Shown piece by piece: positions 1-64,000 of a DNA stretch of 64,000 nt. Each line of letters starts with the position of its first letter. Within the stretch, counting starts at the first letter, position 1. A program made the translations under genes and the position numbers. The DNA comes from a virus. Taxonomy: Duplodnaviria > Heunggongvirae > Uroviricota > Caudoviricetes. The notes beneath the pieces are model-generated. The model searched no databases, had not been told where the DNA came from, and saw only the letters and a program-made list of their open reading frames with translations. The stretch lies in the IMG/VR virus record IMGVR_UViG_2526164631_000023; one strand, given 5' to 3'.

Positions 1-170
1 AGTAATCCTGGAAGCCTGCTATCGACTTCTCCCAGCGCAAGCCCTGCCAACAATGCAGTTCTTGCCATATCGCTATGTTTTTTTATCTTCTCGCTCGCCG
101 CCTTTTCATTGGCATAAGCCTCTGGGCGAAGATAAATCATCACTTTCTTACGTTCCTGAGACATGGACAT
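1..170 (-). CDS. parR: ParR-like centromere-binding protein, N-terminal part only (gene runs off the window start)
   Basis: Minus-strand ATG at 170-168 with GAGG 4 nt upstream; translation MSMSQERKKVMIYLRPEAYANEKAASEKIKKHSDMARTALLAGLALGEVDSRLPGLL; ARTALLAGLAL resembles R1 ParR; lies immediately downstream of parM. Confidence 0.55.
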   Translation of the reverse strand, partial: MSMSQERKKVMIYLRPEAYANEKAASEKIKKHSDMARTALLAGLALGEVDSRLPGL

Positions 171-176
171 ACCTCG

Positions 177-1157
177 TTAACCGATTGCTTTCAGGCCATG
201 AACAAGAGCAAGTTGCGGGTCATCCGCCACGAAGAAACGGTCATCACGAATATTAACTTGCTCGCGAATTGCATCTGCCACCAGCGGTGCGCCACCACCG
301 ATCACCATGACATGCGTATATCCTTTAAAGTCGCCAATCACATCAAGAACGCGGGTACGCAGACGGTCAATGCTTGCGGCAATGGCCTTTTTCACATCAC
401 CAATCGCTGATGGGTCATTGATATTGTCGTTCAGATAATCTTCATCGTGGCGGTTAATAATGAGCTGATCAACATTGTAATTTGACGTTTCGGTATTGGC
501 TCTGGCAAGTGCTTGCCTTACTTCCCTGGTAACCAGAGAGACGCCAAGATTCGAATCGCCAAAAACACGGGAAACTGCCGTCATTTGCCCGGCGACCATT
601 GAAACATCAAGGGTAGTTCCACCCAAATCGACGATAAGAACAGAATGGGCAGGGTTCAGATTGTCGCACAGGCCAATTCCTGCCGGAATAGACTCCGGGC
701 GTACCGTAACTTTCTTAATCGTGAACACATTGCCTTTATTCAGCGTGACGGGGCGCATAAGGCTGGCTTTCTTGCGCTCGATGTTATCGAGATTGTATTG
801 CGCGTCGTCGTCGTAAAACTCCGCCAGAGGCAGCGTGACCACAATTTCTACTTCCTGCGGCTCAATGCCACTTGTCAGCAGGGCATGGTGAACAGCCAGG
901 ACGTTAAGCGGGCTGTATTGCCATTCCACGTTATTCGTCGGCAGAACATCTGGCGAGATCAAATCATACGAATACTTTTCGTCGTCAATGACATAGTTAA
1001 ACGGCTTGCCAGCACAAAATGTTGCTGACCATCCGCGCTTAAAGCTGTTAGGGCTGATGTGAGTGCGAGTTTCCCCGTCGTGCTCCCACAGCATTTTGAT
1101 ATTGGTTGAACCATCATCGATAAAAATGCGCATCTTCTTGCTCCACTTCTGAGACAC
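177..1157 (-). CDS. parM: ParM/StbA actin-like plasmid segregation ATPase
   Basis: 326-aa ORF; N-terminus MRIFIDDGSTNIKMLWEHDG...ISPNSFKRGW...WQYS..AVHHALLTSG matches ParM (R1) signature motifs. Confidence 0.85.
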   Translation of the reverse strand: MSQKWSKKMRIFIDDGSTNIKMLWEHDGETRTHISPNSFKRGWSATFCAGKPFNYVIDDEKYSYDLISPDVLPTNNVEWQYSPLNVLAVHHALLTSGIEPQEVEIVVTLPLAEFYDDDAQYNLDNIERKKASLMRPVTLNKGNVFTIKKVTVRPESIPAGIGLCDNLNPAHSVLIVDLGGTTLDVSMVAGQMTAVSRVFGDSNLGVSLVTREVRQALARANTETSNYNVDQLIINRHDEDYLNDNINDPSAIGDVKKAIAASIDRLRTRVLDVIGDFKGYTHVMVIGGGAPLVADAIREQVNIRDDRFFVADDPQLALVHGLKAIG

Positions 1158-1158
1158 A

Positions 1159-1314
1159 TTTGAGAATCAAAATGCAATTTTAAAAGAGAAGCACCCAAAA
1201 ATCCACACCAAAAGAGATAAAAAAGAGTGATTATTGAGTTCATTTTGAGAATATCTTAATCACCCAATGAATGATGGTCTGACAGTGAGATTTATTTGAG
1301 AATGAATTGAGAAT
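1159..1314. repeat. parC-like centromere/promoter iterons (TTGAGAAT at least 4 copies)
   Basis: TTGAGAAT at about 1159, 1245, 1296 and 1307 in the region upstream of parM, divergent from the PAAR-like gene. Confidence 0.4.
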
Positions 1315-1399
1315 ACAAAAATATTCCGAAATTTAACTCTCAGTTTGAATGACGAAATAACAAAGTGATGACAATAGGAGGATAACCAGGAGGTGAAGA

Positions 1400-1684
1400 A
1401 TGAGCGCAATAGCCACCAGCGACACCCTTTGTTCTGGTCACGGAGGATTTCCGCCGCGACTGGTAGCTGAAACTGTTCCCTGGTTCACCGTTAACGGTAA
1501 GCCAATTGTTGTAGATGGTGCCATGTTTCCCAGTCACACTGACGGTAACAGTGCACATCCAGGGGCAGCTGTATCGACGCGAGTATGGTTTTCGATAGGT
1601 GGAAAGGGAGTTGTCTGTGTAGGCGATCCGCTTTCTTGTGGTTCTGTTATCGCCAACGGCGAGGATATTTTTCAGGTTGCATAA
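1400..1684 (+). CDS. PAAR-like (spike-tip) domain protein
   Basis: 94 aa; motifs CSGHGG, VNGKPIVVDG, GDPLSCGSVIANG resemble PAAR/DUF4150 repeats; RBS GGAGGTGAAG upstream. Confidence 0.45.
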   Translation: MSAIATSDTLCSGHGGFPPRLVAETVPWFTVNGKPIVVDGAMFPSHTDGNSAHPGAAVSTRVWFSIGGKGVVCVGDPLSCGSVIANGEDIFQVA

Positions 1685-2487
1685 TGCTTGATTCAATAGG
1701 TGAAGTTAAAGCCTTCAAAATTCTGTCAGATGCCGGTATCTCTACACCAGAATCTATAACCATAAGCCGGGCAGCGTCTGTAAAAGCCTCATCACTCGCC
1801 AGCGCCATACAGGGAATAGTTCACGCCGATAAAACCTATCCTGATTCTGTTTCGGCCTGGACTACTCAATTGCTTGGCTTTTCTGAACAGCTAAATGAGG
1901 CCAGCAAAGCGTCTTCATTACTGGCTGATTCTCTTTCCCCATACACCAAGCCATCAGAGCTGTTACAGATGAAGATTGGCTGGGAATGCTACGTAAAAGG
2001 TAACGAGCTGACCCCCATACCTGCTTTCGCCCTTGTTGAGGGGATGGGGAATGTTTCCATTCCGCAATCTCTAACGGACGCATTGACGGCGCTAAAACTT
2101 GATGCTCTGAAAACCGCCATGAACGCCATTAACGCAAAAATAGAAGCTGCTGGAAGTGCTGGTGGTGATAGCAATGGTGGACAGGGTGGTGCTGGGGGCG
2201 CTCAGGCTCCAGTCATTACTCAGGATGAAATTGAAGCTTTACGGGAAGCAGTGACAGCCGCCGAAGTTTTACTCTCCGAAATTAACTCAGCAAGTGAGAG
2301 TGTCGTAGCCCTTACAGGTCGCATTAAAACGTCAACCACTCAGGCAACCAAAGGTTTAGAGAACGCTGTCGCCATCACGTTAACTGGTTCTCTACTGGAT
2401 GATGCAGTAATGAGTCCGGCAATCAGTTTAATCATGCCACAAGGCGTTATCGATGCGCTCCAAAAGAACACCAAAAAGGAACCATAG
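1684..2487 (+). CDS. hypothetical protein (267 aa), start overlaps the PAAR-like stop (ATAATG)
   Basis: ORF track 1585..2487; in-frame ATG at 1684 coupled to the upstream stop; Ala/Ser/Gly-rich, no recognised motif. Confidence 0.4.
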   Translation: MLDSIGEVKAFKILSDAGISTPESITISRAASVKASSLASAIQGIVHADKTYPDSVSAWTTQLLGFSEQLNEASKASSLLADSLSPYTKPSELLQMKIGWECYVKGNELTPIPAFALVEGMGNVSIPQSLTDALTALKLDALKTAMNAINAKIEAAGSAGGDSNGGQGGAGGAQAPVITQDEIEALREAVTAAEVLLSEINSASESVVALTGRIKTSTTQATKGLENAVAITLTGSLLDDAVMSPAISLIMPQGVIDALQKNTKKEP

Positions 2488-2557
2488 CAACACCACTTAG
2501 GAACACAAAAGGATGCGAATTGGTACATGTTTAACACCAAAAATGAACCTGGAGAGG

Positions 2558-3016
2558 ATGGTTTTGAAAAAGATAATTTTGATTGTAATTGCGCTTTTAG
2601 CCATTTCTGGAATTTACCGAACAACGACGGCAGTTATCGAACACATCAGGTATGTCCGATCGCTTGAAGACTCAAAATCACAACTGGAAAGCACGAACAA
2701 CACGCTTTCTACCGCATTACAGTTAAGTGAGAACGCTCGCTCAGCCATGCTGACCGAAAACGAAAGAATTAAAGCACTGGAAAAGGAGTACCAGCGCAAA
2801 ACAGCAGAACTGAATGCCAACCTAATCAAACAACGAGAGGAAAGCCAGAATGAAATCACTCGCCTTGAAAATGCGTTGCGCCGTGCTGGGATTAACGATG
2901 TGCGTGTGCCTGATGACGTTATCAGGATGCAGCGGGAACGGGCAAAAGCCATCAACCAGCGTGCCAGTGAAAATTACCGTAGAAGCCACCAGCAAGCCGC
3001 AGGCAAATCTGATTGA
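2558..3016 (+). CDS. Rz-like i-spanin (N-terminal TM plus coiled coil)
   Basis: ORF 2513..3016; ATG 2558 follows GGAGAGG; MVLKKIILIVIALLAISGIY TM helix then Q/E/R-rich coiled coil. Confidence 0.5.
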   Translation: MVLKKIILIVIALLAISGIYRTTTAVIEHIRYVRSLEDSKSQLESTNNTLSTALQLSENARSAMLTENERIKALEKEYQRKTAELNANLIKQREESQNEITRLENALRRAGINDVRVPDDVIRMQRERAKAINQRASENYRRSHQQAAGKSD

Positions 3017-3182
3017 TTACTCCCCTTGTTTAGTGCCAGAAGACACGCCAGTGCTGTTAAACAAGTATCCGACATACGCTGAACAGTTATTCAGCACGAT
3101 CGACGAATGCAACCAACGAAACGCACTGAATAACCAAAGAAACAGGGAGATTTGGGAAGGGAAGGGGGATCAAGGCTCCTGA
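2850..3182 (+). CDS. Rz1-like o-spanin lipoprotein, out-of-frame overlap with Rz and extending 166 bp past the Rz stop (alternative start 2871)
   Basis: Signal peptide with lipobox LSGC (MRCAVLGLTMCVCLMTLSGCSG); Pro-rich mature part; overlapped spanin architecture. Confidence 0.45.
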   Translation: MKSLALKMRCAVLGLTMCVCLMTLSGCSGNGQKPSTSVPVKITVEATSKPQANLIDYSPCLVPEDTPVLLNKYPTYAEQLFSTIDECNQRNALNNQRNREIWEGKGDQGS

Positions 3183-3628
3183 AGCCAGATGTCCTGGCTG
3201 TCAGCTTCTTCGAAACCGTGACAGACGTTAAAGTCACTCAAACGATACTGACGCTGACGGCCCCTATTTCGCTCATGCCAATGCATATATCCACCAGCAA
3301 ATGCCAGCGGACAATCGCTATAGTCTATGTAACCAATACCATTCCCCAAACGTGCTTCGCGCGCACCAGCTTTCCAGGACAGTAGAAAAGAGTCACGATC
3401 CGCCAGCATAACAACAAAATCGTCCGGATCTCCGATACAGTGAAGAATACCTGCCTTACATAACTGCTTGAGCGCTTTTGACTGGCTCAGGATGTCTTCT
3501 CCGTAATACTGAAAACAATCATCAACAACAGCGGGATAGCCTGTCGGGGGATTCAGGCTGGTTGGTATAGCTGACGCGATCGCCAGCATTAAGCGATATT
3601 GTGTTTTTGATGGGTTGACGTGACTCAT
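3170..3628 (-). CDS. hypothetical protein (152 aa), second gene of a divergent two-gene operon
   Basis: ORF track; 16-bp gap to the upstream gene; convergent with and overlapping the Rz1 3' end. Confidence 0.4.
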   Translation of the reverse strand: MSHVNPSKTQYRLMLAIASAIPTSLNPPTGYPAVVDDCFQYYGEDILSQSKALKQLCKAGILHCIGDPDDFVVMLADRDSFLLSWKAGAREARLGNGIGYIDYSDCPLAFAGGYMHWHERNRGRQRQYRLSDFNVCHGFEEADSQDIWLQEP

Positions 3629-3644
3629 TTTGTCCCTTGTTTAC

Positions 3645-4037
3645 TCATTGTCGCCATGCATTTTTTAACTCAGGAATATCTGCCATTTCAATTAACTTGC
3701 GAAGTCCAGCACTGACTTTCCCATTGCCAACCATAGCAAGCCAATCTCTTACAGCTTTCGGCATGTAGAGCGTTGCAGTTACCGGCTCTTCAACCCTGGC
3801 AGGACATCCGCATACAGGCCATTTAATTGATTCCATAACTTCGGATGCCGGGGTGAGGGCGGGGACATTGAGTATATCTCTACCAGAAAACTGGATAACG
3901 ATCCGTTCAGCGAGCGAGAGTATCTCACTTTCGGCAAGAATTGATGCCAACTGCGCCTCAACAAGAAAGCGACTTGTTGTGTTCAGAGAGTGGCTCTTAG
4001 CGCCATTTTTATACGAAACAAAGATTCGATACGCCAT
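3645..4037 (-). CDS. hypothetical protein (130 aa)
   Basis: ORF track; TGTGTTAGAAA motif 14 bp upstream of its start codon. Confidence 0.4.
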   Translation of the reverse strand: MAYRIFVSYKNGAKSHSLNTTSRFLVEAQLASILAESEILSLAERIVIQFSGRDILNVPALTPASEVMESIKWPVCGCPARVEEPVTATLYMPKAVRDWLAMVGNGKVSAGLRKLIEMADIPELKNAWRQ

Positions 4038-4050
4038 AACTCTAATGATT

Positions 4051-4061
4051 TGTGTTAGAAA
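4051..4061 (+). promoter_or_regulatory. TGTGTTAGAAA regulatory motif copy followed by TAAAAT
   Basis: ATTTGTGTTAGAAAACTAAAATTAAATCACA between the divergent minus operon and the capsid-like gene. Confidence 0.4.
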
Positions 4062-4195
4062 ACTAAAATTAAATCACATAACAACATGAGTGTTAATATA
4101 TTTTATTTTACTAAACCTATTGACTAAATCACAAAGTAGGTATTGTTAGCCCGTCAAAAGAACCTTCACGCCGCGCCCGAATTTAGGGCTTAACC

Positions 4196-5893
4196 GTGAA
4201 TAAAAACATTCAGCCAGCTCGTGATCGCGAGCGCGAGATTATGAATCGGGCGGCAAGCGTCATGGCTATGACCGTCGATCCGACCACCGATGCAGCAGGC
4301 AACATGATTGCTGACCAGGCAGTAATGATGGAAAACCTGGATAAAGCAATCCAGAAAGTGCCTATGTTTGAAGGCGTAAATCCAGAGGTCGCTCGTCAGA
4401 TCACTGGTGGGTGGGCTATGTCTCTGCATGAGTATAAACGTCAACATGGTCATTACCCGGCAAGTGACATCCTGGCGAACGCACACATGGCTCTTGAGCG
4501 CCTGATGACTGAATGTGCCAGTGATACCCATGAAGGCACGGGTAAGGCAATGTTTGAGTCTGTCGCGCAATCAATGCGTAGCTCTGACGGCGTAATGAAA
4601 GTTGCTCAATATGCTGCTCTAATTCTGCCTGCCTCTCTGGGCGCTGCTACCAGTGATGCCTGTACTTTTGTTCCTTGTGATCGTGACGAGTCAAATATTT
4701 ATGAACTGGTCAACGTAGCAGGCACAAAATTCGGCACCTTCAACCAAGGTGACGAACTGAATATGCAGTCAGCTGGTGTTTATTCTCAAATGAAGCGCCT
4801 GTATGCCCTTTCCACTAAAGGGGATGGCAGCACCAAAACCTTCCAGTTCAACATCCAAAATTTTGAGGGACAATCCTGCCCGCTTCGCGCTGGTTATAAC
4901 AAACTGCTGATCAACCGCAAACCGTCCAAAGTTGACGACGGCGATGGCAACCTTTATTTCAATGCTAAAGACAGCAAAGGTAATGCTTTCTCAGCGACTG
5001 CCAAAGTTGCCTATGACACTGGTGTCATTGACATTACATTTACCCAGGCTCCGCCAGAAGGTACTGAAATTGCTGTTCAGGTCGAAATTAACATCGAGCG
5101 CAATCCAAGCCTGATTCCGGTGATCAACCAGGCTATGCGTAAGTACGAAGTTCGTCCGTCCCAGTACGTACTTGCTTCCGAACACACGGTAATGTCCGCA
5201 TCCGATTTAAGCCGTGAGCACGGCCTTGAATTAGCGGCACTTCAGTTCTCCGCGATGCGCAACTGGATCTCCCATGAAACCGACATCATGCGTCTGCGCA
5301 CCCTGGTATTCCATACCGTTTATGGTCGTGAATTTGATGTGGCTCTGCCGGAAGCTCAAAACTATGAGTCCTGGGTCGGTCTCCTGCGTCACGTAGTAAA
5401 CGCTCTGTCTCAAGAAATGGCAAATCGTACCCTGACAACGGGTATTCGTGGCGGCTTTGCTGGTAGTGACGCCGCGAACTTCCTGCGCTCTCTGCCTCCA
5501 CAGCACTTCCAGATCGCACCAGGTTACGTTCAGTCGCCGTATGTACAGTACATCGGCACCCTGTTTGGCACGATTCGTATTTACGAAGTGCCGCAACCTG
5601 TCTGTGAGCAATTCCAGGCACAGGGATATGACTTCGGGCTGGATGACATCTTCTTCTATGGGCGTGGCGAAGGCATCGGTAAAGCCGGTCTGATTGCTGG
5701 TGATGCAGTCCCAGCAATCCCTTACGTTCACGAAACCAATCCGTCTCTCGTTAACCGTACCACTCTCTGGGGCAGTGCCATCAACGAAGTACATCCTCGC
5801 AACGGTGAAAACTACTTCACCCGCCTGCGTCTGACTCGTGCCAAAGAAGGTGCTATCGACATGCTGACAGGCAAGGTTAACGAAAAAAAGTGA
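4196..5893 (+). CDS. large virion structural protein, possibly major head protein (P1 gp23-like size)
   Basis: 565 aa; position upstream of an Ig-like protein and tail sheath; assignment by size and context only. Confidence 0.35.
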   Translation: MNKNIQPARDREREIMNRAASVMAMTVDPTTDAAGNMIADQAVMMENLDKAIQKVPMFEGVNPEVARQITGGWAMSLHEYKRQHGHYPASDILANAHMALERLMTECASDTHEGTGKAMFESVAQSMRSSDGVMKVAQYAALILPASLGAATSDACTFVPCDRDESNIYELVNVAGTKFGTFNQGDELNMQSAGVYSQMKRLYALSTKGDGSTKTFQFNIQNFEGQSCPLRAGYNKLLINRKPSKVDDGDGNLYFNAKDSKGNAFSATAKVAYDTGVIDITFTQAPPEGTEIAVQVEINIERNPSLIPVINQAMRKYEVRPSQYVLASEHTVMSASDLSREHGLELAALQFSAMRNWISHETDIMRLRTLVFHTVYGREFDVALPEAQNYESWVGLLRHVVNALSQEMANRTLTTGIRGGFAGSDAANFLRSLPPQHFQIAPGYVQSPYVQYIGTLFGTIRIYEVPQPVCEQFQAQGYDFGLDDIFFYGRGEGIGKAGLIAGDAVPAIPYVHETNPSLVNRTTLWGSAINEVHPRNGENYFTRLRLTRAKEGAIDMLTGKVNEKK

Positions 5894-6005
5894 TGGTGGC
5901 GAACGTGTCGGTATCACCAACGTCACTTGACGTAGATGAAGGTGAAACTATCGCCGCGAACACTTCAAAGGCACAGAAAAAACAAAGCAGAAGTAAGGCA
6001 AAAAC

Positions 6006-6026
6006 ACGCCCCTGATTAAGGGGCGT
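6006..6026 (+). terminator. stem-loop terminator after the capsid-like gene
   Basis: ACGCCCCTGATTAAGGGGCGT hairpin. Confidence 0.4.
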
Positions 6027-6038
6027 TCAGGAGAAAAA

Positions 6039-6317
6039 ATGGCAAACATTCAAGTAACTATCACGCCATCTGACGCAACAGACAAATCTTTCACTGTTGA
6101 GTCAGATCACCCTGATATTGTCCGGGTTGATGGCACTACATGTACCGCTCTTAAGGTCGGGCAGGCAGTGCTGACAATCAAAACAAATGACGGCAATAAA
6201 ACCGCACAGTGCACAGTCACTGTTAGGGAGGCACATAAAAGCGTAAGCACCGTCAGTGTTGAACCAACTACGAAAGAAGTTACCGTAGGCGATAACTTCA
6301 CGGTAAGCCAATCCTGA
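6039..6317 (+). CDS. bacterial Ig-like (Big_2-type) domain protein
   Basis: 92 aa; pattern VTITPSDAT...VGQAVLTIKT...TVTV typical of Big_2 fold. Confidence 0.5.
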   Translation: MANIQVTITPSDATDKSFTVESDHPDIVRVDGTTCTALKVGQAVLTIKTNDGNKTAQCTVTVREAHKSVSTVSVEPTTKEVTVGDNFTVSQS

Positions 6318-6384
6318 TCAGAGGCTGCCCATTAACCGTGGGTAGCCTTGCCTCGTTCTCTCGCTTTAGAGGATAAGAACCAGC

Positions 6385-8043
6385 ATGAATAAGATTAGTT
6401 TTTCGGTAGGGCAGGCAGCTGGCGTTGCTGTAATGTCAGTAAATGCTGACGCTACCCTCACCAATACCAGCGGTGGCGCATCCGTCTTTGCTGGGCTTGT
6501 AATATCGCGTCGTGGCGCACCGGGTAAGGTACTGAAAGTTGACGATACGACTTATCAAAGCGTATTAGGTTCACCGATTCACCCTCGCCAGGGCGCGGCA
6601 TTTGAACCATATCGCCACGTGGAGCGTGCAGTAAAAGGCGGCTCTGGATATGTCGTTCGAGTTTGCGCTAAAGACATGAAGGTGCCGGGTATTTCTGTTT
6701 CCGTTGTGGGCAAAGCAAAAGCGGCAAAGGCGAGCAAAGAACTTTCCGTTGAACCTACTGAAACCACAGTAAATCCAGGTGACACATTAAGCGTTGGTGT
6801 TGCTTCAACTGCAACGACTCAATCAGTGACCTTCACACCCAAAGAGACGCCCCAGATTAAAGGTGGAGAGAAGGCATTATTCTTCATCAAAGATGGTGAT
6901 GCATCTCAAAATCGCACGTTATCACTAACTCGCGATGATGAAGAAAGCGAACTCTTTACGCTGACGCTGAAAGAAAAACAAACCGATGGGTCCATTGAGG
7001 TGCTGGAAAGCCACCAAGTGTCTTTCAATCCAGAAGGCACCAACGACATGGGCCAACCAGCATGGATTCCGACACTGCTTGAAAGCCAGTCCTCTCGCAT
7101 TGGTGCCGTACTGGCAGATAATGCAGAAGCATCCGCTGCTCAACTCATTTTTGAGGATGTAGCTTTTGAAGGTGGTACTGATGGAAATCTGTCCGAAATT
7201 AACGCTGCAGACTATCTGGAAGCATTAAAGGTTCTCGAAGCTTCAGAGGTTAATTACACCGCATTGCTGTCATTGGGTTGTTATGACGCATCCGCCTTAG
7301 CCGCAATCAAAAAGCTGGCTGAAGATGTTCGCGTAGACATGTTCTATGACCTGAAGGGCAACCAGACACCTGAAAACGCTATTTCAGAAGCGAAAAGCCA
7401 TAGTTTTGGCGGCTCACATCAACCAAGCCGTTACTACTTCCCGCTCTCCTGCCGAGATACCTTCACTGGGATGAATGTCGTCTATGGCATTAGTTGCGAC
7501 GCATTCGTAGCAAAAGCAAAAGGGGTAGCGCTGGTACCGGATGTTGGTGGTTGGCATTACGCACCGGCAGGTATATCACGCGCGATTATTGATCGACAGA
7601 ACATTGCCCGAATTCCAAATATCGGTGCAGTTGATCGTGAAGCGTTCGTTCTTGCGCGCATTAATCCGGTTTCAGTTGCTGCTGATGGGTCCGTTTACAT
7701 TGACGACTCTTTAACAACTTACAGCAAAAACAACTATCTGCGATTCCAGCATGTGTCTTCCTTGATGAACGCCATCGCCAGAGATTTCTATGAAGTAGCT
7801 CAGGCGATTAAGCACGAACCGGATGGCATTACCAAAGAAACGCTAATGAAAGCAATGACTGAATTGCTTGACCGTTACGTTGCAGCCGGTGCGCTGGTTA
7901 CTCCACGTGACAAGTCCCAGGGTGAAGATCCATACGTTGTTCAGGTTGTCCAAAAGGACATCGATCTGTGGGAAGTGTCCTGGTCTGTTTGTCCGACCGG
8001 TACAGCTCGCCGAATCGTCGGTAAGCCAATTCTGATGCGCTGA
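6385..8043 (+). CDS. contractile tail sheath protein with inserted Ig-like segment
   Basis: 552 aa; C-terminal region (GWHYAPAG...AFVLARINPVSVAADGSVYIDDS) resembles the P2 FI/T4 gp18 sheath family. Confidence 0.55.
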   Translation: MNKISFSVGQAAGVAVMSVNADATLTNTSGGASVFAGLVISRRGAPGKVLKVDDTTYQSVLGSPIHPRQGAAFEPYRHVERAVKGGSGYVVRVCAKDMKVPGISVSVVGKAKAAKASKELSVEPTETTVNPGDTLSVGVASTATTQSVTFTPKETPQIKGGEKALFFIKDGDASQNRTLSLTRDDEESELFTLTLKEKQTDGSIEVLESHQVSFNPEGTNDMGQPAWIPTLLESQSSRIGAVLADNAEASAAQLIFEDVAFEGGTDGNLSEINAADYLEALKVLEASEVNYTALLSLGCYDASALAAIKKLAEDVRVDMFYDLKGNQTPENAISEAKSHSFGGSHQPSRYYFPLSCRDTFTGMNVVYGISCDAFVAKAKGVALVPDVGGWHYAPAGISRAIIDRQNIARIPNIGAVDREAFVLARINPVSVAADGSVYIDDSLTTYSKNNYLRFQHVSSLMNAIARDFYEVAQAIKHEPDGITKETLMKAMTELLDRYVAAGALVTPRDKSQGEDPYVVQVVQKDIDLWEVSWSVCPTGTARRIVGKPILMR

Positions 8044-8080
8044 TTTATAACCCCCGCTAAATGATGCGGGGGAGAGAGGT

Positions 8081-8821
8081 TTGAATATGAAAAATTATAC
8101 TGCTGATCCTTTTATGCGTGCGATTTTCGGTTCTGGCTGCTTTGAAAGCGGTGATAAATCCACGCAGGACAATAATGATAACGCCATGCTGGAAAGCGCA
8201 GGACAGAAAGGAAAGGACACTCAACCAAAGCCCAAAGACGACATTGAAACCGCGATGATGGAAGCGGTTGAATCCCGTGCACAAGGTGATATGCGCAGCC
8301 TGGCAGCTTCCATGCTTGCTGGTTGGGTTGAAGATGGTGATCCGGAGGCTGACTCATTTGATGCATTAGCAATCACTATGGCTGGCCTGGCTGATATCGA
8401 TGAAGACACCGATTTCACCGATGAGCAAATCGATGCTTATAATGATGCACTCGCAGCTCTTGCTGATGCAGCTGTTGCGCTTGGCGCTGATCAGGATGAT
8501 GTAACCGAAATGATCGACGATGAAGATGACTCAGCTGCCGAACGTGTTTATGACGCTCTTTCCGAAAGCGACACCGACATGATGGAAACAGCTATTGCCA
8601 TTTACACCGTTGCTGGTGGTGATAGCGCAATGCTGGAAGCGGTACGTAAAAAAGTGGTTCGTGATGGCAAGGTAACCATCATCCGTAAACGCCCGCGTCC
8701 TCGCCGCATGACGTCATTGCAAAAACAGGCGCTGAAAAAAGCACGCCGCAAAGCACATACATCCGTAGCGAATATCAACCGCAAAAAATCAATGCGCATT
8801 CGCAAAAAACGCGGTTTGTAA
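8081..8821 (+). CDS. highly acidic protein with Arg/Lys-rich C-terminal tail
   Basis: 246 aa; D/E-rich body (DIDEDTDFTDEQIDAYNDALAALADAA...) then RKRPRPRRMTSLQKQALKKARRK. Confidence 0.4.
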   Translation: MNMKNYTADPFMRAIFGSGCFESGDKSTQDNNDNAMLESAGQKGKDTQPKPKDDIETAMMEAVESRAQGDMRSLAASMLAGWVEDGDPEADSFDALAITMAGLADIDEDTDFTDEQIDAYNDALAALADAAVALGADQDDVTEMIDDEDDSAAERVYDALSESDTDMMETAIAIYTVAGGDSAMLEAVRKKVVRDGKVTIIRKRPRPRRMTSLQKQALKKARRKAHTSVANINRKKSMRIRKKRGL

Positions 8822-8870
8822 GTGACATAGGCCGTCTGCAAAGGTGGCCTCTACCTGGGAGAAATAGCGT

Positions 8871-9461
8871 TTGATTTGCGGCGCGATAATGCCTGACGGA
8901 ATAAGTCCGTTAATGAAGGTTTATATCCTCTCTTCAGAGGATATGGTCGTCGGTTATATCGGTGAAGGATCTACCGCAGAACTGTCATCAATGTGGCAAT
9001 CACCATTTGAAAACCAGTCAGTAGGAGGTTTGCTTGGTGGTATTAGCGCTGCGGCTGGCTCTCTTGCAGATACGCTTCAGACCGCAACCGGCGTAACAAC
9101 AAAAACCCTCTTCAACTCAATGCTTGTTTGGGAAGGTCAGCAACCGCCTGAATTTAATCTGGTAATTGATTTCATGGCGACAACGAACGCGCAACTTGAA
9201 GTGAACGCAGCCATTACAGCATTGCTGAAGATGGAATCGCCGGAACTGAACAATGTAGCGCCATTCGGTCGTCGCCCGGAGACAGTAACGTTAAACATAG
9301 GTAGGAACATAGCCCTTACCGACGTTGTTATCAAAAGCGTGAGTTACCAACTGGACGCCCCACGCACACCGGAAGGCTATTTCACTCATAACACGGTAAC
9401 CCTGCAATGCAGCGGAAACACCTCGATTAACCGTAGCAACATATCATCTGTTTTTGTGTAG
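8871..9461 (+). CDS. tail-associated structural protein (start possibly at the internal ATG about 8913)
   Basis: ORF track; position between sheath and tube-like gene. Confidence 0.3.
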   Translation: MICGAIMPDGISPLMKVYILSSEDMVVGYIGEGSTAELSSMWQSPFENQSVGGLLGGISAAAGSLADTLQTATGVTTKTLFNSMLVWEGQQPPEFNLVIDFMATTNAQLEVNAAITALLKMESPELNNVAPFGRRPETVTLNIGRNIALTDVVIKSVSYQLDAPRTPEGYFTHNTVTLQCSGNTSINRSNISSVFV

Positions 9462-9469
9462 GAGTATTT

Positions 9470-9961
9470 ATGTCCGGTTTTGCAAATACAAAAGCCGATA
9501 TCGCTTTTCTGAAATCCCGGTTGAACAAAAACCTGGCAGCGGGCGAAAAACTTATTGGTTCAGAATTCTGGATGACTATTAAAGGTTACGAAAAACTATC
9601 TGTACTTGTTCGTACCACTCAGTTGCCGGAAATGACTCGCGAAGACGTGGAAGACTATGGTCCTGGCGGCATGAAGATCAACCAGCACGGGCCATTGCGT
9701 AACTCAGGTGAATTCCAGGTTACCTGCTCTGAAACCATCGAAGGGGATGTTCTGGCCGCCGTAAAACAAATGGTATATGGCAAAGAATATCTGGAAATTA
9801 CCTTACAGGCAGCGGCTGAATCCAATAGCGGTAACCATAAAGGTCTGATCCGCACATATTATCACTGCAAAGTGTATTCCGACGCAGTGGACTTCTCCAC
9901 CGAAGACGTAACAGCAGTCGTTAAGCCTTCCCTGCGTATTGTTTACAACTGGGTAGAGTGA
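9470..9961 (+). CDS. putative tail tube protein
   Basis: 163 aa; size and position after sheath; weak resemblance to myovirus tube proteins. Confidence 0.35.
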   Translation: MSGFANTKADIAFLKSRLNKNLAAGEKLIGSEFWMTIKGYEKLSVLVRTTQLPEMTREDVEDYGPGGMKINQHGPLRNSGEFQVTCSETIEGDVLAAVKQMVYGKEYLEITLQAAAESNSGNHKGLIRTYYHCKVYSDAVDFSTEDVTAVVKPSLRIVYNWVE

Positions 9962-10013
9962 TCTCTTTCCCGCCCTTGTGGCGGGAACTCCTTGTATTTG
10001 AGTTGTAGGTACG

Positions 10014-10565
10014 ATGACACCAACCGAATTATTAGAAAGCGTTAAAGCACGATTTAATCCACTGCTTGTGCGTGAAGAAGAAACGCTGAAAGCCTTCCTG
10101 ATCAAAGCTCTGACCACGTATCAGGACAGGGCAGGGGTAGTGAAAACGTTAAAACTTGAAAAAGCTGGTGGTACTGCAATCCCATTACCAGAAGATTATC
10201 TCTCTCTGGTTCATGTTACCGACAACAATGGCCTGTTGGTCTATTCGGATGAATTATCCGGATTTATTGAATTAGAGCTAACAGGTTCAGAGCGCTGGCC
10301 TTTTCGAATGCTGTATCTGGTTAATCTACACGACAGAAAGCTGGATGAATGGCAAGTGCCTCCTGCAATCATTGGAATGCTGGAGGAATATCTAGAGGCG
10401 CTTATCAATGTAAGAAATGTCGCCCGGCAGCGTAGAGCGTCCATCGACGGGAAATTTGACTACTCCGATCTGCCCGATGAAGCCACGCTATATGCCCGCG
10501 TGCAGGAGATTGAGGAAAAAATGTCCTCAAACCGGGCCATTATTCCGGGGGCTACCATTTTTTAA
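10014..10565 (+). CDS. hypothetical protein
   Basis: ORF track, 183 aa. Confidence 0.35.
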   Translation: MTPTELLESVKARFNPLLVREEETLKAFLIKALTTYQDRAGVVKTLKLEKAGGTAIPLPEDYLSLVHVTDNNGLLVYSDELSGFIELELTGSERWPFRMLYLVNLHDRKLDEWQVPPAIIGMLEEYLEALINVRNVARQRRASIDGKFDYSDLPDEATLYARVQEIEEKMSSNRAIIPGATIF

Positions 10566-10580
10566 CGCTGGAGGCGCAGA

Positions 10581-11288
10581 GTGAGTATTTTCAGCAGCGT
10601 TGGTAGAACGTTGACCACCGCATTGTCATTTAACACGAAATCATTCACCAGCAACCTCATTAGCGACATTCTTGATAAAGCCATATCAGGCGGCGGGGTA
10701 AGCGGGAATTACAGTAGCGATATTGCCTACGGGAAAAATATTGTTGCTGCCGCTATGCGTATCCGTTACGCCCAGGGGTGGCAGTGGACCGTTGAAGTGG
10801 ATGGCCTGAACGGCTTCGATATGTTCGTGAAGGATATCACCTACAGCAGTGGAAACATTGAGACAGAAAGCAAGGTGATCGGCAGCGTAGAATTCAGCAA
10901 GCCAACCTATGTTAGCGCCGGACCGGTCACTATGACCGTGAGGGATACCGAAGATGGCAAGATCATGGACTGGTTCAAAGAGCGTCGTTCTCGTGTAACA
11001 AATCCTGATGGAACAATAAACCTTCCTCCGGAATATCTGATGAAAATCCGTGTCTACCGGGTAACTCAGGACGGCGGAAAAGAACTGGAAGAAGAAATGC
11101 GCGTATTTCCTACACAACTTGGGGAAATCACTCGCTCACGTGATCAGGTGTCAGAGTTCTTGTCATACCCAATCACTTTCCAGAAATACACATCTGCAGG
11201 CTCAGGTGTTTCTGCTTTGGTCAACGGTGCCGCTGGCATGGCTACAAGTGCGTTAAAGGGGGCTATCAGTGGAGTGATCAAATTCTGA
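10581..11288 (+). CDS. hypothetical protein
   Basis: ORF track, 235 aa, RBS GGAGG upstream. Confidence 0.35.
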   Translation: MSIFSSVGRTLTTALSFNTKSFTSNLISDILDKAISGGGVSGNYSSDIAYGKNIVAAAMRIRYAQGWQWTVEVDGLNGFDMFVKDITYSSGNIETESKVIGSVEFSKPTYVSAGPVTMTVRDTEDGKIMDWFKERRSRVTNPDGTINLPPEYLMKIRVYRVTQDGGKELEEEMRVFPTQLGEITRSRDQVSEFLSYPITFQKYTSAGSGVSALVNGAAGMATSALKGAISGVIKF

Positions 11289-11300
11289 AATGCTTTAATT

Positions 11301-11522
11301 ATGTGTGCTGTAGGGAAAGGTTTACGTTAAATGTGTGCTGCCGGGAAACCCCATTGCTCAAGATGTGTTGTAGAGGGAATGGTAATGGCAACATGTGTGC
11401 TGGAGGGGAATTTCGCATGTAAAGAGCGTCATTTATCCCTCCAGCACACATCTGAAATAAGCAATCCTCTGAAATTCCCTCCACCACACATCCAGACATG
11501 AAACTATCCCTTCAGCACACAT
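11301..11522. repeat. incA-like RepA iteron array (about 7 copies, 4 direct and 3 inverted)
   Basis: 19-bp units ATGTGTGCTG(N)GGGAAA at about 11301, 11331, 11362, 11392 and CAGCACACAT-type inverted copies at about 11436, 11475, 11507; matches the P1 iteron consensus. Confidence 0.7.
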
Positions 11523-12386
11523 TTAATCTGTTGGTTTAAGTTTCGGATTCCGAGAGTGAACGATAATGAAGTTTTCACGACCTTGCTTTTCAATGGTGCA
11601 ATCGAGATAACCTATTGTTTTTAACTGGTCTATAGCTTTTTTTATCGTTCTGTTTTGCTCACTTACCGATGACATCAAGGCTAATCTTTCACGTATTCTG
11701 GCAAATGAAATAGGTATTGGACGTGCCGGGAGGCTTTCTATAAAGGTATATATGGCCTGGGCTGCTTCTTTTTTAGGTAAAGCGCGAAGTGCGTGTTGCT
11801 GTAGAAGCACCCGATAGTCTAGCTGGAAGATTTCCCATAACTTGGAATCAGCCTCCAGTTCAACGACATCTGTTTCAAAGTCAAAATATCCCGTTTTAAG
11901 CAGGCCAGTATTGTAGCTTCCACGAGCACTTTTCCCTCTTTTGAATGAGATGCCTTTGTTGCGTAACCGACCTAAAGAATCGTGGATCGTGTTTCTTAAT
12001 TTCCCATCAAGTCGCTTAGATGGAAATCCGCACGCCTTTGCAAATTCTTGAAAAGAAAGGCGAATTGTATTCGATGATAAGCCATACTTGCTAAATGAGT
12101 AGATTACCCCAATCCAGACTTTGAAATCAGTATCCATGTCCAAGCGAGGGCCAGTGATCTTGATGTTGTCGTAGCCTTCTGCTTGAGCTATTTCCAATTT
12201 GGAAAAAACAGATGATGCATCTATCTCGTTGTTTTCACCCTGTTTTTTAGTTGGTTTAGGGACGAAAACACCAAGCCGCATAAGTGCGACAGGTTGAACA
12301 GTATTGTTCGAATTAACTGTTAATTCTTTAGCCTTGCTTTCAATGTCAGCATAAAGAATATCAGAGATAAATGACTTATCCATCAA
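11523..12386 (-). CDS. repA: RepA replication initiator (P1 R-replicon type)
   Basis: 287 aa; MMDKSFISDILYADIESKAKELTVNSNNTVQPVALMRLGVFVPKP... recalled as near-identical to P1 RepA; flanked by iterons on both sides. Confidence 0.85.
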   Translation of the reverse strand: MMDKSFISDILYADIESKAKELTVNSNNTVQPVALMRLGVFVPKPTKKQGENNEIDASSVFSKLEIAQAEGYDNIKITGPRLDMDTDFKVWIGVIYSFSKYGLSSNTIRLSFQEFAKACGFPSKRLDGKLRNTIHDSLGRLRNKGISFKRGKSARGSYNTGLLKTGYFDFETDVVELEADSKLWEIFQLDYRVLLQQHALRALPKKEAAQAIYTFIESLPARPIPISFARIRERLALMSSVSEQNRTIKKAIDQLKTIGYLDCTIEKQGRENFIIVHSRNPKLKPTD

Positions 12387-12447
12387 TAAGTTACCGTCAT
12401 GTTGTGAATAAAGTTTACGACAGTGGATATCCGGCTTTTTTTCCCAT

Positions 12448-12652
12448 CAGCACACATCCTACATCCCGCCAGCACACATGTAAAACCCTCCAGCACACAT
12501 ATTTTTCCCGTCAGCACACATCGTTCTCCCTCCAGCACACATCTGAATAGTGGTTAAAGCCTTATGTGGCGCGGCCTGAAGAGCTACGGGATCTATTTGG
12601 TACTATATGGATCTAATCAGGATCTATATATTGGATCTATCCTGTGGATAAA
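12448..12652. promoter_or_regulatory. oriR/incC-like origin: 5 iterons, GATC cluster and DnaA box
   Basis: CAGCACACAT at about 12448, 12469, 12491, 12513, 12534; five GATC in 12588-12650; CCTGTGGATAAAA (DnaA box) at about 12641. Confidence 0.75.
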
Positions 12653-12737
12653 AAAGAAGAATTACAAAGCTCCACCCAATTTCACACACTACCTATCCTC
12701 CAACGAATAAACAGACATCTGCTTATCGGAGGAATAC

Positions 12738-13559
12738 TTGAACATTCCAAAATTCCCATTGCCTTCCCGTCCTGAGACAGAAATTCAGTTCCACGCCCCT
12801 ACCGTGAAGGATGCGCTGAAATATTCTGACCTGAACCCGGCAGAAGATGAGGCAACTACTACAGAGTACCTTAACTCTATGCAGGATGGTGAAATTAACG
12901 ACAGTGCTTACTGGACAGTCCAAGATCGCAGAACTGCCCTTTGGTGGATATTTGTTAATTCGCGCCCCGATGCAGTAATGACCTACTCCTATGAGTGCAG
13001 TCACTGCGGTAATACGCATCATGCAGATATTAACCTGAGCGACCTGGCCCAAACAGTAGAAATACTCACTGTACCTCCTTACGTGAAAACCAACGTACCA
13101 GTAAATGGAGTACCAACTGACTGGATACTTAAACCATTAACCGGGAAAGGTGTGGAACTCCTTGAACGAATGCGAGCGTCACTTCCTGATATGAAAAGTC
13201 CCGAATACAGTGCTGGCGTAGCACGGATGCGAATTGCTGAACTCGCTTTATGCACGGCGCTTGAAGACGATCCGGAGGACTTCACGCAGGCCGCTAACCG
13301 ACGCTTTGACATCATTGAAAGCATGGCGCTTGAAACCGAATTTACTCCGCTTGTGGCTCGCATACAGCTTATGCAAAAAGACCTACGCCACGGCCTGAAA
13401 ATGTCTATTGAGAGAGGCTCAAGCCGACTGATCCTGCCTCCGCAACATTGCAAAAACGCTAAGGAGGGTGCAGATGTGACAACCACACTGTACGTCCCCT
13501 TTCTCAATAGAGAGTTTATCCCATCAATTAGATCTGAATGGATGGCTAACCATTATTAA
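12738..13559 (+). CDS. hypothetical protein with CxxC...H motif
   Basis: 273 aa; YECSHCGNTHH. Confidence 0.35.
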   Translation: MNIPKFPLPSRPETEIQFHAPTVKDALKYSDLNPAEDEATTTEYLNSMQDGEINDSAYWTVQDRRTALWWIFVNSRPDAVMTYSYECSHCGNTHHADINLSDLAQTVEILTVPPYVKTNVPVNGVPTDWILKPLTGKGVELLERMRASLPDMKSPEYSAGVARMRIAELALCTALEDDPEDFTQAANRRFDIIESMALETEFTPLVARIQLMQKDLRHGLKMSIERGSSRLILPPQHCKNAKEGADVTTTLYVPFLNREFIPSIRSEWMANHY

Positions 13560-13573
13560 CAACCTGACTCTGT

Positions 13574-16500
13574 ATGGATATCAGCCCGTTAGTGACGTTG
13601 AACAATTGCCACAATGGCGAGCACTCCATATGTCAAAAGCCCTGGAAGAAAAATACAAAGCTCAAGCCGGGAAACGTTGTCGCCGCTGGTAAAAGAGAGG
13701 TTATTTTGAAAGAGAATAAAGACCGTATCGCAATAATTGACGCTATTCAGGGGGCGAGCACAAACGAACTTAAGGCTCTTGCTGAGATCAAAGACGCCAT
13801 TCTCTCTGGTAGAGGGTCTATAACTCAACTTGGTGAAAATCAAGGTAAAGTAAGTCAAAGACTATCCCGTAGACTCATAGCAAGCGAACCCTATGTCTCT
13901 GGTGATGCCAAGAATACCCAACCTAACCCATATATAAAACGCCTTCCGATGAAAAAAGGGAGGAAGCAGGTCAACAACGGAGAAGAACGTCTCATTGTTG
14001 CAACCAACACATCAGAGCGCGTTCATTTTGCGTCATCACTCCAGTCCGCCCAAAAGTTGAAAGGTTCTGTGCCAGTAGCCGCTAATTCTGCTCCTCTTGA
14101 ACCACAATCCCCCCAAAGCCAAAAAGGACCGCTTCGGGATAGTAATGGACGCTTTGTATCCCAGAAAAACAACGAAGATATAGCCAGAAAAAAAGAATGG
14201 CAGAACGCACGTAAGGCCGACGCCAAACTACAAGAAGGCTTCCTCCGGAAATTAGGCTCCATTATAGGGGTAGATGGCAATCAGTCTTCCAGTGAAGAGT
14301 CTTTAACAGATGCCGCAGGTATCGGCGCTGGTGGTCCGTTGTGGATAGCTGCTCGCGGCATGTACGACATTACTAAAGAGATCACAGGTAAAGCAGAATC
14401 TCTTAAAGAATGGATAGAAAAGGGGAAAGGTGAGGCTTCATCTTCGAAAGCGACATCACCAGCTATCACTTATCCGGCGGTGGTGAATACTCAAAAAGCA
14501 ACCTCTGCAACAGCATTTAATAATGCTGTTGAGACAAAATCAGCACAAGCAGTAGAAGAGCAAACAAAAATTCTTCAGACCAATGACAACAAAATAATTG
14601 ATGGTCTGGAAAATGTCTCCGACGAAGTAGTTAAGCTACGCAAATCAGTATCTTCTGGAAATAAGTTCGGCTTAAGTGATCTCTGGAGAAATCGAGCAAG
14701 CAGAAGAAATAAAATCAATATTGGCGATCAGGCTGGTAAAAATAAACGGAACAAACCGAAAAGGAAAGGTCGCAATCTGGGGAAAAAAGCCCTTTCTGTT
14801 GGTGAAAAAGCCGCTGCCGGAAGCGCTGCTGCTGGAGCTGGTGCCGGAGCTGCAAAGACTGTTAAAACAAAGGTTAGTAAAGCCAAAGACATCAGCACCA
14901 CAAGCGACGCATCTAAGGGTATTGCTAAAGAAACAAAAAACACAGCAAAGGCAGTTAAGCCAGCAGGTGTTGTTGCCGAAGAGGCCACAATTAAAACAGG
15001 TGAAACTGTTGCAAAGAAAAAAACCGAATCCGTAGCCCTCAAAAGTGCTGCAAAAATAGGTGTTAAATCAGCGGCTTCTACAGCTGCAAGAGCTATCCCG
15101 ATCATCGGATCGCTGGCTATGGCGGGATATGACGCTATAGATGGTTACACTGATACAGATGCGCAAAAGGCAGCCTTTGGATTAAGTGACGATGATGCTG
15201 TATCCGAACAGCAAAAAACGGCTTACGCAACAGCTAATGTGCTCGATATGGGGGGCTTGGTGTCGGGCACAACGAACTTGATAGGGAAAGGAATTTCTGC
15301 GCTAGGATTTGAAAGAGCAGGTGAAAAACTTCAGAATTTTGATACCGGAGATATTGCTCGTGGTGTTAACGGCGCGGTAGATATCAACAAATCTGTTTTT
15401 GGTAGCCTTAAGGATACATTTTTATCCACTGACGAAAACACGAAACAAGTAAAAAAAGCTGTTGAAGACGGCACCAAAAAAACTGTCGATGCGATTCATT
15501 CTCTTGGTGAACAATTACAAGGTGGGCGTAATGGCGAGGATGGAGTTGGTGAGCACGGGTATACTTCTCCAACTGAATTTAGTGCACCTGCCAACAACAC
15601 CATTGCAGCGGATCTGAATATTGGCGGCAGCAACGCTAAAAACCGCAATTACCGAAATAATAATCTCGGCAATCTTGTTTTTGCCAACCAGGAAGGGGCG
15701 ACGCTGGAATCGCCAAATGTAAAAGGTGAACAACGTTTTGCGCGATTTAACACACCTGAAGAAGGGATCAGGGCACTGGCAAACCAGGTTTCCAGCTATT
15801 ACAACGGCACCAGTGCCGCAGCGGGATATCAGAAGTTACAGACGGTATCCAGCATCATTTCAAAATGGGCACCGCCAAATGAGAACAATACTAACCAATA
15901 TATTGATAACGTCAGTAAATATCTTGGTGTATCGCCTAATGAAAAAATAGATGTCAGCAAACCAGAGGTTATGACGCAATTAGTTCGTGCAATTGCGACG
16001 AAAGAAGGCGGAAATCCGGCAGTTAATAATGAGTTCATTAAGAACGCACTTGGAGCATTTAACACAAACACTGGTCGATGGGAGGGACAATTCTCTGACG
16101 AAACATTGGCGCGGATTAATAAAATTCAGAAAGAAAATGGTGGTCAGCTAATTGCCCGCGATTCGCAATATAGTGTTGGTCGCAAGGTAAAATATGCTAA
16201 TGGAAAATCTCCAGCTCAACCAGTTTTGAATGCCGTTCCGACAGCAACACAACAGCCAATTGAGGTTGCACAACATGCCCAGGCAGTCAAAAAGCCACAA
16301 AAAACAGGTAACCAACCACAACCGATTAATCCAGAGAACGCTGATGTTAATACCGGCTCTCCATCGAGTTTGCTTGAGCGGTTAATCGCAATAAATGAAA
16401 GCGGAATCAGTGGTGCAAGTAATTTATTTGGCGGCGCGGCTACCAGCCTTGCTGGAACAAGTCTGGACCTGGTAAAGGATTTTGCGTTAGCTACTTCGTT

Positions 16501-17443
16501 TGGTTCTATATCTTCGCTTTCCGAAAAAGCGAAAGGAATGGATCAGGCTCTTACTGAAAAGATATCCGGCTTAACCGGTAAATCTTTTGGATTTAAAAAA
16601 GCTTCTCAAGTGGCTGATATCGCAACAGCCATACAACAAAAACGCGCTGTTAATCGTGATACAGAAATCATTGATCTACTTCCGGGAGATCAAGTATCCC
16701 CTTCTACTCCGAAAACTCCACAGCAGGAGCAGGCTCTAGCAATCAGCCAGGCTATAGAGGGAGCTGCGCCAGTAGTTGCCTCTGGAAAACGAACTATCAC
16801 GGCACCAAGTGATGTGCAGATTTATGACAACGGCTACAAGGTGGTTACAGGTGAGGATAAGAGCTTCTTTGGTTCGCTATTTGATTCCACGGTGTCAGGG
16901 ATTAAACAGACAGGAACCGCAGCAATTCCTGCCGTTGGCGATAACCTTTCACGACTTGTTGGGGGGATTGATAGTACAGGGATATTGAACGATCTTGTAA
17001 TGCAGTCTACTGGGCAGAATAGTGCGATTGCGCGAGCTATTAGCCCATTAACAAGAAATGTTGGAGACTGGCTGAATGGGGGGATTCAACAAACCGCTAA
17101 TAGCATTAGGGGAATAGCAACTGGTGCCAATAACGCCATATTTGGCTCTGCTTCAGCTGTGCAAGAACCTTTTCTTGCTATGCCGCCACAACTCCCTACT
17201 GTAACCGATCTCGCACGAAGCGGAATAAGACAACCATTAACTACTGACACTATAAATAACGATCCTGCTATGTTGAAGGCGCTGGATAACATCTGCTCTA
17301 TCCTGAACGATCTGCTGAATGTGAGCAAGAACAATACAAAAGGCGATCCGGATAATGTTGTCAAAACATCGCAGCCGCAGCCGCGACCACGTGCGAGCAC
17401 AACTATTAATGACCAGTCGCTGGATGCTCTGCTTGAGGATTAA
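13574..17443 (+). CDS. large virion protein, tape-measure/Sit-like with a possible muralytic region
   Basis: 1289 aa; Lys/Ala-rich central region; conserved-looking segment NNLGNLVFANQEGA...KWAPPNENNT; start codon uncertain. Confidence 0.4.
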   Translation: MDISPLVTLNNCHNGEHSICQKPWKKNTKLKPGNVVAAGKREVILKENKDRIAIIDAIQGASTNELKALAEIKDAILSGRGSITQLGENQGKVSQRLSRRLIASEPYVSGDAKNTQPNPYIKRLPMKKGRKQVNNGEERLIVATNTSERVHFASSLQSAQKLKGSVPVAANSAPLEPQSPQSQKGPLRDSNGRFVSQKNNEDIARKKEWQNARKADAKLQEGFLRKLGSIIGVDGNQSSSEESLTDAAGIGAGGPLWIAARGMYDITKEITGKAESLKEWIEKGKGEASSSKATSPAITYPAVVNTQKATSATAFNNAVETKSAQAVEEQTKILQTNDNKIIDGLENVSDEVVKLRKSVSSGNKFGLSDLWRNRASRRNKINIGDQAGKNKRNKPKRKGRNLGKKALSVGEKAAAGSAAAGAGAGAAKTVKTKVSKAKDISTTSDASKGIAKETKNTAKAVKPAGVVAEEATIKTGETVAKKKTESVALKSAAKIGVKSAASTAARAIPIIGSLAMAGYDAIDGYTDTDAQKAAFGLSDDDAVSEQQKTAYATANVLDMGGLVSGTTNLIGKGISALGFERAGEKLQNFDTGDIARGVNGAVDINKSVFGSLKDTFLSTDENTKQVKKAVEDGTKKTVDAIHSLGEQLQGGRNGEDGVGEHGYTSPTEFSAPANNTIAADLNIGGSNAKNRNYRNNNLGNLVFANQEGATLESPNVKGEQRFARFNTPEEGIRALANQVSSYYNGTSAAAGYQKLQTVSSIISKWAPPNENNTNQYIDNVSKYLGVSPNEKIDVSKPEVMTQLVRAIATKEGGNPAVNNEFIKNALGAFNTNTGRWEGQFSDETLARINKIQKENGGQLIARDSQYSVGRKVKYANGKSPAQPVLNAVPTATQQPIEVAQHAQAVKKPQKTGNQPQPINPENADVNTGSPSSLLERLIAINESGISGASNLFGGAATSLAGTSLDLVKDFALATSFGSISSLSEKAKGMDQALTEKISGLTGKSFGFKKASQVADIATAIQQKRAVNRDTEIIDLLPGDQVSPSTPKTPQQEQALAISQAIEGAAPVVASGKRTITAPSDVQIYDNGYKVVTGEDKSFFGSLFDSTVSGIKQTGTAAIPAVGDNLSRLVGGIDSTGILNDLVMQSTGQNSAIARAISPLTRNVGDWLNGGIQQTANSIRGIATGANNAIFGSASAVQEPFLAMPPQLPTVTDLARSGIRQPLTTDTINNDPAMLKALDNICSILNDLLNVSKNNTKGDPDNVVKTSQPQPRPRASTTINDQSLDALLED

Positions 17444-17448
17444 TACTG

Positions 17449-17823
17449 ATGCTTTACGAAATAGACGCAAGACTTCAAACGAATGAGAGCGGTGTCATTA
17501 TTGCAGAAGGAAGTACCGCAGCATGGATGGCCCGACTTGAGGAGTGGCTACGAACCCCTGAAGGGAGTGTTTATGGTTTACCCTCTTGGGGGAGTCCAAT
17601 GGAAGAATTTAAGCATGAACCATTCGGCTCTGAAACTTCGCACATAGTTGAAGTGGCTATTGAAGGGAGAATGATGAAAAAACTACGACAAGACTTGCCA
17701 GGTTTGGATGTGCAGGGGATTCGTTGCACATCAATTTCTGAAGATTCTTTATTAATTAGTTTTTATGCGAAAGGTGGGAGCATGGATATTGTTATGCAGA
17801 AATCAAGTGGGGTGGGCGCGTGA
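17449..17823 (+). CDS. baseplate wedge protein (gp25/W-like)
   Basis: 124 aa; size and motif pattern LRTPEGSVYGLPSWGSP. Confidence 0.4.
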   Translation: MLYEIDARLQTNESGVIIAEGSTAAWMARLEEWLRTPEGSVYGLPSWGSPMEEFKHEPFGSETSHIVEVAIEGRMMKKLRQDLPGLDVQGIRCTSISEDSLLISFYAKGGSMDIVMQKSSGVGA

Positions 17824-19250
17824 CGATTACAGAATTACTGGACAAATTTAACGCCAAGTTAAATGAAAACACATGGTGGTCACGATTTGTAAATAGTCAG
17901 TTTGTGCAGATGCACGCTATATTCGGATCGCAGCTTATTTATATTGCCCGTACATTTGCAAGCCGCGGCCTCACTGAGGGACTTATTTCAACGGCAACGC
18001 GTCGCTCAAGTATTTTAGCGGTTGCTGAAGACCGTAGCTACGTAGGGCGATTTGTTAGTGCTTCATACGGAACAACGTCTATAACCAATAAAACTGATCG
18101 GGATATTACGTTACCAGCCGGGGCTGAATTGCTTGCCAATGACCAAACACCTTTGGCAATTATTAACAGTGTTGTAATTCCTGCTGGAGGAACTGTTTCT
18201 GGCGTAGAAACTAAACAGCATGAAGCTGTTAGCATTACATTTGATATTGAGAAGGAAACTTTATTTCTGACATTGTTGCTTTCCAGAGAGTTAACAAAAG
18301 AAGTCTCTAGCCTGGATGTTTATGTTATTACAGATGGAGTAGAAGAAAAATGGACATATAACCCATTATTTAGAATGTCCAGAGACAAGAGTAAGCACTA
18401 TTCATTGGCATATAAACCTACAGAACAACTTGGAGTCAAGTTTGGTGATGGTTCTATGGGTATGATGCCTCCAGCAGGCTGTCAGGTTCGAATCGATGTT
18501 ATGGCTAGCCTTGGCGACTATACTTTGGCTGAAGGACAAAAGTTAGAACCGGCTGGAAATATCGCTCAATATGTGGAGTCACTAGAGTTTAAAACTGATT
18601 CGATCATTACCGGTGGTAGTGGTATGGAAACTACAGAAGAAACTCGAAATCGTGCTCAGTATTATGTTGCATACGATGAACAAGTGGTATGGGGCGGTGA
18701 TTATCGCCAATTCATTCAGAATGTTGTTCATGGAACTTCATGGTTGAACGTTTGGGGCGAAGCGTTGCAAGAGAAAATAACTGGGTTTGACGTTCGAAAC
18801 ATAAACAAGATTTTCTTTTGCGGACATAAGCCAGGTGTAAGCCAGGCTCAGCTAAAATCAGAAATACTGAAAGCTCTAGAGAATGTTCCAAATGAGTTGA
18901 ACAAGCGGTTTGAGTATGTAGATACAAATGAACAACCATTTACTATAAAATTTACAGGTATTGCACGTAAAAATGTTCTGATAGACGACGCTCAAAATGC
19001 TATTAAAGCAGCGTTGGAAGATAATTTTGGTCGTGATTCGTCATCATTCAGTTTATTACTACAGAGTGATGATGATTCTCAGCAATGTTATGCACAGGTA
19101 AAAGTTAAAGATATTTGGCGAGTAATAGAGTCGCTGGATATGTTTCTCTCTTATGACATAACAATACAAAATATGAAAGATGCAGTTTACTTTAATGACT
19201 TCATTTATCTTGACGTGAAATCTTCAACGTTCAGCATTTCTTACCCGTAA
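17820..19250 (+). CDS. baseplate J-like protein
   Basis: 476 aa; start overlaps the upstream stop; position in a baseplate cluster. Confidence 0.4.
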   Translation: MTITELLDKFNAKLNENTWWSRFVNSQFVQMHAIFGSQLIYIARTFASRGLTEGLISTATRRSSILAVAEDRSYVGRFVSASYGTTSITNKTDRDITLPAGAELLANDQTPLAIINSVVIPAGGTVSGVETKQHEAVSITFDIEKETLFLTLLLSRELTKEVSSLDVYVITDGVEEKWTYNPLFRMSRDKSKHYSLAYKPTEQLGVKFGDGSMGMMPPAGCQVRIDVMASLGDYTLAEGQKLEPAGNIAQYVESLEFKTDSIITGGSGMETTEETRNRAQYYVAYDEQVVWGGDYRQFIQNVVHGTSWLNVWGEALQEKITGFDVRNINKIFFCGHKPGVSQAQLKSEILKALENVPNELNKRFEYVDTNEQPFTIKFTGIARKNVLIDDAQNAIKAALEDNFGRDSSSFSLLLQSDDDSQQCYAQVKVKDIWRVIESLDMFLSYDITIQNMKDAVYFNDFIYLDVKSSTFSISYP

Positions 19251-19260
19251 TGAGGTTAGC

Positions 19261-20106
19261 ATGAAAGATAATTGGCTTAAGGAACGATTAACTAAAGTAA
19301 AACAGGATTCACATCTCTGGAGTGCATTTATAGACGCTTTACAGGATGTCTGGAATGAGGCAGTAGAACCAATATTAACAAGAATAAGTAACAGAAAATC
19401 CTTCTTCACTATGGACAGTGAGGACATGGATGCCCGCATTGCTGAATACGGGCGTTTTTTCGTTATCACTGAAAAAGATAAGGACCGTAGGCCAATGCTG
19501 CTGGCGCAACGTTTAGATGAAGTGCACTTTAAAGGCACTATCTTGCCTATTGAGCAGACATTCTGGCGTGAATTCGGTTGTATTCCTGTTAGTTGGGAAC
19601 CGCTGTATGCACCTGTAAATATAGAAAAACACCCCTATGGTTCATATTTTGCGACCGAAATAGAAATACCTACGGCACAGGCTCAATTCGGTGAGTTCTT
19701 CCTGACATCAAGGGGGCTGGTCGTTGTTGATCAGAACAAGCTATATCGCTCATATGGAGAGCAGGATAAAGAAGCCGCTGTGCAGAAATTGTTATCTGAC
19801 TTCGAAACAGTAATAGCCCCTTTGTTGCCATTGCATATTGTTTTTGATGGCGTCTCGTTTCGGCTTAGTGCTGTATTCCCTGAAGTGGCAGAAATACTAA
19901 ATTGCTTGTCTACGGATGTTTCGGTAATTGAAGGTGTTTATGTTACTGAGAGTATGGCTGATATGCTATCCCGTAGTGATACCTCCTGCCAGGTAAACAA
20001 TATTTCTCTTAACGCCATACCGAACAGAACGGCAGAAAAGCAATTACATCTTGATGTAACCCCACTCGATGCGTGGCCTTTGGATTACCACCTTCAACCT
20101 GTTTAA
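19261..20106 (+). CDS. baseplate/tail protein
   Basis: 281 aa; followed by a hairpin terminator at about 20110-20135. Confidence 0.3.
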   Translation: MKDNWLKERLTKVKQDSHLWSAFIDALQDVWNEAVEPILTRISNRKSFFTMDSEDMDARIAEYGRFFVITEKDKDRRPMLLAQRLDEVHFKGTILPIEQTFWREFGCIPVSWEPLYAPVNIEKHPYGSYFATEIEIPTAQAQFGEFFLTSRGLVVVDQNKLYRSYGEQDKEAAVQKLLSDFETVIAPLLPLHIVFDGVSFRLSAVFPEVAEILNCLSTDVSVIEGVYVTESMADMLSRSDTSCQVNNISLNAIPNRTAEKQLHLDVTPLDAWPLDYHLQPV

Positions 20107-20200
20107 TAATTCTTCCCCCAAATGCGGGGGAAGAACAACGGAAATCACAAACTGAGCATACTCTCCTTTGGTTCATTGCTTATGAAGGGGCTATGTTCGT

Positions 20201-20647
20201 ATGGCTGAAAATTTAAAGGCAAGAGATGGTAACCGCCTGTATAAGGCGCAATTGCTTTCCTACTATTATTCACGCCGCGCTGAGTCGGCGATCGGCAAAG
20301 GTGCGCGTTTTGTTATCTCTAAGGCGTATTGGTGCAAATCTAGTCTGGTAACTGCTAATGGTGCAGGAGGCTGGAATATAGCGGACATTCCACTCGATTT
20401 TAAATTGAGAAACGCTCAGCAGTTTGCTGTGTCCGATCTGATATTGTCCAGTGTGGATGGGATTATCACTATCAATGCAGCCTTCCCTCAAGAAAGAATG
20501 CCGGATAACACGCCTTACGACTTTAACACGCTTGTGCTTGTTGATGCTGAGGAACAGGCTTTTGCTGTGCTTTGCACCCAGCAAGACACCCTCTATAAAG
20601 GTAAACGTTACAGTATTCTCATGACAATCGAGCAAGTTGAGGGTTGA
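20201..20647 (+). CDS. tail-fibre-associated protein (P1 R-like position)
   Basis: 148 aa; stop overlaps the start of the fibre gene. Confidence 0.35.
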   Translation: MAENLKARDGNRLYKAQLLSYYYSRRAESAIGKGARFVISKAYWCKSSLVTANGAGGWNIADIPLDFKLRNAQQFAVSDLILSSVDGIITINAAFPQERMPDNTPYDFNTLVLVDAEEQAFAVLCTQQDTLYKGKRYSILMTIEQVEG

Positions 20648-23600
20648 TTATGGGTGCTGATAAAACGAACAACATAATGACACTATCCTCTGGTGTCTCA
20701 CAGCCGTTGCTTGCTGATGTTCAATATTTCGAACTCTATAGTAGTTCGGCTCTTAACAGAAAACTTAAAAATATTGTTTTGCCGGGCTTTTACTGTGGAT
20801 TTGAACCAGTTCCCGGCGCAGGGTTGAGAGTCCGTATAACTTCTGAAAACTCAGAAGGTAAAGGGGCTGCTTCAGTAGATGTAAATAATGTTCAGATATC
20901 CGTTCAGCAAATAGAAGATGTGACTGTCTCGGTAAAGGCTGGGGCTACCAACATTATTGTGCTAGAAGCCAATTTTGAACATGGTGTAAAAACGACACAG
21001 GTAGAGAGCGCATCTTCTGTCAGTGCTGCAAGAATTTACGCGCGTACGGACAATACTATTGGGCAGAATCAAATTGAATTATGTCGAGTTATCGTGCCTA
21101 ACGGCGCAACGGCTGTGACGAAAGAAATGATTGTGCTTAAATACCGGGTTAACCGTGCTGTTGGTGTCGAATTCTCTAATGAAATAAGCAGTACAGAAGA
21201 AAGAAAAGCGGCTACACCTCTGGCTGTCAAAACTCTCCATGATTTGGTTGATACAAAAGCTCCGCTCGATAGTCCACATCTGTCAGGTACGCCGACAGCA
21301 CCTACGGCCTCACAAGGCACAAATAGCACGCAGATTGCAAATACAGCCTTTGTTAAGGCAGCTATAACTGCACTTATCAACGGTGCACCTGGCACACTGG
21401 ATACGCTGAAAGAAATAGCGGCTGCGATCAATAACGACCCGAATTTCAGCACAACTATCAACAATGCCCTGGCTCTCAAAGCGCCTTTGGCAAGCCCGGC
21501 GTTCACAGGTACGCCGACAGCACCTACGGCCTCACAAGGCACAAATAGCACGCAGATTGCTACGACCGCTTATGTAAGAGCTGCCATATCCGCATTGGTT
21601 GGTTCATCACCAGAAGCTCTTGATACCCTGAATGAGCTTGCCGCAGCACTTGGTAATGACCCGAACTTTGCGACAACAATGACAAATGCGCTGGCAGGCA
21701 AACAGCCTCTGGATGCAACTTTAACCGCTCTTGCTTCCCTTGCGACTGGTGCAAACAAACTGCCTTATTTCACGGGTAAGGATACGGTAGCTCAGACTGA
21801 TTTAACGTCAGTCGGTCGCGATATTCTGGCTAAAACAAGCATACTGGCCGTTATCCAATACCTTGGTTTAAGAGAACTCGGTACCAGCGGTGAAAAGATC
21901 CCCCTGTTAAGCACAGCTAACACATGGAGTGCGCGCCAGACTTTCAACGGCGGGATCACCGGGGCGCTGACAGGGAACGCCGACACCGCGACGAAATTGA
22001 AAACCAAAAGGTCGCTTCAAGTTGACCTCCAAAGTGATAACGCCATCGACTTTGATGGTTCATCAAATGCTCTTCTGGGCATAAAAGGTATTTTACCAAT
22101 TACTCATGGGGGATTAGGTGCATCCAGCGTCTCTGGAGGGCGTACTAATCTTGGATTAGGTGTTGCGGACGTCCCCCAATTTAAGGGTATCAATCTTGTT
22201 AACTCAACAGACGCTGATTTAGCCGCGTCAGGGATTGTAAGTGGTTATCTGAATAATTCAGCTGGGGTACAGAGGAGTCGTTTCAGAATTTATTCAGAGA
22301 TAAGGAGTGGCAACCGCTCATGGCTGACGTTACATCTACAATCTGATACCAACACCAATAAATATGCCGGATTAGACATTGACGGTAACTTTCTGATTAC
22401 CGGAGATAGCAAATGCCGAGCATTAGAACCAACTGATGCAGCGTTAACAAGAAAAAATATTGATGTTTACAGCAAAGCCGAAGTAGACCTTAAAAAAGGG
22501 ATGAAATTCACCAGAGTCAATGCTCCTTCTGGAGCTGAAGAGGGTAAATTCTATCCTGTAGTCATCAAGAGATCTGCAACGAGCAATGGTGAACTTGCTT
22601 CTCGGGTTATTATTTCCACTGCGTCGCGCCAAGCTGCACATCGCATGAACAACTGCGAATTCAATGGTTTTGTGATGCCTGCTGGTTGGAGTGACAGAGG
22701 GCGGTACGCATACGGGATGTTCTGGCAATATCAGGATGCAGAACGGGCGATTCATTCTATTGCGATGAGCAATAAAGACGATGAAGTTAGCTCAGTTTTT
22801 TATATTGAAGGCGGAGCATTTCCAGTATGCGTTCTTGTGGAGGAGGGGCTTTCTGTTGTTGTCCCTACAACGGATTATATTGTTGGACAAACCACATACA
22901 AATGGGGGGCTACCAACCCTAAAGCTGAATGTATAGCTGCCGACATAATTATTGATTTTAGCAATGGTCGTGGTTTCTATAGCTCTGGAAACCTCAATGG
23001 TAATGCTGCAACAGCAACTAAATTACAGACCGCCAGAACAATCAACGGAGTAACCTTCGATGGCACTACTGATATTTCGTTGACACCAGAGAACATTGGC
23101 GCGCTGTCTCTATCCGGAGGCACATTATTAGGAGGTCTGACAGCTCCATTACTTACCACTAAAAGCGATCTTATTTTTAGTAGCCATACAAGCCGTCATA
23201 TCCGCTTTACATATACGAAAAATGACGGCACAACACTAACTGATGGGTACATATTTAAAGATGGCGTCGATAACCCTAACAGACGACCAGGCATCCGGAT
23301 AAATTGTGCTGCGCCGAATAAAGAAACCGGCAATGGTACTAATTCAGGTGATTGGATATTCGGTGAAGATGGCATTTTTACCATGCCGGGTGGCACTGTT
23401 CTTCGGGGAGGAATCAATAGCAATGGCGTGCCGCAAAGTGAGTATAAACATGACATGCTCACGTCAGTTGTTGACGATGCAAAAATGTATCTGCGACGTT
23501 TCCGCTCCAGCACAGGTGCAAGCATATGGCATGAAACAATAGAGAATAATGTTTATCGCTTATGCACAGGAACAACTGACGCTCAGGAAGAGTTAGTCTT

Positions 23601-24969
23601 GAGGACTGGTTCCTATGCGAAATTCGCTGGCGAGATTATTTCCAAATCGGCGAATGGTCTGCGCATTGTCTATGGCAACTATGGATTCTTTATCCGAAAC
23701 GATGGTTCAAGCACATACTTCATGTTGACCGATTCGGGTAACAGCCTAGGAACCTATAATAGGTTAAGGCCGCTTATCATTAACAATGCCAATGGTGCTG
23801 TTACGATCGGTAATGGACTCAATGTTACTGGCGGCATCAATGGTAGTTTGAACGGTAATGCTGCAACTGCAACAAAACTGCAAACAGCACGCACAATAGG
23901 CGGTGTGTCATTCGATGGCTCCGCCAATATCAACCTGCCGGGTGTAAACATTGCTGGTAACCAGAACACAACCGGTAATGCAGCGACAGCGACCAAGTTG
24001 CAGACAGCATGTACTATCAACGGCGTCTCGTTTGATGGTTCTAAAGATATTGAACTTAACCCACGGTCTATAGGCACGATCAACTCCACAACAATGTCTT
24101 TTAGTGGTGGTGCTGGATGGTTCAAGCTAGCAACTGTAACCATGCCACAGGCCAGTTCCGTGGTTTACATAAGCCTGATTGGTGGTGCAGGGTATAACGT
24201 TGGCTCCCCGCATCAAGCAGGCATCTCTGAGCTGGTTCTGCGTGCCGGAAATGGAAATCCAAAAGGTATTACTGGTGCATTATGGCGACGGACCTCGGTT
24301 GGATTTACTAATTTTGCATGGGTGAATACATCTGGTGATACCTATGATGTTTATGTTGAAATAGGTAATTACGCCACAGGTGTTAATATTCAGTGGGATT
24401 ATACCAGTAACGCCAGCGTAACGATTCATACATCACCAACTTATACAGCGAATAAACCAACAGGCCTGACAGATGGAACTGTATATGTAATTTACAGTTC
24501 GCACATTAAACCGACTGCTGCTGATGTTGGGGCGTTGTCATTATCTGGAGGTCAATTGAATGGTGCACTGGGCATCGGAACATCCAGTGCTCTTGGCGGT
24601 AACTCGATTGTTTTGGGTGATAATGACACGGGCTTTAAACAAAATGGCGACGGTAATCTGGACGTTTATGCTAATAACGTCCATGTTATGCGCTTTGTCT
24701 CCGGCAGCATTCAAAGTAATAAAACCATAAATATTACAGGGCGTGTTAACCCCTCGGATTACGGTAACTTTGATTCCCGTTATGTGAAAGATGTTCGCCT
24801 GGGTACGCGTGTTGTTCAATTGATGGCGCGTGGTGGTCGTTATGAAAAAGCCGGACACGCAATTACCGGATTAAGAATCATTGGTGAAGTAGATGGCGAT
24901 GATGAAGCCATCTTCAGACCAATACAAAAATACATCAATGGCACATGGTATAACGTCGCACAGGTGTAA
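20644..24969 (+). CDS. tail fibre protein (constant part Sc codons 1-407 fused to the currently expressed variable part Sv)
   Basis: 1441 aa; repeated fibre motifs NGNAATATKLQTARTINGV(S/T)FDG, ALSLSGG; C-terminus FRPIQKYINGTWYNVAQV parallels the Sv' C-terminus. Confidence 0.8.
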   Translation: MIMGADKTNNIMTLSSGVSQPLLADVQYFELYSSSALNRKLKNIVLPGFYCGFEPVPGAGLRVRITSENSEGKGAASVDVNNVQISVQQIEDVTVSVKAGATNIIVLEANFEHGVKTTQVESASSVSAARIYARTDNTIGQNQIELCRVIVPNGATAVTKEMIVLKYRVNRAVGVEFSNEISSTEERKAATPLAVKTLHDLVDTKAPLDSPHLSGTPTAPTASQGTNSTQIANTAFVKAAITALINGAPGTLDTLKEIAAAINNDPNFSTTINNALALKAPLASPAFTGTPTAPTASQGTNSTQIATTAYVRAAISALVGSSPEALDTLNELAAALGNDPNFATTMTNALAGKQPLDATLTALASLATGANKLPYFTGKDTVAQTDLTSVGRDILAKTSILAVIQYLGLRELGTSGEKIPLLSTANTWSARQTFNGGITGALTGNADTATKLKTKRSLQVDLQSDNAIDFDGSSNALLGIKGILPITHGGLGASSVSGGRTNLGLGVADVPQFKGINLVNSTDADLAASGIVSGYLNNSAGVQRSRFRIYSEIRSGNRSWLTLHLQSDTNTNKYAGLDIDGNFLITGDSKCRALEPTDAALTRKNIDVYSKAEVDLKKGMKFTRVNAPSGAEEGKFYPVVIKRSATSNGELASRVIISTASRQAAHRMNNCEFNGFVMPAGWSDRGRYAYGMFWQYQDAERAIHSIAMSNKDDEVSSVFYIEGGAFPVCVLVEEGLSVVVPTTDYIVGQTTYKWGATNPKAECIAADIIIDFSNGRGFYSSGNLNGNAATATKLQTARTINGVTFDGTTDISLTPENIGALSLSGGTLLGGLTAPLLTTKSDLIFSSHTSRHIRFTYTKNDGTTLTDGYIFKDGVDNPNRRPGIRINCAAPNKETGNGTNSGDWIFGEDGIFTMPGGTVLRGGINSNGVPQSEYKHDMLTSVVDDAKMYLRRFRSSTGASIWHETIENNVYRLCTGTTDAQEELVLRTGSYAKFAGEIISKSANGLRIVYGNYGFFIRNDGSSTYFMLTDSGNSLGTYNRLRPLIINNANGAVTIGNGLNVTGGINGSLNGNAATATKLQTARTIGGVSFDGSANINLPGVNIAGNQNTTGNAATATKLQTACTINGVSFDGSKDIELNPRSIGTINSTTMSFSGGAGWFKLATVTMPQASSVVYISLIGGAGYNVGSPHQAGISELVLRAGNGNPKGITGALWRRTSVGFTNFAWVNTSGDTYDVYVEIGNYATGVNIQWDYTSNASVTIHTSPTYTANKPTGLTDGTVYVIYSSHIKPTAADVGALSLSGGQLNGALGIGTSSALGGNSIVLGDNDTGFKQNGDGNLDVYANNVHVMRFVSGSIQSNKTINITGRVNPSDYGNFDSRYVKDVRLGTRVVQLMARGGRYEKAGHAITGLRIIGEVDGDDEAIFRPIQKYINGTWYNVAQV
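21851..21876 (+). promoter_or_regulatory. Hin/Gin/Cin-type crossover site 1 inside the fibre gene (core TT at 21863-21864)
   Basis: TTATCCAATACC TT GGTTTAAGAGAA versus gix/hix consensus TTATCNAAAACC NN GGTTTNNGATAA. Confidence 0.6.
23627..23865. repeat. left copy of an about 237-bp inverted repeat within the fibre distal modules
   Basis: Reverse complement of 26652-26890 with only about 2 mismatches; encodes EIISKSANGLRIVYGNYGFFIRNDGSSTYFMLTDSGNSLGTYNRLRPLIINNANGAVTIGNGLNVTGGINGSLNGN in both genes. Confidence 0.8.
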
Positions 24970-24972
24970 ATT

Positions 24973-25500
24973 ATGCAGCATTTAAAAAATATTAAGTCAG
25001 GAAATCCAAAAACAAAAGAGCAATATCAGCTAACAAAGAATTTTGATGTTATCTGGTTATATACAGAAGACGGTAAAAACTGGTATGAGGAAGTAAATAA
25101 CTTTCAGGACGACACCATAAAGATTGTTTACGATGAAAATAATATTATTGTCGCCATCACCAAAGATGCATCCACGCTTAACCCTGAAGGTTTTAGCGTC
25201 GTTGAGGTTCCCGATATTACAGCCAACCGCCGCGCTGATGATTCAGGAAAGTGGATGTTTAAGGATGGAGCTGTAGTTAAACGGATTTATACGGCAGACG
25301 AGCAACAACAACAGGCCGAATCACAAAAGGCCGCATTGCTTTCCGAAGCTGAATCAGTCATCCAACCGCTGGAACGCGCTGTCAGGCTGAATATGGCAAC
25401 AGACGAGGAACGCACACGACTGGAAGCATGGGAACGCTACAGTGTTCTGGTCAGCCGTGCGGATACGGCAAATCCTGAATGGCCACAAAAACCAGAGTAA
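24973..25500 (+). CDS. tail fibre assembly chaperone (U/Tfa)
   Basis: 175 aa; [24 protein letters not shown]; paralogous to the inverted copy 25529..26062. Confidence 0.75.
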
Positions 25501-25505
25501 AAATT

Positions 25506-25525
25506 AAGGCCCGATAGCGGGCCTT
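25506..25525. terminator. bidirectional hairpin between the convergent chaperone genes
   Basis: AAGGCCCGATAGCGGGCCTT. Confidence 0.5.
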
Positions 25526-25528
25526 CTC

Positions 25529-26062
25529 TCATTCTGGTTGTTCGGGAAACGTTACTGGCAGGCCGGAAGTGTCTGTAGATTCGACTTTCTGCGCATAGAG
25601 CATCCACTCGGTTAATTTTTGTTTATTCTCGTCGGAAATGATGCCCAGCCGTAGCTGTGAGTCCCATAGCTGGGTTTTATCCCTGACAAGTTGCAACAGG
25701 CTTTGCTTTTCATTTTCCGCTTGTTGCCTCTGCTCTTCCTCGGTATAAGTTCGCTTTATCACTACGCCATCTTTGAACATCCATTTCCCCGAAATATCAG
25801 CCCGGCGATTTGCTGTAATATCAGGTAATTCAACGACGCTTGCACCCTCTGGATTAATTGCTGAAACATCCTTTTCAATACAAATAATAACGCCGTTATG
25901 GTCATAGACCATTTTCAAAGTGTCTGGCTGGAAATTCTTTTGTTCCTCATACCAGTTTTTTCCATCATCTGAATAAAGCCATTTGATGTTAAATTGCTTT
26001 GTTAGCTGGTATTGCTCTTTTGTTTTAGGGTTGCCAGCAGTAATGTTTTTTAAGTGCATCAT
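25529..26062 (-). CDS. alternative tail fibre assembly chaperone (U')
   Basis: 177 aa; [24 protein letters not shown]. Confidence 0.75.
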   Translation of the reverse strand: MMHLKNITAGNPKTKEQYQLTKQFNIKWLYSDDGKNWYEEQKNFQPDTLKMVYDHNGVIICIEKDVSAINPEGASVVELPDITANRRADISGKWMFKDGVVIKRTYTEEEQRQQAENEKQSLLQLVRDKTQLWDSQLRLGIISDENKQKLTEWMLYAQKVESTDTSGLPVTFPEQPE

Positions 26063-26064
26063 CG

Positions 26065-27735
26065 TTAAATACTCCCCGCGTTATACCACGTCCCATTAAT
26101 GCAATACTGAATTGGCCTTGCCTGAGTTGTATCAATTAATTCATCACGGTTTCCGTTAACTGAACCCGTAACGACATAACCTGACCTGTCAGACCAGCCG
26201 GGACCATTCCATGTCTGAACAGATGACAGACCGCCAAGGCGAATACCTGTAATAAACCTTGAGTTACATTCTGCCTGCGTGTATGCACCAACATCTCCCG
26301 CAGAGGGTTTGCGGGTCGTGGTGTAAAACTCTGACCAGTCAGCCTCAAATCCATAACCATCACGCGCTGAACGATAAAAGATACCGCCGTTTTTATAATT
26401 CACGCGGAACTGTACAGCAGGGCAACTCCCCGCATTCATATTAAAGTGGAGGATTAATGTCGATGCGCCACCAATGTTTGCGTTATAGACCCCGCTATTC
26501 CAGTTCCAGCCAACAGCTTTATCATTTGCGACCCTGCTTCCTGTTTGCCCTAGAGCAAACGCACCTACATGACTTGCTTTTAATGTGATATCGGAGGAAC
26601 CATCAAAAGCCACGCCACTTATTTTTCTGGCAGTTTGTAACTTTGTAGCCGTAGATGCATTACCGTTCAAACTACCATTGATGCCGCCAGTAACATTGAG
26701 TCCATTACCGATCGTAACAGCACCATTGGCATTGTTAATGATAAGCGGCCTTAACCTATTATAGGTTCCTAGGCTGTTACCCGAATCGGTCAACATGAAG
26801 TATGTGCTTGAACCATCGTTTCGGATAAAGAATCCATAGTTGCCATAGACAATACGAAGACCATTCGCCGATTTGGAAATAATCTCGCCAGCAGCAGTTA
26901 ATCCGCCAGTTAACGCTCCTCCAGATAGTGGTAAAGCTCCGACATCAGCCGCAGTAGGCTTGTTTTTAGTGTTATACGCTCTGCGCCATCCTGGTGAATA
27001 ACTTGTGCCATTAGACACATAGATAAATTCAGCATTAGTGAGTGCGCCAGATACACTTGTCATCGTTGCCGTTGTTATTCGAATGGTGTAATTGTTGGTA
27101 TTATTGCTGAATACTTCTATCACAGCACCCGCCAGTGGAATAATGCCACAACCAGTTTCACTGTCTGGTATGGATGCACTATTTGCATACGCCCAAGCAC
27201 AACGAGCGAACCATGCTTTCGTATTGAATGCCCCGTTATTTTGCAACAAAGTAACTAACTGGGCTGTCGTTATTGACTCACCGTTATTACCTGTTGTTAA
27301 CCAACCAGTAGGAGATGCCGGGCAACCAATATTTGCTGGTGACAGTGAAATATTCGCAGAACCGTCAAATGAAACCCCATTAATGGTACGTGCTGTTTGT
27401 AATGTCGTGGCAGACGCCGCATTTCCTGTTGTGTTCTGGTTGCCCGTTGTATTTACGCCCGGTATGGAGTCTTTCGATGTATAGACCTGTGCCCACTCAG
27501 ACCATGCCGCACCTGTGTAATCTCTTCGGGAGCGAATGAAAACTGGCGCATGTGCACCGCTCGTACCACTCCAGCCAATAAGCAACTCGCCCTCACCAGC
27601 AGCACTCGCACCTTTCATGTGCAATACGTTGCCATACGTGGTCGGGTAGCTATTGTTGTACGCCTCGTACATTTGAATGCCAGCAGCGCCTTGAGTAGAG
27701 CCGCTTAACGCCGTAACTCGGCCACGAGATACCAA
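26065..27735 (-). CDS. alternative tail fibre distal segment Sv' (no ATG, preceded by in-frame TAA; silent in the present orientation)
   Basis: 556-aa ORF opening at TTG 27735-27733; C-terminus RPIQYCINGTWYNAGSI; fibre motifs; shares the 237-bp inverted repeat with the expressed fibre gene. Confidence 0.7.
   Translation of the reverse strand: MVSRGRVTALSGSTQGAAGIQMYEAYNNSYPTTYGNVLHMKGASAAGEGELLIGWSGTSGAHAPVFIRSRRDYTGAAWSEWAQVYTSKDSIPGVNTTGNQNTTGNAASATTLQTARTINGVSFDGSANISLSPANIGCPASPTGWLTTGNNGESITTAQLVTLLQNNGAFNTKAWFARCAWAYANSASIPDSETGCGIIPLAGAVIEVFSNNTNNYTIRITTATMTSVSGALTNAEFIYVSNGTSYSPGWRRAYNTKNKPTAADVGALPLSGGALTGGLTAAGEIISKSANGLRIVYGNYGFFIRNDGSSTYFMLTDSGNSLGTYNRLRPLIINNANGAVTIGNGLNVTGGINGSLNGNASTATKLQTARKISGVAFDGSSDITLKASHVGAFALGQTGSRVANDKAVGWNWNSGVYNANIGGASTLILHFNMNAGSCPAVQFRVNYKNGGIFYRSARDGYGFEADWSEFYTTTRKPSAGDVGAYTQAECNSRFITGIRLGGLSSVQTWNGPGWSDRSGYVVTGSVNGNRDELIDTTQARPIQYCINGTWYNAGSI
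26652..26890. repeat. right copy of the about 237-bp inverted repeat
   Basis: See 23627-23865. Confidence 0.8.
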
Positions 27736-27759
27736 TGTATTAATGTTGGTTTAAGAGAA
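27734..27759 (+). promoter_or_regulatory. crossover site A (core TT at 27746-27747), same orientation as site 1
   Basis: AATGTATTAATG TT GGTTTAAGAGAA; right half identical to site 1, left half degenerate. Confidence 0.5.
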
Positions 27760-28053
27760 CTCGGTACCAGCGGTGAAAAGATCCCCCTGTTGAGTACGGC
27801 TAACACATGGAGTGCACGCCAGACTTTCAACGGCGGGATCACCGGGGCGCTGACAGGGAATGCCGACACCGCGACGAAATTGAAAACAGCACGCACGATT
27901 GGCGGTGTGGTATTTGATGGCTCGGCCAATATCAACCTTCCAGGTGTAAATACAACAGGTAACCAGAACACCACCGGGAATGCTGCTACCGCGACAAAAC
28001 TTGCGACGGCAAGAAACATCAACGGTGTTAAGTTTGATGGCTCAGGCGATATC
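27748..28053 (+). other. 306-bp invertible mini-segment carrying 102 codons of the common Sv N-terminal region, currently facing away from Sv'
   Basis: 27748-27878 is about 95% identical to 21865-21995 of the fibre gene; exactly 102 codons in frame between the cores of sites A and B. Confidence 0.6.
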
Positions 28054-28067
28054 AAGGTTTAGGATTG
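28042..28067 (+). promoter_or_regulatory. crossover site B (core AA at 28054-28055), inverted relative to sites 1 and A; overlaps the invertase stop codon
   Basis: TCAGGCGATATC AA GGTTTAGGATTG; right half matches GGTTTNNGAT; the hybrid site predicted after A x B inversion (TTCTCTTAAACC AA GGTTTAGGATTG) resembles hixL. Confidence 0.5.
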
Positions 28068-28619
28068 AAATGATGACGCCGGAAACTTCTTATAAAGCGT
28101 GGAAACAGCCACATCATAGATGATTGCAACCTGCTTACGGGGGATGCCCTTCTCCAGCAATCGCCGCATTTGCTGCCATGTTTCTTCTTGGTATTTAGGC
28201 CGACGCCCACCTATACGACCTTCTGCGCGAGCTGCATCAAGTCCAGCGCGTGTACGTTCAACGATAAGCTCGCGTTCCATTTCTGCCAGCGCCCCCATTA
28301 CGTGAAAGAAAAAGCGCCCCATTGGTGTACTGGTGTCGATGGAGTCAGTGAGACTCCGGAAGTTAATGCCTTTGTCACGAAGCTCTTCCACCAGCACAAC
28401 CAAGTGACGCATGCTGCGCCCAAGACGATCTAACTTCCATACGACTAGGGTGTCACCTCTGGAAAGCATACGGAGAACCTTTTTTAACCCAGGGCGTTCA
28501 GCCTTTTTGCCGCTCGCCTTATCCTCAAAAATTAGCTCACATCCTGCGCTTTCAAGGGCGTTTCGTTGTAAAGCTGTGTTTTGGTCATTAGTTGATACGC
28601 GAATGTATCCAATAAGCAT
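28059..28619 (-). CDS. cin: serine DNA invertase of the Hin/Gin/Cin family
   Basis: MLIGYIRVSTNDQNTALQRNALESAGCELIFEDKASG...; 186 aa from ATG at 28619-28617 with GGGGG RBS; C-terminal HTH. Confidence 0.9.
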   Translation of the reverse strand: MLIGYIRVSTNDQNTALQRNALESAGCELIFEDKASGKKAERPGLKKVLRMLSRGDTLVVWKLDRLGRSMRHLVVLVEELRDKGINFRSLTDSIDTSTPMGRFFFHVMGALAEMERELIVERTRAGLDAARAEGRIGGRRPKYQEETWQQMRRLLEKGIPRKQVAIIYDVAVSTLYKKFPASSFQS

Positions 28620-28723
28620 ATGTCCCCCTTGTATGTTAAGGAGGGAGATTTTAGAAGATGTCCTGTAAGGAAATAACAAACTGACTAAGTTAGTGGCGCA
28701 TTAGATGTTATTTCTGGAGGGGT

Positions 28724-29050
28724 ATGTTTGCAGATTATGAAAATCTGGCTGTAGTAGTCATAACATCCCTACTAAGTGGAACCGGCGTATTCCTTCTCGG
28801 AGTTAGAGACGGGCGCATTTCTGCGTCCCTGCTCAATCTTGCGAGTGAATTGTTTACTGCGGTAACAGCCGGGCTTGCGGGGTATGGGGTGGCGGTTAGC
28901 CAAGAATGGCCTGAAGGTATCATTTTCTGCGTTGTTCTGATTGCCAGTAACAACGGTAGTGAAATTTTACAGGGCTTAAAGTCCAGAGCTAGTAACGTCT
29001 TGAATCTCTTAAGCGTAATAGCGAATGGGGGAAAAGGTGGAGAGAAATAA
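28724..29050 (+). CDS. holin-like small membrane protein (LydA-like position)
   Basis: 108 aa with about 3 hydrophobic helices; first gene after the invertase in a lysis/dar-type operon. Confidence 0.4.
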   Translation: MFADYENLAVVVITSLLSGTGVFLLGVRDGRISASLLNLASELFTAVTAGLAGYGVAVSQEWPEGIIFCVVLIASNNGSEILQGLKSRASNVLNLLSVIANGGKGGEK

Positions 29051-29496
29051 TGGGTAACTTTGGAAATTATTTCATTTTTATCATGGCATTTGTTGCCATC
29101 ATTGACCGTTTCATTTTTCGTCGCAAGAGTGTTGAGATTTTGAGTATTGGTGACGCTGTAGTGAAAGAATCCGCTATAGCATTTCCTGTTTCGCTACGTG
29201 TTAAGCGAAGCTGGGTCAGCAATGCTCAAATCGAATATTGGTTGCAAGACCTGAAAAATCCATCTGTGGTTATTTCAGGGAAAACGCGACCAGTTGACGC
29301 CTCAAAACGCGGTGAGAGAGAAGAGTATTTGCTCATCGATACGAAATATCTTGAGCCAACGAAGTGGGATCTGAAAGTCACATTGACTAACGGTAACTGT
29401 CGACTGAATCCGCTTTATCGCATTTTCCCTATCAATGACTGCATAGAGCGCCAGTTTACGATCGAAAAGCGTGAAGGAGACTGGGATGTCAAATAA
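29050..29496 (+). CDS. membrane-anchored protein (LydB-like position)
   Basis: 148 aa; N-terminal TM helix; start overlaps the upstream stop. Confidence 0.3.
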   Translation: MGNFGNYFIFIMAFVAIIDRFIFRRKSVEILSIGDAVVKESAIAFPVSLRVKRSWVSNAQIEYWLQDLKNPSVVISGKTRPVDASKRGEREEYLLIDTKYLEPTKWDLKVTLTNGNCRLNPLYRIFPINDCIERQFTIEKREGDWDVK

Positions 29497-30106
29497 GAAT
29501 AATTATGTTCTTCTTAATTATGATGAGTTAAACGAAAAGGGGCTGTCAAAACTCGTCAAAGAAATCAGCAAAGGTGGTTACAAGATAGCGAGGGTGATCC
29601 CTGCAAGTAATGGCAGGAAGAAAGATGGGATCATGACGCGCACGTTTACCCTTATTGGTATTGATGAACAGACAATGGAAGTTCAGGTTAACGATACCGG
29701 TGATATATCTGGGATCAAACTGAATGGTAAAACAGTACCGTTCAAGCCAGTAAAAACAATGTCGGCTTTGGGGCAATCTCTTGCGGCTTTATTTAATCGC
29801 GGAGCAACTTCTTTCCAGAAGTCATTAGCTCGAAAACTTGCTCGTGCAGCAAAAAATATTGATGACGGAAATAAGAAGCGGCAGGGAGTTAAATCTAACG
29901 CTCAGAAATTAGCTGAAGCGAAAGAATCACGTGATGCACTCCGTGAAGATATCGCTAATGCTAACGACAAACTGTCTAAACTCCAGAGCAAGTCAGACAA
30001 AGTAATGCAAGATACGGGTAATGTTAAAGCTGCCTTGTCTCAGGAAGTAGCTAAGACACGTGCTCTTAAAGAAGAAATCGCGCGCCTGGAGGATGAGCAT
30101 GATTAA
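29471..30106 (+). CDS. coiled-coil hypothetical protein
   Basis: ORF track; likely start MSNKNNYVLL at about 29486. Confidence 0.35.
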   Translation: MKETGMSNKNNYVLLNYDELNEKGLSKLVKEISKGGYKIARVIPASNGRKKDGIMTRTFTLIGIDEQTMEVQVNDTGDISGIKLNGKTVPFKPVKTMSALGQSLAALFNRGATSFQKSLARKLARAAKNIDDGNKKRQGVKSNAQKLAEAKESRDALREDIANANDKLSKLQSKSDKVMQDTGNVKAALSQEVAKTRALKEEIARLEDEHD

Positions 30107-32035
30107 CAATCCTTTACGAATTAATATTCAGTCTACTTTTGCTGATACGATCCCCGGCTATATGCCAAGTCGCTGGTCTTCAGAAGAATTAAGCGAAGAT
30201 GACCTGATTTTTGAGGCGGCGACCTTAGAAGATATTGAGCTTGCCTATATGGGCAATGAAATTCTGGTTGTGTCTGACGAAGCTATGTTTGAGTCCATAA
30301 CTACAACCAGAATTCGGTTAGCTCAAACAATGCGAGCTTTCGTCCGTGCGCTGAATCGTGGCCTGAATGGTACGAATATTATGGCAGGGACTGATGAAGC
30401 CGGGACCGATGAAAATGGACGTAATTGTATTGGTGGTGCGATTATCGGTCGTGTACGTCGGGTAGCTAATATCCCTGTTTTGACCGCGCAGATACCGCTT
30501 ACTGACGGGCAGAGTACAAGCATAATTTTCCACTCTCCAACAGCTGACGGGGCAAAAATAAAGAGTAACGACGAGCTTGTTGCATTTCAGTTTTTACTTA
30601 ATAAGCGTAACGTAACTCACGTTGTCGCCCCGATTGGTGGGAGAGATGTTTCTTTAAGCCAGGTATGCCAGGCGCTATCTAATTTGATTGAGCGTAACAG
30701 CGAAAAATTTAAGAAGGCAAAAGAGCGCCAGGACAAAATGAAGGCAGATATTGAGAGTTATCTCAATGAAGCAGATAAACTGGCAGAAGAACGGTCAATA
30801 ATGATTGATCAGGTGGACGTTGCGCAACGTGGGCTGACTGAAAAGCGTGCTGCTCTTACGGAGATGCAAAAAAACTTGATGCCCAGAAAGCCATCAACGA
30901 GGAATTACAAGCAAAACGCGATAAATTGTTGTCTGCTAAAGGTGAAAAAACGAAAGAACGAGCGTTTAGCGACCAGCTGCGACATGTAAAACATAATCTT
31001 GCCATTGACGGAAAAACAGTGCTGGATAATGGCGCTGAAGTTAATTATGTCACGTCCGGCAGTGACAATTTCGTTACGATAGTAGCACCTGAAGGTAAAT
31101 TCAGTATTGATGCCAGTGCTGTCAAAGGAGGCAGTTTGGCAGATGCTGCAACCAAATTACTTAAAGCCTACCGAGAGCATAACGCAGATAAATATAAAGT
31201 TGATGTGTTACCAGGCCAGCAGGAAGACCCCGAACCACCACAGACAGACCCCGAGACGAACCCAGTATCACAACCAGAGAGCCAGGATGTAGGTAAATAC
31301 CACTATGCACTTCAATCTCGCCCGGCTGGTGTTGGTGCTGTGCCGGATGGAAATAAAGCCGTGCTTGATCGTCCTGACCAGGCTGATCAGTATTACGAAT
31401 ATGCTCGTCACGGTATCATTACGTATGACCGTAAACTGACAGATGAAGAAGTCAGCCAGTACGAGTTGCTCTATCTTCCTGATGAAGATGAGCTGAAAGA
31501 TTTTGCAGGCCAATTGGTTGTGTCCAGCATGTCGAAACATATTGATGGCTATGTAGACCTGTTTGGCAGTGACCTGAAAACATTCAAGGCGCAAGTGAAA
31601 ATTCTTTTCCGCAAAGCGTTTCCAAACGTGGCGTATCCACTTGGTGATGGGGAGAACCTTTTCATTATGGACGTATATAACGCCCTTCAAAATCATTCAA
31701 ACGAAGTAACGCCAGAGCCTGAATTAGCACCTGTAGTTGAGCCAGAATCACACCCACAAACAGCACCAGAGCAACAGCCAACGCCGGAAGACGCTGAAGA
31801 AGCGGCAACTGAAGCTGATCAGGAAGCAGATAAAGCACTGGAGTACCTAAAATCCGTCCCGGTGCAGTTTACATCTCGCGATCTGACGGTAATCAGTGCC
31901 GAACTTGACCATGTGCAGGAAGCTGCAAACGCTCTTATCAGTGCTGGTCGATACGACGAGAACGAATCAACGGTTGGCGCAGCAGTTGACTACCTGATCA
32001 ACATTCTGGCTGAAATTCAGCAGGGAGGTGCTTAA
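30093..32035 (+). CDS. virion/anti-restriction-operon protein split by a -1 frame change at A_AAA_AAC (30869-30875); zero-frame product about 298 aa, shifted product about 647 aa
   Basis: ORFs 30060..30989 and 30926..32035 overlap; coherent coiled-coil sequence continues across the A7 run only in the -1 frame (…TEMQKK LDAQKAINEELQAKRDKLL…). Confidence 0.45.
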
Positions 32036-32409
32036 TGACTATCTCTGTTTTAGACCGTCTGAAATTGGGTAAAGAGCTATCAGATTTAATGCAGGCGCAG
32101 AAAACCGCGCCAGTATTACAACGCGTCGCCATTGGTAAGCAGATTGTTGATCTGATGCTTAAACTGGGGTTGGGTACTGCCGCTCAACCGATGTCGGAAC
32201 CGCAACCACAACCACAGTCTGATCCTGTTGCAGATGAAGTTCCTAAGATAGTGACTGACTTCCTGGGCGGCGTGTTCACAAAGTCCACACAAATGGAATT
32301 TATTGATGCGCTGCGTGGGATCTCAAACTATGTTGGCGAGTTCCTTACGTTGGAGCAGGCTAAAGAACAGACCATAAGCTGGGTGAAAGCCAACGGTTAT
32401 GCCGGGTAA
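32035..32409 (+). CDS. hypothetical protein
   Basis: 124 aa; ATGA start/stop overlap; hairpin terminator follows at about 32413-32435. Confidence 0.35.
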   Translation: MTISVLDRLKLGKELSDLMQAQKTAPVLQRVAIGKQIVDLMLKLGLGTAAQPMSEPQPQPQSDPVADEVPKIVTDFLGGVFTKSTQMEFIDALRGISNYVGEFLTLEQAKEQTISWVKANGYAG

Positions 32410-32491
32410 TCAAAAGGGGGCGAAATGCCCCTTTCACTTCTCTGTTCTCACATAAATCACACTCTTTTTACACTCACAGCTTTCTCTATAG

Positions 32492-33889
32492 TTGGAGTGT
32501 ATTTTGAACAAATCAGTTACTTCTGCGCTTTCCGAGGCCGCAGATATTAACAGCGTCATTGCTCTGGTTTCTTCATTAGAGAGGAAAGAAACACGCCTGG
32601 GGCGAAGTAGCTACGTAGTCACCAGCAAAGGTGCAGAGGTAAAGACGGCTTTTAAGGTCGTTGATGCCAGCAGTCTGATCATTTCGAACAACCTTGACGG
32701 TATGATTAACCCGGCCTTCCCGGAAGAACTCCAACCACGAGATCGTACCCGGCTATCCAGCAAACTCCAGGTTAACCGTATTGCCTCCAATTTACGCCCG
32801 GCACAATTAACGGATTCCGGTATGAGCAGCCACGGAGCGCCGATAGTTGGTCCGGACAACGTTGTTGAATCCGGCAACGGAAGGAGTATGGGTATCTGGC
32901 GTGCCTATGAGCAAGGACAGGCGGATGAGTATCGCCAGTACCTGATCGACCATGCGAAAGAGTTTGGTCTGAATCCTGACGAAATTTCGCAAATGTCTAT
33001 GCCCGTACTAGTGCGAGAAAGACTCACAGATGTAGACCGCGCTCAATTTGCCCGCGATTCAAACATTAGCGATCTGCAAGAGATGGCAGCAAGTGAAAAA
33101 GCGTATGCGGATGCGCAATTTCTCACTGAGAGCGTCATGGCGCTATTTAATCCTTCAGATGATGGAAATCTGCTGGCGCGGTCCAATGATGCGTTTATTC
33201 GTGCGTTTTTGCGCGAAATTGGCGATACAGCGACGGCAGGCTTGCTTACTGCCGATGGGCGTCCCACGAAACAGCTTATCGATCGCATCCAGAATGCAAT
33301 TTTTGCCAAAGCGTACAAGGATGAAAGGCTTGTTCGGCTAGTGTCGGAAGAGCCAGATCCGGAAATGCGTAATATCCTGACCGCATTAAATACGGCAGCC
33401 AGCGATTTTGCGCAAATGCAGTCGCTGTCTGGCGACGCTCACCATGACGCAGTAACAGGCTTAGTGGACGGTATAGAGCAGGTTAATGGCCTGGATACAC
33501 AGGCGATAGCAGCACTCCAGGAAGCAATTAATCTTGTACGTGAAGCCAAAGACAACGGTCAGGCCGTTGAAGAAGTGATCGCCCAAAGGGGGTTATTCGG
33601 CGACAGTACACCGGAAGCTGAGGCATTGGCGTTATTCATCGTAGCAAATAATCGCAGTGCGAAGCGTATGGGGGCAGCATTCAAAAAAATGGCGCAAAAA
33701 ATCAACGACGAGCTGACTCATAAACAACAGGCATTGGGCGATATGTTCGGCGGTGGCGATGTTGATCTGCGTCGTATTTTGTCTGCTGTATCTGATGAAA
33801 TTGAGGGTGAATTTGGCGAAGGGAAAGGTCTGAACTTTGCTATGTTTGAAAATTCTACAGATCTAAATAATTGCCGTACGGAAAACTAA
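32492..33889 (+). CDS. hypothetical protein with ParB/Srx-like N-terminal motif
   Basis: 465 aa; FPEELQPRDRTR resembles the ParB-like nuclease domain motif. Confidence 0.3.
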   Translation: MECILNKSVTSALSEAADINSVIALVSSLERKETRLGRSSYVVTSKGAEVKTAFKVVDASSLIISNNLDGMINPAFPEELQPRDRTRLSSKLQVNRIASNLRPAQLTDSGMSSHGAPIVGPDNVVESGNGRSMGIWRAYEQGQADEYRQYLIDHAKEFGLNPDEISQMSMPVLVRERLTDVDRAQFARDSNISDLQEMAASEKAYADAQFLTESVMALFNPSDDGNLLARSNDAFIRAFLREIGDTATAGLLTADGRPTKQLIDRIQNAIFAKAYKDERLVRLVSEEPDPEMRNILTALNTAASDFAQMQSLSGDAHHDAVTGLVDGIEQVNGLDTQAIAALQEAINLVREAKDNGQAVEEVIAQRGLFGDSTPEAEALALFIVANNRSAKRMGAAFKKMAQKINDELTHKQQALGDMFGGGDVDLRRILSAVSDEIEGEFGEGKGLNFAMFENSTDLNNCRTEN

Positions 33890-33953
33890 ACCAACCGCTG
33901 AAATCACATACTGATTATGCTGCCGCAAAACTGGAAACAATTTGCGGTGATTC

Positions 33954-35636
33954 ATGGCAACGAAAGACAAAAACAAAGGCTTTCTGTCAGCATTGAAGAA
34001 AGCCTTCAACGGTGGTGATGTTACGCCCGCCGATCCGGTCGTTTTTACGAGCGGACATAGTGTCGTTGCTCGTTCCGGCCTGTCTGCTTTACGTCCAGGC
34101 ATCCTGGGGAGCAATGGCGATGGCATTACGAGTGAAGCAGATTCAATTTCTTTATCCGCTGAACTGCCCGGCGAGCGCCTGCAAAAGTACAACATCCTGG
34201 AAACGATGGCTAAAAGCCCGACTATCTCGACGGCTTTAAACATTCACATTGCACATGCGCTTGCGCCTTCAAAAAAAACCGGACAAGCATTTATCCTTTC
34301 GCCAAAGGATGGTTCCGATGCCGAGGCAGTAAGTAGATGTGAAGAGTTAACCGCTGATTTGGGGGCGATGATTAATGACGGACTTCCTTCATGGGCCATG
34401 ATTATGGCGATCTTTGGGGTGTCTTATGTCCGACCTTATGCTGAACAGGGCAGGGGGATAACAGGCATTGAGTCCAGTTATTACACTCTGCCACACTTCG
34501 TCCAGGAGTTTTATCGTGGTAGCCAGCTGGTAGGTTTCAGTGGTGATTACATTCTGGATACGCATAGTTTGCGCAGAGTAATAACCGAACCGTGGAATCT
34601 GGTTTCCATGAAAAATCCCTATTGGACGCCACAGCATAAAGTTATTCCGGTTAGCTACGGCACAAAAGGGTACTCACTGTTAAGTGATCAGGCTGATAAG
34701 CCGTTAATGGAGACGCAGAATTACGGAACTTCATTCCTGGAATACAGCTATGAACCTTACCTTAATTTATGTGCTTCGCTCGCCGCGCTGAAATCAACGC
34801 GAAATAATGCAGCCAAAATTGACCGCCTGATTGCTCTTACGACGAACACACTGGACCCGGTTAATGCGGCGAACTATACGCGTGGCGTCAGCCAGGCATT
34901 GAAGCGTCATAGTGACCTGGTGGCGCAAAGGTCGATTAATGCCAACGCTATTCCGACTGTGCTTAACCATCTGATACCTGTTATGGGAGACGGGAAGAAC
35001 GGCATCACCATTGATACGCAATCCATACCCGCAGATATCAGTGGTATCGAAGACGTTATGTTTCACCTCCGGCAGCTTGCTGCAAGCCTCGGCATTGACG
35101 CAACAATGCTTGGCTGGGCTGATCAGATGAGCGGAGGGCTTGGAGAAGGCGGCTGGCAGCAAACTGCTATCCAGGCTGCATTGCGTGCGAACTGGATCAG
35201 ACAGGCCGCCCAGCGAACTATTTATCGGCTTCTGGACATTCACCTCGCTTATAAATACGGCAAGGTTTACACCGAAACAAACCGCCCTTATGACGTGCAA
35301 TTCAACTCAATGAACACAGCTATCCAGGAAGAGGAAAACCGAGAACTGGATGCACGCGCCAACTTTGTTGCTGTCATCTCCCAAATTATGGACCAGATCC
35401 AGAACAACCCGAAACTGGCTGGTAGCGACGCGTTTATGCGTTATCTGTTCACTGAGCAGTTGCACATCGACGATGACACTCTCAACACCATGATCAAAGA
35501 GTTTAAGGCGAATGAATCAGAGCAAAACAACGAGCATGGTATGTACGAATCCGCGCCGTTGTCGTCCGGTGACGATCCGGAAAACTGGACGCCAGAACAG
35601 TTAATAAACTTTGCAAAATTTGTGATGAGCAATTAA
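33954..35636 (+). CDS. putative portal protein
   Basis: 560 aa; size, acidic C-terminus and adjacency to a protease/scaffold-like gene; no motif proof. Confidence 0.3.
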   Translation: MATKDKNKGFLSALKKAFNGGDVTPADPVVFTSGHSVVARSGLSALRPGILGSNGDGITSEADSISLSAELPGERLQKYNILETMAKSPTISTALNIHIAHALAPSKKTGQAFILSPKDGSDAEAVSRCEELTADLGAMINDGLPSWAMIMAIFGVSYVRPYAEQGRGITGIESSYYTLPHFVQEFYRGSQLVGFSGDYILDTHSLRRVITEPWNLVSMKNPYWTPQHKVIPVSYGTKGYSLLSDQADKPLMETQNYGTSFLEYSYEPYLNLCASLAALKSTRNNAAKIDRLIALTTNTLDPVNAANYTRGVSQALKRHSDLVAQRSINANAIPTVLNHLIPVMGDGKNGITIDTQSIPADISGIEDVMFHLRQLAASLGIDATMLGWADQMSGGLGEGGWQQTAIQAALRANWIRQAAQRTIYRLLDIHLAYKYGKVYTETNRPYDVQFNSMNTAIQEEENRELDARANFVAVISQIMDQIQNNPKLAGSDAFMRYLFTEQLHIDDDTLNTMIKEFKANESEQNNEHGMYESAPLSSGDDPENWTPEQLINFAKFVMSN

Positions 35637-35649
35637 CCGGAGGGAAATA

Positions 35650-36648
35650 ATGCAATCACTGAATACTGTTACGGATCGCTTCTCCCTGGTAGAGAAAATC
35701 CGCAAACACACACCGCAGAACAACCGAAATTACGTCATTCAGTCGGTACGAGACACATTCAACTCGCCAGAAACAAAAGAGCGTATCGCGCTGGGTGAGA
35801 TGTATGGTTATTACGGTCATGGTCGCCGGGCGATGCACTATAACAAAACGAAAAGCCTGAACTTGCCGGAAGTCTCTGTTGTGATGGTAGATGGGAAGCC
35901 TGTTGTATTGGAGAACGTGCCGTCAAACAGGACTATCGACATTTCGATTGACGACAACGGCATTGTTACTCATACGCAGGAAATACTGAATACAGACACC
36001 GGGCATATTGTTCAGGGCATGATTAATTCTGGTGCTGGTGGTTGGTCGTGGGCTACATCTGGTCCAGATTCATCGGTATCCCTGGTAAAGTCTTTCCACG
36101 GCTTTGATTACGTAACTGTGCCTAACTATATCAGCCTCGACAAGAAAAGCCTGATGCTTGAATCAGCAGAAGAGCGCGATGCGGCTATTCATGCAGCACT
36201 TATCGAACAAGGTTTTACCGATAACGCTGCTACGGATCTGGTTCACCACTTTTCAGCAATGAAAAATCAGCAAGCCATGCTCGAATCTGCACATCGTGAA
36301 GCCCTGGAATCAGAATTGATGCTCCTTGAAGTGGAAAACATACAGCTTCGAGATAAGCTGCGCGCTCAAACAGCGATGATGGAAAGCCAGGGGGAAAATG
36401 CAAAGCAATGCCGCCGGATTTTGCGTGAAGCTATCCAGGAAATGCCTGTTTTTATCAGCGCAGAACAGCGCCGGGCGCTCTGCCGTATGCAGTCTGAAGA
36501 TGATGCCCGCATAGTGGCTGCGATGCTTGAATCTCTTGGGGCAAATGCTACTTATGGCTTACCGGTATCAGGCAAGAAAGAACCAGAGTTATCACCGAAG
36601 GAGAACAAAAACACTACCCCGTTACTCTTCGTTTCCAGAAGGGGGTAA
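35650..36648 (+). CDS. putative prohead protease/scaffold
   Basis: 332 aa; context only. Confidence 0.25.
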   Translation: MQSLNTVTDRFSLVEKIRKHTPQNNRNYVIQSVRDTFNSPETKERIALGEMYGYYGHGRRAMHYNKTKSLNLPEVSVVMVDGKPVVLENVPSNRTIDISIDDNGIVTHTQEILNTDTGHIVQGMINSGAGGWSWATSGPDSSVSLVKSFHGFDYVTVPNYISLDKKSLMLESAEERDAAIHAALIEQGFTDNAATDLVHHFSAMKNQQAMLESAHREALESELMLLEVENIQLRDKLRAQTAMMESQGENAKQCRRILREAIQEMPVFISAEQRRALCRMQSEDDARIVAAMLESLGANATYGLPVSGKKEPELSPKENKNTTPLLFVSRRG

Positions 36649-36666
36649 TCGCCTTGTTAAGTTAAA

Positions 36667-36675
36667 TTTCTAACA
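36667..36675 (-). promoter_or_regulatory. TGTTAGAAA motif copy (minus orientation)
   Basis: AAATTTCTAACATAG. Confidence 0.35.
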
Positions 36676-36761
36676 TAGTGTATTTATATACACTGTTGAT
36701 CCTGGTGGATGGGATCGAGTAGGATCGCGGTCACTGCTCCGGTAGCGACTGCCAAAAAAGC

Positions 36762-36788
36762 AAAAGCCGCTGAGAAGCGGCTTTTTGG
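36762..36788 (+). terminator. rho-independent terminator
   Basis: AAAAGCCGCTGAGAAGCGGCTTTTTGG. Confidence 0.6.
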
Positions 36789-36848
36789 GTGTATAAATCC
36801 ACTGCCATAGATTTATACGGTAGATAGATTTTTTCACGGAACTATCTG

Positions 36849-37337
36849 GTGAGTATTTTAAATTCAGTTTCAGTAACTTTCAACACTTCTGAGTATAAAA
36901 ACAACACTGAATACCACAAAAAAATCAAAGGTCATCAGTTGAGTTTTTTTGCTCGTCATAGCGGTCTTCTTTCCCCTTCACATAGCGCCATTATTGCCGA
37001 GTTCGCCAACCTGGCAGGGTCTACCGATGAATACATGATCCGTCGCTCATATGCTGATATGTCCGAGATTACAGGACGCAGTATTTCTACTGTGCGCCGG
37101 GCATTTGCTGAAGCGACGAAGTGCGGAATGCTTGTTAAGCAACATCAGGTAGCGAATAACAATGCCCAGGTGTGTAACGTATATCGGTTTACGACACAAT
37201 TTCTCCACTTCATTCATGTAGCAATGGAGATAGGGGGTAAGCAGGGCATCAAATTTGCCAACGCCACAAAACTGGTTAAGCAGTTGATTTCAAAGGTTCG
37301 TTATTTTTTGAAACTGGGACCCCCCTGTTCAAATTGA
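36849..37337 (+). CDS. HTH-domain protein (possible transcription regulator)
   Basis: 162 aa; MSEITGRSISTVRRAFAEA helix-turn-helix-like segment. Confidence 0.3.
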   Translation: MSILNSVSVTFNTSEYKNNTEYHKKIKGHQLSFFARHSGLLSPSHSAIIAEFANLAGSTDEYMIRRSYADMSEITGRSISTVRRAFAEATKCGMLVKQHQVANNNAQVCNVYRFTTQFLHFIHVAMEIGGKQGIKFANATKLVKQLISKVRYFLKLGPPCSN

Positions 37338-37810
37338 ACAAGTCCCCCCATGTTCAAAATGAACAGCCAATAGAAAATAAGAGTCACTCTATAGCCAAAA
37401 GAAGAGAAAGATCATGCGCGGTTCAGCCAAAGGCTTCACCAGCAGATAGTTCTCAAACGGCTAACGTGGTGCTGGATAAAAAACCAGTAATCAGGGAAGA
37501 ACATACCAACCACTGCCTGGCGGCGGCAAAAGCGAGAGCTGCAAAGCGTCGTTCAGACGAGGGGCACGCAAAACGGCAGGCTCTGTATCGTACCGCTGAA
37601 AAGCTGGCAAAAAAATTTGCATGGATACGTAGTGCCGCTACCGCAGTGAATAAGCCTAAACAATCCAGTGCCCTGGATTTCTCAATGGATTATTCTGGCT
37701 CCCAGGGGTGTGCAACCATTGGTGAAGCCTTTGACCTGATGAAACAGCGTGGCTATCGGTCTGAATTTGACCGTGAGGATTGGTCAATCCCGGCTGGCTT
37801 TAGGGGATGA
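37334..37810 (+). CDS. hypothetical basic protein
   Basis: 158 aa; ORF track. Confidence 0.3.
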   Translation: MNKSPHVQNEQPIENKSHSIAKRRERSCAVQPKASPADSSQTANVVLDKKPVIREEHTNHCLAAAKARAAKRRSDEGHAKRQALYRTAEKLAKKFAWIRSAATAVNKPKQSSALDFSMDYSGSQGCATIGEAFDLMKQRGYRSEFDREDWSIPAGFRG

Positions 37811-37862
37811 CCTGTGCGTCTACAAAACATCCCAATGATCGGAAAATGCTCGCTCAATAATT

Positions 37863-37873
37863 TGTGTTAGAAA
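37863..37873 (+). promoter_or_regulatory. TGTGTTAGAAA motif copy with partial inverted partner
   Basis: TTTGTGTTAGAAAATTAATTTGATGTTTCTAAATC. Confidence 0.4.
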
Positions 37874-37999
37874 ATTAATTTGATGTTTCTAAATCGGAAT
37901 GTATGATCTGCATCATCGACTGAAGTCATCCATTGCTGAAATTTTTAGTTGATCTTCCATGTTTTCAGGCTTATATTCATGTCGTCGTAGCAAATTCTG

Positions 38000-38200
38000 C
38001 GACCGGGTTTAGCAGCCTGAATACGAATGCGGACAACCGCAGATATCCGATATTGCGGTATTTTTGTGTCCGTAAAACCACGTTACGCCCGAATTATGGT
38101 GGGGCGTGATGGGGAGGCTTCGGCCTGCTGGTTTCATTCGTGCCAGTCTGCTAACCCCGTCACGTCCTGCCACCCGTTTAGCAGCGGGTGCGCAGGTTGT
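38000..38200 (+). ncRNA. candidate c4-like antisense RNA / structured leader
   Basis: GGGTTTAGCAGC (about 38004) and CGTTTAGCAGCGGG (about 38174) are both complementary to GTCTGCTAACCCC (about 38146); hairpin CACCCG-TTTAGCAG-CGGGTG. Confidence 0.2.
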
Positions 38201-38225
38201 TAAACCTACGAATGAGGCCGTAACT

Positions 38226-38450
38226 ATGGTTAATGCCAATCCTTGCTCGCGCCCGGAATTTATCTGGCGTTTCCACTCCCTGCAAAAACACTGCGATCAC
38301 TTCGCAATTGCCGCAACTGAAAAAGAAGCCCGTTCTCTGATCCCTGATCAACATGGCGTCCTGACTGGCCGTTTCTCTACTTCATCACAACCAAACACTA
38401 ATCCTTGGTATCGCAATATTACCAATCCCGGAATTGCGGAGGCACACTGA
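38226..38450 (+). CDS. small ORF translationally coupled to the antirepressor (P1 icd-like arrangement)
   Basis: 74 codons from ATG 38226 (GAGG RBS); stop TGA 38448-38450 overlaps the antirepressor ATG 38450 (TGATG). Confidence 0.3.
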   Translation: MVNANPCSRPEFIWRFHSLQKHCDHFAIAATEKEARSLIPDQHGVLTGRFSTSSQPNTNPWYRNITNPGIAEAH

Positions 38451-39157
38451 TGGATATCTGCATTCTTGAAAAGCCATCAATGACCAGCATTGAGATCGCG
38501 GAGCTGGTGGGAAAACGTCATGACAATGTGAAGCGTACCATTGAAACATTAGCCGAATCCGGCGTTATTGTTCGTCCTCAAATTGAGGATGAACCAAAAA
38601 TAGATGTAATGGGGCGTTCTCGATTAATTCAGGTGTTCCGATTTAGCGACGAGCAAGGCAAACGAGACAGTATCATTGTAGTCGCACAGCTTTGTCCTGA
38701 GTTTACTGCCCGGCTGGTGGACCGCTGGCGCGAACTGGAAGAACAAGCACGCCAGCCGTTGACCGAAATAGAGATGATCGCCGCAATGGCTGCAAATGCA
38801 GTTCAGCAGCAAAAGCGGCTTCATGTTGTTGAGTCAAAGGTTAGCCAGGTGGTAGAAACCGTCGAGCAAATCAAGAAGGGCAACATGCCGGAAGGTTACA
38901 TTGGCTACCGCCAGCTGGCGGCAAAATGCGGCCTGACCGAAGCCAAATGTCGCAACCTGGTTAACGCTTACCGGATTCCCACCGATACACATGAGTTTTT
39001 AACTCCAGAGGGGGTATTGTCGCGTCGTTCCATCGTGGCCTTATCTCCCTTCATGAATGCTTTTAACCGGATGATGTCGGAGGCTGAACACCGAGGAAAA
39101 CGCTGGTATCACCCCAAAATGGGGCAATTCCAGGTGATCGGTTGGGGAGGTGAGTGA
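38450..39157 (+). CDS. Rha-family antirepressor-like regulatory protein
   Basis: N-terminus MDICILEKPSMTSIEIAELVGKRHDNVKRTIETL matches the Rha domain; GGAGG RBS. Confidence 0.6.
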   Translation: MDICILEKPSMTSIEIAELVGKRHDNVKRTIETLAESGVIVRPQIEDEPKIDVMGRSRLIQVFRFSDEQGKRDSIIVVAQLCPEFTARLVDRWRELEEQARQPLTEIEMIAAMAANAVQQQKRLHVVESKVSQVVETVEQIKKGNMPEGYIGYRQLAAKCGLTEAKCRNLVNAYRIPTDTHEFLTPEGVLSRRSIVALSPFMNAFNRMMSEAEHRGKRWYHPKMGQFQVIGWGGE

Positions 39158-39354
39158 TGGACATCATGCAGGCGGTAAAAAAAATCAGGGAAGGACATGC
39201 TGAAGTGTGCCGCCGTAAAGCATGGAGTGTTGGTGTATGGGCCTGGCCTGATAATTACTCTACTACCGGATGGTTTTGTATTAATGGACTCCAGATCCGG
39301 GAAGTTGATTTATCGACGGCTGATATAGTCGGTAATGATTGGATCGTGACTTGA
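39154..39354 (+). CDS. DUF2829-like small protein (Tad2-like fold candidate)
   Basis: 66 aa; IMQAVKKIREGHAEVCRRKAW ... ADIVGNDWIV resembles the DUF2829 pattern (ALKALKEGKKVRRxGW ... DWEI). Confidence 0.4.
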   Translation: MMDIMQAVKKIREGHAEVCRRKAWSVGVWAWPDNYSTTGWFCINGLQIREVDLSTADIVGNDWIVT

Positions 39355-39363
39355 AGCGTGATG

Positions 39364-39387
39364 CCCCGGCCTGGCCGGGGCTTTTTT
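39364..39387. terminator. bidirectional rho-independent terminator
   Basis: CCCCGGCCTGGCCGGGGCTTTTTT. Confidence 0.6.
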
Positions 39388-39872
39388 CATGCCTCATTAG
39401 TTGAGGTTGCTGCGTCTCCGACTGGTAACAGAGCGGTATTGCGTGGTTCGCCAGCAGGCCAGCGATAGCCAGACACTCTTGATGTTGGGAATGCGCGAAT
39501 ATTAACCGCATCCCCCTGGTTCCCACCCAGGACAAGCAGATCGCCATTGGCGCGGCGTCCGACAACGAAGCCTACGTGCCCACCGCCTACGCGGGTAAAT
39601 ACAACGATACATCCGTATGCCGGTGTATCTAATTTCTCGCCCCAATCCAGATAGGATTTTGCCGACTCAAATCTTGTTGAGCGGATGCCTACACGTTCCA
39701 GCATTGCACCGACAAATGCTGCGCACCACGGCGTTTCATCGTCTTTAATTCCGCCGCGCTTGATGTCGCGCCAGAACTGAACGATTTCAGGGTTGTGTTT
39801 AGCGCCTTTTATTTCAGTCAGGCCAATGTGCTTACGGGCTTCAATTAGCCAGCGAGGTTCAATGTTTGCCAT
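39387..39872 (-). CDS. putative cell-wall peptidase (NlpC/P60- or CHAP-like)
   Basis: 161 aa; Cys...His arrangement (PWCAAFVGAM ... GGGHVGFVVG) typical of papain-like amidases. Confidence 0.4.
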   Translation of the reverse strand: MANIEPRWLIEARKHIGLTEIKGAKHNPEIVQFWRDIKRGGIKDDETPWCAAFVGAMLERVGIRSTRFESAKSYLDWGEKLDTPAYGCIVVFTRVGGGHVGFVVGRRANGDLLVLGGNQGDAVNIRAFPTSRVSGYRWPAGEPRNTALLPVGDAATSTNEA

Positions 39873-39947
39873 ATTTTTCTCCCGGTCATGGGTTAATAAG
39901 TAGGCAAACTATGGGGAGTATGTGATTTTGACGGTAGTATCGTCCCC

Positions 39948-42900
39948 GTGAAAATAACATTCTCCATACCCTCTCAACCGTACCGCATAGCGGAATTTTT
40001 ACGGTTTAGAGGGGGAAATCCTTTGGACAAACTACTTCATTCAATCAGTGAAGCCTCCAGCTTAGGCGAACTGATTGAAATTGTTAGTCGGTTGCATAAA
40101 TTACGAGCTGTTGCGACCTTTGGCGTCAGGAAAGCCGATGGCGTCAGTATTCAGAAAACACGCCGGGCAGCAAACAATGCCGCAGTAAATCTTCTTAATT
40201 CCCTTCCGCCCGGCTTCGATGGGGCGAAATTAACTGACGAACAACGTCAGATTCTTGCCGGGTATACCGGTGAAGGCGGCCTGACAGATGGTGAGGGCAG
40301 CCAATACGAATACTACACGCCACAGTTTATGGCTGAAGGTATATGGGATCTGTTTGCTGGCTACGGTATTGATGGCGGGCACGTACTGGAACCATCAGCG
40401 GGCACAGGTATTTTCCAGGAGACAAAACGACAGGGCATGATAATGACCAGCGCCGAACTGTCTCCGATTTCCGGTCGAATAAACCAGCTTTTGCACCCGG
40501 AAGACGATGTGAATATCGGGGCGTTTGAGGCGCTGGCGGCGAAAGACGCAATGTATGATCACGCTGTTGGTAACGTACCGTTTGGTGAAGGGCGTTCCGG
40601 TGTCGCCGGGCTTGATCCGGCATATGCAAACGAGAAGAACGTTGGCAATTACTTTGTGCTGCGCACGATCGACAAGGTTAAGCCTGGTGGGCTTATCGTA
40701 TTGGTGGTGCCGAATGGCATGACCGATGGTGCGAAATATAAAAAATTGCGCGATAAAGTCAGCCGTAAAGCGGAATTTTTGGGCGCGCATCGTATGCCTT
40801 CCGGTACGTTCAGTGAATCAGGTACAGATACCGTGGTGGACGTATGGGTATTGCGTAAACACCCGGAAGCCTTCCTGGAGATGATCCCCGATACGGATGA
40901 TTCGACGCTCAAATCGGCAAACGTCCTTTGGGATACCTTCCTCAAAGGAAAATGGTTTACAACCGAAGGGAAGCGATTTGTTTACGGCGACATGGAACGT
41001 ACCAGCTTCCGCAATACCCTGGTGGTGAAAAAAGACGGTCGTGTATCCAATGAGTCGATGAAAACCGCGCTATCTCGTCGCTTTGATAGTCGCATCAATT
41101 GGGATTTGCTCGGCGTAACTACTCAGGCATGGCAGGGCGCGAAAGTGGGCGATAAACGCCTTGTAGGCGGTATCTGGCATGAGTTTGATGGTCTGAAATG
41201 GGTTAAGGACACGACAACCAAATCCTCCGCGCTTGATGTAAGTCGATATGGTGTTTCGACGTTTGGCGATCTGCAGATCGCGTTTCAGTCAACAAATGGC
41301 ATTCTGGCTTTGTCATGGGACCAGATATCGGCGATCGCGTCTGACTATCCATCGGTTGTCAGTGATGAAGTGGCAGCAATGATTCGCTTTGCTGGCAAGC
41401 AGCGAGAAAAAGACAGGGAGCGCGTTATGCGCGGTGCACTGATAGGTCAGTTGATCAACAAGGCACTTGATTTGCGTAACCTGGGGGTGAACGTTGATGA
41501 CAAACTGGCAGATGCATCCCGCCTGGCGGCAGCAGAAGTTGCGAAGTATGGACCACCGCACGCGATTAAGCTGAATGGGCTTGCTGAAGCTGGCGCTAAA
41601 AACTGGATGACGTTCACTGGCAATGTGAAACAGGATGGTTCCACTTCTGACCTTCTGGCAGGGCGACTTGATGTAACGGATGGTGCTGCCGGTATTGACT
41701 TTACGCGTCCTGAACAAGTGATAGCACATCTTTTTAGTGATGTAGCCCTTAATCCTATAACGCTGGGCGACTTTCGTGAGGCGTTTGCTGGTGAACTGCC
41801 AGAGGACGACGACGCGGCCCTTGAATACCTGGCGAAATTTGATGATATCGCTATTGATGGGTATGGCTGTCTGCTGCCGATGGACCGCGCCACCAGCGGC
41901 GATGTTGCAACCAAAACAGCACTGCTGATGGGCTGGCGTGATGCGTCAACAGGTGAGCAGAAAGCGAACTTTGAGCGTCAGTTGGCGAAAATCGAAGAGA
42001 AACGTATTTTCACGCCACTAAATAAAGTCACCGTTAATCTGAATGCCCGCTGGCTGGATCGCCGCTTGATAAAAGAGTTCCTGGCAGAGCAGGGCTATGA
42101 CGAGTTTAAGTACACTGAACCTGATCTGAAGGTCGTCGATGGCATTCTGGTATCTCCGGACGATTACGAAGGTAAGGACGGGGTATTTACCGGCTATCAG
42201 CTACGAACCGTAAACGGCAAAAACGGGAATGAGTTCAAGAAGGCCAACAATAAAGACGGCTTCCTGAACCAGTTAGAAAACTACCTGAACGGTGTTAAAC
42301 CGCGTGGGCAGAACGCTAACGAGTACCTGGATAAAATTGCTCAACTGGAAGTTAGTTTTAACGACTGGTTACGCACTCACCCGCAGGCTGATCAGATAGC
42401 CCGCGAGTATAACGACGCATTCAATGGTTTCATTCCGTTCACGCATTCTGACGCACCGCTTGGCCTGGAAGGGCTTAGTGGAAAGCGCATTCCTCTTACT
42501 TATCAGAATGAAGAAGTTCGGCGCTTGTCAGAAGATGGGCGCGGCATCATGGGATTTGGTACCGGGCTGGGTAAAACCACGACCGCGCTTGCGCTTGAGG
42601 CGTATAACTTCGAAACAGGTCGCACTAAACGCACGTGTATTGTTGTTCCGAAGGCGGTTTATCAGAACTGGTATCACGAGGCACAGAGTTTCTACAGTGC
42701 TGATGCCTTCGCCAATATGATGTTTATCGGTTTGGATGAAGTTCGTGATGACAGCGGAAATATTCTGACCGCGCCGGTGCTTGATGAAAATGGCGAACCA
42801 CGCCTCGACAGTAACGGGCAGCCTCTTACCAGAAATGTTGTGAAAGAGTCCGCCAGCGCCGTTATCGTTCAGCGTATGAACATGATCCCGTCGTCAAATT

Positions 42901-45900
42901 GGCGAACGGTCATCATGACAAAAGAACAATTCGCGTCTATCCCGCTACGAGAAAAAACCATCGAGGAGAACTCACAGCAAGCTGTCTTTAATGCTGTGGA
43001 AATGGGGCGTCTTGACCTGGCGTCCGGTAAACACCGTGATGCGCAGAAGAAGAACAAGATTAAGGATCAGGCCGCGAATACCGGTACAACGAAGAAGCAG
43101 AATATCCCGTACTTTGAGGATATGAACTTCGATAGCGTGATTGCCGACGAGGGGCATAATTACCGCAACTCCTTTAATGCCGGGCGTGAAGCGGGACAAC
43201 TGGCATATTTGCCTAACCCGGCAGTATCCAAGATGGCCCGCGACATGGCTGTAAAAGCTGCGTACATGATGAAACGCAACAACGGGCGTGGTGTAGTCAT
43301 GCTGACGGCAACTCCGCTGGTGAACAGTCCGATTGATGCCTTCAACATGCTGTCTACTGTCATTCCGCAGGAAGAGTGGATGCGCATGGGTATTGTTACG
43401 CCGGATGATTTCGTTCGCGTGTTCGGCAAAACAGCCACAGTTCAGGTTCAGAAAATTTCCGGTGAGGTGGAAGAGAAGCAGGGGCTGGTGGGCTTCCAGA
43501 ACCTTGATGGTCTGCGTGGTATTTTCCACCGTTGGACCACTCTGAAGACTGCCGCAGATGTCGGAGCGACGGTTAAAATTCCCGATATCATCGAGAACAC
43601 CTTGCAGATCCCGATGACAGGGGAGCAGGAGGCTGCTTATGAAGAGCTTCGTAAGCGTGCTCAGGAGTTAAGTCGCAATGATGAGCTGACAGTCGATGAA
43701 AACGGGCATATCACTAACGACAAACCGGATGATTTCATCTTCTCCATCATCCGCGACATGGATAAGGTTGCTATAGATCCGGATCTGTATGCCAGTGCGA
43801 TTACATTCCAGTTCCCCGTTGAGCTTGCAGACAAGGTAAAAGCTATTGCTGATGCCCTGCCAAAAGTCGCAGGCGGTAAAGTGGCAGATGATGCAGACGA
43901 GGCCGAAGAAGACGGCGCTGGTGGACTGGTCAGTACGCGTACCAGCAAGGTAGTGAAGACCACCTTTAGTGAACATCCGGCGCATGTTGAAATACGCGCC
44001 AGCATTGAACTGGAAGCTGAAATACTGAAGGCCATTGCTGCCGCCGGGATTGATCTGCAGCAGGTATCACACCCCATCCCACCGAAGTATGCCGCGCTGA
44101 TCGAAAACCTTCGTGAAGGTCTGAAGAACGGTAAACAAATTGTCTTCATTGATGAAAAAGCCCAGCACCAGAAGCTGCGCCGTATTATCGCCAGTGCACT
44201 GCAAATGCCGGAGCAGGAGATAGGCATTATCAATGCGACGACCGTTAGCCAAGCTGGCGGCATCAAGCTGAAGAAGGTGAATAAACCGACTGAACCTACT
44301 CCGAATAAAAACGGTGAATACAAAGAAGGGGCATGGGAAACCTACTACAGCAAACTTGCCCAATATGAGGATTATCTCTCAGCTAAAAATGATGCTGGCC
44401 TTGAGGGCATGGAAGGTATTGCCGCCGACTATAACGAAGGTCGCACGCGCATCATAATCTGTAACAAGAAGGCTGAAGTAGGTATTAACCTGCACATCGG
44501 GACAACCGATATCCACCACCTGACACTACCCTGGACACCAGCCAGTATCGACCAACGAAATGGGCGCGGTGCGCGCGTAGGGTCACCGCAAGAGAAGGTC
44601 AATGTTCACTACTATTGTGGCAAAGGCACATTCGATGACTTCCGTCTGGATACGCTTAAACGTAAGAAAGACTGGATCAAGATGGTGATGACCTCCGACA
44701 TGTCAGAGATCGCCAATGGTGATGCGGATGATGCTGATGAACGCGCCATTATGCTGGCGGCAAACCCGGAAGAACGCCGCGCAATCATGGCTCGCCAGGC
44801 GCAAGAGCGTGAAGAACGTCTGAAACTGAAAGCACAGCGCGAGGCCAACAATGCTCTCGATATCTACCTGAAAGCGGCAAACGCCGCCGGAAAAGATATC
44901 GGCATGATGGAGACAGAACTGAAAAGCGCGATGGAACAGATAGAGTATTACCAGCGAAATCTTGACGACCTGATAAAAGCGGGTACGAACAGGAATGGGC
45001 AAAAATACGCGCTTGAGCAGTTGAGTAGCTACAGAAAACGTGCGCGGGTGCTGCGGTTTGCGATCACCAGGGCAAAAGACGCGGATACCATAATGAAACG
45101 CTCTCGTGGTGATGTGGAGCGCGCTATTAAGTCTGGTGTGCTGGATATCAGTATCGATGTTATTCAGAACCCACAGGAATATATGCGCACTGACAAGAAT
45201 ATCCTGTTGCATAAAGGTAGTTATTACCGTGCAGTCATTGATGATCGCGAAACAACAGCGATTGTCCGGGTGGAAAAAATTGACGGTGAAAAAGCACAAT
45301 ACCTCTGCCGTATCGCCTGGCTGGATAGAGCAAGTCGTTACGCTCGAGCACCGGGGTCAATCATTACATTGCCGTTTGACTCTGTGATTGAAGCGGTAAC
45401 TTTTGAAGAGGGGGTAGCTGAATCGCGCGCAACGGCTGCGCGAGGTGTTCAGTGCCACCAGCTATCAACAATACTTACTCGCGATCAGTTCTATGATGCT
45501 ATTCGCAATGGGGTAATGAATGTTATTGCTGGTAAACCTGGTAATGCATGGGGCGGTGGGTCAGCTATTAAATACTGGGCATATCGCACAGATGATGGTC
45601 AGATCGCGCTGTCATCGGCCTATGATGGCGTGATAGGCCAAAAAATCGGGCGAGCATCGGATATAGCACCTGAGCGATGGATATATCCTGATGGCAACGA
45701 CGAGGCGCTGAAGCGTGAAGTGGCAAAAATACAAGCCAGTGATAACCCGCTGAATATCGTGGACGGCGAGGGATTCCTCCAGGCATTGTATGGGTATGAT
45801 TACATCCAGGGAATGCAGGCATGGGGCGCACAGGCAACGATGGATGATGTTGCCCAGGAGTTCGAAAACTGGATGGCTGGGCGTGGTCTGTCAGGTCGTT

Positions 45901-46859
45901 CGCTTAATAAAGTCACTTCTGAAGATATTCTTAGCTTGTTCCGCAAACCGTCCGGAGAAGGTCTGGAATCATTCTGGAGGACCGTGCTGGCATACCGTTT
46001 ATTCCAGGGCAGGATGAAAGCCTTTAGCAATATCGATGATATTGAACGGATGTTTAATCAGGTCAAGATCGCGAAAATTAAGGCGAAGATCGAAAAAACA
46101 CGTTCTGCGCTGGTGGCCTGGCGCGATGCATTGTTTGAGCAATATAAATCACTCAGTGATGCAGATGGATGGGCGGCATTGGAACAGCTGGCGAATAATG
46201 GGGTAGATGGAGCGAAACTCGCCATTGTTCAGGCTGATAACCCCCTGGAATCACCGGCAGCACAGTGGATTAAGGTGGGGGCTGTCATCAATGCATTTGA
46301 TGAAAAACACATTAGTAAGGACGATTTTGCTGATGCTGTTTCTGTTAATCGCCTGGTAGAAATGGCTACCCGCCGCGCCCGTGAGTTGAAAGACGGCGAC
46401 TATGTGAATGAGTTGCCGGATACGCTCAAATCGGCAACGTGGCAGGACTATGTATCGCTGAAAAACGGCGGGGCCACTGAATCAGAGATCGCGGAAAGGC
46501 TTGAGCAGGCTGAAAGCAAAAGAGAAGAGCAGGCGGCAGTGGCTGAAGCCAGAGCTGATGAAGCGGCGAATGATGACTATATCATTGTGGTTAATGATAA
46601 GCCGATTCGCGCTAAGGCGCGTGTTCGCGGGCGCTGGTGGAGCGTCAGCGAGGACGTTGGCGCGGTTTATCTCATTGCCGACCAACCAGGTTCCTCGACA
46701 ATACGGAACGCCAAAGACGCGATTAAGAAGATTGGCGGGCGTTTCTGGAATTTTGAAGCAAACCCGGTTGCTGATGTGAACTTTGACCGTCCTGCATGGA
46801 TGGTATCTACGCGTTACTCGGTAGATGAACTGCGTAAAATAATCGCCGATGCGGCCTAA
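39948..46859 (+). CDS. DarB-like giant N6-adenine methyltransferase / SF2 helicase (anti-restriction type), GTG start uncertain
   Basis: 2303 aa; MTase motifs VLEPSAGTGIF and NVPF; helicase motifs GFGTGLGKTTTA, VIADEGHNYRN, LTATPLVNSP, QRNGRGARVG. Confidence 0.8.
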   Translation: MKITFSIPSQPYRIAEFLRFRGGNPLDKLLHSISEASSLGELIEIVSRLHKLRAVATFGVRKADGVSIQKTRRAANNAAVNLLNSLPPGFDGAKLTDEQRQILAGYTGEGGLTDGEGSQYEYYTPQFMAEGIWDLFAGYGIDGGHVLEPSAGTGIFQETKRQGMIMTSAELSPISGRINQLLHPEDDVNIGAFEALAAKDAMYDHAVGNVPFGEGRSGVAGLDPAYANEKNVGNYFVLRTIDKVKPGGLIVLVVPNGMTDGAKYKKLRDKVSRKAEFLGAHRMPSGTFSESGTDTVVDVWVLRKHPEAFLEMIPDTDDSTLKSANVLWDTFLKGKWFTTEGKRFVYGDMERTSFRNTLVVKKDGRVSNESMKTALSRRFDSRINWDLLGVTTQAWQGAKVGDKRLVGGIWHEFDGLKWVKDTTTKSSALDVSRYGVSTFGDLQIAFQSTNGILALSWDQISAIASDYPSVVSDEVAAMIRFAGKQREKDRERVMRGALIGQLINKALDLRNLGVNVDDKLADASRLAAAEVAKYGPPHAIKLNGLAEAGAKNWMTFTGNVKQDGSTSDLLAGRLDVTDGAAGIDFTRPEQVIAHLFSDVALNPITLGDFREAFAGELPEDDDAALEYLAKFDDIAIDGYGCLLPMDRATSGDVATKTALLMGWRDASTGEQKANFERQLAKIEEKRIFTPLNKVTVNLNARWLDRRLIKEFLAEQGYDEFKYTEPDLKVVDGILVSPDDYEGKDGVFTGYQLRTVNGKNGNEFKKANNKDGFLNQLENYLNGVKPRGQNANEYLDKIAQLEVSFNDWLRTHPQADQIAREYNDAFNGFIPFTHSDAPLGLEGLSGKRIPLTYQNEEVRRLSEDGRGIMGFGTGLGKTTTALALEAYNFETGRTKRTCIVVPKAVYQNWYHEAQSFYSADAFANMMFIGLDEVRDDSGNILTAPVLDENGEPRLDSNGQPLTRNVVKESASAVIVQRMNMIPSSNWRTVIMTKEQFASIPLREKTIEENSQQAVFNAVEMGRLDLASGKHRDAQKKNKIKDQAANTGTTKKQNIPYFEDMNFDSVIADEGHNYRNSFNAGREAGQLAYLPNPAVSKMARDMAVKAAYMMKRNNGRGVVMLTATPLVNSPIDAFNMLSTVIPQEEWMRMGIVTPDDFVRVFGKTATVQVQKISGEVEEKQGLVGFQNLDGLRGIFHRWTTLKTAADVGATVKIPDIIENTLQIPMTGEQEAAYEELRKRAQELSRNDELTVDENGHITNDKPDDFIFSIIRDMDKVAIDPDLYASAITFQFPVELADKVKAIADALPKVAGGKVADDADEAEEDGAGGLVSTRTSKVVKTTFSEHPAHVEIRASIELEAEILKAIAAAGIDLQQVSHPIPPKYAALIENLREGLKNGKQIVFIDEKAQHQKLRRIIASALQMPEQEIGIINATTVSQAGGIKLKKVNKPTEPTPNKNGEYKEGAWETYYSKLAQYEDYLSAKNDAGLEGMEGIAADYNEGRTRIIICNKKAEVGINLHIGTTDIHHLTLPWTPASIDQRNGRGARVGSPQEKVNVHYYCGKGTFDDFRLDTLKRKKDWIKMVMTSDMSEIANGDADDADERAIMLAANPEERRAIMARQAQEREERLKLKAQREANNALDIYLKAANAAGKDIGMMETELKSAMEQIEYYQRNLDDLIKAGTNRNGQKYALEQLSSYRKRARVLRFAITRAKDADTIMKRSRGDVERAIKSGVLDISIDVIQNPQEYMRTDKNILLHKGSYYRAVIDDRETTAIVRVEKIDGEKAQYLCRIAWLDRASRYARAPGSIITLPFDSVIEAVTFEEGVAESRATAARGVQCHQLSTILTRDQFYDAIRNGVMNVIAGKPGNAWGGGSAIKYWAYRTDDGQIALSSAYDGVIGQKIGRASDIAPERWIYPDGNDEALKREVAKIQASDNPLNIVDGEGFLQALYGYDYIQGMQAWGAQATMDDVAQEFENWMAGRGLSGRSLNKVTSEDILSLFRKPSGEGLESFWRTVLAYRLFQGRMKAFSNIDDIERMFNQVKIAKIKAKIEKTRSALVAWRDALFEQYKSLSDADGWAALEQLANNGVDGAKLAIVQADNPLESPAAQWIKVGAVINAFDEKHISKDDFADAVSVNRLVEMATRRARELKDGDYVNELPDTLKSATWQDYVSLKNGGATESEIAERLEQAESKREEQAAVAEARADEAANDDYIIVVNDKPIRAKARVRGRWWSVSEDVGAVYLIADQPGSSTIRNAKDAIKKIGGRFWNFEANPVADVNFDRPAWMVSTRYSVDELRKIIADAA

Positions 46860-46895
46860 CAGATAAGGAGCGGCCCCAACCGGGGCCGAATTTGA

Positions 46896-47330
46896 ATGAC
46901 GACATTAATTGACACTGTAAAACCGACGGAATCCTACCTTGATGACAATTTGCCGCAGGCGCTCAATGGCAGGAGTGAAGAGGCGTTTCTGGATGCATAT
47001 CTGAATGGCATGGTGGAAAGGCTGAAACGAGATCCACAGCTTTATCACCTTTATGGGCCGTGGTGGCCTGCGCTTAAAACGTTATTGCTGGAGCGCGGCG
47101 ACATATCATTTGGACAAGTTGTAGATAGTGATGTGGCAGAGATCTACAAAATGAGTCGCCCGGCGCTTACGGTTTTGGCTGGGCATCTGTATTCGAGCGA
47201 TCGCCTGGAAAATGACGCGGTATACAATCCTGTTCATGCTCTGGAAGTCGCACCTTATGCCGATGATACAGAGCCATACGTGTACACAAGTTACGACGAG
47301 TCTATAGAGAAATATCGAATCATGGGGTAG
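46896..47330 (+). CDS. hypothetical protein
   Basis: 144 aa, ORF track. Confidence 0.35.
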   Translation: MTTLIDTVKPTESYLDDNLPQALNGRSEEAFLDAYLNGMVERLKRDPQLYHLYGPWWPALKTLLLERGDISFGQVVDSDVAEIYKMSRPALTVLAGHLYSSDRLENDAVYNPVHALEVAPYADDTEPYVYTSYDESIEKYRIMG

Positions 47331-47332
47331 CC

Positions 47333-47593
47333 ATGCGAAAGAATCGTAGGTTTACGGTCGAAGACCTAAAGGAATATTCCATATCGAAGGGGTATATCCT
47401 TGAGTTCCACCGATACAAGAAGGTTTTTACGCTGCGAAAAGCAGAAAACCCTGCGAACTGGAGCTGGATATACTTTCCTCACACCGATGATAAGTTGGTA
47501 GAACTTGTTGATGATTTAACCTATGAAGGTTGGTTGATCGCAATCGACAAGACAATCAAAGAATTATCCGAACAGGATAAAATAACCCTTTAA
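47333..47593 (+). CDS. hypothetical protein
   Basis: 86 aa; hairpin GGGTAAATGCCATGCGATTTACCC follows. Confidence 0.3.
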   Translation: MRKNRRFTVEDLKEYSISKGYILEFHRYKKVFTLRKAENPANWSWIYFPHTDDKLVELVDDLTYEGWLIAIDKTIKELSEQDKITL

Positions 47594-47729
47594 AAATAAC
47601 AGGTTGGGTAAATGCCATGCGATTTACCCTCCTTGTTGATTAAGGTCACTCTTTACTCTAAAAGCAAATCCGACCTGTTGCATATAGACCATCCTTGAGT
47701 AGTATCTCTCTTGTTTTACAAATCTAACG

Positions 47730-48224
47730 TTGTTGTTATTATTTCGCATATTTACTATCAATGAGTGTGTTAGAAAAATAGCGCGAAAGAGAAGGCGTCG
47801 CAGTGAATATTCTGAAACATCCCCACATGCCGCAGCTCTTAGAGAACTGGAGAAAAACCCAGATCTAATCAAAAGGAACCATGAGCATTACGAGCAGGTT
47901 CGCGTCCTGGACTGGTTGTATCGCAATATGCGTTATGTGTATGAGCATACTCACGCCACTCCAAACGGTGGTCTGCGAGGCATAAGGACGGCAATAAAAA
48001 TGGTGGCAGAGGGCCAAAAGAAGGTATATCCCGATCTTTCTATAGACCTTGCTTGTGGGGGATACCACGGAATGCGCATTGAGATGAAACATGGGAGAAA
48101 TCGCCTGACTCCCGAACAACTCGTCTGGATGACTCGCCTCACTGAAGCCGGTTACTACTGCTTTGAGGCGCGCAGTGCCGCTGAAGCCATAAAAGCTATC
48201 ACGGAGTATGTTTGTCTTGATTAA
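47730..48224 (+). CDS. VRR-NUC domain nuclease (true start downstream of the motif, probably non-ATG)
   Basis: EQVRVLDWL ... GYHGMRIEMKHGRNRLTPEQ fits the VRR-NUC/PD-(D/E)xK pattern; no in-frame ATG between the motif and the domain. Confidence 0.45.
   Translation: MLLLFRIFTINECVRKIARKRRRRSEYSETSPHAAALRELEKNPDLIKRNHEHYEQVRVLDWLYRNMRYVYEHTHATPNGGLRGIRTAIKMVAEGQKKVYPDLSIDLACGGYHGMRIEMKHGRNRLTPEQLVWMTRLTEAGYYCFEARSAAEAIKAITEYVCLD
47766..47776 (+). promoter_or_regulatory. TGTGTTAGAAA motif copy
   Basis: TGAGTGTGTTAGAAAAATAG. Confidence 0.4.
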
Positions 48225-48238
48225 ACGGAGAAATCGTT

Positions 48239-48439
48239 TTGCGTTTACTTAACGTGGCAGAACTTATCCCTGCAGGAACTAATGCTATCGCTCGTCGTCG
48301 CTCATGGCAGCAGGCTCTATGTATTGAGATCTCGAAACGTATCAATGGAAGTTTTGAAGCTCGCAATATTGTTACTGGCGATAAGGTTCACATAACCCCG
48401 GAAAGTGCAAGCGCTGATGATTGGGAGTTTGTACATTGA
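48239..48439 (+). CDS. small hypothetical protein (TTG start)
   Basis: 66 aa ORF. Confidence 0.25.
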   Translation: MRLLNVAELIPAGTNAIARRRSWQQALCIEISKRINGSFEARNIVTGDKVHITPESASADDWEFVH

Positions 48440-48735
48440 GCAAAAAATATTATGTGAGTCTGGCGTTCGCTGACGATGCGGGGAGGACGCGGAGTATCAC
48501 GTTGAGCACACCGGTTAAGGCTGTGACAGCGCCGTTAATCCGTGAAGCTCTCAGAGAGCTGGAATTGGGGGAAAACTCGGCACTGTTGTCGGTTAGTTGG
48601 TTCGGGAAAATGTCAGAGAAACAATACGTGGATGGAGTTACCCCAATAACAGTAATGAGGCTACTTTCATTGCTGCAATGGGCCATCGTACCTGTATTTA
48701 TCGCGTATCTTATTTATCAGGCTGCAACACAGTAA
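48436..48735 (+). CDS. small protein with C-terminal TM helix (TTG start after GGAG)
   Basis: MSKKYYVSLAF...LLSLLQWAIVPVFIAYLIY. Confidence 0.3.
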   Translation: MSKKYYVSLAFADDAGRTRSITLSTPVKAVTAPLIREALRELELGENSALLSVSWFGKMSEKQYVDGVTPITVMRLLSLLQWAIVPVFIAYLIYQAATQ

Positions 48736-48742
48736 TTGCATA

Positions 48743-48769
48743 AAAACCCGCCAATTAGCGGGTTTTTTG
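48743..48769 (+). terminator. rho-independent terminator
   Basis: AAAAACCCGCCAATTAGCGGGTTTTTT. Confidence 0.7.
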
Positions 48770-48810
48770 TTTATTGCATCTTCCGATACCGTCATCAAAC
48801 TAATAAAATA

Positions 48811-48819
48811 TGTTAGAAA
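48811..48819 (+). promoter_or_regulatory. TGTTAGAAA motif copy
   Basis: AATATGTTAGAAAACTAATTT, about 15 bp before the RBS of the 48834 gene. Confidence 0.4.
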
Positions 48820-48833
48820 ACTAATTTAAAAAA

Positions 48834-50057
48834 GTGACGGGAACAGCAATGAGTCAACACACTGATACTTCTAATCTGGAAATTATCTCGACAGCAATTG
48901 AAACGCTGCGCACACAAATCGCTCTTATACAGAAACGGAATCCGGGTGATGACCTGTCAAAGCGACTGCACGAGAGTGTCATTGCCACTACAGATAACCT
49001 GGTGGCGGAAATCAACAAGCTGCTTGATGATGGGGCAGTTGATTACAATAAGCTGGTGGATCAGTTTGAGGAATACCAACAAGCAGTTAATGATGGCTTG
49101 ATCCGTTTTTCACAAGTCACAGGCGTATCAGCGACAGTTGAAAGCCTGGGTGATGCAGTTAATCAATTTGCCGCGAATATGCGTAATGAGATCGGCAATC
49201 TGGAAGCGCGTCTTGAACAGGCAAATACACTGCGTAAATCTGCCGAAGCCGATTTGAACCGTTACAAAAAAGACTATCCGCCAAGCCTGACAAAGCGGCT
49301 GGATGTTGCGGAGAAGGATAACCGCACGCTGAAAAGAGAGCGCCGGGAACTAAAAGAGCGTTTAACCAAGCTCAATCAGCAATGCATTGATTATCAAGGC
49401 GAAGGCGTCACACTGCGTAAAAAGTTGGCTACAGCGCAGAGCATTATCGAAACATTAAAGCGAGAGTGCTCACAGCTTGGTCACGATCTGAACCGTGCTT
49501 GTGGCATGGGACAAAGACCAGAGACATTTCCACTTATGTATGATGGAAGGGATGCCATTGCCTACATCCATGAGTATCCGCACGGCCTGGTTGCGGAAAC
49601 TGGGCAGCGTGGCGAAGCACTGCTGACGGCTAATTACCATCAACAAATCAGAACCAATCGCCTGTTAACGATGGATGTGATCCCATCGGTATGGGGAACG
49701 CCGCTTTACTATCGCCTGCCGGGCTTCGAAAAGGACTGGAATACCGACATAGACGAATGTCTCGCAGATAAAATTATGGCGTACCTGGAGACGGATTTTC
49801 CGCGCTTATATCGCCGGATTATGGACTCTAAGGATGCGCCAATCGATGAATTAAAAATGCGTCCGGAGACGCTGGAGGCAATCAAGCAGACGGAGTTTGA
49901 TACTGTATTCAGTGTGGCCTGCATTCCAAGCTGTTTCCATGAAAGCATCCCGTTCATGCAAGGAGATCGTCGTCAGGAAATCATTGACGCTTGCCGGGTA
50001 TGGGCGAACGAATGGGATAAGAAGAATGGGGGTGTAGAAGATCTTTATGGGAAATAA
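48834..50057 (+). CDS. hypothetical protein with N-terminal coiled coil
   Basis: 407 aa ORF. Confidence 0.4.
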   Translation: MTGTAMSQHTDTSNLEIISTAIETLRTQIALIQKRNPGDDLSKRLHESVIATTDNLVAEINKLLDDGAVDYNKLVDQFEEYQQAVNDGLIRFSQVTGVSATVESLGDAVNQFAANMRNEIGNLEARLEQANTLRKSAEADLNRYKKDYPPSLTKRLDVAEKDNRTLKRERRELKERLTKLNQQCIDYQGEGVTLRKKLATAQSIIETLKRECSQLGHDLNRACGMGQRPETFPLMYDGRDAIAYIHEYPHGLVAETGQRGEALLTANYHQQIRTNRLLTMDVIPSVWGTPLYYRLPGFEKDWNTDIDECLADKIMAYLETDFPRLYRRIMDSKDAPIDELKMRPETLEAIKQTEFDTVFSVACIPSCFHESIPFMQGDRRQEIIDACRVWANEWDKKNGGVEDLYGK

Positions 50058-50068
50058 TGTGTTAGAAA
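50058..50068 (+). promoter_or_regulatory. TGTGTTAGAAA motif copy followed by TAAAAT
   Basis: TAATGTGTTAGAAATCTAAAATCACA, near-identical extended element to the 4051 copy. Confidence 0.45.
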
Positions 50069-50214
50069 TCTAAAATCACAATTCGAATGTATTGATTGTG
50101 AAGATAACTTAACATAGAATTTTCCTTGCTGGTGGGCGGTACCCACGTTTCGCTTGCTGGGCTTGATAGTCACTTATTGGTTATTGTTCGCCCACCAGCA
50201 TTTAACAAATTAAA

Positions 50215-50224
50215 GTGTTAGAAA
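50215..50224 (+). promoter_or_regulatory. GTGTTAGAAA motif copy followed by TATAGT
   Basis: AAAGTGTTAGAAATGTATAGT. Confidence 0.4.
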
Positions 50225-51292
50225 TGTATAGTAATGCAAGAGCACGCTTTGGCACCGTGCAGGCCAAAGTTCAGCAGGTTTAGTGCGGAAAGTGGTTTCA
50301 GAGAGAGCACTTTGCGGAGTAAACGACAATACATGTTGAGCCACGGAAGGTCTTTTTAAGGTGTTCATTGATGATGGTCCGGCAGAGAGTAACGGTACAT
50401 GCTGCATCTAATCATCAATGCACATCTTCAACATTAAGGAGGCATAGGGATTTTTGTGGCGGTTACCTTTTGCCCTGAGTCTCCTTAATGTTGCGGTAAT
50501 GCACCTATGCGGATGTGGCCTTGCATTGTGTCTTGAAAGAATGGGGTAAGGCCGGGGATATCCCCAGGGGGAGGCACCCCCGCTGCAACGAACAGCCACA
50601 GACGGCAGTCGAGTGATGGAAACGTGTAAAGACTTTAAACCTCGTTACGGCTGGCGTGGCAAACGCGACAACCGAGACAGAGCGGTGACGGGCGGAGAGA
50701 GTGCCGCATCAAGAAAGAAGCCGACTTGTGATCCCTTTCAGCGGGCATTTGAAAGTGAATCCAGCTCAGGCAGTCGGCTTCTTTCTTGTGTGAGATGTAG
50801 CGTATTTGCCCATCTTCGGGTGGGCTTTTTTAGGGTTTTCGTCATGGTTAGCGACTTTGCGGCGGTTTAGAAACTGACCATTAAAGTAAATGCAAACGAT
50901 GATCTGATGATGGTAGCGGCCTAAGAAGCCAGACGCCACGGGGTATGAGTCGTCCCCCGTCAAAAAAATCGACCGCAGAGTGTCCCCGTCTGTGTATTAG
51001 GGAACGGGGAGGCATAACAGGCAAGGGCGCTGGTGTGATTAACCAGATGAATGAGAAGGGTCAGGTCTTTCTGGTCAGCGCCCTTACCTGTTGCGTCCTT
51101 CCCGCGTAACAGCCATTGCTTAATGGCATCCTGGGAGAACTTCTTGTAACGGGTATATCCCGTCATGCTGAAGGCGCTAATCACGCTGGAAGCCAGGGTT
51201 GTGCATCCCCTGTTACCGAATTGCAGCCAGGGCGCGGTGCGCCGAAAAGCATACGGAGGTGGAAGCCCTCGCCGGAGACGTACCCGGCAAGT

Positions 51293-51369
51293 GATGGTGT
51301 AGCTCAGTAGGATAGAGCAGCAGCCTTCTAAGCTGTCGGTAGGTGGTTCGAATCCACCCACCATCGCCA
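51293..51369 (+). tRNA. tRNA-Arg (anticodon TCT)
   Basis: Manual cloverleaf: acceptor GATGGTG/CACCATC, D-stem GCTC/GAGC, anticodon loop CTTCTAA, T-arm GGTGG-TTCGAAT-CCACC, CCA end. Confidence 0.7.
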
Positions 51370-51374
51370 ATTTA

Positions 51375-51461
51375 GGGGAGTTAGTCCGTAGGGGTAGCGG
51401 GGTAGACTGTAAATCTACTGTCATTGCGACTCGGGTGGTTCGACTCCATCACTCCCCACCA
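51375..51461 (+). tRNA. tRNA-Tyr (anticodon GTA), long variable arm
   Basis: Acceptor GGGGAGT/ACTCCCC, anticodon arm GTAGA-CTGTAAA-TCTAC, T-loop TTCGACT, CCA end. Confidence 0.65.
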
Positions 51462-51465
51462 AATT

Positions 51466-51541
51466 GCCGGTTTAGCTCAGTTGGTAGAGCAGTCGCTTTG
51501 TAAGCGAATGGTCAGCGGTTCGATCCCGTTAACCGGCACCA
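51466..51541 (+). tRNA. tRNA-Thr (anticodon TGT)
   Basis: GCCGGTTTAGCTCAGTTGGTAGAGC...TTTGTAA...GGTTCGATCC...AACCGGCACCA; close to E. coli tRNA-Thr as recalled. Confidence 0.7.
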
Positions 51542-51995
51542 ACACAACAGGTAAGAGCATTTGTAGAGTTCGACTCTCTACCGTGGGCTTTTTCCCGCGA
51601 TGCGAGCCATAAATGCTCTTACCGTTGTGATGAAGTGCAGCTCTTTGAAGCAACCAGAAGATAAGCATCTGGCTTCACAACATAAACCGCAGGAACGACC
51701 AATAAACGGTAGTCCGTATGGAGAACACCCCGTTGAGGAAGAGGTCTGGCCGGAACCGTAACCGGCACTACAACGTTGAGAACACTGGCGTAACGGGGTC
51801 ATATCCCAATCTACGAATAAATGTTGCGTTGCAGCGTGACAACCAGTGTTCTCAACATTGTGGTGAATGCGCAGGCTGATGCGCGAAAGACATTGCAGCT
51901 ATTGCGGAAAAGAGCTGTTCGGCGGGGCAATTAAACGCCCGTGAGAGTCTGAAATAACCGCAAGCCGGAGATCAGCACCGGTCGCCACAATAACG

Positions 51996-52082
51996 GGAGA
52001 GTAGGGAGCATGGTGCTCAAGCGGTCTTGAAAACCGTCCCATTGCGCAAGCGATGATGGTTCGATTCCATTACTCTCCGCCA
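51996..52082 (+). tRNA. tRNA-Ser (anticodon TGA), long variable arm
   Basis: Acceptor GGAGAGT/ACTCTCC, anticodon arm CGGTCTTGAAAACCG, T-loop TTCGATT, CCA end. Confidence 0.65.
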
Positions 52083-52373
52083 GTGCAACGTTAAGAGTAT
52101 TTGGCTAATTAAGCGAATGCCGGAAGCAGAACCGGATCACCAAATGCGTACAGGCGTCATCGCCGCCCAGCCAGCCAAGTGCTCTTACCATTGCGGTGAA
52201 TGCGGCTAAGCGCACGCGGAACAGTTAAAACAGTAAAGGTGGTCTTTTTACTGGCGTAACGAGAATCCATAAGTGATCCGGCGTTAATTGTTAACTGGTT
52301 AACGTCACCGGGAGGCACCCGGCACCGCAACCTAACAGCAATGGCGTTTTGTCTTAAAAGGTGGCTGCAAGTG

Positions 52374-52502
52374 ATGGATTTTTGGGCGTTTGCCGATAAA
52401 AACCCGGAGTGGACATTATTGTTTCTGCTGGTGGTTGCATACGGGGTAGAGCAAGCGGCAAAAGCCTTACGCGGTTCTGGCAAAAAGCGTAAGCGTAATT
52501 AA
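52374..52502 (+). CDS. small hydrophobic peptide (42 aa) inside the tRNA island
   Basis: AGGTGG RBS 10 nt before ATG; MDFWAFADKNPEWTLLFLLVVAYGVEQAAKALRGSGKKRKRN (one TM plus basic tail). Confidence 0.25.
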   Translation: MDFWAFADKNPEWTLLFLLVVAYGVEQAAKALRGSGKKRKRN

Positions 52503-52511
52503 CAGTAATCT

Positions 52512-52587
52512 GGCCCTTTAGCTCAGTGGTTAGAGCGGGCGACTCATAATCGCACGGTCACCGGTTCAAGTCCGGTAGGGGCCACCA
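52512..52587 (+). tRNA. tRNA with anticodon CAT, most like tRNA-Ile2 (lysidine type); elongator Met not excluded
   Basis: GGCCCTTTAGCTCAGTGGTTAGAGCGGGCGACTCATAATCGC...GGTTCAAGTCC...GGGGCCACCA, close to E. coli ileX-type tRNA as recalled. Confidence 0.65.
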
Positions 52588-53039
52588 CATTTGGTTGTAA
52601 CACGGCGTATGGCACATGCGTCGTTAGCGGTCTGGTGTAGCTGTTAGGTACCTTTTACTAACACTGCATGGGCACACCAGGTAGCCGGAATGTGCAAGCC
52701 CCGTTCATAGCGTCGGACTGCGGATTCACCATCCTGGCGATTCGGTGTGACAGCCGGAAGAGCACGGCGCACAACAGGAAAAGGCGTTTAATTAGCGTGA
52801 GCGCCGTTTCCGTTGTGGTAATTGCGGCTATGCGCTCGTGACGAAGCCATTTTCATTCACTACGTTCTGATAAGTGACGTCGCCAGGAGTGGCTAACCTG
52901 GCAGGTGGAGGCACCACCGCCACAACTCCTTTCAATTCATCATATAGCCGCTCAGGCTGTACCCCTTAATTAATACGAAGTTACGACATCACTACCGGTA
53001 CTTCCGGGGGATAGTCGCGCGTGTAAAAAAGGAGACGTT

Positions 53040-53615
53040 ATGTTAATGGCGAACGATAACGCATATGCAGAAGAAGATCTCATTTTGAGTGACTTCATAG
53101 GGAAGCGGGAACGCTGGACCAAAAAGCGAGAGGAACTTTACGCCTCATTAGTTCGCAAAGGCGTCAATATCGAAACCGCACAGAGCGGTGATATGACAGT
53201 GGTAAGCGTGGATTTGCACGGTGTAAGCGTGTCAGCAATCAATCATGAGCCATACGTTGCGTTATCCGAGTCAATGGTAAGGTTAGTTAAGTTCCTGAAG
53301 TACACAGAAGCGAATAATGTAATCATTGGCAAAAAGAATATCCCTTTTTCCTCGGCTTTTTACTGGATGATGAAAGGGCTTGATGCCCGGCGGACATCAT
53401 GGCCTAAAGGGAGCTATATATCGATGTTCCGTGGCAGCATTGGCAGCAAAGAAAAGCTCTTCGAATTCTTGCCGGAAGAGGCATTCGATATTGTGGAAGG
53501 GTGCGATGTGATGGTGATGCCTCGCCTGGTAATGATGAATGGTGATTTACAGGCGCAGACAGACTGGTTTGCAACTGGTGTGGATATTATCGCGACTGAC
53601 TGGGAGGCTTTCTGA
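53040..53615 (+). CDS. hypothetical protein
   Basis: 191 aa; first gene of an overlapping pair (ATGA). Confidence 0.35.
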   Translation: MLMANDNAYAEEDLILSDFIGKRERWTKKREELYASLVRKGVNIETAQSGDMTVVSVDLHGVSVSAINHEPYVALSESMVRLVKFLKYTEANNVIIGKKNIPFSSAFYWMMKGLDARRTSWPKGSYISMFRGSIGSKEKLFEFLPEEAFDIVEGCDVMVMPRLVMMNGDLQAQTDWFATGVDIIATDWEAF

Positions 53616-54007
53616 TGTACGGGACTACCAAATTAAGCACTCAACAGGCCACCAATATGGAGTGGTCTATCGCTAACTGTAAGATCGTGTCATGCAATGC
53701 CACGCGTACTGATGTGGGCCATAAAAGCACTATAACAGGCTATCTAGTAATGACCACCAGGGGGATGAGGGTTAGATTTCGCTGGAAAGCAGAGCAAGTA
53801 ACGCCATTCAGAGAGCCATCAATGCCGCTGCAGGTTGAGCAGGATTATCTATGTTTACCAGAAATAGATGGAGGAATGCTGGTGGAGTCTGATGGTAGTA
53901 AGGCTGATTTTGAAGCCAATTTGAAGCTGGCACAGGCCGTAATCAATAGTTATCGCGGACAGTGGATCGCAAAAGTGAAACATGTTGTTCGTTTGTCTCG
54001 CTGGTAG
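53615..54007 (+). CDS. hypothetical protein
   Basis: 130 aa. Confidence 0.35.
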   Translation: MYGTTKLSTQQATNMEWSIANCKIVSCNATRTDVGHKSTITGYLVMTTRGMRVRFRWKAEQVTPFREPSMPLQVEQDYLCLPEIDGGMLVESDGSKADFEANLKLAQAVINSYRGQWIAKVKHVVRLSRW

Positions 54008-54114
54008 TGTTAGGTATTTAATATTAATTTTCTAATATAATCATCTTTTTACCAGTCTATACAGTTTTAACATTCTCATTATCATCCCCTCGGTCATTTC
54101 CTGCCGGGGGATTA

Positions 54115-54507
54115 ATGGAACAAATCAGCAGCGCAGAAATTGCGGATATCATGATCAGGGCTGACTGCTATCTGACAGTCACTGAAATTACCACTCTCGC
54201 CAAAGAAAAATACCCTCATCTCCATGTTTCACGAGTAAGTGTAACTAACATCATTCGTCATTTTGTTCGTTCAAGCAGGGCAATCTGTGAGCTTGATGAT
54301 CGTGTTTACCCACGAAAATACTGGTTGCATGGCCTGAACGGATATCAGTTCAAGGTGCGTGGGCGAACCCCTGAATACGGCAGTTTACTGGTTAAAAACT
54401 GTAGCAGGAAATCAGTCGAACAGGCGCGAAAAGAGCAACGAGAGCTGGTGGACATGGCGAATAAGCTGTGGAATGCCGCCGTTAAAAAGCGTGGTGTTGC
54501 TTTATGA
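54115..54507 (+). CDS. hypothetical protein upstream of the terminase genes
   Basis: 130 aa; stop overlaps the start of the next gene. Confidence 0.3.
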   Translation: MEQISSAEIADIMIRADCYLTVTEITTLAKEKYPHLHVSRVSVTNIIRHFVRSSRAICELDDRVYPRKYWLHGLNGYQFKVRGRTPEYGSLLVKNCSRKSVEQARKEQRELVDMANKLWNAAVKKRGVAL

Positions 54508-55868
54508 GTCTGGTTAATTGGGAGGAGCACCGCGCCCGCTTTATAGCGTTGCGTGAAGAAAAAGGGATCACTGTAAAGGAATACTGTGAGGAGCATGGCC
54601 TTAGCTTCAATACAGCCAGAAAGCATCTCAATATGAAAAAAAATGAGGTGCGGTCGCAGGTAAAGACAACAAAAAAAAGCACCAAATCACCTGAAAAAAA
54701 ACGGGCAGGAAGAGCAACAAAAAAGCAGGAAGAGGGTGCAGAAAAAACAAAATTTACAGAAATTGACAATTCGCAGGGCGCAGGTTCTTTCCGAAGTATG
54801 CCGAGAAAGAAAACTTCGGATCATGAAAATAATTTAAATAATAACAATGAGATAAAAGAATCCGTCAGGAGATCATTGCGCGAAAAAATGGCGAAAATGA
54901 TCCCCGAAGAAGATAAAAGTGCCCCAAAAATTGAGGGATCTTCTGCAATGATCCCTGACGGTGCTGTGCAGCGTGCCACATTGCCAACTACGAATGTGGC
55001 TCGCGATATGATGAAGAACGGCGCAGAAGAACACCTGCGGTTAGCAATTCAAATGGCGCAAGAGCGCGCACTTCAGTATCAAAGCATTGTTGATCAGGAG
55101 GCCGAACGTCTACAGGCGGAAATAGACACCTTGGGCGATAAAGAGCCAGAAGGAATGCACCCTGGGCAGCGCCTTCTCGGTCTAATCAGTGACGCGGCCT
55201 ACTACATGAATGATTTTATCAGTAGGTTGGCAGCTATATATCAGTCCGAACAAAAGCTGCGACAGGGGGATGAAAAGCTTCGTCAGAGCGCTCGCCAGCA
55301 AGCATTCAAAGAGGCTGAGGCCAGAGAAAAACTCGAATTAGCACGCCTACAGGCCGAACAGCGTGGCAAAGAGATTGAATATCGCATTGGCGCTGACGCA
55401 CGCGCAGCCAGAGTTATCGCCGCCGCTATACGTATGCGTGAGCGCGAGGAACTGGATGATATCGGTGTTGCTGAATACATCGAGCGCCAGGGTGTCAGCG
55501 TCCCGGCTATCCTCGCGGCGCGCGCGGCGAAAGCTATCACTCTTCTCGAACCACCTGTTTCTGACGTCAATGATGTTGATGATGAACAGCTGGACAAAGA
55601 GGCAAGGGAGTTTGCAACGCTTCAGGCTAACCATCCGCTATGGCTGGCAGAGCGCCGGGCGGATGTGGCAACCATTGTTGAAGAATTGGGTTGCGGAGAT
55701 TACGACCGCAATGGCGAGCGTAAAGCTGGAGAATTCGAGGCCAACGACGAAGAGCTGGATATTGACCCTTCGGCAACGGCTGAAATTTACGGTGATTATG
55801 ATGCATCTGATGCAGGGTATGACGCCGGAGATGATGATATCGCGATAGAACCGCCGGAGGATGATTAA
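54504..55868 (+). CDS. terminase small subunit (PacA-like)
   Basis: 454 aa; basic N-terminal region, acidic C-terminus (DYDASDAGYDAGDDDIAIEPPEDD); stop overlaps the start of the large terminase (TAATG). Confidence 0.5.
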   Translation: MSLVNWEEHRARFIALREEKGITVKEYCEEHGLSFNTARKHLNMKKNEVRSQVKTTKKSTKSPEKKRAGRATKKQEEGAEKTKFTEIDNSQGAGSFRSMPRKKTSDHENNLNNNNEIKESVRRSLREKMAKMIPEEDKSAPKIEGSSAMIPDGAVQRATLPTTNVARDMMKNGAEEHLRLAIQMAQERALQYQSIVDQEAERLQAEIDTLGDKEPEGMHPGQRLLGLISDAAYYMNDFISRLAAIYQSEQKLRQGDEKLRQSARQQAFKEAEAREKLELARLQAEQRGKEIEYRIGADARAARVIAAAIRMREREELDDIGVAEYIERQGVSVPAILAARAAKAITLLEPPVSDVNDVDDEQLDKEAREFATLQANHPLWLAERRADVATIVEELGCGDYDRNGERKAGEFEANDEELDIDPSATAEIYGDYDASDAGYDAGDDDIAIEPPEDD

Positions 55869-57376
55869 TGGCTGGCGGGCGCAAGGTTAAATGCGTCACC
55901 AGAGATCCACGCTGGCGCGATATGGTAATCAAATACCGCTACAACTTTACCCAGGCTGTTGTCGATATTTTTGGGATGTTCCCCTCCCACCAGCAGCAGC
56001 AGATCATTCAGTCCGTACAGGAAACGGGGAGTAGGACTACCGTCACGTCCGGACACGGAACGGGGAAGTCGTCCCTTACCGCGATGTTGCTGTTGATTTT
56101 TATGATCCTGTTCCCCGATGCCCGTGTCATCATTGTTGCTAACAAGATAGGCCAGGTAAAAACAGGCGTATTCAAATACGTTAAACAGTATTGGGCGAAT
56201 GCAGTTAAGCGTCATGGGTGGTTGCAGACCTATTTTGTCCTCTCTGACACCATGTTTTATGAGCGCTCCCGTAAGGGGATTTGGGAAGTTCTCTGCAAAG
56301 GTTATCGACTCGGCAACGAAGAAGCGCTGGCGGGGGAACACGCGGCACATTTGCTTCTAATTCTGGATGAAGCATCTGGTATATCTGATAAGGCGATCGG
56401 CGTAATGACCGGTGCTCTTACTGAAGAAGATAACCGGATGTTGATGCTATCCCAGCCAACAAGGCCAAGTGGTTATTTCTACGATTCGCACCATTCTCGA
56501 GCAAAAACCCCAGGCAACCCGAAAGGGATCTGGACAGCAATTGTTCTTAACTCGGAAGAATCACCGTTCGTCACACCACAATTCATCAAGGAGAAGCTTC
56601 TGGAATATGGCGGGCGCGATTCTATTGAGTACATGGTCAAGGTGCTTGGTCAGTTCCCACGAGAAATTAACGGCTATTTGCTTGGTCGTGATGAATGCGA
56701 TCGCGCTGCTCGCCGCAAGGTGTTGTTGGAGAAAAACTGGGGATGGGTGGCAACGGCTGACGTTGGTAATGGGCGAGATAAGTCGGTCCTCAACATCTGC
56801 AAGGTATCAGGTCACAGGGATAAGCGGCGCGTTGTTAACTTTAAGGTAATGGAGATGCCTGGCACTATGGACCCATTGGCCTTTGCTGACTTCATATATA
56901 ACGAATGTACGCCGGAAAAATACCCGAATATAACAATCGCGGTTGATGCTGATGGTTTTGGTTCTGATACGTGTGCGCAGTTGGTGCGTCGTGGTGCGAA
57001 CCCGGTACGTATTCGGTGGGGAAAACCCATGTTTGCGAACAAAGACAGGGAGCGATTTGTTAATCAGCGTGCCTACGCAAATATTATGGCGCGTGATGCC
57101 ATAAAGTCAGGGCGTATGCGGATAGACAGTGACCCTAAAACGGCAGAGCAAGCGTCAAAAATCCCCTTTTTACTGAATGAAGAGGGGAAAATGGCGATGA
57201 TGCGCAAAGAGCACATGCGGCAAAAGCTAAACATCAAATCGCCTGACCGATGGGATACCTACTGCTTCACTATGCTGGTGGACTATGTGCCTGCTAATGA
57301 AGATATTGGTGCCGAAATGGCAACTTTCCGAGATCAGGTTCTGGCGGATATCGAAATGCCGGATCTGGATATATAA
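55868..57376 (+). CDS. terminase large subunit (PacB-like)
   Basis: 502 aa; Walker A VTSGHGTGKSS; Walker B-like LLLILDEASGI. Confidence 0.75.
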   Translation: MAGGRKVKCVTRDPRWRDMVIKYRYNFTQAVVDIFGMFPSHQQQQIIQSVQETGSRTTVTSGHGTGKSSLTAMLLLIFMILFPDARVIIVANKIGQVKTGVFKYVKQYWANAVKRHGWLQTYFVLSDTMFYERSRKGIWEVLCKGYRLGNEEALAGEHAAHLLLILDEASGISDKAIGVMTGALTEEDNRMLMLSQPTRPSGYFYDSHHSRAKTPGNPKGIWTAIVLNSEESPFVTPQFIKEKLLEYGGRDSIEYMVKVLGQFPREINGYLLGRDECDRAARRKVLLEKNWGWVATADVGNGRDKSVLNICKVSGHRDKRRVVNFKVMEMPGTMDPLAFADFIYNECTPEKYPNITIAVDADGFGSDTCAQLVRRGANPVRIRWGKPMFANKDRERFVNQRAYANIMARDAIKSGRMRIDSDPKTAEQASKIPFLLNEEGKMAMMRKEHMRQKLNIKSPDRWDTYCFTMLVDYVPANEDIGAEMATFRDQVLADIEMPDLDI

Positions 57377-57379
57377 AAG

Positions 57380-57396
57380 CCCCGCGGTGCGGGGCC
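57380..57396. terminator. bidirectional hairpin between convergent genes
   Basis: GCCCCGCGGTGCGGGGC. Confidence 0.5.
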
Positions 57397-57404
57397 GGTG
57401 GTGA

Positions 57405-58442
57405 TTACCAGAGCTTTGCGGCGTGCTGCGTTTGGGGGAATGTGTATCCGTAACGTTCTTCGATTGCTTTGCCGTATTTTTTACGCGCTTCATTCAGTTT
57501 GATGCCGGTCAGGTCGTCTCCAGAGGCCATCATTACGTCTAACAATTCCAGATCCATTTTATCCAGCCTTGCCATTGCTTCACGCGATGTACGAATCTTA
57601 CGTTCAATGATATGGCGAATGGCCGGATCGGCATCCTCCAGCATCTTAGCGGATTTCTGCTTAAGGTTTTCGTTGCGAATATCGATGTTCCTTAAGATGT
57701 ACGACTTCGCAACGTAGCTTGGCTGGTGTTTTTCCAGGTCACGAACACGATATAAGTTAAAATCGCCGAGAAGGCTGCAAGGTACCGATTCGACGCCAGA
57801 ATAAATTGTAATGCTCCGGCGTTCACCAACATTATTGACAACGGGGATCGTTGTCTTCGGTAGTCTTGCGAAAACCAATGCGCCATGTGCGCCAACTCTA
57901 AAGCGAGAAAGGGCATTGCTGCCTTCGATGTTTGTTGTCAGCACAACATCTGTATATGCCTCTTTACGCGCCCGGTAGATCTCGCCTTCAGGCTCAGCTT
58001 CAAAGAAGCGCTGTTCTTCTTCAAGAGCACCTACGATTTGAGAAAAAACCCTATTTTTCAGGCTTTTCTTTATGATTTTGTCGTATTTTTTGAGCAATTG
58101 CTCACGTGTAAATGTACGTGTTGTTGTAGCGCTTTGCACAACAACATGCGTGCTTTGATTGGTGTCCTCAATGATGAATGGGATCGGAGAATATACAGAC
58201 TCAACAATGTTCGACGCTTTGCCGTCGGCATCGCGACACATGTCAACGAAGGCTTTCCATTCAGCAAGACATTTTTCAGCTTCTTCTAATATGTTTTGGT
58301 CATGCGTTAATGCAACATGGCGGAATTCCTCGCCAGCATAACTGGTATCATGGAAAACAGAGTTTGCGACCACCAGCTCTTTCCACCGTTCAGCGGTTTG
58401 CAGGAACCGTTTGTACTCTTTCTCGATCGACTTCTTACTCAT
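57405..58442 (-). CDS. hypothetical protein at the position where P1 carries the c1 repressor (candidate regulator)
   Basis: 345 aa; between terminase and the lox-like site; TGTTAGAAA motif immediately upstream of its start. Confidence 0.3.
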   Translation of the reverse strand: MSKKSIEKEYKRFLQTAERWKELVVANSVFHDTSYAGEEFRHVALTHDQNILEEAEKCLAEWKAFVDMCRDADGKASNIVESVYSPIPFIIEDTNQSTHVVVQSATTTRTFTREQLLKKYDKIIKKSLKNRVFSQIVGALEEEQRFFEAEPEGEIYRARKEAYTDVVLTTNIEGSNALSRFRVGAHGALVFARLPKTTIPVVNNVGERRSITIYSGVESVPCSLLGDFNLYRVRDLEKHQPSYVAKSYILRNIDIRNENLKQKSAKMLEDADPAIRHIIERKIRTSREAMARLDKMDLELLDVMMASGDDLTGIKLNEARKKYGKAIEERYGYTFPQTQHAAKLW

Positions 58443-58461
58443 TATTCCTACTCGATTTAGT

Positions 58462-58470
58462 TTTCTAACA
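58462..58470 (-). promoter_or_regulatory. TGTTAGAAA motif copy (minus orientation)
   Basis: AGTTTTCTAACATAAAAT. Confidence 0.4.
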
Positions 58471-58650
58471 TAAAATTACTATGACAAATTTATGTCGAAT
58501 AACAGAGTGAGTAAAGGATAGAGCTGTGATTTTTTGTCATCAATTTTAGAAAACCAACTGTATAAACCACACTTCGCAAATTAAAGACCATGAAGGCAAC
58601 GTGTTACTGGTCAGAATCAATCTGTGATGGATTAAAAAAATCGCCATTTT

Positions 58651-58684
58651 ATAACTTTAAATAATTGGCATTATTTAAAGTTAG
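58651..58684. other. lox-like recombination site (13-bp inverted arms, 8-bp spacer)
   Basis: ATAACTTTAAATA ATTGGCAT TATTTAAAGTTAG; arms 12/13 complementary; compare loxP ATAACTTCGTATA GCATACAT TATACGAAGTTAT. Confidence 0.6.
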
Positions 58685-58835
58685 GCTATAATCATGTGTA
58701 GATGAACAGTGTTGACATCACTGAAAATACGTGCCTCGAATCAAAGGCTTGTATTTTGAAAATTAACTTATAGCTACCCTGTCATTTTTATATTTTTCGC
58801 GTAGCGTCATCTGTATATAGAGGTCAAATAGTTTC

Positions 58836-59864
58836 ATGAGTGAATTAATTATCTCTGGCAGTTCCGGTGGTTTTCTGCGCAACATTGGCAAAGAGTACCA
58901 GGAAGCCGCAGAAAACTTTATGCGGTTCATGAATGACCAGGGGGCTTATGCGCCGAATACTCTGCGCGACCTCCGGTTGGTGTTTCATTCCTGGGCGCGC
59001 TGGTGTCACGCTCGCCAGCTTGCCTGGTTTCCGATCTCACCAGAAATGGCCCGCGAGTATTTTCTTCAGCTGCATGATGCCGATCTGGCTTCGACCACCA
59101 TTGATAAGCACTACGCCATGCTGAACATGCTGCTTTCGCATTGTGGCCTTCCGCCACTTTCGGATGATAAAAGTGTTTCTCTGGCTATGCGGCGCATCCG
59201 GCGCGAAGCGGCAACTGAAAAAGGCGAACGAACAGGCCAGGCTATACCGCTTCGGTGGGACGATCTGAAACTGCTCGACGTCCTGTTGTCCAGGTCAGAA
59301 CGGCTGGTAGACCTGCGCAACCGGGCTTTTCTCTTTGTTGCATACAATACGCTGATGCGTATGTCGGAAATATCGCGTATTCGTGTAGGTGATCTGGACC
59401 AAACAGGTGACACTGTCACGCTACATATTTCACACACGAAGACAATAACGACCGCCGCCGGGCTTGATAAGGTGCTTTCCCGTCGCACTACTGCTGTGCT
59501 GAATGACTGGCTGGATGTTTCCGGGCTTCGTGAACATCCTGACGCGGTGCTGTTCCCGCCGATACACCGTAGCAATAAGGCCAGGATTACGACAACGCCC
59601 CTTACTGCACCTGCAATGGAGAAAATATTCAGCGACGCCTGGGTGTTGCTGAATAAAAGGGATGCCGCGCCAAACAAAGGGAGATACCGGACGTGGACCG
59701 GGCATAGTGCTCGTGTCGGGGCCGCTATCGATATGGCTGAAAAGCAGGTGTCTATGGTGGAGATCATGCAGGAAGGAACCTGGAAGAAACCGGAAACACT
59801 TATGCGGTATCTGCGCCGTGGCGGTGTGTCTGTGGGGGCTAATAGCCGCTTGATGGATTCGTAA
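58836..59864 (+). CDS. Cre-like tyrosine site-specific recombinase
   Basis: 342 aa; recalled Cre alignment: RNRAFLFVAYNTLMRMSEISRIRVGDL, WTGHSARVGAAIDMA, VSLAMRRIRRE. Confidence 0.85.
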   Translation: MSELIISGSSGGFLRNIGKEYQEAAENFMRFMNDQGAYAPNTLRDLRLVFHSWARWCHARQLAWFPISPEMAREYFLQLHDADLASTTIDKHYAMLNMLLSHCGLPPLSDDKSVSLAMRRIRREAATEKGERTGQAIPLRWDDLKLLDVLLSRSERLVDLRNRAFLFVAYNTLMRMSEISRIRVGDLDQTGDTVTLHISHTKTITTAAGLDKVLSRRTTAVLNDWLDVSGLREHPDAVLFPPIHRSNKARITTTPLTAPAMEKIFSDAWVLLNKRDAAPNKGRYRTWTGHSARVGAAIDMAEKQVSMVEIMQEGTWKKPETLMRYLRRGGVSVGANSRLMDS

Positions 59865-59875
59865 ATTAAATTTCT
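59865..59875 (-). promoter_or_regulatory. TGTGTTAGAAA motif copy (minus orientation) directly after the recombinase stop
   Basis: AAATTTCTAACACAT. Confidence 0.4.
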
Positions 59876-59925
59876 AACACATCTTTTTAGATTGATATCT
59901 TTGCTGTAAAGTACCCTCGCCTATT

Positions 59926-60282
59926 TTGGAGGGTGCTTTGCAGAGTCAAATCACGGAATCAAGACGCTTCACGGTGGATGGTTACACCGTAACCTTCGCC
60001 GCTGGTGTTAAGAACAGTCATGCTGTCGTTGTATTCGGCATCATGACCGGGCTTGAGGCCGTCACTGTGTTTACCCTCGAAAAAAACTGGCGAAATCTGG
60101 AGGAAGCAGAAAGCTACGTCCGGAAAGTAACCATCATTGCCGCCGAAAAACTCCTGGCCCACTATCAGGAAAATTATCGCACTATGGTCGAGAAGATTAA
60201 TCTCGCTTTCACTCGCCCCACTACCGGCTTTATTGCACCGGATACTAATGCAGGTCGCTATCCTGCAAGGGGGCGTCGGTGA
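59926..60282 (+). CDS. hypothetical protein
   Basis: 118 aa ORF; start uncertain. Confidence 0.3.
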   Translation: MEGALQSQITESRRFTVDGYTVTFAAGVKNSHAVVVFGIMTGLEAVTVFTLEKNWRNLEEAESYVRKVTIIAAEKLLAHYQENYRTMVEKINLAFTRPTTGFIAPDTNAGRYPARGRR

Positions 60283-60755
60283 AAACTTATTACACATCTC
60301 TGAATTGTTACCCGTCTTCCTATCCAGAATTGTCCGGGAAGCTGTTAGCTCTATTAGCTAAAGCACCTACGGAATGGTTTAAGCCAGTCATTATCAATCC
60401 ACACTTCCTGGATTACGGATCTGTTCGCACTCGTAACGAACTCAAAAACCTACTGGCGCATGGATTCATTCGACACCGTGCCGGGAAAGGCTATCAGTTA
60501 GCGATTGCGCCAGAAGAGGCCGTGCGGCTATTCGCATATCGTGACAGCCAGACAAAAGCTCGGGTAATAGCTCAAATACTTCATAACGGCAGCACCTATG
60601 CCCGCCAGTTTGGCGGCGATACGTCGCAGTTCTTGCGGGCGGTGCGATCGCTGGAGGAGCAAGGGGTTATTGAAAGTTCCTGTCTTCCTGTTCCTACCGT
60701 TCCACATATCAAACGTCGGGTTTACACCTTCACGCAGAGAGCTAAAAAACAATGA
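60279..60755 (+). CDS. hypothetical protein
   Basis: 158 aa ORF. Confidence 0.35.
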   Translation: MKTYYTSLNCYPSSYPELSGKLLALLAKAPTEWFKPVIINPHFLDYGSVRTRNELKNLLAHGFIRHRAGKGYQLAIAPEEAVRLFAYRDSQTKARVIAQILHNGSTYARQFGGDTSQFLRAVRSLEEQGVIESSCLPVPTVPHIKRRVYTFTQRAKKQ

Positions 60756-61246
60756 TTTACGTAAAAGTGAAACGCCTACATCCGGCAGCAAAACTTCCAG
60801 CTTATGCCACCTCCGGATCGGCGGCGATGGATTTTGAGGCTGTTGAAATAAAACCATGCGTCGATAGCAATGGTGCAATTTCCTCAAGCTGGTGGGTGTA
60901 TACCGGACTGGCTATGGAGATCCCGCCCGGCTGGTGTCTGAAACTCTATCCGCGATCCGGATTGGGCTGCAAAAAACATACTCGCCTGGCTAACTGCGTA
61001 GGAATTATCGACTCCGATTATCGCGGCGAAATCATGGCAAAACTGATTACTGATCCCGGCGGGGAAGGCGTTTGTCTCAAGCCTGGAATGGCTGTCATGC
61101 AAGGAATTTTTGAGCGTGTTGAACAAGTCTCACTAGTCGAGGTTGAGGAACTCAACGAAACGGAACGTGGTGCTGGTGGCTTTGGTAGCACATCGGAAGG
61201 CCACTTTGAAATTAAGCGTTCACCGCTTCAGTACGAAAAGTTATAA
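60752..61246 (+). CDS. dut: dUTP diphosphatase (trimeric dUTPase)
   Basis: SAAMDF, PRSGLG, GIIDSDYRGE, GGFGSTSEG dUTPase motifs. Confidence 0.8.
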   Translation: MIYVKVKRLHPAAKLPAYATSGSAAMDFEAVEIKPCVDSNGAISSSWWVYTGLAMEIPPGWCLKLYPRSGLGCKKHTRLANCVGIIDSDYRGEIMAKLITDPGGEGVCLKPGMAVMQGIFERVEQVSLVEVEELNETERGAGGFGSTSEGHFEIKRSPLQYEKL

Positions 61247-61260
61247 GCAGAGAAAAGACT

Positions 61261-63974
<2,714 letters not shown>

Positions 63975-64000
63975 ACATGTATTCCCGGTGAAAAAGACAA

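Follow-up and report, generated by a model that had tools for sequence, protein, structure and literature searches.

A gene located between the sheath and tube genes of a virus closely related to Escherichia phage D6 probably encodes, to judge from its sequence and that of its relatives, a prohead core protein that resembles gp68 of phage T4 and is cut by the prohead protease Pro. The window, which is the whole stretch of 64,000 nucleotides that was analysed, is 97% identical to D6, a P1-related phage-plasmid, and the product of the gene is, by sequence comparison, an orthologue of P1 gene 21. The protein is very likely a substrate of the prohead protease, and hence head-internal. The label carried by P1 gene 21, "baseplate or tail tube", is probably wrong and receives no support from the sequence evidence. 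The literature searched yielded no published proposal of a head-core assignment for gene 21, and no published account of cleavage or prohead presence of the gp21 family was found there. The coordinates of the features are collected in Table 1.

Table 1. Features of the window bearing on the gene 21 orthologue and on the prohead protease (↓ marks a cut or predicted cut)
Feature	Coordinates	Strand	Remarks
MCP, P1 gp23 orthologue	4196..5893	+	
MCP second motif, PMFE↓G	~4361	+	
MCP predicted maturation site, AMFE121↓S122 (KAMFE↓SVAQ)	4547..4561	+	aligns with P1 gp23 E120↓S121
Sheath gene	6385..8043		upstream of the gene 21 orthologue
GC-rich hairpin, 7 bp, in the spacer between sheath gene and gene 21 orthologue	8051..8072	+	dG -17.9 kcal/mol, z -3.6
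CDS, orthologue of P1 gene 21 / D6 orf47, 244 aa + stop	8087..8821	+	ATG start
N-terminal variable, disordered segment, residues 1-36	8087..8194	+	ends in predicted site 1a
Predicted protease site 1a, AMLE36↓S37	8183..8197	+	same as capsid maturation site
Predicted protease site 1b, AMME59↓A60, start of helical domain	8252..8266	+	N-terminal site common to distant relatives
Acidic helical domain, residues 60-184, 13.1 kDa, net -32	8264..8638	+	
Predicted protease site 2, AMLE184↓A185	8627..8641	+	in disordered linker before basic module
Basic C-terminal module, residues 185-244, 7.1 kDa, net +24	8639..8818	+	
pmgG-like gene	8871/8889..9461		downstream of the gene 21 orthologue
bplB-like gene, true tube	9470..9961		downstream of the pmgG-like gene
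DarA-like internal head protein, AMFE↓S motif	30282..30296	+	reference substrate
Pro, prohead protease, T4 gp21-like fold	35650..36648	+	AF2 and Foldseek
Pro C-terminal half, LMLES	36151..36165	+	
Pro C-terminal half, AMLES	36274..36288	+	
Pro C-terminal half, AMMES	36373..36387	+	
Pro C-terminal half, AMLES	36520..36534	+	

The open reading frame does begin with a TTG at 8081, where the original prediction had placed the start, and runs to the stop codon at 8821. The likelier start is the ATG at 8087, with the TTG, in-frame and two codons upstream, as an unlikely alternative. A purine-rich Shine-Dalgarno sequence, GGGGGAGAGAGG, lies 5-13 nt upstream of the ATG, and the phage D6 annotation uses the same ATG for orf47. 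The 3′ arm of the hairpin found in the spacer that follows the sheath gene adjoins this Shine-Dalgarno sequence, and the hairpin has a possible role in expression control. It was also considered as a terminator for the sheath gene and rejected, being stable but without a U-run and receiving no call in a terminator scan.

The 244-aa product has a pI of 4.7 and consists of two regions of opposite charge. Residues 1-190 hold 46 D/E and 13 K/R (net -33), and residues 199-244 hold 20 K/R and no D/E (net +20). This segregation of charge is not due to chance, because in 100,000 shuffles of its residues no 46-aa segment reached +20 (maximum +15). No other ORF of the window with 100 aa or more has so extreme a charge range. 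The acidic body with a basic tail that was described in the original prediction is therefore real, and the quoted tail sequence, RKRPRPRRMTSLQKQALKKARRKAH, is found in the 244-aa product. The protein is 100% identical to D6_47, the record of which (orf47) reads "similar to P1 gene 21" and "putative baseplate protein", and it has ~41% identity to P1 gp21 over 87% of its length. It matches PHROG 1053 (E 3.4e-85) from end to end, with residues 1-244 aligned to profile positions 1-230 of 230. Searches of Pfam and of PDB sequences (phmmer) with the protein returned nothing. A profile search of 1.84 billion representatives recovered 494 clusters (50% identity) at E ≤ 1e-3, all of which have the same layout, and the gene belongs to the conserved core of the entire P1 supergroup rather than to its accessory genes.

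The position between sheath and tube genes that had been noted for this gene is confirmed by the order of genes in the window, which is MCP, an Ig-domain protein, sheath, the gene 21 orthologue, and then PmgG-like, BplB-like, PmgC-like and Tub-like genes. In the P1 virion, cryo-EM has identified BplB as the tube, PmgG as a tube-linking protein, Tub as the tube initiator, and PmgC as the head-tail adaptor. The order MCP, sheath, gene 21 orthologue, tube-type genes is shared by the window, D6, P1, Rb1 and ABMM1, and P1 gene 21 belongs to a single late operon, LP23, in the order 23-22-21-pmgG-bplB. Members of the family are found 3′ of the sheath gene and 5′ of tube-type genes in each of 136 IMG/VR loci. 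The gene 21 orthologue is ~27 kb from prt and pro, and it is PmgB, not the gene 21 orthologue, that precedes the tape measure gene sit. In Listeria phage LIS04, a homologue (PHROG 1053, E 3e-22) is found within the protease-MCP-neck block and not beside the sheath gene; the possibility that this match is a low-complexity artefact was ruled out, and it represents a true homologue. In phages of the LIS04 / Bacillus phage SP-15 type, the homologue is located three genes after the MCP gene and five genes before the sheath gene.

The case for a location inside the head begins with short motifs that resemble the maturation site of the P1 capsid protein. P1 gp23 is cut at KAMLE120↓S121 (SVAAEM), a site verified by Edman sequencing (PMC9024508). 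The gene 21 orthologue contains two strict copies and one relaxed copy of this motif, and the probability of two or more strict copies is 2.4e-4 by shuffling. Sites 1a and 2 fall in stretches with pLDDT < 50 that flank the confidently predicted acidic domain (mostly 85-95), and site 1b coincides with the start of the first helix (pLDDT ~70-75). The residues E36 and E184 do not vary in 27 aligned relatives, although the segments around them do. Among 158 diverse relatives, site 2 takes the form [MIVL][LFM][ED]↓[AS] and is conserved in 152, at a constant ~62 aa from the C-terminus. The cut is preceded by E in 105 of these proteins, by D in 47 and by another residue in 6; it is followed by A, S or G in 151. 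The acidic residues of the N-terminal site and of site 2 tend to be the same (EE 62, DD 19, ED 1, DE 6).

The distribution of the motif points in the same direction. In six-frame ORFs of at least 100 aa from the P1 genome, [ML][LFM]E[SA] occurs 9 times, in every case in a head-associated protein: four times in Pro and once each in gp23 (the verified site), DarA, DdrB, PmgC and gp21. Six-frame ORFs of the window hold 10 strict matches against 3.5 expected, of which Pro has three and the gene 21 orthologue two, with the others in MCP, the DarA-like protein, the PmgC-like protein, the sheath protein and one minus-strand ORF; the matches in the sheath protein and the minus-strand ORF are probably due to chance. 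The enzyme expected to act on these sites models as a T4 gp21-type protease, with T4 gp21 (5JBL, probability 1.00) followed by herpesvirus proteases as the top Foldseek matches of its AF2 model. T4 gp21 cuts after L/I-x-E (PMC9026906). In P1 DarA the corresponding sequence is LLE69↓A70, and cryo-EM density for DarA is seen from residue 70 only (PMC12810830).

Further evidence comes from concerted change of the residue at which the proteins are predicted to be cut. A total of 160 IMG/VR loci were fetched and gave 90 unique pairs of MCP and gp21-like protein (86, together with P1, the window, Rb1 and ABMM1), and for each pair the residue aligned to P1 gp23 E120 was set against the one that precedes the site 2 cut in the gp21 family. 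The two residues were D and D at 53 loci, E and E at 34, and A and A at one, with no discordant locus and two undetermined. In the A-type phage, the MCP and the gp21-like protein each contain two copies of LMLA↓S/A. The sites of Pro switch too: in the D-type phages Rb1 and ABMM1 its homologues have motifs of the D type and none of the E type, and in P1 and D6 it has four or five of the E type. The 88 concordant loci of 90 are not independent observations, because a tree of the mature MCP region implies only ~2 independent switches between E, D and A; the counts were accordingly not taken at face value and are cited as concerted change. At each switch, seven or more sites in three proteins (MCP, Pro and the gp21-like protein) changed together. 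This switching amounts to a natural experiment on the joint change of specificity of a prohead protease and its substrates.

An AlphaFold2 model built on the family alignment suggests how the predicted cuts would divide the protein. Residues 1-47 have pLDDT < 50, residues ~50-177 form a folded core of six helices (pLDDT mostly 85-95), and the linker directly before site 2 (residues 177-184) again has pLDDT < 50. The basic module, where conservation within the family is highest, is modelled as a beta-hairpin (188-199) and a long helix (210-241). Cleavage at all three sites would produce fragments 1-36, 37-59, 60-184 (13.1 kDa, -32) and 185-244 (7.1 kDa, +24). In P1 gp21 the predicted cuts fall after E31, E88 and E212. 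A Foldseek search of the model against the PDB found no structural neighbour (best E 1.6) and no DNA mimics among its matches, and in BFVD the sole neighbour was the homologue from Bacillus phage SP-15.

The closest parallel to this architecture is T4 gp68 (PHROG 1049; PF26830 per the source annotation), which has the same acidic N-terminal and basic C-terminal layout divided by a protease motif. Both gp68 and the gp21 family begin with a short N-terminal piece that ends in a conserved L-x-E↓A, continue with an acidic helical middle, have a conserved L-x-E directly before a V-x-x-R-G-x-[IV]-T hairpin, and finish with an Arg/Lys-rich helix ending in R-K-x-x-G-L. In T4 gp68 (141 aa), the motifs are LIPE↓A and L-N-E↓F, the latter before a V-x-x-R-G-x-I-T hairpin, and the tail ends in KRRKALGLS. 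Comparison by hhalign of the 158-member family with a gp68 alignment gave a probability of 91% (E 1e-6, score 45.2), with residues 188-244 aligned to gp68 71-140 over 56-72 columns that are rich in basic residues. Controls scored 15.0 +/- 3.3 for 40 column-shuffled alignments (maximum 25.7) and 16.4 for a reversed alignment. In comparisons of this kind the probability ranged from 87 to 92% (E 5e-7 to 4e-6), ~9 sd over the controls. The result depends on the alignment used, as a diverse one (A3) gave 92.5% and a narrow one (A1) only 12-14%, and a sequence-to-profile HMM search found no match to PHROG 1049, 14114 or 3503 at E up to 10. The C-terminal module is thus claimed as homologous to that of gp68 from profile alignments, and the protein is called gp68-like rather than a member of the gp68 family because the narrow alignment gives this low probability and only the C-terminal columns match.

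These findings bear on several parts of the original prediction. It had considered the composition unusual for a gene at a tail assembly position, and the misfit is substantiated by signs of a head protein, namely the protease motifs, their co-variation with MCP and Pro, and the gp68-like module. A scaffold-like factor or internal protein had been mentioned beside the headline of a DNA mimic; the direction of that suggestion was right, with a probable gp68-like core protein as the form it now takes. A known scaffold of the same composition, homology to which had been named as evidence against the prediction, is found in T4 gp68 through the C-terminal module.

A model for the function of the protein as a gp68-like core component can be proposed. 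The product of gene 21 would be synthesized late, at the same time as the capsid and sheath proteins, and built into the interior of the procapsid. Pro would then cut it after E36, E59 and E184, at [M/L][L/F/M]E↓[S/A], as in MCP, DarA and Pro itself. This would separate the 13-kDa helical domain (-32) from the 7-kDa hairpin-helix module (+24). Oppositely charged modules may hold the core together, with the basic module bound to acidic domains or to an acidic capsid interior, and the cut in the linker would dissolve this network of charges and allow DNA to enter. Like T4 gp68, it may modulate the assembly or size of the head without being strictly required. Two published studies of P1 speak against this model, holding that the N-terminal 120 residues of MCP supply the scaffold function and that no separate scaffolding protein is known (PMC9024508, P1 cryo-EM).

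The same evidence for prohead location and processing would also suit a precursor of head-internal cargo, one or both fragments of which remain with the DNA inside the head and pass into the host cell. The +24 fragment would be a protamine-like peptide that condenses DNA or protects its ends, and the -32 domain a DNA-mimic decoy for restriction enzymes or other defences that bind DNA. Injection of anti-restriction proteins from inside the head is known from P1-type phages (the Dar system; PMC12810830), T4 injects IPI (PMC9958956), and the acidic part is modelled as a compact folded domain and not a disordered stretch, as in DNA mimics. Data on the composition of P1 virions are compatible with retention of the fragments. 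The near-complete cryo-EM inventory of virion proteins does not include P1 gp21, and LC-MS/MS of the virion (Table 1 of the published proteome) detected ORFs 54, 55, 57 and 58 and not ORF 56 (gene 21). This absence counts in favour of a core protein, although for processed fragments the proteomic part is weak evidence. All P1 gp21 tryptic peptides of 7-35 aa other than AQTGAAK span a predicted cut or lie in the propeptide, and because the tryptic peptides miss the mature fragments, the published proteome cannot distinguish fragment loss from retention; virion proteomics was for this reason rejected as evidence for loss from the head. Against the cargo reading, Foldseek finds no structural similarity to a solved DNA mimic or to anything else, the gene is conserved across hosts throughout the P1 supergroup, unlike accessory anti-defence genes, and in T4 the homologous gp68 is broken down and largely disappears from the head (PMC9958956). 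Icosahedrally averaged maps of the P1 capsid show only DarA-Hdf inside, although unordered cargo would be invisible in such maps. Retention as cargo is unlikely. The DNA-mimic anti-restriction protein that headed the original prediction has neither structural nor distributional support, with no match to mimics and a conserved core gene in place of an accessory one, and it is retained only as a part of this alternative.

A role in the tail, as implied by the P1 annotation, would make the protein a baseplate or tail-tube factor, perhaps a non-structural chaperone that binds, through its basic tail, either the tape measure or the inner wall of the tube and is absent from the finished tail. The lumen of the P1 tube is electronegative, and the absence of gp21 from virions would suit a chaperone. 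P1 gene 21 scores as essential by CRISPRi, and the tail annotation reportedly goes back to amber mutants with heads but no tails. However, polarity on pmgG and bplB, both of which are essential tail genes of P1, can explain the two genetic results. The authors of the CRISPRi study caution that, within a transcript, only the last gene that is required can be called essential. Since gene 21 is upstream of pmgG and bplB in LP23, nonsense or CRISPRi polarity would leave heads but no tails irrespective of the role of gene 21, and polarity on these two genes could account for the lack of tails in the classical mutants. The best remaining argument for a tail role is the invariant order of sheath, gene 21, pmgG and bplB at the 136 loci. 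Such a role leaves unexplained why the linkers carry a capsid-maturation motif that switches in step with MCP and Pro, and it accounts for neither the homology to gp68 nor the position of the LIS04 homologue in the head module. The position of a chaperone before the tape measure gene is, moreover, already held by PmgB. A tail assembly chaperone of the lambda gpG/GT type was considered separately and rejected, with no Pfam or PHROG match to a chaperone and a location other than between the tube and tape-measure genes. On balance, a function in the tail is quite improbable.

It is very unlikely that both fragments are retained and co-injected as a counter-defence and DNA-condensing system common to the supergroup, with the protamine-like peptide on the DNA, the other fragment as a DNA-mimic domain, and the acidic domain masking the basic peptide until the prohead protease cuts. 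Also very unlikely is a different role altogether, such as regulation or the binding of nucleic acid in infected cells, to which motifs and charge pattern would be unrelated. A four-residue motif is short, and its excess in the window includes probable chance matches. On the other side, 494 clusters conserve the positions of the motif, these positions are located in linkers and switch between E, D and A with MCP and Pro, and the gene sits in a late structural operon.

The assignment of the gene 21 product as a gp68-like core protein would have several consequences. P1 is a classical model phage that is used for transduction and protein delivery, and its head pathway would be T4-like in one more respect. 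P1-like phages would gain a separate scaffold component that was thought to be absent, and a label of tail, tube or baseplate would be misfiled in hundreds of phage-plasmid records. The protein would also become a new candidate in the control of P1 head size, including big and small heads and the effects of DarA and Hdf.

Among known systems, Ocr, ArdA and other DNA mimics share with the gene 21 orthologue only a strongly acidic, folded character; unlike them, the gene belongs to a late structural operon and its product has a conserved basic module and protease sites. T4 IPI-III and the Dar proteins of P1 are similarly head-internal and are processed near the N-terminus at the same kind of motif, but they are retained and injected and are encoded by accessory genes, whereas the gene 21 family is a conserved core gene. 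The T4 proteins gp22 and gp67 and the scaffolds of P22-type phages are likewise acidic, helical, internal to the procapsid and removed at maturation. T4 gp22 lacks a basic tail and has many [LI]xE↓[SA] sites, IFE↓S and LFE↓S among them, and P22-type scaffolds dock by means of a basic C-terminal element. Direct similarity of the gene 21 orthologue to T4 gp22, gp67 or gp21 was sought and rejected, the BLAST matches being insignificant (E 0.07 or worse). P1 gp21 has the same place in the operon, the same architecture and the same motifs, and differs in nothing structural. T4 gp68, which is present in the core at ~240 copies, is non-essential and is degraded by T4 gp21 to small peptides (PMC9958956), has been linked to head-size determination (PMC9958956, PMC9026906). 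With 244 aa the gene 21 orthologue is longer than gp68 (141 aa), and it has a predicted folded multi-helix domain of 125 aa where gp68 has an acidic part of ~45 residues. The genes also differ in position, as the T4 order is 20-67-68-21-22-23 and the gene 21 orthologue instead follows the sheath gene, outside a portal-protease-scaffold-MCP cluster. The two kinds of phage nevertheless have in common a protease of the gp21 type with cleavage after an acidic residue, a T4-like MCP and a T4-like portal, the last of which is represented in the window by a weak Pfam match to the T4 portal.

Across L021 (IMGVR_UViG_3300009414_000001), P0140, L089-L168, L007 and L008, the residue that precedes the prohead protease cut varies with the clade. 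Phages of the enterobacterial P1 and D6 types carry Glu before the cut, and the Xanthomonas and Acinetobacter phages, together with most environmental relatives, carry Asp. One lineage has Ala at this position, with LMLA|S/A present in the major capsid protein and the gp21-like protein alike. This clade-wise use of Glu, Asp or Ala has the appearance of a natural series of switches in protease specificity, in which the substrates co-evolve.

In Pro, the C-terminal half is predicted to form a long helix (residues 191-263) bearing four conserved cleavage motifs, which suggests a scaffold-like targeting extension that would be removed by the protease itself. The 'tail fiber protein' label attached to the Pro family in PHROGs and RefSeq is wrong. 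The prohead protease of Listeria phage LIS04 (559 aa) is a fusion protein with a long coiled-coil extension. The architecture of the gp21 family also varies among distant homologues: the LIS04/SP-15 homologue has acidic domains on either side of a central basic module, and the relative P0193 has a tandem pair of basic modules.

With the exception of the heptapeptide AQTGAAK, all tryptic peptides of P1 gp21 that are of detectable size cross predicted cleavage sites or fall in propeptides, and the predicted mature fragments of the gp21 family are therefore invisible to trypsin-based virion proteomics.

Copies of the protease motif also occur in the head-tail adaptor and the sheath protein. The ELLES of the window's PmgC corresponds to ALLES (residues 24-28) in P1 PmgC, whereas the single copy in the window's sheath protein (TLLES) is missing from the P1 sheath protein and is therefore probably a chance match.

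Features discussed in the text, with coordinates in the window unless a locus is named (L003, Listeria phage LIS04; L006, P1)
Feature	Coordinates	Strand	Details
Sheath protein motif	~7075		TLLES
GC hairpin	8051-8072		7 bp; CCCCCGC-N8-GCGGGGG; dG -17.9 kcal/mol, z -3.6
PmgC (head-tail adaptor) gene	10014-10565		ELLES ~10029, near protein N-terminus
RepA-type replication gene	11523..12386	minus	region 11300-12560
PmgB-like protein gene	12738-13559		immediately upstream of tape measure gene
darA-like gene	30060-32035		overlapping ORFs 30060..30989 and 30926..32035
Pro	35650-36648		prohead protease
LIS04 gene 64	L003:5419-6444		gp21-family homologue
P1 gp21	L006:7592-8407	minus	

A stable hairpin lies in the 43 nt that separate the sheath stop codon from the gene-21-like gene, with the Shine-Dalgarno sequence of the latter gene adjoining its 3′ arm. 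The hairpin lacks a U-run, and it may set the ratio of expression of the sheath gene to that of the downstream genes. Further downstream, the PmgB-like protein gives a sub-threshold match to Pfam T4_baseplate (PF12322; E 4.5e-5; bit score 23.7, cut-off 24.5), a lead to its function.

The darA-like gene is 99.4% identical to D6 darA with 1 gap, and it is divided into two ORFs because of a single-base indel relative to the D6 gene, making it either a frameshifted pseudogene or the product of a sequencing error. The RepA-type gene lies within a block of tail genes, between tub, which encodes the tube initiator, and pmgB, and is bordered on both sides by repeats (translated reading ...SLQHT...) that look like iterons; D6 is arranged in the same way.

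Follow-up and report, generated by a model that had tools for sequence, protein, structure and literature searches.

The tail-fibre locus described here belongs to a P1/D6-like plasmid prophage of E. coli O111:H2 DEC12A, and it is best explained as a two-site Cin/cix C-segment of the P1/D6 type whose cixL site has been split by one illegitimate inversion between cixL and a quasi-site. On this reading, to which we give a probability of about 80%, the arrangement would be an accident and not a programmed three-site switch; the flip would be a rare event that became fixed in a single E. coli strain. The window that we analysed is the whole stretch of 64,000 nucleotides containing this locus.

In the P1-type system, Cin, together with Fis and an enhancer located inside cin, cuts at the central TT/AA of two sites, cixR in the fibre gene S and cixL at the 3' end of cin, and inverts the approximately 6.2 kb between them, which exchanges the Sv-U and Sv'-U' tips on the constant segment Sc. 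In the lineage of the window, Sv' would have been silent beside cin when the invertase paired cixL with a non-cognate sequence, here called Q, 306 bp inside Sv', and the short interval between cixL and Q would have been inverted. In the sequence, cixL now stands as two hybrid sites, A and B, with one consensus half in each; codons 1-102 of Sv' are reversed, leaving Sv' headless; and the 142-bp terminal inverted repeat has turned into a direct one.

Organization of the C-segment

The expressed tail-fibre gene S (20650-24969, plus strand; 1439 aa) was assigned on the basis of the ORF list and its translation, the RefSeq CDS WP_000500552.1 and the Pfam domains Phage_fiber_2 and Gp34_trimer. It is composed of the constant segment Sc (20650-21864), the N-module X (21865-23625), a repeat R and tip 1 (23933-24969). 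Site 1 (21851-21876, core TT at 21863-21864), which has the sequence TTATCCAATACC TT GGTTTAAGAGAA, is an intact canonical crossover site within S; sequence comparison identified it as cixR, an exact copy of P1 cixR and of the D6 site, and its score of 35.1 in our position weight matrix is the best of all 26-mers in the window. The genes U (24973-25500, plus strand) and U' (25529-26062, minus strand), each assigned by ORF, annotation and the Pfam domain Caudo_TAP, encode the tail-fibre assembly chaperones for tip 1 and tip 2, respectively. The two fibre C-terminal segments are opposed, with Sv-U read from the plus strand and U'-Sv' from the minus strand; each has its own chaperone gene, and one constant N-terminal segment serves both.

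The cin gene (28059-28619, minus strand; Pfam Resolvase and HTH_7) codes for a 186-aa DNA invertase of the serine family; in the alignment with P1 Cin, 184 of 187 positions (stop included) are the same. A recombinational enhancer, predicted by homology only, is located in the 5' part of cin (28530-28601, minus strand); it agrees at 68 of 72 nt with the sequence annotated in P1 as the enhancer of Cin-mediated inversion, and has the same position within cin. Features of a P1-type Din system found here are an adjoining serine invertase whose catalytic domain is N-terminal and whose HTH is C-terminal, an enhancer in cis (by homology), opposed fibre segments, and both orientations among near-identical molecules. 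Sv opens with a 142-nt sequence (21863-22004, plus strand; repeat family D3) that is 96% identical to 27746-27887. In the window these two copies are in direct orientation, whereas they are inverted relative to each other in the relatives L001 and L002 and in D6 and P1; in the canonical arrangement the pair is the inverted repeat of the C-segment.

Headless Sv' and the flipped mini-segment

The decapitated body of Sv' (26065-27745, minus strand) consists of tip 2 (26065-26585), the repeat R' and the Y1 shaft (26893-27745), and has no start codon. The ORF list and translation agree with the first-pass annotation that the ORF at 26065-27735 (minus strand) lacks ATG and has TAA in frame just before it. 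RefSeq calls within Sv' only an internal ORF of 535 aa (26065-27672), which equals EHX19865.1 of the 2012 DEC12A draft.

From the core of site A to the core of site B there are exactly 306 bp, and this flipped mini-segment (27748-28053, plus strand) holds codons 1-102 of Sv', now on the wrong strand; in RefSeq it appears as a tail-fibre pseudogene fragment. It begins with the direct repeat of 21863-22004, which had been described as about 130 bp and proved to be 142 nt. The earlier view that the segment is the detached N-terminus of Sv' is correct; the segment is 100% identical to positions 2764-3073 of L001, where it is joined in frame between Sc and Y1'.

Undoing the 306-bp flip in silico gave an intact Sv' and a perfect cixL, the latter having been anticipated as a perfect hix-like site. 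A two-step inversion in silico gave a product of 1069 aa with the joint GVKFDGSGDI-NINT-LVSRGRV, reproducing the expected fusion of Sc, mini-segment and Sv', and such a fusion is present in the sister plasmid NZ_CP066033.1. The direct inversion between site 1 and site B gave in silico the predicted stop after Sc (...QYL-DIA-stop; 410 aa). Every earlier observation on the sequence was reproduced, from the three 26-mers and the 306-bp spacing to the repeat, the headless Sv' and the two products obtained in silico.

Sites A and B as halves of cixL

In site A (27734-27759) a non-cix left half from Sv', AATGTATTAATG, is joined through the core TT to GGTTTAAGAGAA, which is the inner half of cixL. 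In site B (28042-28067) another non-cix left half from Sv', TCAGGCGATATC, is joined through the core AA to GGTTTAGGATTG, which is the outer half of cixL; site B overlaps the cin stop codon (TTA at 28059-28061), as had been pointed out before. Canonical cixL is CAATCCTAAACC TT GGTTTAAGAGAA, and the good halves of A and B rejoin exactly into the cixL of P1, D6, L001, L002 and two further relatives, L029 and L030.

We scored crossover sites with a half-site weight matrix over all half-sites in the 64-kb window. The two halves of site A score -23.4 (52nd percentile of window half-sites) and 18.3, with a total of -5.1, and those of site B score -10.4 (9th percentile) and 12.0, with a total of 1.6. 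The good halves are the top-ranked half-sites in 64 kb, far beyond chance, and the weak halves are entirely without the AAACC motif. The score of a full site is reached by cixR only, and three or more full crossover sites are therefore not found. The first-pass annotation had proposed three 26-bp sites of the Hin/Gin/Cin type; their positions, their sequences and the location of the breakpoints on the 2-bp cores stand, but A and B were rejected by the weight matrix as complete sites, since each carries one cix-like half. Likewise, in the proposed alignment to known sites, site 1 is identical to P1 cixR and A and B match by half. Judging from the sequences, A and B are the two halves of a single canonical cixL, each joined to non-cix sequence. 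Of the two inverted 26-bp sites of a C-segment, cixR is thus intact, and cixL is present as two separated halves that are restored by re-inversion in silico and are intact in the sister plasmid.

Even if its origin was accidental, A, B and cixR could now be recombining appreciably as a nascent multi-site system with at least four isomers, including a truncated-fibre state. In each hybrid one half-site is top-scoring and the core is compatible. Natural sites with a weak half do invert, examples being the 3' site of EC958 Phi2 (PMC4134206) and cixL itself, whose outer half scores 12.0. However, the AAACC motif is wholly absent from the weak halves of A and B, and three assemblies of the lineage are in the same state; we consider appreciable activity of the hybrids unlikely, though worth keeping in view.

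The partner sequence Q

The putative partner of cixL, located 306 bp inside Sv', is AATGTATTAATG TT GATATCGCCTGA. Its weight-matrix score is -33.8, a value that 17% of the 26-mers in the window also attain; it matches cixL at 10 of 26 positions in an alignment made by eye and not counted by program. At the crossover Q has only TTG in common with cixL, namely the central TT and the adjacent G, and the sequence around its breakpoint is unique. Recombination of cixL with Q yields exactly A and B, as reciprocal junctions with no bases gained or lost, and up to the cores the segments agree with the sister plasmid at 100% identity.

Quasi-cix events, studied in the Arber laboratory and known from selection in laboratory constructs, are rare and conservative exchanges of a genuine cix site with a sequence of little similarity that has the same central dinucleotide, and they leave hybrid sites. 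Iida and Hiestand-Nauer (1987, cited in PMC4134206) reportedly described Cin recombination at quasi sites that are selected by the central dinucleotide. The window resembles these events in its conservative hybrid junctions, in one breakpoint exactly on the cixL core, and in a poorly related partner with the same central dinucleotide. It differs from them in that the product has been fixed in a wild plasmid prophage, that the quasi-site is inside the invertible segment, 306 bp from cixL, and that the alternative fibre gene has been inactivated. Q is less cix-like than expected of a quasi-site, and this counts against the quasi-site account.

We infer Cin as the author of the inversion from the one breakpoint exactly on the cixL core and from the common TT; the data fit equally well with a different Din invertase supplied in trans. 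An inversion independent of any invertase, such as replication template switching or a microhomology-mediated event at TTG/CAA, would suit a junction homology of only 3 bp and a partner without cix features. Yet one breakpoint falls to the base pair on the 2-bp core of cixL, with cin and its enhancer intact alongside, no base was gained or lost in the exchange, and a chance coincidence of this kind in a 97-kb plasmid is very unlikely, so that we regard this origin as very improbable. A different path to the same hybrids is also conceivable: in the other orientation, an exchange of Q with cixR could have come first and an inversion between hybrid and canonical sites second; if this path is true, the hybrid sites are active.

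Related plasmids and survey of junctions

The sister plasmid NZ_CP066033.1 shows no differences from the window outside the recombined repeats in the aligned blocks. It has two canonical sites and the in-frame fusion of Sc, mini-segment and Y1', with breakpoints exactly at the cores, and its C-segment is inverted relative to the window. In L002 and four other E. coli plasmids, the unflipped silent form (Y1-Q-mini'-cixL-cin) is found adjoining cin, so that a single inversion separates the window from an arrangement that has been observed. Exactly two full sites are present in P1, D6 and all relatives examined.

The flipped junctions were found in none of 72,556 plasmids (PLSDB), in no IMG/VR contig and, in a search with junction B only, in no JGI metagenome contig; among 5,426 complete E. 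coli genomes they occur in the source strain only. The reciprocal flip adjoining cixR was never found in our search. The intact junction was detected in 149 genomes, 18 IMG/VR contigs and 8 metagenome contigs, but many relatives with intact Q (such as L006-L008) lack cin, and the informative denominator, that is, elements with both Cin and this Sv', is far below 149, with at least six identified.

The flipped state is real and stable, because the truncated Sv' ORF is already present in the 2012 DEC12A draft. An assembly artefact, in which mixed isomers of the C-segment were mis-joined, deserves consideration in that invertible regions with inverted repeats are commonly mis-assembled and a related NCTC assembly seems to hold two isomers on one contig of 699,698 bp. 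Against this, the Q breakpoint has no repeat capable of misleading an assembler, TTG alone being in common; the same truncated ORF of 535 aa is found on three large contigs, one of them from that draft (EHX19865.1); and the window assembly differs from CP077480.1 elsewhere and agrees with it on the arrangement. A mis-join is, in our judgement, extremely improbable.

With S (1439 aa) and U intact, the prophage can still make its current fibre. An inversion between cixR and site B would give a truncated S of 410 aa, and the normal switch would be restored by re-inversion between A and B only. Persistence of the flipped state across independent assemblies suggests that the hybrid sites are slow to recombine; cycling among isomers at low frequency may occur in DEC12A cultures.

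Comparison with known inversion systems

The locus is similar to the P1 (and D6) C-segment in its nearly identical invertase, the enhancer inside cin, the identical cixR, the gene order Sc / Sv-U / U'-Sv' / cin, and the overlap of cixL with the cin 3' end. It is unlike P1 in that cixL is divided over two hybrid half-sites with 306 bp between them, the fibre, at 1439 aa, is the longer one and has other shaft and tip modules, there is an extra internal inverted repeat of 307 bp, and the terminal repeat is 142 bp and currently direct; the inverted repeats of the P1 C-segment are 0.62 kb.

The first-pass annotation had favoured a two-step multi-site system resembling Min of p15B or a shufflon, in which the 306-bp mini-segment is a gate before Sv' expression. 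Such a programmed, nested three-site switch would account for junctions lying exactly on cores, for one strong half-site being kept in A and one in B, for the in-silico path in two steps to an in-frame fibre and a perfect cixL, and for the Sc-mini-Y1' fusion of the sister plasmid. We nevertheless find it very improbable: the single consensus halves of A and B sum to exactly one cixL, the unflipped partner Q cannot be told from random sequence, two sites are present in all relatives, and in our searches the flipped state is confined to the source strain though the Sv' sequence with Q is widespread. Moreover, no alternative coding segment is associated with the mini-segment, which is codons 1-102 of Sv' in one orientation and DIA-stop in the other.

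In Min, alternative 3' gene segments are bounded by six mix sites, all of them full 26-bp sites. Like Min, the locus is on a P1-related plasmid and uses an invertase of the Din family; in both, a tail-fibre gene contains more than two junction sequences and the segments are nested or overlapping. Unlike Min, the locus has one full site and two half-sites, no extra coding alternative, and no isomers in relatives, the flipped junctions being seen in the source strain only and the reciprocal junction not at all. The p15B system is the subject of a paper by Sandmeier et al. (1990). The R64 shufflon likewise varies the C-terminus of an adhesin-type protein by multiple inversions; the enzyme family and sites of the shufflon, that is, the tyrosine recombinase Rci and seven sites with 19-bp sfx repeats, are unrelated to those of the window.

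The internal inverted repeat (I1) is formed by R (23626-23932, plus strand), in frame within S, and R' (26586-26892, minus strand), which are 92% complementary. Relative to the sister plasmid, the distribution of SNPs puts a crossover between positions 39 and 237 of the repeat. R and R' recombine in this lineage separately from the cix switch, so that the two cassettes, each of tip and chaperone, change places between the N-terminal shaft modules.

Identity of the element and anatomy of the locus

The element is a plasmid prophage of the P1/D6-like kind. In this region it matches both of these phages, as well as hundreds of P1-like plasmids of E. coli. From 19680 to 30874 the window is identical to pDEC12A-1 (NZ_CP077480.1) from strain 12A of E. 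coli O111:H2. The invertase agrees with P1 Cin in 184 of 187 aligned positions, and 68 of the 72 nt of the enhancer annotated inside P1 cin are kept here. According to the P1 naming, cixR is the crossover site in the fibre gene S, and cixL lies at the 3' end of cin. P1 cixR is identical to the site in S of the window, and the canonical cixL is CAATCCTAAACC TT GGTTTAAGAGAA in P1, D6 and every relative examined. The locus belongs to the P1-type Cin C-segment family, and its single departure from that family is that cixL is now split.

Re-reading of the sequence placed the three 26-mers where the first-pass annotation had them: site 1 (cixR) at 21851-21876, TTATCCAATACC TT GGTTTAAGAGAA; site A at 27734-27759, AATGTATTAATG TT GGTTTAAGAGAA; and site B at 28042-28067, TCAGGCGATATC AA GGTTTAGGATTG, which overlaps the invertase stop codon. 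The A core and the B core are exactly 306 bp apart, as that annotation had counted, and this interval, called the mini-segment hereafter, opens with 142 nt that repeat 21863-22004 in direct orientation at 96% identity (repeat family D3). The ORF of the spare fibre gene Sv' (26065-27735, minus strand) is without an ATG and has an in-frame TAA ahead of it. Two inversions proposed earlier were also reproduced in silico: direct inversion between sites 1 and B gives ...QYL-DIA-stop (410 aa), and the two-step route yields a fibre of 1069 aa, joined as GVKFDGSGDI-NINT-LVSRGRV.

One cixL site cut in two

Half-sites were scored with a weight matrix based on the sites that the analysis had turned up and on the EC958 table (PMC4134206). 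Half-sites of cix include TTCTCTTAAACC, CAATCCTAAACC and TTATCCAATACC. The top 26-mer of the 64-kb window was cixR (left half 16.9, right half 18.3, total 35.1). Site A scored -23.4 and 18.3 for its left and right halves (total -5.1), and site B -10.4 and 12.0 (total 1.6). When the good halves of A and B are joined, a perfect cixL is obtained (restored junction TTCTCTTAAACCAAGGTTTAGGATTG; 18.3 and 12.0, total 30.3); when the poor halves are joined, the product is the non-cix sequence Q, AATGTATTAATG TT GATATCGCCTGA (Q junction GGCGATATCAACATTAATACATT; -23.4 and -10.4, total -33.8). Because A and B have one good half each and these halves together form a perfect cixL, the locus holds one intact site and one site cut in two, and the earlier view of three evolved sites does not stand. 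About 17% of all window 26-mers score as high as Q or higher, and TTG, including the central TT, is the sole stretch common to Q and cixL.

An 80-nt motif that encodes (N/T)GNAATATKLQTARTINGV(S/T)FDGSxx occurs five times (22996-23075, 23851-23930, 23971-24050, 27853-27932 and 27973-28052), and Q directly follows the last copy. The motif recurs as a unit of the fibre shaft and is likely a substrate for mosaic exchange. The constant part of S, Sc, has an 89-nt direct repeat (21284-21372 and 21506-21594; spacing 222 nt, 85% identity) that matches b1 and b2, the repeated elements in the annotation of P1 S.

Usual arrangement in relatives

The sister plasmid NZ_CP066033.1 (strain FDAARGOS_1059), which like pDEC12A-1 is 97,453 bp long, shows no differences from the window in the aligned blocks outside the recombined repeats. 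Its order is Sc, cixR, mini(+), Q, Y1', R-M-R', X', cixL and cin, where Y1 and X are the shaft modules of Sv' and S, respectively, and R and R' are repeats within the two genes. It has two canonical sites and an intact Sv' fused in frame to Sc, and every breakpoint between it and the window falls on the predicted cores. The Sc-mini-Sv' fusion that had been predicted is therefore present in this plasmid, in a plain two-site arrangement. NZ_CP047013.1 has the module order of the window with the mini-segment unflipped, and the silent canonical junction Y1-Q-mini'-cixL-cin was found in it and in four other plasmids. The window is thus a single inversion (cixL x Q) away from an arrangement that occurs in nature. 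P1, D6, the sister plasmid, NZ_CP047013.1, the fetched locus L029 and NZ_CP124376.1 have exactly two full sites each, and hybrid sites were absent from all 31 loci fetched besides the record of the window itself. A Min-type multi-site system has at least three full sites, alternative coding in a sub-segment, and isomers, whereas this locus is without such a number of full sites, its mini-segment is without alternative coding, and no isomers were seen in its relatives.

Two side observations concern other relatives. NZ_CP124376.1 (pAVS0578-B; 2174-9404 of the fetched locus) has three fibre-tip sets with two cix sites only, and the annotation gives one of the sets as a fragment with an incomplete N-terminus; the plasmid looks like what module accretion would leave behind in a P1-like C-segment. 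The P1-like plasmids NZ_CP062905.1 and NZ_CP196313.1 (fetched loci L006 and L007; 6400-11800), which are without the invertase, have the same mini, Q and Y1 sequence within a fixed 1339-aa fibre and a serine acetyltransferase gene after the chaperone gene.

Reality and rarity of the flipped state

A truncated Sv' ORF of 535 aa can be called solely in the flipped state; in NZ_CP047013.1 and L029, the annotated Sv' CDS reaches into the mini-segment. The 535-aa ORF corresponds to EHX19865.1 (2012 DEC12A draft), MGD3069329.1 and WP_000272710.1, and is present on three contigs of 50-200 kb. Byte identity of the window to CP077480.1 was ruled out by a homopolymer indel at 30875 and by the differing last 307 nt, and the C-segment arrangement is the same in both despite their differing assemblies. 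An assembly artefact is very unlikely, because the ORF occurs on three contigs, a distinct assembly shares the state, and the Q breakpoint lies within unique sequence. The flipped state is real and stable.

We searched for the flipped A/B junctions and for the intact Q junction in large collections. Among 5,426 complete E. coli genomes, the flipped junctions were found in one, the source strain, and the intact Q junction in 149. IMG/VR gave 0 and 18 contigs, respectively, and JGI metagenomes 0 (junction B only) and 8 contigs; PLSDB (72,556 plasmids), in which the intact Q junction was not counted, gave no flipped junction. The reciprocal flip, Q x cixR, which would place Sv' in the expressed position, was never found in PLSDB, the complete E. 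coli genomes or IMG/VR. Because the exact Q 23-mer is widespread, the lineage of the window has no improved site. Many Q-bearing elements are without cin (e.g., L006-L008), and the informative set, having Cin and the same Sv', comprises at least six elements. The flip is a recombination error, rare and now fixed, in a switch that is itself well known. The programmed three-site gate of the first-pass annotation is not supported, because the hybrid sites are a split cixL, the relatives have two sites, and the flip is unique to the strain.

Probable mechanism and consequences

Invertases of the Din family assemble with Fis at the enhancer and cleave the central dinucleotide of each site, leaving a 2-bp stagger; rotation and religation follow, and the inversion needs matching core dinucleotides. 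While Sv' was silent beside cin, either Cin or, in trans, another invertase of the Din family would have paired cixL with Q, and the 306 bp would have been inverted. We infer this event because one breakpoint matches the cixL core with base-pair precision, the exchange at A and B is perfectly reciprocal, the central TT is common to both partners, and an intact cin with its enhancer adjoins the flipped segment. Another path, Q x cixR followed by inversion between a hybrid and a canonical site, would give the same product, and the path to the present state is ambiguous. Secondary-site events have been proposed as a source of gene fusions and multi-site inversion systems and are documented mostly in laboratory constructs; the present locus would be a natural, clean example of an invertase acting at such a site. 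It reveals no new kind of switch and fits a known category, the secondary-site (quasi-site) invertase product; quasi-site events governed by the central dinucleotide were reportedly the subject of a 1987 study by Iida and Hiestand-Nauer.

The sequence shows that Sv' is decapitated and that S (1439 aa) and its chaperone gene U are intact; the alternative host-range fibre of the prophage is unavailable at present. Two annotated features beside cin, a 'hypothetical protein' and a 'tail fibre pseudogene fragment', are pieces of the single Sv' gene. Ordinary inversion here would produce particles without a fibre or with a truncated one; cixR x B would leave the 410-aa stump. A x B would bring back the normal switch. 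It is unlikely, in our estimation, that A and B, which have one strong half-site each, are still able to recombine, both mutually and with cixR, the two-site switch having turned into a working three-site one. If they did, the DEC12A prophage would alternate between several isomers, one of them a dead end with a truncated fibre, and would be a naturally fixed intermediate in which a Min-like system arises from a Cin-type switch via secondary-site recombination.

Exchange at the internal repeat

The two fibre genes share, in frame in both, a 307-bp inverted repeat (R, 23626-23932; R', 26586-26892) with 92% complementarity. A crossover between R and R' moves each tip, together with its chaperone gene, from one shaft module to the other. 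The SNP pattern of the window versus the sister plasmid places this crossover in an identical stretch of 197 bp, bounded by repeat positions 39 and 237. In E. coli genomes, Y1'-R-tip1 was found in 62 and X-R-tip1 in 2, and proteins of an NCTC assembly show Sc-X-R-tip2 and X-R-tip1. Homologous recombination (RecA) is the simplest explanation of the R x R' inversion; a crossover site was looked for at the R boundaries and none was found. Cin could have acted instead at a secondary site, TTATCCGAAACG AT GGTTCAAGCACA with the palindromic core AT, which is present at 23690-23715 and 26803-26828. It is the sole cix-like 26-mer inside R, lies within the identical stretch and is weak (half scores 6.2 and -6.1; rank about 12th of 64,000 window 26-mers). 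The NCTC proteins SQD00268.1 and SQD00378.1, Sc-X-R-tip2 (1267 aa) and a silent X-R-tip1 (822 aa), are encoded on one contig of 699,698 bp, which suggests that two isomeric plasmid copies were assembled together.

IS100 insertions and cargo

We considered whether pDEC12A-1 and the sister plasmid represent one culture in two states, and rejected this because IS100 is in different genes, indicating sister lineages. In the window, IS100 (IS21 family; 61741-63693) interrupts a DUF2829/Tad2-like (Thoeris anti-defence) gene, the target-site duplication in CP077480.1 being GGTGG. In the sister plasmid this gene is intact, and IS100 lies in a darA-like head gene (window 31502-31506) with the duplication GCAAA. 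The independent insertions, one per plasmid, account for the equal total length. The indel at 30875, A7 in the window and A8 in CP077480.1, is inside the darA-like gene and is probably a sequencing error in one assembly. The 307 nt after IS100 (63694-64000) match neither pDEC12A-1 nor the sister plasmid, and the window therefore derives from another assembly in which IS100 is joined to other DNA; a contig chimera at the repeated IS, or a cointegrate, is possible. Outside the window, pDEC12A-1 carries a full-length glutamine--tRNA ligase gene (glnS; 1973-3634 of the fetched locus L040), which is an unusual cargo for a P1-like element.

Follow-up and report, generated by a model that had tools for sequence, protein, structure and literature searches.

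Organization of the tail-fibre locus

The locus lies in a stretch of 64,000 nucleotides (here denoted the window), whose sequence is that of the E. coli 12A plasmid NZ_CP077480.1. Its expressed tail-fibre gene, S, is a homologue of gene S of P1 and D6, with Pfam matches to Phage_fiber_2, Gp34_trimer and, weakly, gp37_trimer. The genes and segments of the locus are as follows:

20644..24969, plus strand: S, expressed tail-fibre gene, 1441 aa, composed of Sc, shaft A1, hinge and tipL
21864..23625, plus strand: shaft A1, ~587 aa, without a Pfam match, meeting the hinge at 23626
23933..24969, plus strand: tipL, distal receptor-binding part, now fused to A1; moves with the M block in isomers
24973..25500, plus strand: U, tail-fibre assembly chaperone for tipL (Caudo_TAP, E = 3.6e-36; 94% to P1 U)
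25529..26062, minus strand: U', tail-fibre assembly chaperone for tipR (Caudo_TAP, E = 2.2e-36; 93% to P1 U')
26065..26585, minus strand: tipR, silent alternative distal tip (weak Pfam gp37_C)
26893..27746, minus strand: shaft A2 of the silent fibre (Gp34_trimer N-terminal half and the region upstream of it)
27747..28054, plus strand: segment B, 308 bp, 102 codons, reversed relative to the canonical arrangement
28059..28619, minus strand: cin, serine DNA invertase, 186 aa (Pfam Resolvase and HTH_7), adjoining the segment

The description of S in the initial annotation as unusually long and internally repetitive is borne out by its 1441 aa and by three NGNAATATKLQTAR-type blocks (aa 786, 1071 and 1111) plus one variant (aa 444). 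TipL matches G-segment sequence from Mu-like phage at 96% identity, with a P1-like C-terminus, and tipR is 93-97% identical to the S' tip of P1, Mu and D108. The 2.65-kb unit tipL-U-U'-tipR is here denoted the M block. Shaft A1 is also found in the related loci L004 and L010 and in the L020 lineage, and the first 142 nt of segment B are 96% identical to its beginning. All that characterizes a P1-type Cin/cix system is present: an adjacent invertase, an inverted pair of sites, an enhancer in cis (by sequence) and an Sc part that is fused alternatively to Sv/U or Sv'/U', relatives showing both outer orientations.

A near-perfect inverted repeat inside the two fibres

The M block is bounded by two copies of a coding module, the hinge:

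23626-23932, plus strand: left hinge arm, with a near-perfect core at 23626-23861; encodes S aa 995-1097
26586-26892, minus strand: right hinge arm, inverted partner of 23626-23932

A repeat search of the 64-kb window returned the arms as 307 nt of 92% complementary sequence with 2653 nt between them. Base-by-base comparison demonstrated that the core is identical at 234 of 236 positions, mismatching only at 23661 and 23664, and that the tail at 23862-23932 has diverged (22 mismatches, ~72% identity). The outer boundary is sharp, with only 4 of 26 positions matching just beyond 23626. The initial annotation had described a near-perfect inverted repeat of about 237 bp with about 2 mismatches, which agrees with the core; the repeat does occupy the span 23627-23865 given for it, but with 5 mismatches (234/239), because the final few bases belong to the diverged tail. 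Re-alignment leaves the repeat above both 90% identity and 100 bp, whether it is taken as the 236-nt core or as the 307-nt arm, and a repeat of such length and identity cannot be due to chance within 64 kb.

Both arms are read in phase 0, and in-frame translation of each yields the same run of 79 residues, as had been claimed; across the full arm 97 of 106 residues are the same. The left arm covers the C-terminal half of a Gp34_trimer domain, and a collar motif begins within it. The repeat also proved to be internal, away from the segment ends, the arms lying 1762 bp and 1162 bp inward of the crossover sites at 21851-21876 and 28042-28067. As a module the hinge is widespread, being found behind three different upstream shafts and in many single-copy occurrences elsewhere. 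In relatives of the window the identity between paired arms extends over 191-433 nt.

Cin, its crossover sites and the inversion of segment B

Cin differs from P1 Cin by 3 substitutions (98% identity) and its gene is intact. A recombinational enhancer lies in cis at 28530-28601, where 68 of 72 positions are identical to the annotated P1 enhancer. Candidate crossover sites were scored with a position weight matrix (PWM) trained solely on annotated half-sites of P1, Mu and D108. Three sites border the outer segments:

21851..21876, plus strand: c1, canonical cixR-type crossover site, TTATCCAATACC TT GGTTTAAGAGAA, core 21863-21864
27734..27759, plus strand: c2, hybrid site, AATGTATTAATG TT GGTTTAAGAGAA, one half canonical, in direct orientation relative to c1
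28042..28067, plus strand: c3, hybrid cixL-type site, TCAGGCGATATC AA GGTTTAGGATTG, canonical in its outer half only

Site c1 is identical to the annotated cixR of P1 and D6 and has the best PWM score in the window (31.2). Together with c3 (core AA) it forms a 26-bp inverted pair with matching core dinucleotides that flanks the segment, and c1 and c3 are the only good cix sites here. The counterpart of c3 in the sister plasmid L003 is a perfect cixL, and in L003, L004 and other relatives B adjoins A2 directly. The breakpoints of the B flip are exact at the 2-bp core of cixL and of a poor partner site that shares little with cixL beyond the core dinucleotide, and reciprocal hybrid sites are the result. 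One of these, c2, scores 4.0 and its ground-state form -14.1, that of a non-consensus quasi-site. The c2 junction was absent from every PLSDB plasmid, the flip being unique to the plasmid of the window. The use of a non-consensus site in this flip makes it evident that the Cin of this plasmid is active and promiscuous.

Because B flipped at a quasi-site, an event that the initial annotation had overlooked, the cix-proximal part of the silent Sv' is severed from the rest, and in this isomer the ordinary outer Cin flip would therefore produce a truncated fibre: Sc is predicted to join reverse-complemented B and to meet a stop after 4 codons. This leaves the inner flip as the sole productive single-step tip change in the window isomer.

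Related plasmids differ by inversion between the hinge arms

The sister plasmid L003 (NZ_CP066033.1) is as long as the plasmid of the window (97,453 bp). Across the 64-kb window the differences between them amount to only ~1-2 SNPs, a handful of 1-nt indels and a single IS100 that has moved. The order of the locus is c1-A1-IR-M(+)-IR-A2-c2-B-c3 in the window and c1-B-A2'-IR-M(+)-IR-A1'-c3 in NZ_CP066033.1, which requires an exchange within the inner repeat; Cin acting at the outer sites alone cannot reach the latter isomer. The M block is inverted relative to its flanks between the two plasmids, with a crossover within 23665-23861: the SNPs at 23661 and 23664 go with the flanks, and M carries along the 22 differences at 23862-23926. 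In the sister plasmid, whose annotated fibre of 1239 aa reads Sc-B-A2-hinge-tipL, A1 and its hinge flank have moved together.

The inner flip is recurrent, with at least 6 independent pairs in three hinge lineages. Positions 5628-9459 of L004 correspond to 8956-5129 of L010 in inverted orientation (99.45% identity), with flanks collinear at 99.86%, and L011 and L012 are another pair that differs by the inner flip. The CP122754 lineage holds all four isomers of the outer and inner flips in similar numbers (~3, 5, 4 and 7 plasmids), and its SNP-defined clades show 3 or more independent flips. The fibres predicted for the four shaft-tip combinations (1441, 1269, 1241 and 1069 aa) are all open and in frame. 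Thus near-identical plasmids in public databases differ exactly as the initial annotation had proposed, by an inner inversion that swaps only the distal tip and its cognate chaperone, and tip and chaperone are therefore exchangeable between two different shafts. Flipped isomers are shown to occur in nature and to recur, with crossovers within the identical core, and a second invertible unit, nested within the tail-fibre segment of a P1/D6-like phage-plasmid, is confirmed.

Mapped crossovers fall in 53 bp that hold a cix-like motif

All mapped crossovers lie right of 23682 and left of 23736, and the crossover intervals of four lineages overlap on these 53 bp (23683-23735). Resolution stops at 53 bp because the arms do not differ within at least 20 bp on each side of a putative core, which belongs to the following motif:

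23690..23715, plus strand: cix-like motif, TTATCCGAAACG AT GGTTCAAGCACA, within the mapped crossover interval; twin at 26803-26828

Its PWM score of 14.2 ranks second among the ~64,000 positions of the window, at the top of the noise, since genuine sites, untrained ones included, score at least 20.4, some 6 bits more; matches as good occur at ~1-2 per Mb. The left half (12.3 bits) is near natural half-sites, and the right half (1.9 bits) has a G within its A-tract. The motif departs from the TTNTCNNAAACC consensus at four positions, each forced by the peptide FIRNDGSST, while the positions left free by the code match it in six of six cases, the CGA Arg codon among them. Among 82,944 synonymous recodings only 6 do as well (weighted P 1.5e-4), a probability that becomes ~0.03 when corrected for the ~200 windows of the crossover interval. 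The orthologous sequence of Mu and P1 scores 1.8 on the same matrix, and the same motif allele also turns up, in one copy, at loci that lack cin.

Crossovers in the right-hand 80 bp of the repeat are predicted to leave a Y-C haplotype, which was found in 0 of 16 heterozygous plasmids. Short-homology effects would likewise disfavour crossovers in that part of the repeat. The joint probability of the pattern under uniform crossing-over is ~0.1-0.3, because only ~2 informative independent flips are provable.

Mechanism of the inner inversion

The most economical reading of the inner flip is homologous recombination between the shared hinge arms, because the arms evolve in concert; we give it an even chance of being correct. 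Positions 23669, 23711 and 23748 vary between lineages and are the same in both arms, seventeen differences of L020 at 23732-23816 are common to both arms, and the 23661/23664 pair goes with A2 in the window and with A1 in L026 and L027. This concerted evolution demonstrates that the arms interact homologously. Under this model the hinge would be a coding module common to two different shafts, A1 and B+A2, and to two different cassettes, tipL-U and tipR-U'. An exchange between its two copies would invert the 2.65-kb tipL-U-U'-tipR unit, leaving the expressed shaft untouched and exchanging tip and chaperone, and in combination with the outer Cin inversion would give a 2 x 2 set of fibres. Host RecA would be the agent, with 190-430 bp of identical sequence to work on and perhaps with stimulation by the Ref nuclease of the plasmid (the sister plasmid codes for a Ref-family recombination enhancement nuclease and for RdgC), and gene conversion by the same recombination could keep the arms identical. 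Three observations stand against this reading: the mapped crossovers all fall in 53 bp holding a motif unlikely to be there by chance, the Y-C haplotype is missing from the 16 plasmids, with the small number of provable flips noted above, and Cin is evidently active and promiscuous.

With all mapped crossovers in the motif-bearing interval, the action of a Din-family invertase at a quasi-site has to be taken seriously as a rival, although we consider it somewhat less probable than homologous recombination. Here Cin, or host Gin (of a Mu-like prophage) or Pin (of e14), would recombine the twin motifs, which would pair only with each other because their AT core is palindromic; the locus would be a nested multi-site system like p15B Min, and the repeat would be shared coding sequence with occasional gene conversion. 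The motif outscores the hybrid sites c2 and c3, both evidently used, and in the B flip Cin used sites far worse than it. The codon test, the low score of the Mu and P1 orthologue, the four-lineage overlap, the missing Y-C recombinant, the intact Cin and the conserved enhancer are on the same side, as is a T-type flank divergence that ends 7 bp short of the motif. Another active Din system is present in the sister strain (PMC9881135). On the other hand, the motif scores within the noise tail with a weak right half-site, the codon test is modest once corrected, and the motif allele occurs singly in cin-less loci. Among the loci compared, no independent repeat-bearing allele was found that would replicate the association, the mosaic breakpoint that separates the L020 allele from that of the window is at ~23732, away from the core, and site-specific exchange leaves the concerted evolution of the arms unexplained. 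A bolder reading, less likely than not, is that the hinge carries a genuine second class of Din crossover site, with an AT core set within fibre-domain codons and orthogonal to the TT-core cix sites. If so, the locus would be a two-tier programmed switch, changing shaft and tip at the outer sites and the tip only at the inner ones, and P1/D6-like phage-plasmids would make a 2 x 2 fibre repertoire with one invertase. The initial annotation had taken the inner route to be homologous and independent of the invertase; the tip swap stands, but the clustering in 53 bp with a motif, without Y-C, keeps Cin and other Din-family invertases of the host as candidates beside homologous recombination.

It is unlikely that the repeat simply reflects mosaic evolution of the fibres, with both tips grafted by chance onto the same hinge allele and with flips that are incidental and unselected for host range, the shaft being irrelevant and the inner flip duplicating the Cin flip. 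Such an origin accords with the outer Cin flip, which in the canonical arrangement already reaches both tips, with the wide sharing of the hinge among three upstream shafts and many single-copy loci, and with the A1-hinge junction, which falls in the middle of a Pfam domain and resembles a recombination scar. It does not accord with an inverted pair kept, with identical arms, across several diverged lineages, with four common isomers whose products are all intact open reading frames, or with an inner flip that is the only productive single step from the window isomer. Assembly mis-joins across an unresolved inverted repeat of 190-430 bp are a very improbable source of the flips, even with a 2,588-bp 'plasmid' (NZ_CP092241.1) that consists of the M cassette and one repeat copy, a typical assembler symptom, and with the indels and triplicated hinge of L010. 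More than 15 complete plasmids, which come from unrelated laboratories and platforms, show the flip, the arm SNPs are linked to flanks and to M without inconsistency, any long read spans repeats so short, and an arbitrary choice by the assembler would still imply both orientations in culture.

Comparison with known inversion systems

The closest counterpart is the C segment of P1 (also in D6 and P7), which has the same layout, R-S-U-U'-Sv'-cin, an identical cixR, a Cin of 98% identity and alternative tips, each with its cognate chaperone; there, too, the invertible segment contains shared coding sequence as an inverted repeat. In P1, however, the 0.6-kb repeats adjoin the cix sites and there is one invertible unit with two fibres, whereas in the window the long repeat lies 1.2-1.8 kb inside cix with two unrelated shafts intervening, giving a nested unit and four fibres. 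The hinge sequence of P1, D6 and Mu is single-copy, 75% identical and confined to Sv. The G segment of Mu, inverted by Gin at gix, resembles the M block, as tipL-U-U'-tipR is 92-97% identical to the tips and chaperones of Mu, D108 and Mu-like phages; its crossover sites lie at the Sc/Sv junction with repeats of just 34 bp, whereas the hinge maps ~300 bp inside Mu Sv and is without homology to gix.

The Min system of p15B (Sandmeier, Iida and Arber 1990-1992) is reportedly a P1-family fibre operon with multiple overlapping or nested inversions, more than two fibres, six good mix sites and a Pin-like invertase. Set against that description, the window has two good sites, a quasi-site (c2) used once and an inner pair that is at best a quasi-site and is embedded in a long homologous repeat. 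Cin reportedly also recombined secondary quasi sites (cixQ) in a selection experiment by Iida and Hiestand-Nauer in 1986-87; the B flip resembles those events in its exact 2-bp-core breakpoints and reciprocal hybrid sites, but is the fixed state of a natural plasmid and renders the outer flip non-productive. Milman et al. 2023 described nested inverted repeats in coding regions with more than two protein variants and non-functional intermediates, attributing programmed inversions to dedicated recombinases, and the plasmid of the window is not among the loci they reported (PMC9881135); here, unlike in their cases, the inner step may be homologous.

The fibre locus belongs to the P1 Cin/cix family

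The window belongs to a P1/D6-like phage-plasmid and, across 21500-28300, is a 100% match to the E. coli O111:H2 strain 12A plasmid NZ_CP077480.1. The fibre locus is laid out as follows.

Features of the fibre locus (window coordinates)
R, first gene of the fibre locus
20644-24969, S, expressed tail-fibre gene
21851-21876, c1, canonical cixR
24973-25500, U, chaperone
25529-26062, minus strand, U', chaperone
26065-27746, minus strand, Sv', silent variable fibre part
27734-27759, c2, AATGTATTAATG TT GGTTTAAGAGAA, hybrid site with one canonical cix half
28042-28067, c3, TCAGGCGATATC AA GGTTTAGGATTG, hybrid site with one canonical cix half
28059-28619, minus strand, cin, invertase gene

Cin (186 aa) carries 3 substitutions relative to P1 Cin, and 68 of the 72 positions of the recombinational enhancer are conserved with P1. 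For the invertase, the mechanical ORF is 28059-28679, opening at an upstream TTG and 206 aa long; aligning it to P1 Cin places the start of the true 186-aa protein, MLIGY, at 28619. The locus is genuinely of the P1 Cin/cix family: all the defining features that we tested are present.

An inverted repeat lies inside both fibre tips

A repeat search of the window detected two arms of 307 nt, at 23626-23932 and 26586-26892, that are 92% complementary and spaced by 2653 nt. We denote this repeat the hinge and the block that it encloses (tipL-U-U'-tipR) M. Base-by-base comparison showed that the hinge core, 23626-23861, is near-perfect, with mismatches only at 23661 and 23664; identity drops to ~72% in the 71-nt tail beyond the core, and the outer edge is sharp, with 4 matches in the 26 positions just beyond it. 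The initial annotation had described a near-perfect inverted repeat in both tips, which proves somewhat longer than it had stated. Translation confirmed that both arms are read in frame and encode, as it had also claimed, the same run of 79 residues, with 97 of 106 residues alike across the whole arm. The hinge peptide spans the C-terminal half of a Pfam Gp34_trimer domain and, beyond it, the beginning of a 'NGNAATATKLQTAR' collar. Two further points of that annotation hold: the repeat is internal, lying 1762 bp from c1 and 1162 bp from the cin-proximal site and inside both, and the product of S is long and repetitive (1441 aa), with three collars (aa 786, 1071 and 1111) and one variant (aa 444).

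No cix site in the manner of P1 was found at the outer repeat edge (23626/26892). A derivation of the hinge from a relic of Mu gix was ruled out: the hinge lies ~300 bp within Mu Sv, with the Mu G boundary matching P1 position 2735, and the orthologous sequence of Mu, P1, D6 and D108 is not site-like. The shaft module A1 (21864-23625, S aa 408-994) has no Pfam match and contains an apparently complete knob-like domain, after which comes a collar motif of its own. A1 joins the hinge midway through a Gp34_trimer domain (profile positions 57-116 only), and this junction looks like a recombination scar.

Two near-identical plasmids differ by an exchange inside the hinge

Compared with the window over 64 kb, the plasmid NZ_CP066033.1 of E. 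coli FDAARGOS_1059 (97,453 bp, the same length as NZ_CP077480.1) shows ~1-2 substitutions and a few indels of one base, and has one IS100 in another position. The order of the fibre modules also differs; A1 and A2 are shaft modules, and B is a 308-bp segment beside cin.

Order of the fibre modules
Window: c1-A1-hinge-M(+)-hinge-A2-c2-B-c3
NZ_CP066033.1: c1-B-A2'-hinge-M(+)-hinge-A1'-c3

Inversions at c1, c2 and c3 always move A1-hinge-M-hinge-A2 as a whole; the presence of A2 instead of A1 next to tipL therefore places the exchange inside the hinge. The markers at 23661 and 23664 go with the flanks, and M takes along the 22 differences at 23862-23926, indicating that the crossover occurred within the 197 identical bases 23665-23861. 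The inversion that the initial annotation had proposed, with the resulting swap of tips and chaperones between shafts, is as good as shown. All four predicted fibres are intact ORFs, of 1441, 1269, 1241 and 1069 aa.

IS100 (IS21 family, 1954 bp) occupies 61741-63693 in the window and the equivalent of 31502-31506, adjoining a head-protein gene, in NZ_CP066033.1; because the total length is unchanged, it has relocated between the two plasmids. A study of gene-altering programmed inversions that included the sister strain reported only its chromosome, and the plasmid is not among its loci (Milman et al. 2023, PMC9881135).

Segment B is flipped beside cin

The nested repeat in the initial annotation's reading of the locus stands; what that reading overlooked is a flip of B at 27734-28067. 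Re-inverting B between c2 and c3 in silico yields a perfect P1-type cixL and a contiguous B-A2 frame, and the unflipped arrangement is present in the sister plasmid and other relatives. Since re-inversion restores cixL, the frame and the relatives' order, B in this window is the flipped form. The ground state of c2, AATGTATTAATG TT GATATCGCCTGA, scores -14.1 bits and is essentially non-consensus. The breakpoints of B fall exactly on the 2-bp cores, which is the signature of an invertase acting at a secondary site; the true cixL is the other partner of the flip, and c2 and c3 are the reciprocal hybrids that it left. The window's junction was found in 0 of 72,556 PLSDB plasmids. With B flipped, an ordinary Cin inversion (c1 x c3) is predicted by translation to fuse Sc, the constant fibre part, to reverse-complemented B, giving a fibre that ends four codons past Sc.

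The inner inversion recurs among relatives

A subfamily of P1/D6-like plasmids has the hinge twice, in inverted orientation. Three different shafts meet the hinge at one common boundary: A1, A2 and one more, T. Two related loci, L004 and L010, are 99.5-99.9% identical apart from an inverted block between the hinge edges, and another two, L011 and L012, differ by inversion of the same hinge-bounded block. The CP122754 lineage has a repeat of 191 bp and a hinge ~90% identical to that of the window. Relatives of CP122754 at ≥98% identity fall into four isomer classes: ~3 have the same outer and M orientations, ~5 are flipped at the outer segment only, 4 at M only and 7 at both. A single pooled pig sample yielded the isolates RHB13-C01, C02 and C03, whose shared 95,217-bp plasmid is in a different isomeric state in each. 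SNPs outside the repeat divide the lineage into three clades; both M orientations occur in every one of them, indicating at least 3 independent flips in the lineage and at least 6 overall. Among 80 hinge-encoding IMG/VR loci we found only 1 more inverted hinge pair, with the same allele. The data show a nested second inversion in a sizeable subfamily, with all four isomers common in nature.

Some P1-like plasmids without cin and cixL (L015-L018; IncY, e.g. NZ_CP101260.1 and NZ_CP062860.1) keep a single fixed fibre with cixR and the same hinge allele, and in some IMG/VR relatives cin is reduced to a 50-aa remnant. In L010 (CP042632.1, 5128-10511) there are three hinge copies (1 plus, 2 minus), a tipL-like block is duplicated and frameshifts are numerous; either the silent fibre has truly undergone tandem duplication or the assembly is of low quality. 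The 2,588-bp record NZ_CP092241.1 of E. coli M37H, deposited as a 'plasmid', contains the M cassette (ends X and Y) and ~1 hinge copy and nothing else; it is probably an artefact of assembly over an invertible, repeat-flanked segment that was heterogeneous or left unresolved.

Mechanism of the inner crossover

The inner crossover may well be the work of homologous recombination, which is sufficient and demonstrably acts on the arms. Positions 23669, 23711 and 23748 vary between lineages and are always alike in both arms; in the locus L020 both arms depart from the window at the same 17 sites within 23732-23816; and the 23661/23664 variant pair is linked to A2 in the window and to A1 in the loci L026 and L027. 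The arms evolve in concert, and these patterns require that they undergo gene conversion or exchange by homologous recombination, as site-specific recombination cannot yield them. Repeats of 190-430 identical bases are an adequate substrate, and the sampled plasmids would have been apart for enough time that modest recombination rates could bring the isomers to equilibrium. Two genes beyond the window could influence homologous recombination across short repeats, the hinge arms among them.

NZ_CP066033.1 94815-95393, Ref-family recombination enhancement nuclease
NZ_CP066033.1 81547-82452, RdgC homologue

Action of an invertase at a quasi-site in the hinge is a possible though somewhat doubtful source of the inner crossover. 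A cix-like motif, TTATCCGAAACG AT GGTTCAAGCACA, lies at 23690-23715, with a twin at 26803-26828. Scored with a PWM trained solely on annotated P1, Mu and D108 half-sites, it ranks second in the window, behind cixR and ahead of the hybrid c2 and c3. However, in a calibration on 1.18 Mb all genuine cix/gix-type sites, including untrained ones, scored ≥20.4 bits, and the motif, at 14.2 and with a weak right half (1.9 bits), stood at the top of the noise (next 14.0, 13.4 and 13.3). The peptide FIRNDGSST forces all four consensus mismatches, and the six free synonymous positions all match the consensus; equal-or-better recodings number 6 of 82,944 (weighted P 1.5e-4, ~0.03 once corrected for windows in the interval). 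Crossover intervals in the different lineages (23665-23861, 23683-24058, 23626-23735 and 23665-23816) intersect at 23683-23735, with the motif inside. The arm SNP at 23736 and haplotype searches bring the crossover interval down to 53 bp, with power too low to separate the mechanisms; the haplotype expected from a crossover to the right of 23736 (M end Y with C) occurs in 0 of 16 heterozygous plasmids, yet only ~2 informative flips are demonstrably independent. The same motif allele is single-copy in loci without cin, and no other hinge allele forms inverted pairs, so the association of motif and repeat is not replicable. Other Din-family invertases are available in trans, for example from a Mu-like prophage in the sister strain chromosome, at which inversion has been confirmed with long reads (PMC9881135).

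An origin of the apparent inner flips in assembly artefacts, rather than in either mechanism, is very unlikely.

Two other cix-like sequences, at 9505-9530 (TTTTCTGAAATC CC GGTTGAACAAAA, PWM 11.9) and 41007-41032 (TTCCGCAATACC CT GGTGGTGAAAAA, PWM 14.0), have no partner and no repeat context and are probably noise.

Implications and relation to known systems

P1-like phage-plasmids, which abound in Enterobacteriaceae as carriers of resistance genes, owe their host range to the fibre locus, and in the textbook view one invertible segment gives two fibres. Through the nested inversion, two receptor-binding tips, together with their chaperones, change partners between two different shafts. This affects the annotation and comparison of such plasmids, whose isomers can pass for different fibre genes (e.g. 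annotated 1239 aa versus 1441 aa), and bears on the prediction or engineering of the host range of P1-based transduction. It also raises the general question of whether programmed phase variation can use homologous recombination over a conserved coding hinge, without a dedicated site. Both mechanisms predict the same product, and the locus is a clean natural substrate for gauging Cin promiscuity in vivo; it would gain in interest if the AT-core motif were a real, orthogonal invertase site.

We found no description of a nested hinge repeat in P1-type C segments in the searchable literature. In P1 the 0.6-kb repeats abut the cix sites, whereas here the long repeat lies well inside them. The comparison with P1 and Mu that the initial annotation had suggested showed that the hinge is single-copy there, as in D6 and D108, with 75% identity, in contrast to the inverted pair described here. 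The P1 Cin/cix family produces two fibres; here a further invertible unit, nested in the first and delimited by a long repeat of coding sequence, gives four. The closest precedent in the phage family for more than two fibres is the Min system of p15B, which reportedly has six good sites.

Follow-up and report, generated by a model that had tools for sequence, protein, structure and literature searches.

The gene that appears to be divided between two reading frames in the window (the whole stretch of 64,000 nucleotides of viral DNA analyzed here) is an ordinary and known gene, darA, and its split is almost certainly not a real feature of that gene. The apparent frameshift is very probably a one-base under-count, in the draft assembly, of a run of eight A (A8) within a single darA gene. 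The true sequence would read ATG CAA AAA AAA CTT (M Q K K L), where the draft has seven A. Loss of one A would shift the frame and leave overlapping open reading frames (ORFs) of 296 and 368-369 amino acids, and the missing base would represent a systematic under-call of homopolymers in the reads. This reading draws on the observed identity of the gene, on the A8 run seen in a finished plasmid of the same strain and in relatives, and on an error signature that extends across the contig. The missing base was presumably caused by the sequencing chemistry.

As recorded, the window holds darA without a single uninterrupted ORF, the run of seven A (A7) leaving two ORFs in its place. The first of these (positions 30060-30989) opens with GTG and encodes 309 amino acids; the second (30926-32035) opens with TTG and encodes 369, or 368 in the called gene, which starts one codon past the TTG at 30926. 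The two ORFs lie in different frames and have 64 nt in common. The A run at 30868-30874 is exactly seven bases long, and the heptamer A_AAA_AAC stands there in the zero frame (codons CAA AAA AAC). Past the run, the zero frame continues from ...TEMQKN for 37 residues of unrelated sequence until it stops at 30987-30989, and the -1 frame reads KKLDAQKAINEELQAKRDKLLSAKGEK... and is open to 32035, 387 codons beyond its first Lys. The -1-frame reading across the junction, which can also be written KKLDAQKAINEELQAK..., meets no stop before 32035. The elements that a preliminary description had pointed to, namely the 64-nt overlap, the A7 at 30868-30874, the frame switch at the run, and the zero-frame A_AAA_AAC, are all present in the sequence. 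The product sizes that it gave, 298 and 647 amino acids, do match an in-frame ATG at 30093, but phage D6 and the finished plasmid use the ATG at 30099 as the start, from which the products are 296 and 645 amino acids.

That the frame switch coincides with the A run is not chance, since the two matches to the DarA profile meet at the run and one added A turns them into a single full-length match. Positions 1-284 of the profile fall to the first ORF, and positions 260-654 to the stretch that continues from 30875 in the -1 frame. In terms of the gene, the 5' part of darA (30099-30874, plus strand; codons 1-258 of 645) begins at the start shared by D6 and the finished plasmid pDEC12A-1 and matches the profile, NF052326, from its position 1. 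The A7 homopolymer (30868-30874, plus strand) is the site of the missing base, where the finished plasmid of the same strain and almost all relatives carry A8. The 3' part (30875-32035, plus strand; codons 260-645 and the stop) falls into the -1 frame of the 5' part solely through the loss of one A. The zero-frame tail (30875-30989, plus strand; 37 codons and a stop) is spurious, being the product of the missing base and not a real coding frame; intact relatives code in the other frame here, and no homologue was found for its 37 residues. The two-ORF reading of darA in the window is attributed here to a base-calling error and not to a property of the gene.

Judged by sequence, positions 30099-32035 form one gene, a D6-type homologue of P1 darA in the late operon of a D6-like plasmid prophage. 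Insertion of one A in the run gives a 645-amino-acid protein that matches the NCBIfam equivalog NF052326 (anti_RE_DarA, "antirestriction phage head protein DarA") at 1141.6 bits, the curated cutoff being 350 bits, over profile positions 1-654 of 654 in one stretch. The repaired protein also matches PHROG 1926; the Pfam families for DarA are DarA_N and DarA_C. It is identical to WP_151297035.1, the DarA of pDEC12A-1. Against gp100 of phage D6, 5 of its 645 residues differ (tblastn identity 99.2%), and against P1 DarA its identity is 37.7%, with 94% of its length aligned. Among phages D6 comes nearest (99.4% DNA identity), and its darA is a single ORF of 1938 nt. Moreover, the gene order lydA-lydB-hdf-darA-ddrA-ddrB, with cin adjoining, matches that of both P1 and D6. 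The plus-strand genes upstream comprise the homologues of lydA (a holin; 28724-29050) and lydB (29050-29496), which open the operon and are both assigned by synteny with the D6 and P1 annotation, and the homologue of hdf (29486-30106; PHROG 1620, Hdf-like antirestriction, E 2e-76, and the D6 annotation), which has an 8-nt overlap with the start of darA. Downstream on the same strand, the start of the ddrA homologue (32035-32409; PHROG 1855, DdrA-like anti-restriction protein, E 3e-49) overlaps the darA stop and is followed by a ddrB-like gene with a ParB-like domain (32492-33889; noted in D6 as "similar to P1 gene ddrB"; Pfam ddrB-ParB). The equivalog, PHROG 1926, and this operon order uphold the assignment to darA that had been offered earlier. 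In P1, and as shown for P1 only, DarA is an internal head protein of the virion that is needed for anti-restriction and for head-size control (PMC12810830; PMC9024508). Its role includes the loading of Dar anti-restriction proteins into the head, and Hdf is its partner on the inner capsid surface. In an alignment with P1 DarA, the gene seems to break at residue 258, mid-chain in the protein; by our reading of the domain order given for P1 DarA (PMC12810830), this point would lie inside the helical part.

The window is part of the draft genome of Escherichia coli DEC12A (GCA_000250215.2, contig AIHA01000074.1), and drafts of that period were, we presume, produced by flow-based sequencing. The truncated 296-amino-acid product is on record only from DEC12A, as EHX19870.1 / WP_001436275.1, "internal head domain protein". 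In a large collection, the intact repaired DarA sequence occurs on 21 contigs and the truncated form on 1 among those listed; for the truncated form, a gene look-up led to a second contig, from a different sample. A finished comparator exists for the same strain in pDEC12A-1 (NZ_CP077480.1; E. coli O111:H2 strain 12A), whose darA has A8 and one ORF of 645 amino acids. Aligned with this plasmid, positions 1-63693 of the window (63.7 kb) contain no substitution and five differences, every one of them a one-base deletion in the window. Four of the five fall in A or T runs of 7-8 bases in the finished sequence. Runs of at least 7 bases number 23 in the covered part of the finished plasmid and occupy 168 of about 63,700 positions, and the chance that four of five random deletions would land in such runs is about 2e-10. 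The deletion in darA (A7 in the window against A8 in the finished sequence, differing at 30874) is one of three that disrupt conserved genes, all of them whole in the finished plasmid. Another, on the plus strand at 37304-37309 (T6 against T7, differing at 37309), leaves a RepL-like gene for lytic replication as two ORFs, 36849-37337 and 37334-37810, and the third, on the minus strand at 62105 (a single C against CC), splits istB of IS100 into ORFs 61807-62100 and 62100-62588. The other two, both on the plus strand, are intergenic (5977-5982, A6 against A7, differing at 5982; 58634-58640, A7 against A8, differing at 58640). Further, over 10.9 kb that take in both the A7 and the T6, the window and the Logan assembly of read set SRR096453 match at 100% identity, and this agreement places the under-call in the reads, so that it was not made by the assembler. 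The preliminary description had raised a homopolymer error in a single gene as one of two possibilities, and the finished plasmid, with its A8 and one ORF, together with the fact that all other differences between the assemblies are one-base deletions in the window, bears this out.

The length of the run was also compared in relatives, by the spans of matched records and by exact matching of a pattern that left a gap of variable size; BLAST with a very short query was avoided because the low-complexity filter would have masked the run. A8 is present in D6, in pDEC12A-1, and in the plasmid of FDAARGOS_1059. With the flanks fixed and the run free to vary from 5 to 11 bases, all 11 IMG/VR contigs and all 11 metagenome contigs (22 of 22) have A8, and neither A7 nor A9 was found among them. 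A 99-nt query from the window had no 100% match in the E. coli or plasmid collections, and among the matches listed the site is one base longer than in the window in 59 of 60 from E. coli and in 58 of 60 from plasmids. Of about 100 plasmids, nearly all combine A8 with a single ORF. A scan of reference genomes, one genome per species, gave no match to the site, and A9 was not seen in any relative examined. A single uninterrupted ORF with eight A in homologues, and a heptamer that they do not conserve, were among the observations that the preliminary description had named as refuting its proposal, and on the sequence side both are seen.

Six other records have A7, and five of these are sequences that also contain other one-base homopolymer indels, two of them with an essential portal gene split. 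NCYU-25-82 has eight one-base indels in 3.1 kb relative to CUVET16-559. Relative to its sibling ETEC1734, ETEC1732 has over 24 kb only two changes, both from A8 to A7, in darA and in the portal gene, and no substitution. Compared with D6, the Logan assembly of SRR030603 has lost one base in five other homopolymers as well, among them the portal A8 that is also shortened in ETEC1732, and that of SRR031075 has a G7-to-G6 deletion at a site shared with SRR030603. In CUVET16-559, no further frame-breaking indel is present within the 3.1 kb examined. Changes that recur at the same long runs, in unrelated plasmids and in an essential gene, and that always shorten the run, are the pattern of a technical artefact.

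An objection to an under-call is that the reads behind the draft are consistently A7, and that a real deletion in the draft's DNA stock would look identical. The A7 would then be a genuine one-base deletion in the draft's stock of DEC12A, making darA a null allele or pseudogene, or one state of a hypermutable A8/A7 on-off switch, and we regard this as very unlikely. It is true that long A runs mutate by replication slippage, that AAAAAAA is under-represented in E. coli genes, possibly owing to slippage (PMC4066793), and that A7 is found again in several sub-lineages, CUVET16-559 being the sole record in which it looks clean, over 3.1 kb. A real null allele would be tolerated, given that darA is dispensable for plasmid maintenance, and tolerance of darA loss is also indicated by its disruption in other ways in relatives: IS100 adjoins a truncated darA in FDAARGOS_1059, and darA is split differently in Shigella dysenteriae 93-119. 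Nevertheless, the finished plasmid of the same strain is A8, and the window's four other differences from it are likewise one-base deletions, with no substitutions and with two of them breaking repL and istB. In ETEC1732 and SRR030603 a run in the essential portal gene has gone from A8 to A7 as well, and the viral and metagenome contigs, 22 of 22, are A8. A more general proposal, that the A8 of D6-type darA is unstable and that replication or transcriptional slippage to A7 (or A9) switches off or truncates DarA in some prophages or transcripts, is highly improbable in our estimation. If it were true, head size and the loading of anti-restriction proteins would be modulated, some of the A7 calls (DEC12A, CUVET16-559) would be real alleles, and the -1-frame stop in the A8 gene (AAA AAA ACT TGA) would yield a short N-terminal product in the manner of dnaX. 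A phase-variable locus should show both lengths, changed in both directions, in accurate data; outside CUVET16-559, A7 was found only beside other one-base homopolymer indels, and a run that is only ever shorter and never longer fits under-calling better than two-way phase variation.

Programmed recoding, in which the A7 is genuine and ribosomes slipping by -1 on A_AAA_AAC, or else transcriptional slippage on the run, yield a 296-amino-acid product and a 645-amino-acid trans-frame DarA, was the other possibility raised in the preliminary description, and we consider it extremely improbable. The junction does have the appearance of such a site: A_AAA_AAC stands in the zero frame where the 0 and -1 ORFs join, a -1 slip restores exactly ...MQKKLD..., and the junction peptide under the trans-frame reading would be ...TEMQKKLDAQK... 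or ...AALTEMQKKLDAQK. The match to the slip motif, however, results from the deletion of one A from an A8 followed by C, and one ORF stands in place of two in the same-strain plasmid, in phage D6, and in nearly all relatives. Likewise, the run is interrupted or absent in diverged homologues that are intact, namely PSS-10 (CAGAAACAA), S. dysenteriae (CAAACAAAA), P1 (GCATCGGAA), and JK004 (TCCGCGCAG). At the site, PSS-10 and S. dysenteriae (about 87% and 78% DNA identity) have CAG AAA CAA and CAA ACA AAA, respectively, and a codon alignment of DarA places GCA TCG GAA (P1) and TCC GCG CAG (JK004) there; among the intermediate homologues, the A run is interrupted in two lineages and A8 is kept only in MLI108K2. 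The GGAG that precedes the heptamer by 4 nt might be taken for a stimulator of the Shine-Dalgarno (SD) type found in dnaX, where the SD spacing is roughly 10 nt. It was rejected as such, as it is only 4 nt away and consists of the Thr-Glu codons ACG GAG that are common to all intact homologues. A downstream stimulatory structure, which had been suggested as something to look for, did not materialize: folded as RNA, the 90 nt downstream (30875-30964) were no more stable than shuffled sequences (z +1.35), and the first 46 nt (30875-30920) formed only a 6-bp hairpin (-4.5 kcal/mol; z -0.04) that starts 1 nt past the site. One E. coli insertion sequence (IS) element has been proven to shift to -1 on A_AAA_AAC without a known stimulator, yet bacteria tolerate an AAC-to-AAA shift in the A site poorly, and high -1 efficiency requires an all-purine or all-pyrimidine A-site codon (PMC4066793). 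For DarA of P1, N-terminal proteolysis is the only processing reported, and no short DarA product is known (PMC12810830). On these sequence comparisons, programmed -1 recoding of darA is not supported: homologues have A8 and one ORF, diverged homologues do not conserve the heptamer, and no stimulator was found near the site.

A homopolymer under-call in one darA gene, the favored explanation, has consequences for how such loci are read. The public annotation of the contig holds truncated pieces that should be read as one intact darA. A real frameshift would have meant that a capsid-internal anti-restriction scaffold is made in two regulated forms, and the evidence indicates that it is not real. 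It should be cautioned that one base lost from an A8 followed by C is enough to yield a textbook-looking A_AAA_AAC with overlapping 0 and -1 ORFs, and because deletions can mimic slip sites in this way, scans of draft genomes for recoding will keep flagging such sites.

Among known systems, one that resembles the apparent split is the E. coli insertion sequence that uses A_AAA_AAC, which we take to be IS1. Its insAB' genes have the same heptamer in the zero frame and overlapping 0 and -1 ORFs, but copies of IS1 consistently keep both the heptamer and the two ORFs, whereas in darA the two-ORF layout is found only in error-prone assemblies. The IS1-type use of A_AAA_AAC is the only proven bacterial use of the heptamer cited in PMC4066793. 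The dnaX tau/gamma system employs A_AAA_AAG with an upstream SD sequence, a downstream hairpin, and a -1 stop after one codon. Intact A8 darA resembles it superficially, having an in-frame A_AAA_AAA with a -1 stop one codon on (AAA AAA ACT TGA); unlike dnaX, darA is without a downstream hairpin, the spacing of its GGAG is wrong, and its A8 is unconserved in diverged homologues. The window agrees, with no observed departure, with the under-calling of homopolymers by flow-based or long-read sequencing, which produces one-base deletions only, concentrated in the longest A or T runs and with no substitutions, and which hits the same runs in unrelated read sets and breaks essential genes. With respect to the protein, the D6-lineage DarA and P1 DarA are laid out alike in three parts, with a helical region between the N-terminal and C-terminal domains (PMC12810830), although the two are only about 38% identical and P1 is without an A run at the site. 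The DarA of phage D6, gp100/orf27, is a single ORF, whereas the copy in the window is without one A of the A8 and reads as two.

The RepL-like lytic replication gene (window 36849-37810) is carried in the window as two ORFs, at 36849-37337 and 37334-37810, and is broken at a run of six T (37304-37309). The same run has seven T in pDEC12A-1 (NZ_CP077480.1), the finished plasmid of the same strain, where the gene is a single ORF of 963 nt. This split is an artefact of the same kind as that in darA. The istB gene of IS100, on the minus strand at 61807-62588, is also divided in the window, into ORFs of 97 aa and 162 aa, by the absence of one C at base 62105 (C in the window versus CC in pDEC12A-1). 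Among the five differences between the window and the finished plasmid, this site is the only one that lies outside long homopolymers. In the portal gene, the A8 run equivalent to window 34271-34278 is called as A7 in both ETEC1732 (record L039, 24205) and the Logan assembly of SRR030603 (record L043, 7285), breaking an essential gene in each; the window has the correct A8 at this site, and its portal ORF (33954-35636) is unbroken.

Broken copies of darA are also recorded in two relatives. The plasmid of FDAARGOS_1059 (NZ_CP066033.1, record L008) is 97,453 bp, equal in length to pDEC12A-1, with which it shares 99.9% identity, and its darA is annotated at only 1482 nt (L008 774-2255), with the istA gene of IS100 following directly from L008 2269. 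IS100 adjoins darA in this plasmid, versus pDEC12A-1, where it interrupts a Tad2-like gene, and the short darA together with the adjoining element indicates that the gene is really broken, by the insertion sequence or by rearrangement, in one relative. The darA homologue of Shigella dysenteriae 93-119 (NZ_CP026816.1, record L038, 133-2075) is recorded as split, into ORFs at 133-648 and 612-2075, at a position other than that in the window, which may reflect either an error or a mutation; it is one ORF in the sibling plasmid of strain 96-265.

In the near-identical finished plasmid, pDEC12A-1 7736-9030, corresponding on that record's minus strand to window ~51300-52600, is annotated with five clustered tRNA genes (Ile, Ser, Thr, Tyr, and Arg) and a Thoeris anti-defence gene of the Tad2 family.

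At the end of the window, plasmid sequence ceases immediately past the end of IS100, and 63694-64000 is part of a chromosome-type 'GTPase family protein' gene, the sequence of which has ~9,200 chromosomal locations in E. coli. Plasmid-prophage and chromosomal sequence are therefore linked across IS100 in the draft contig, either through a repeat-induced assembly join or through a real IS100-mediated junction. This segment includes an A5 run that is A6 in Nissle 1917 and the remaining top matches.

The intact A8 form of darA (record L003, 3796-3834; window 30866-30880) holds an A_AAA_AAA heptamer in frame, with the -1 frame ending one codon on (AAA AAA ACT TGA). Such a heptamer followed by a quick -1 stop is similar in geometry to dnaX; since diverged homologues do not keep the run, this resemblance to dnaX is probably a coincidence.
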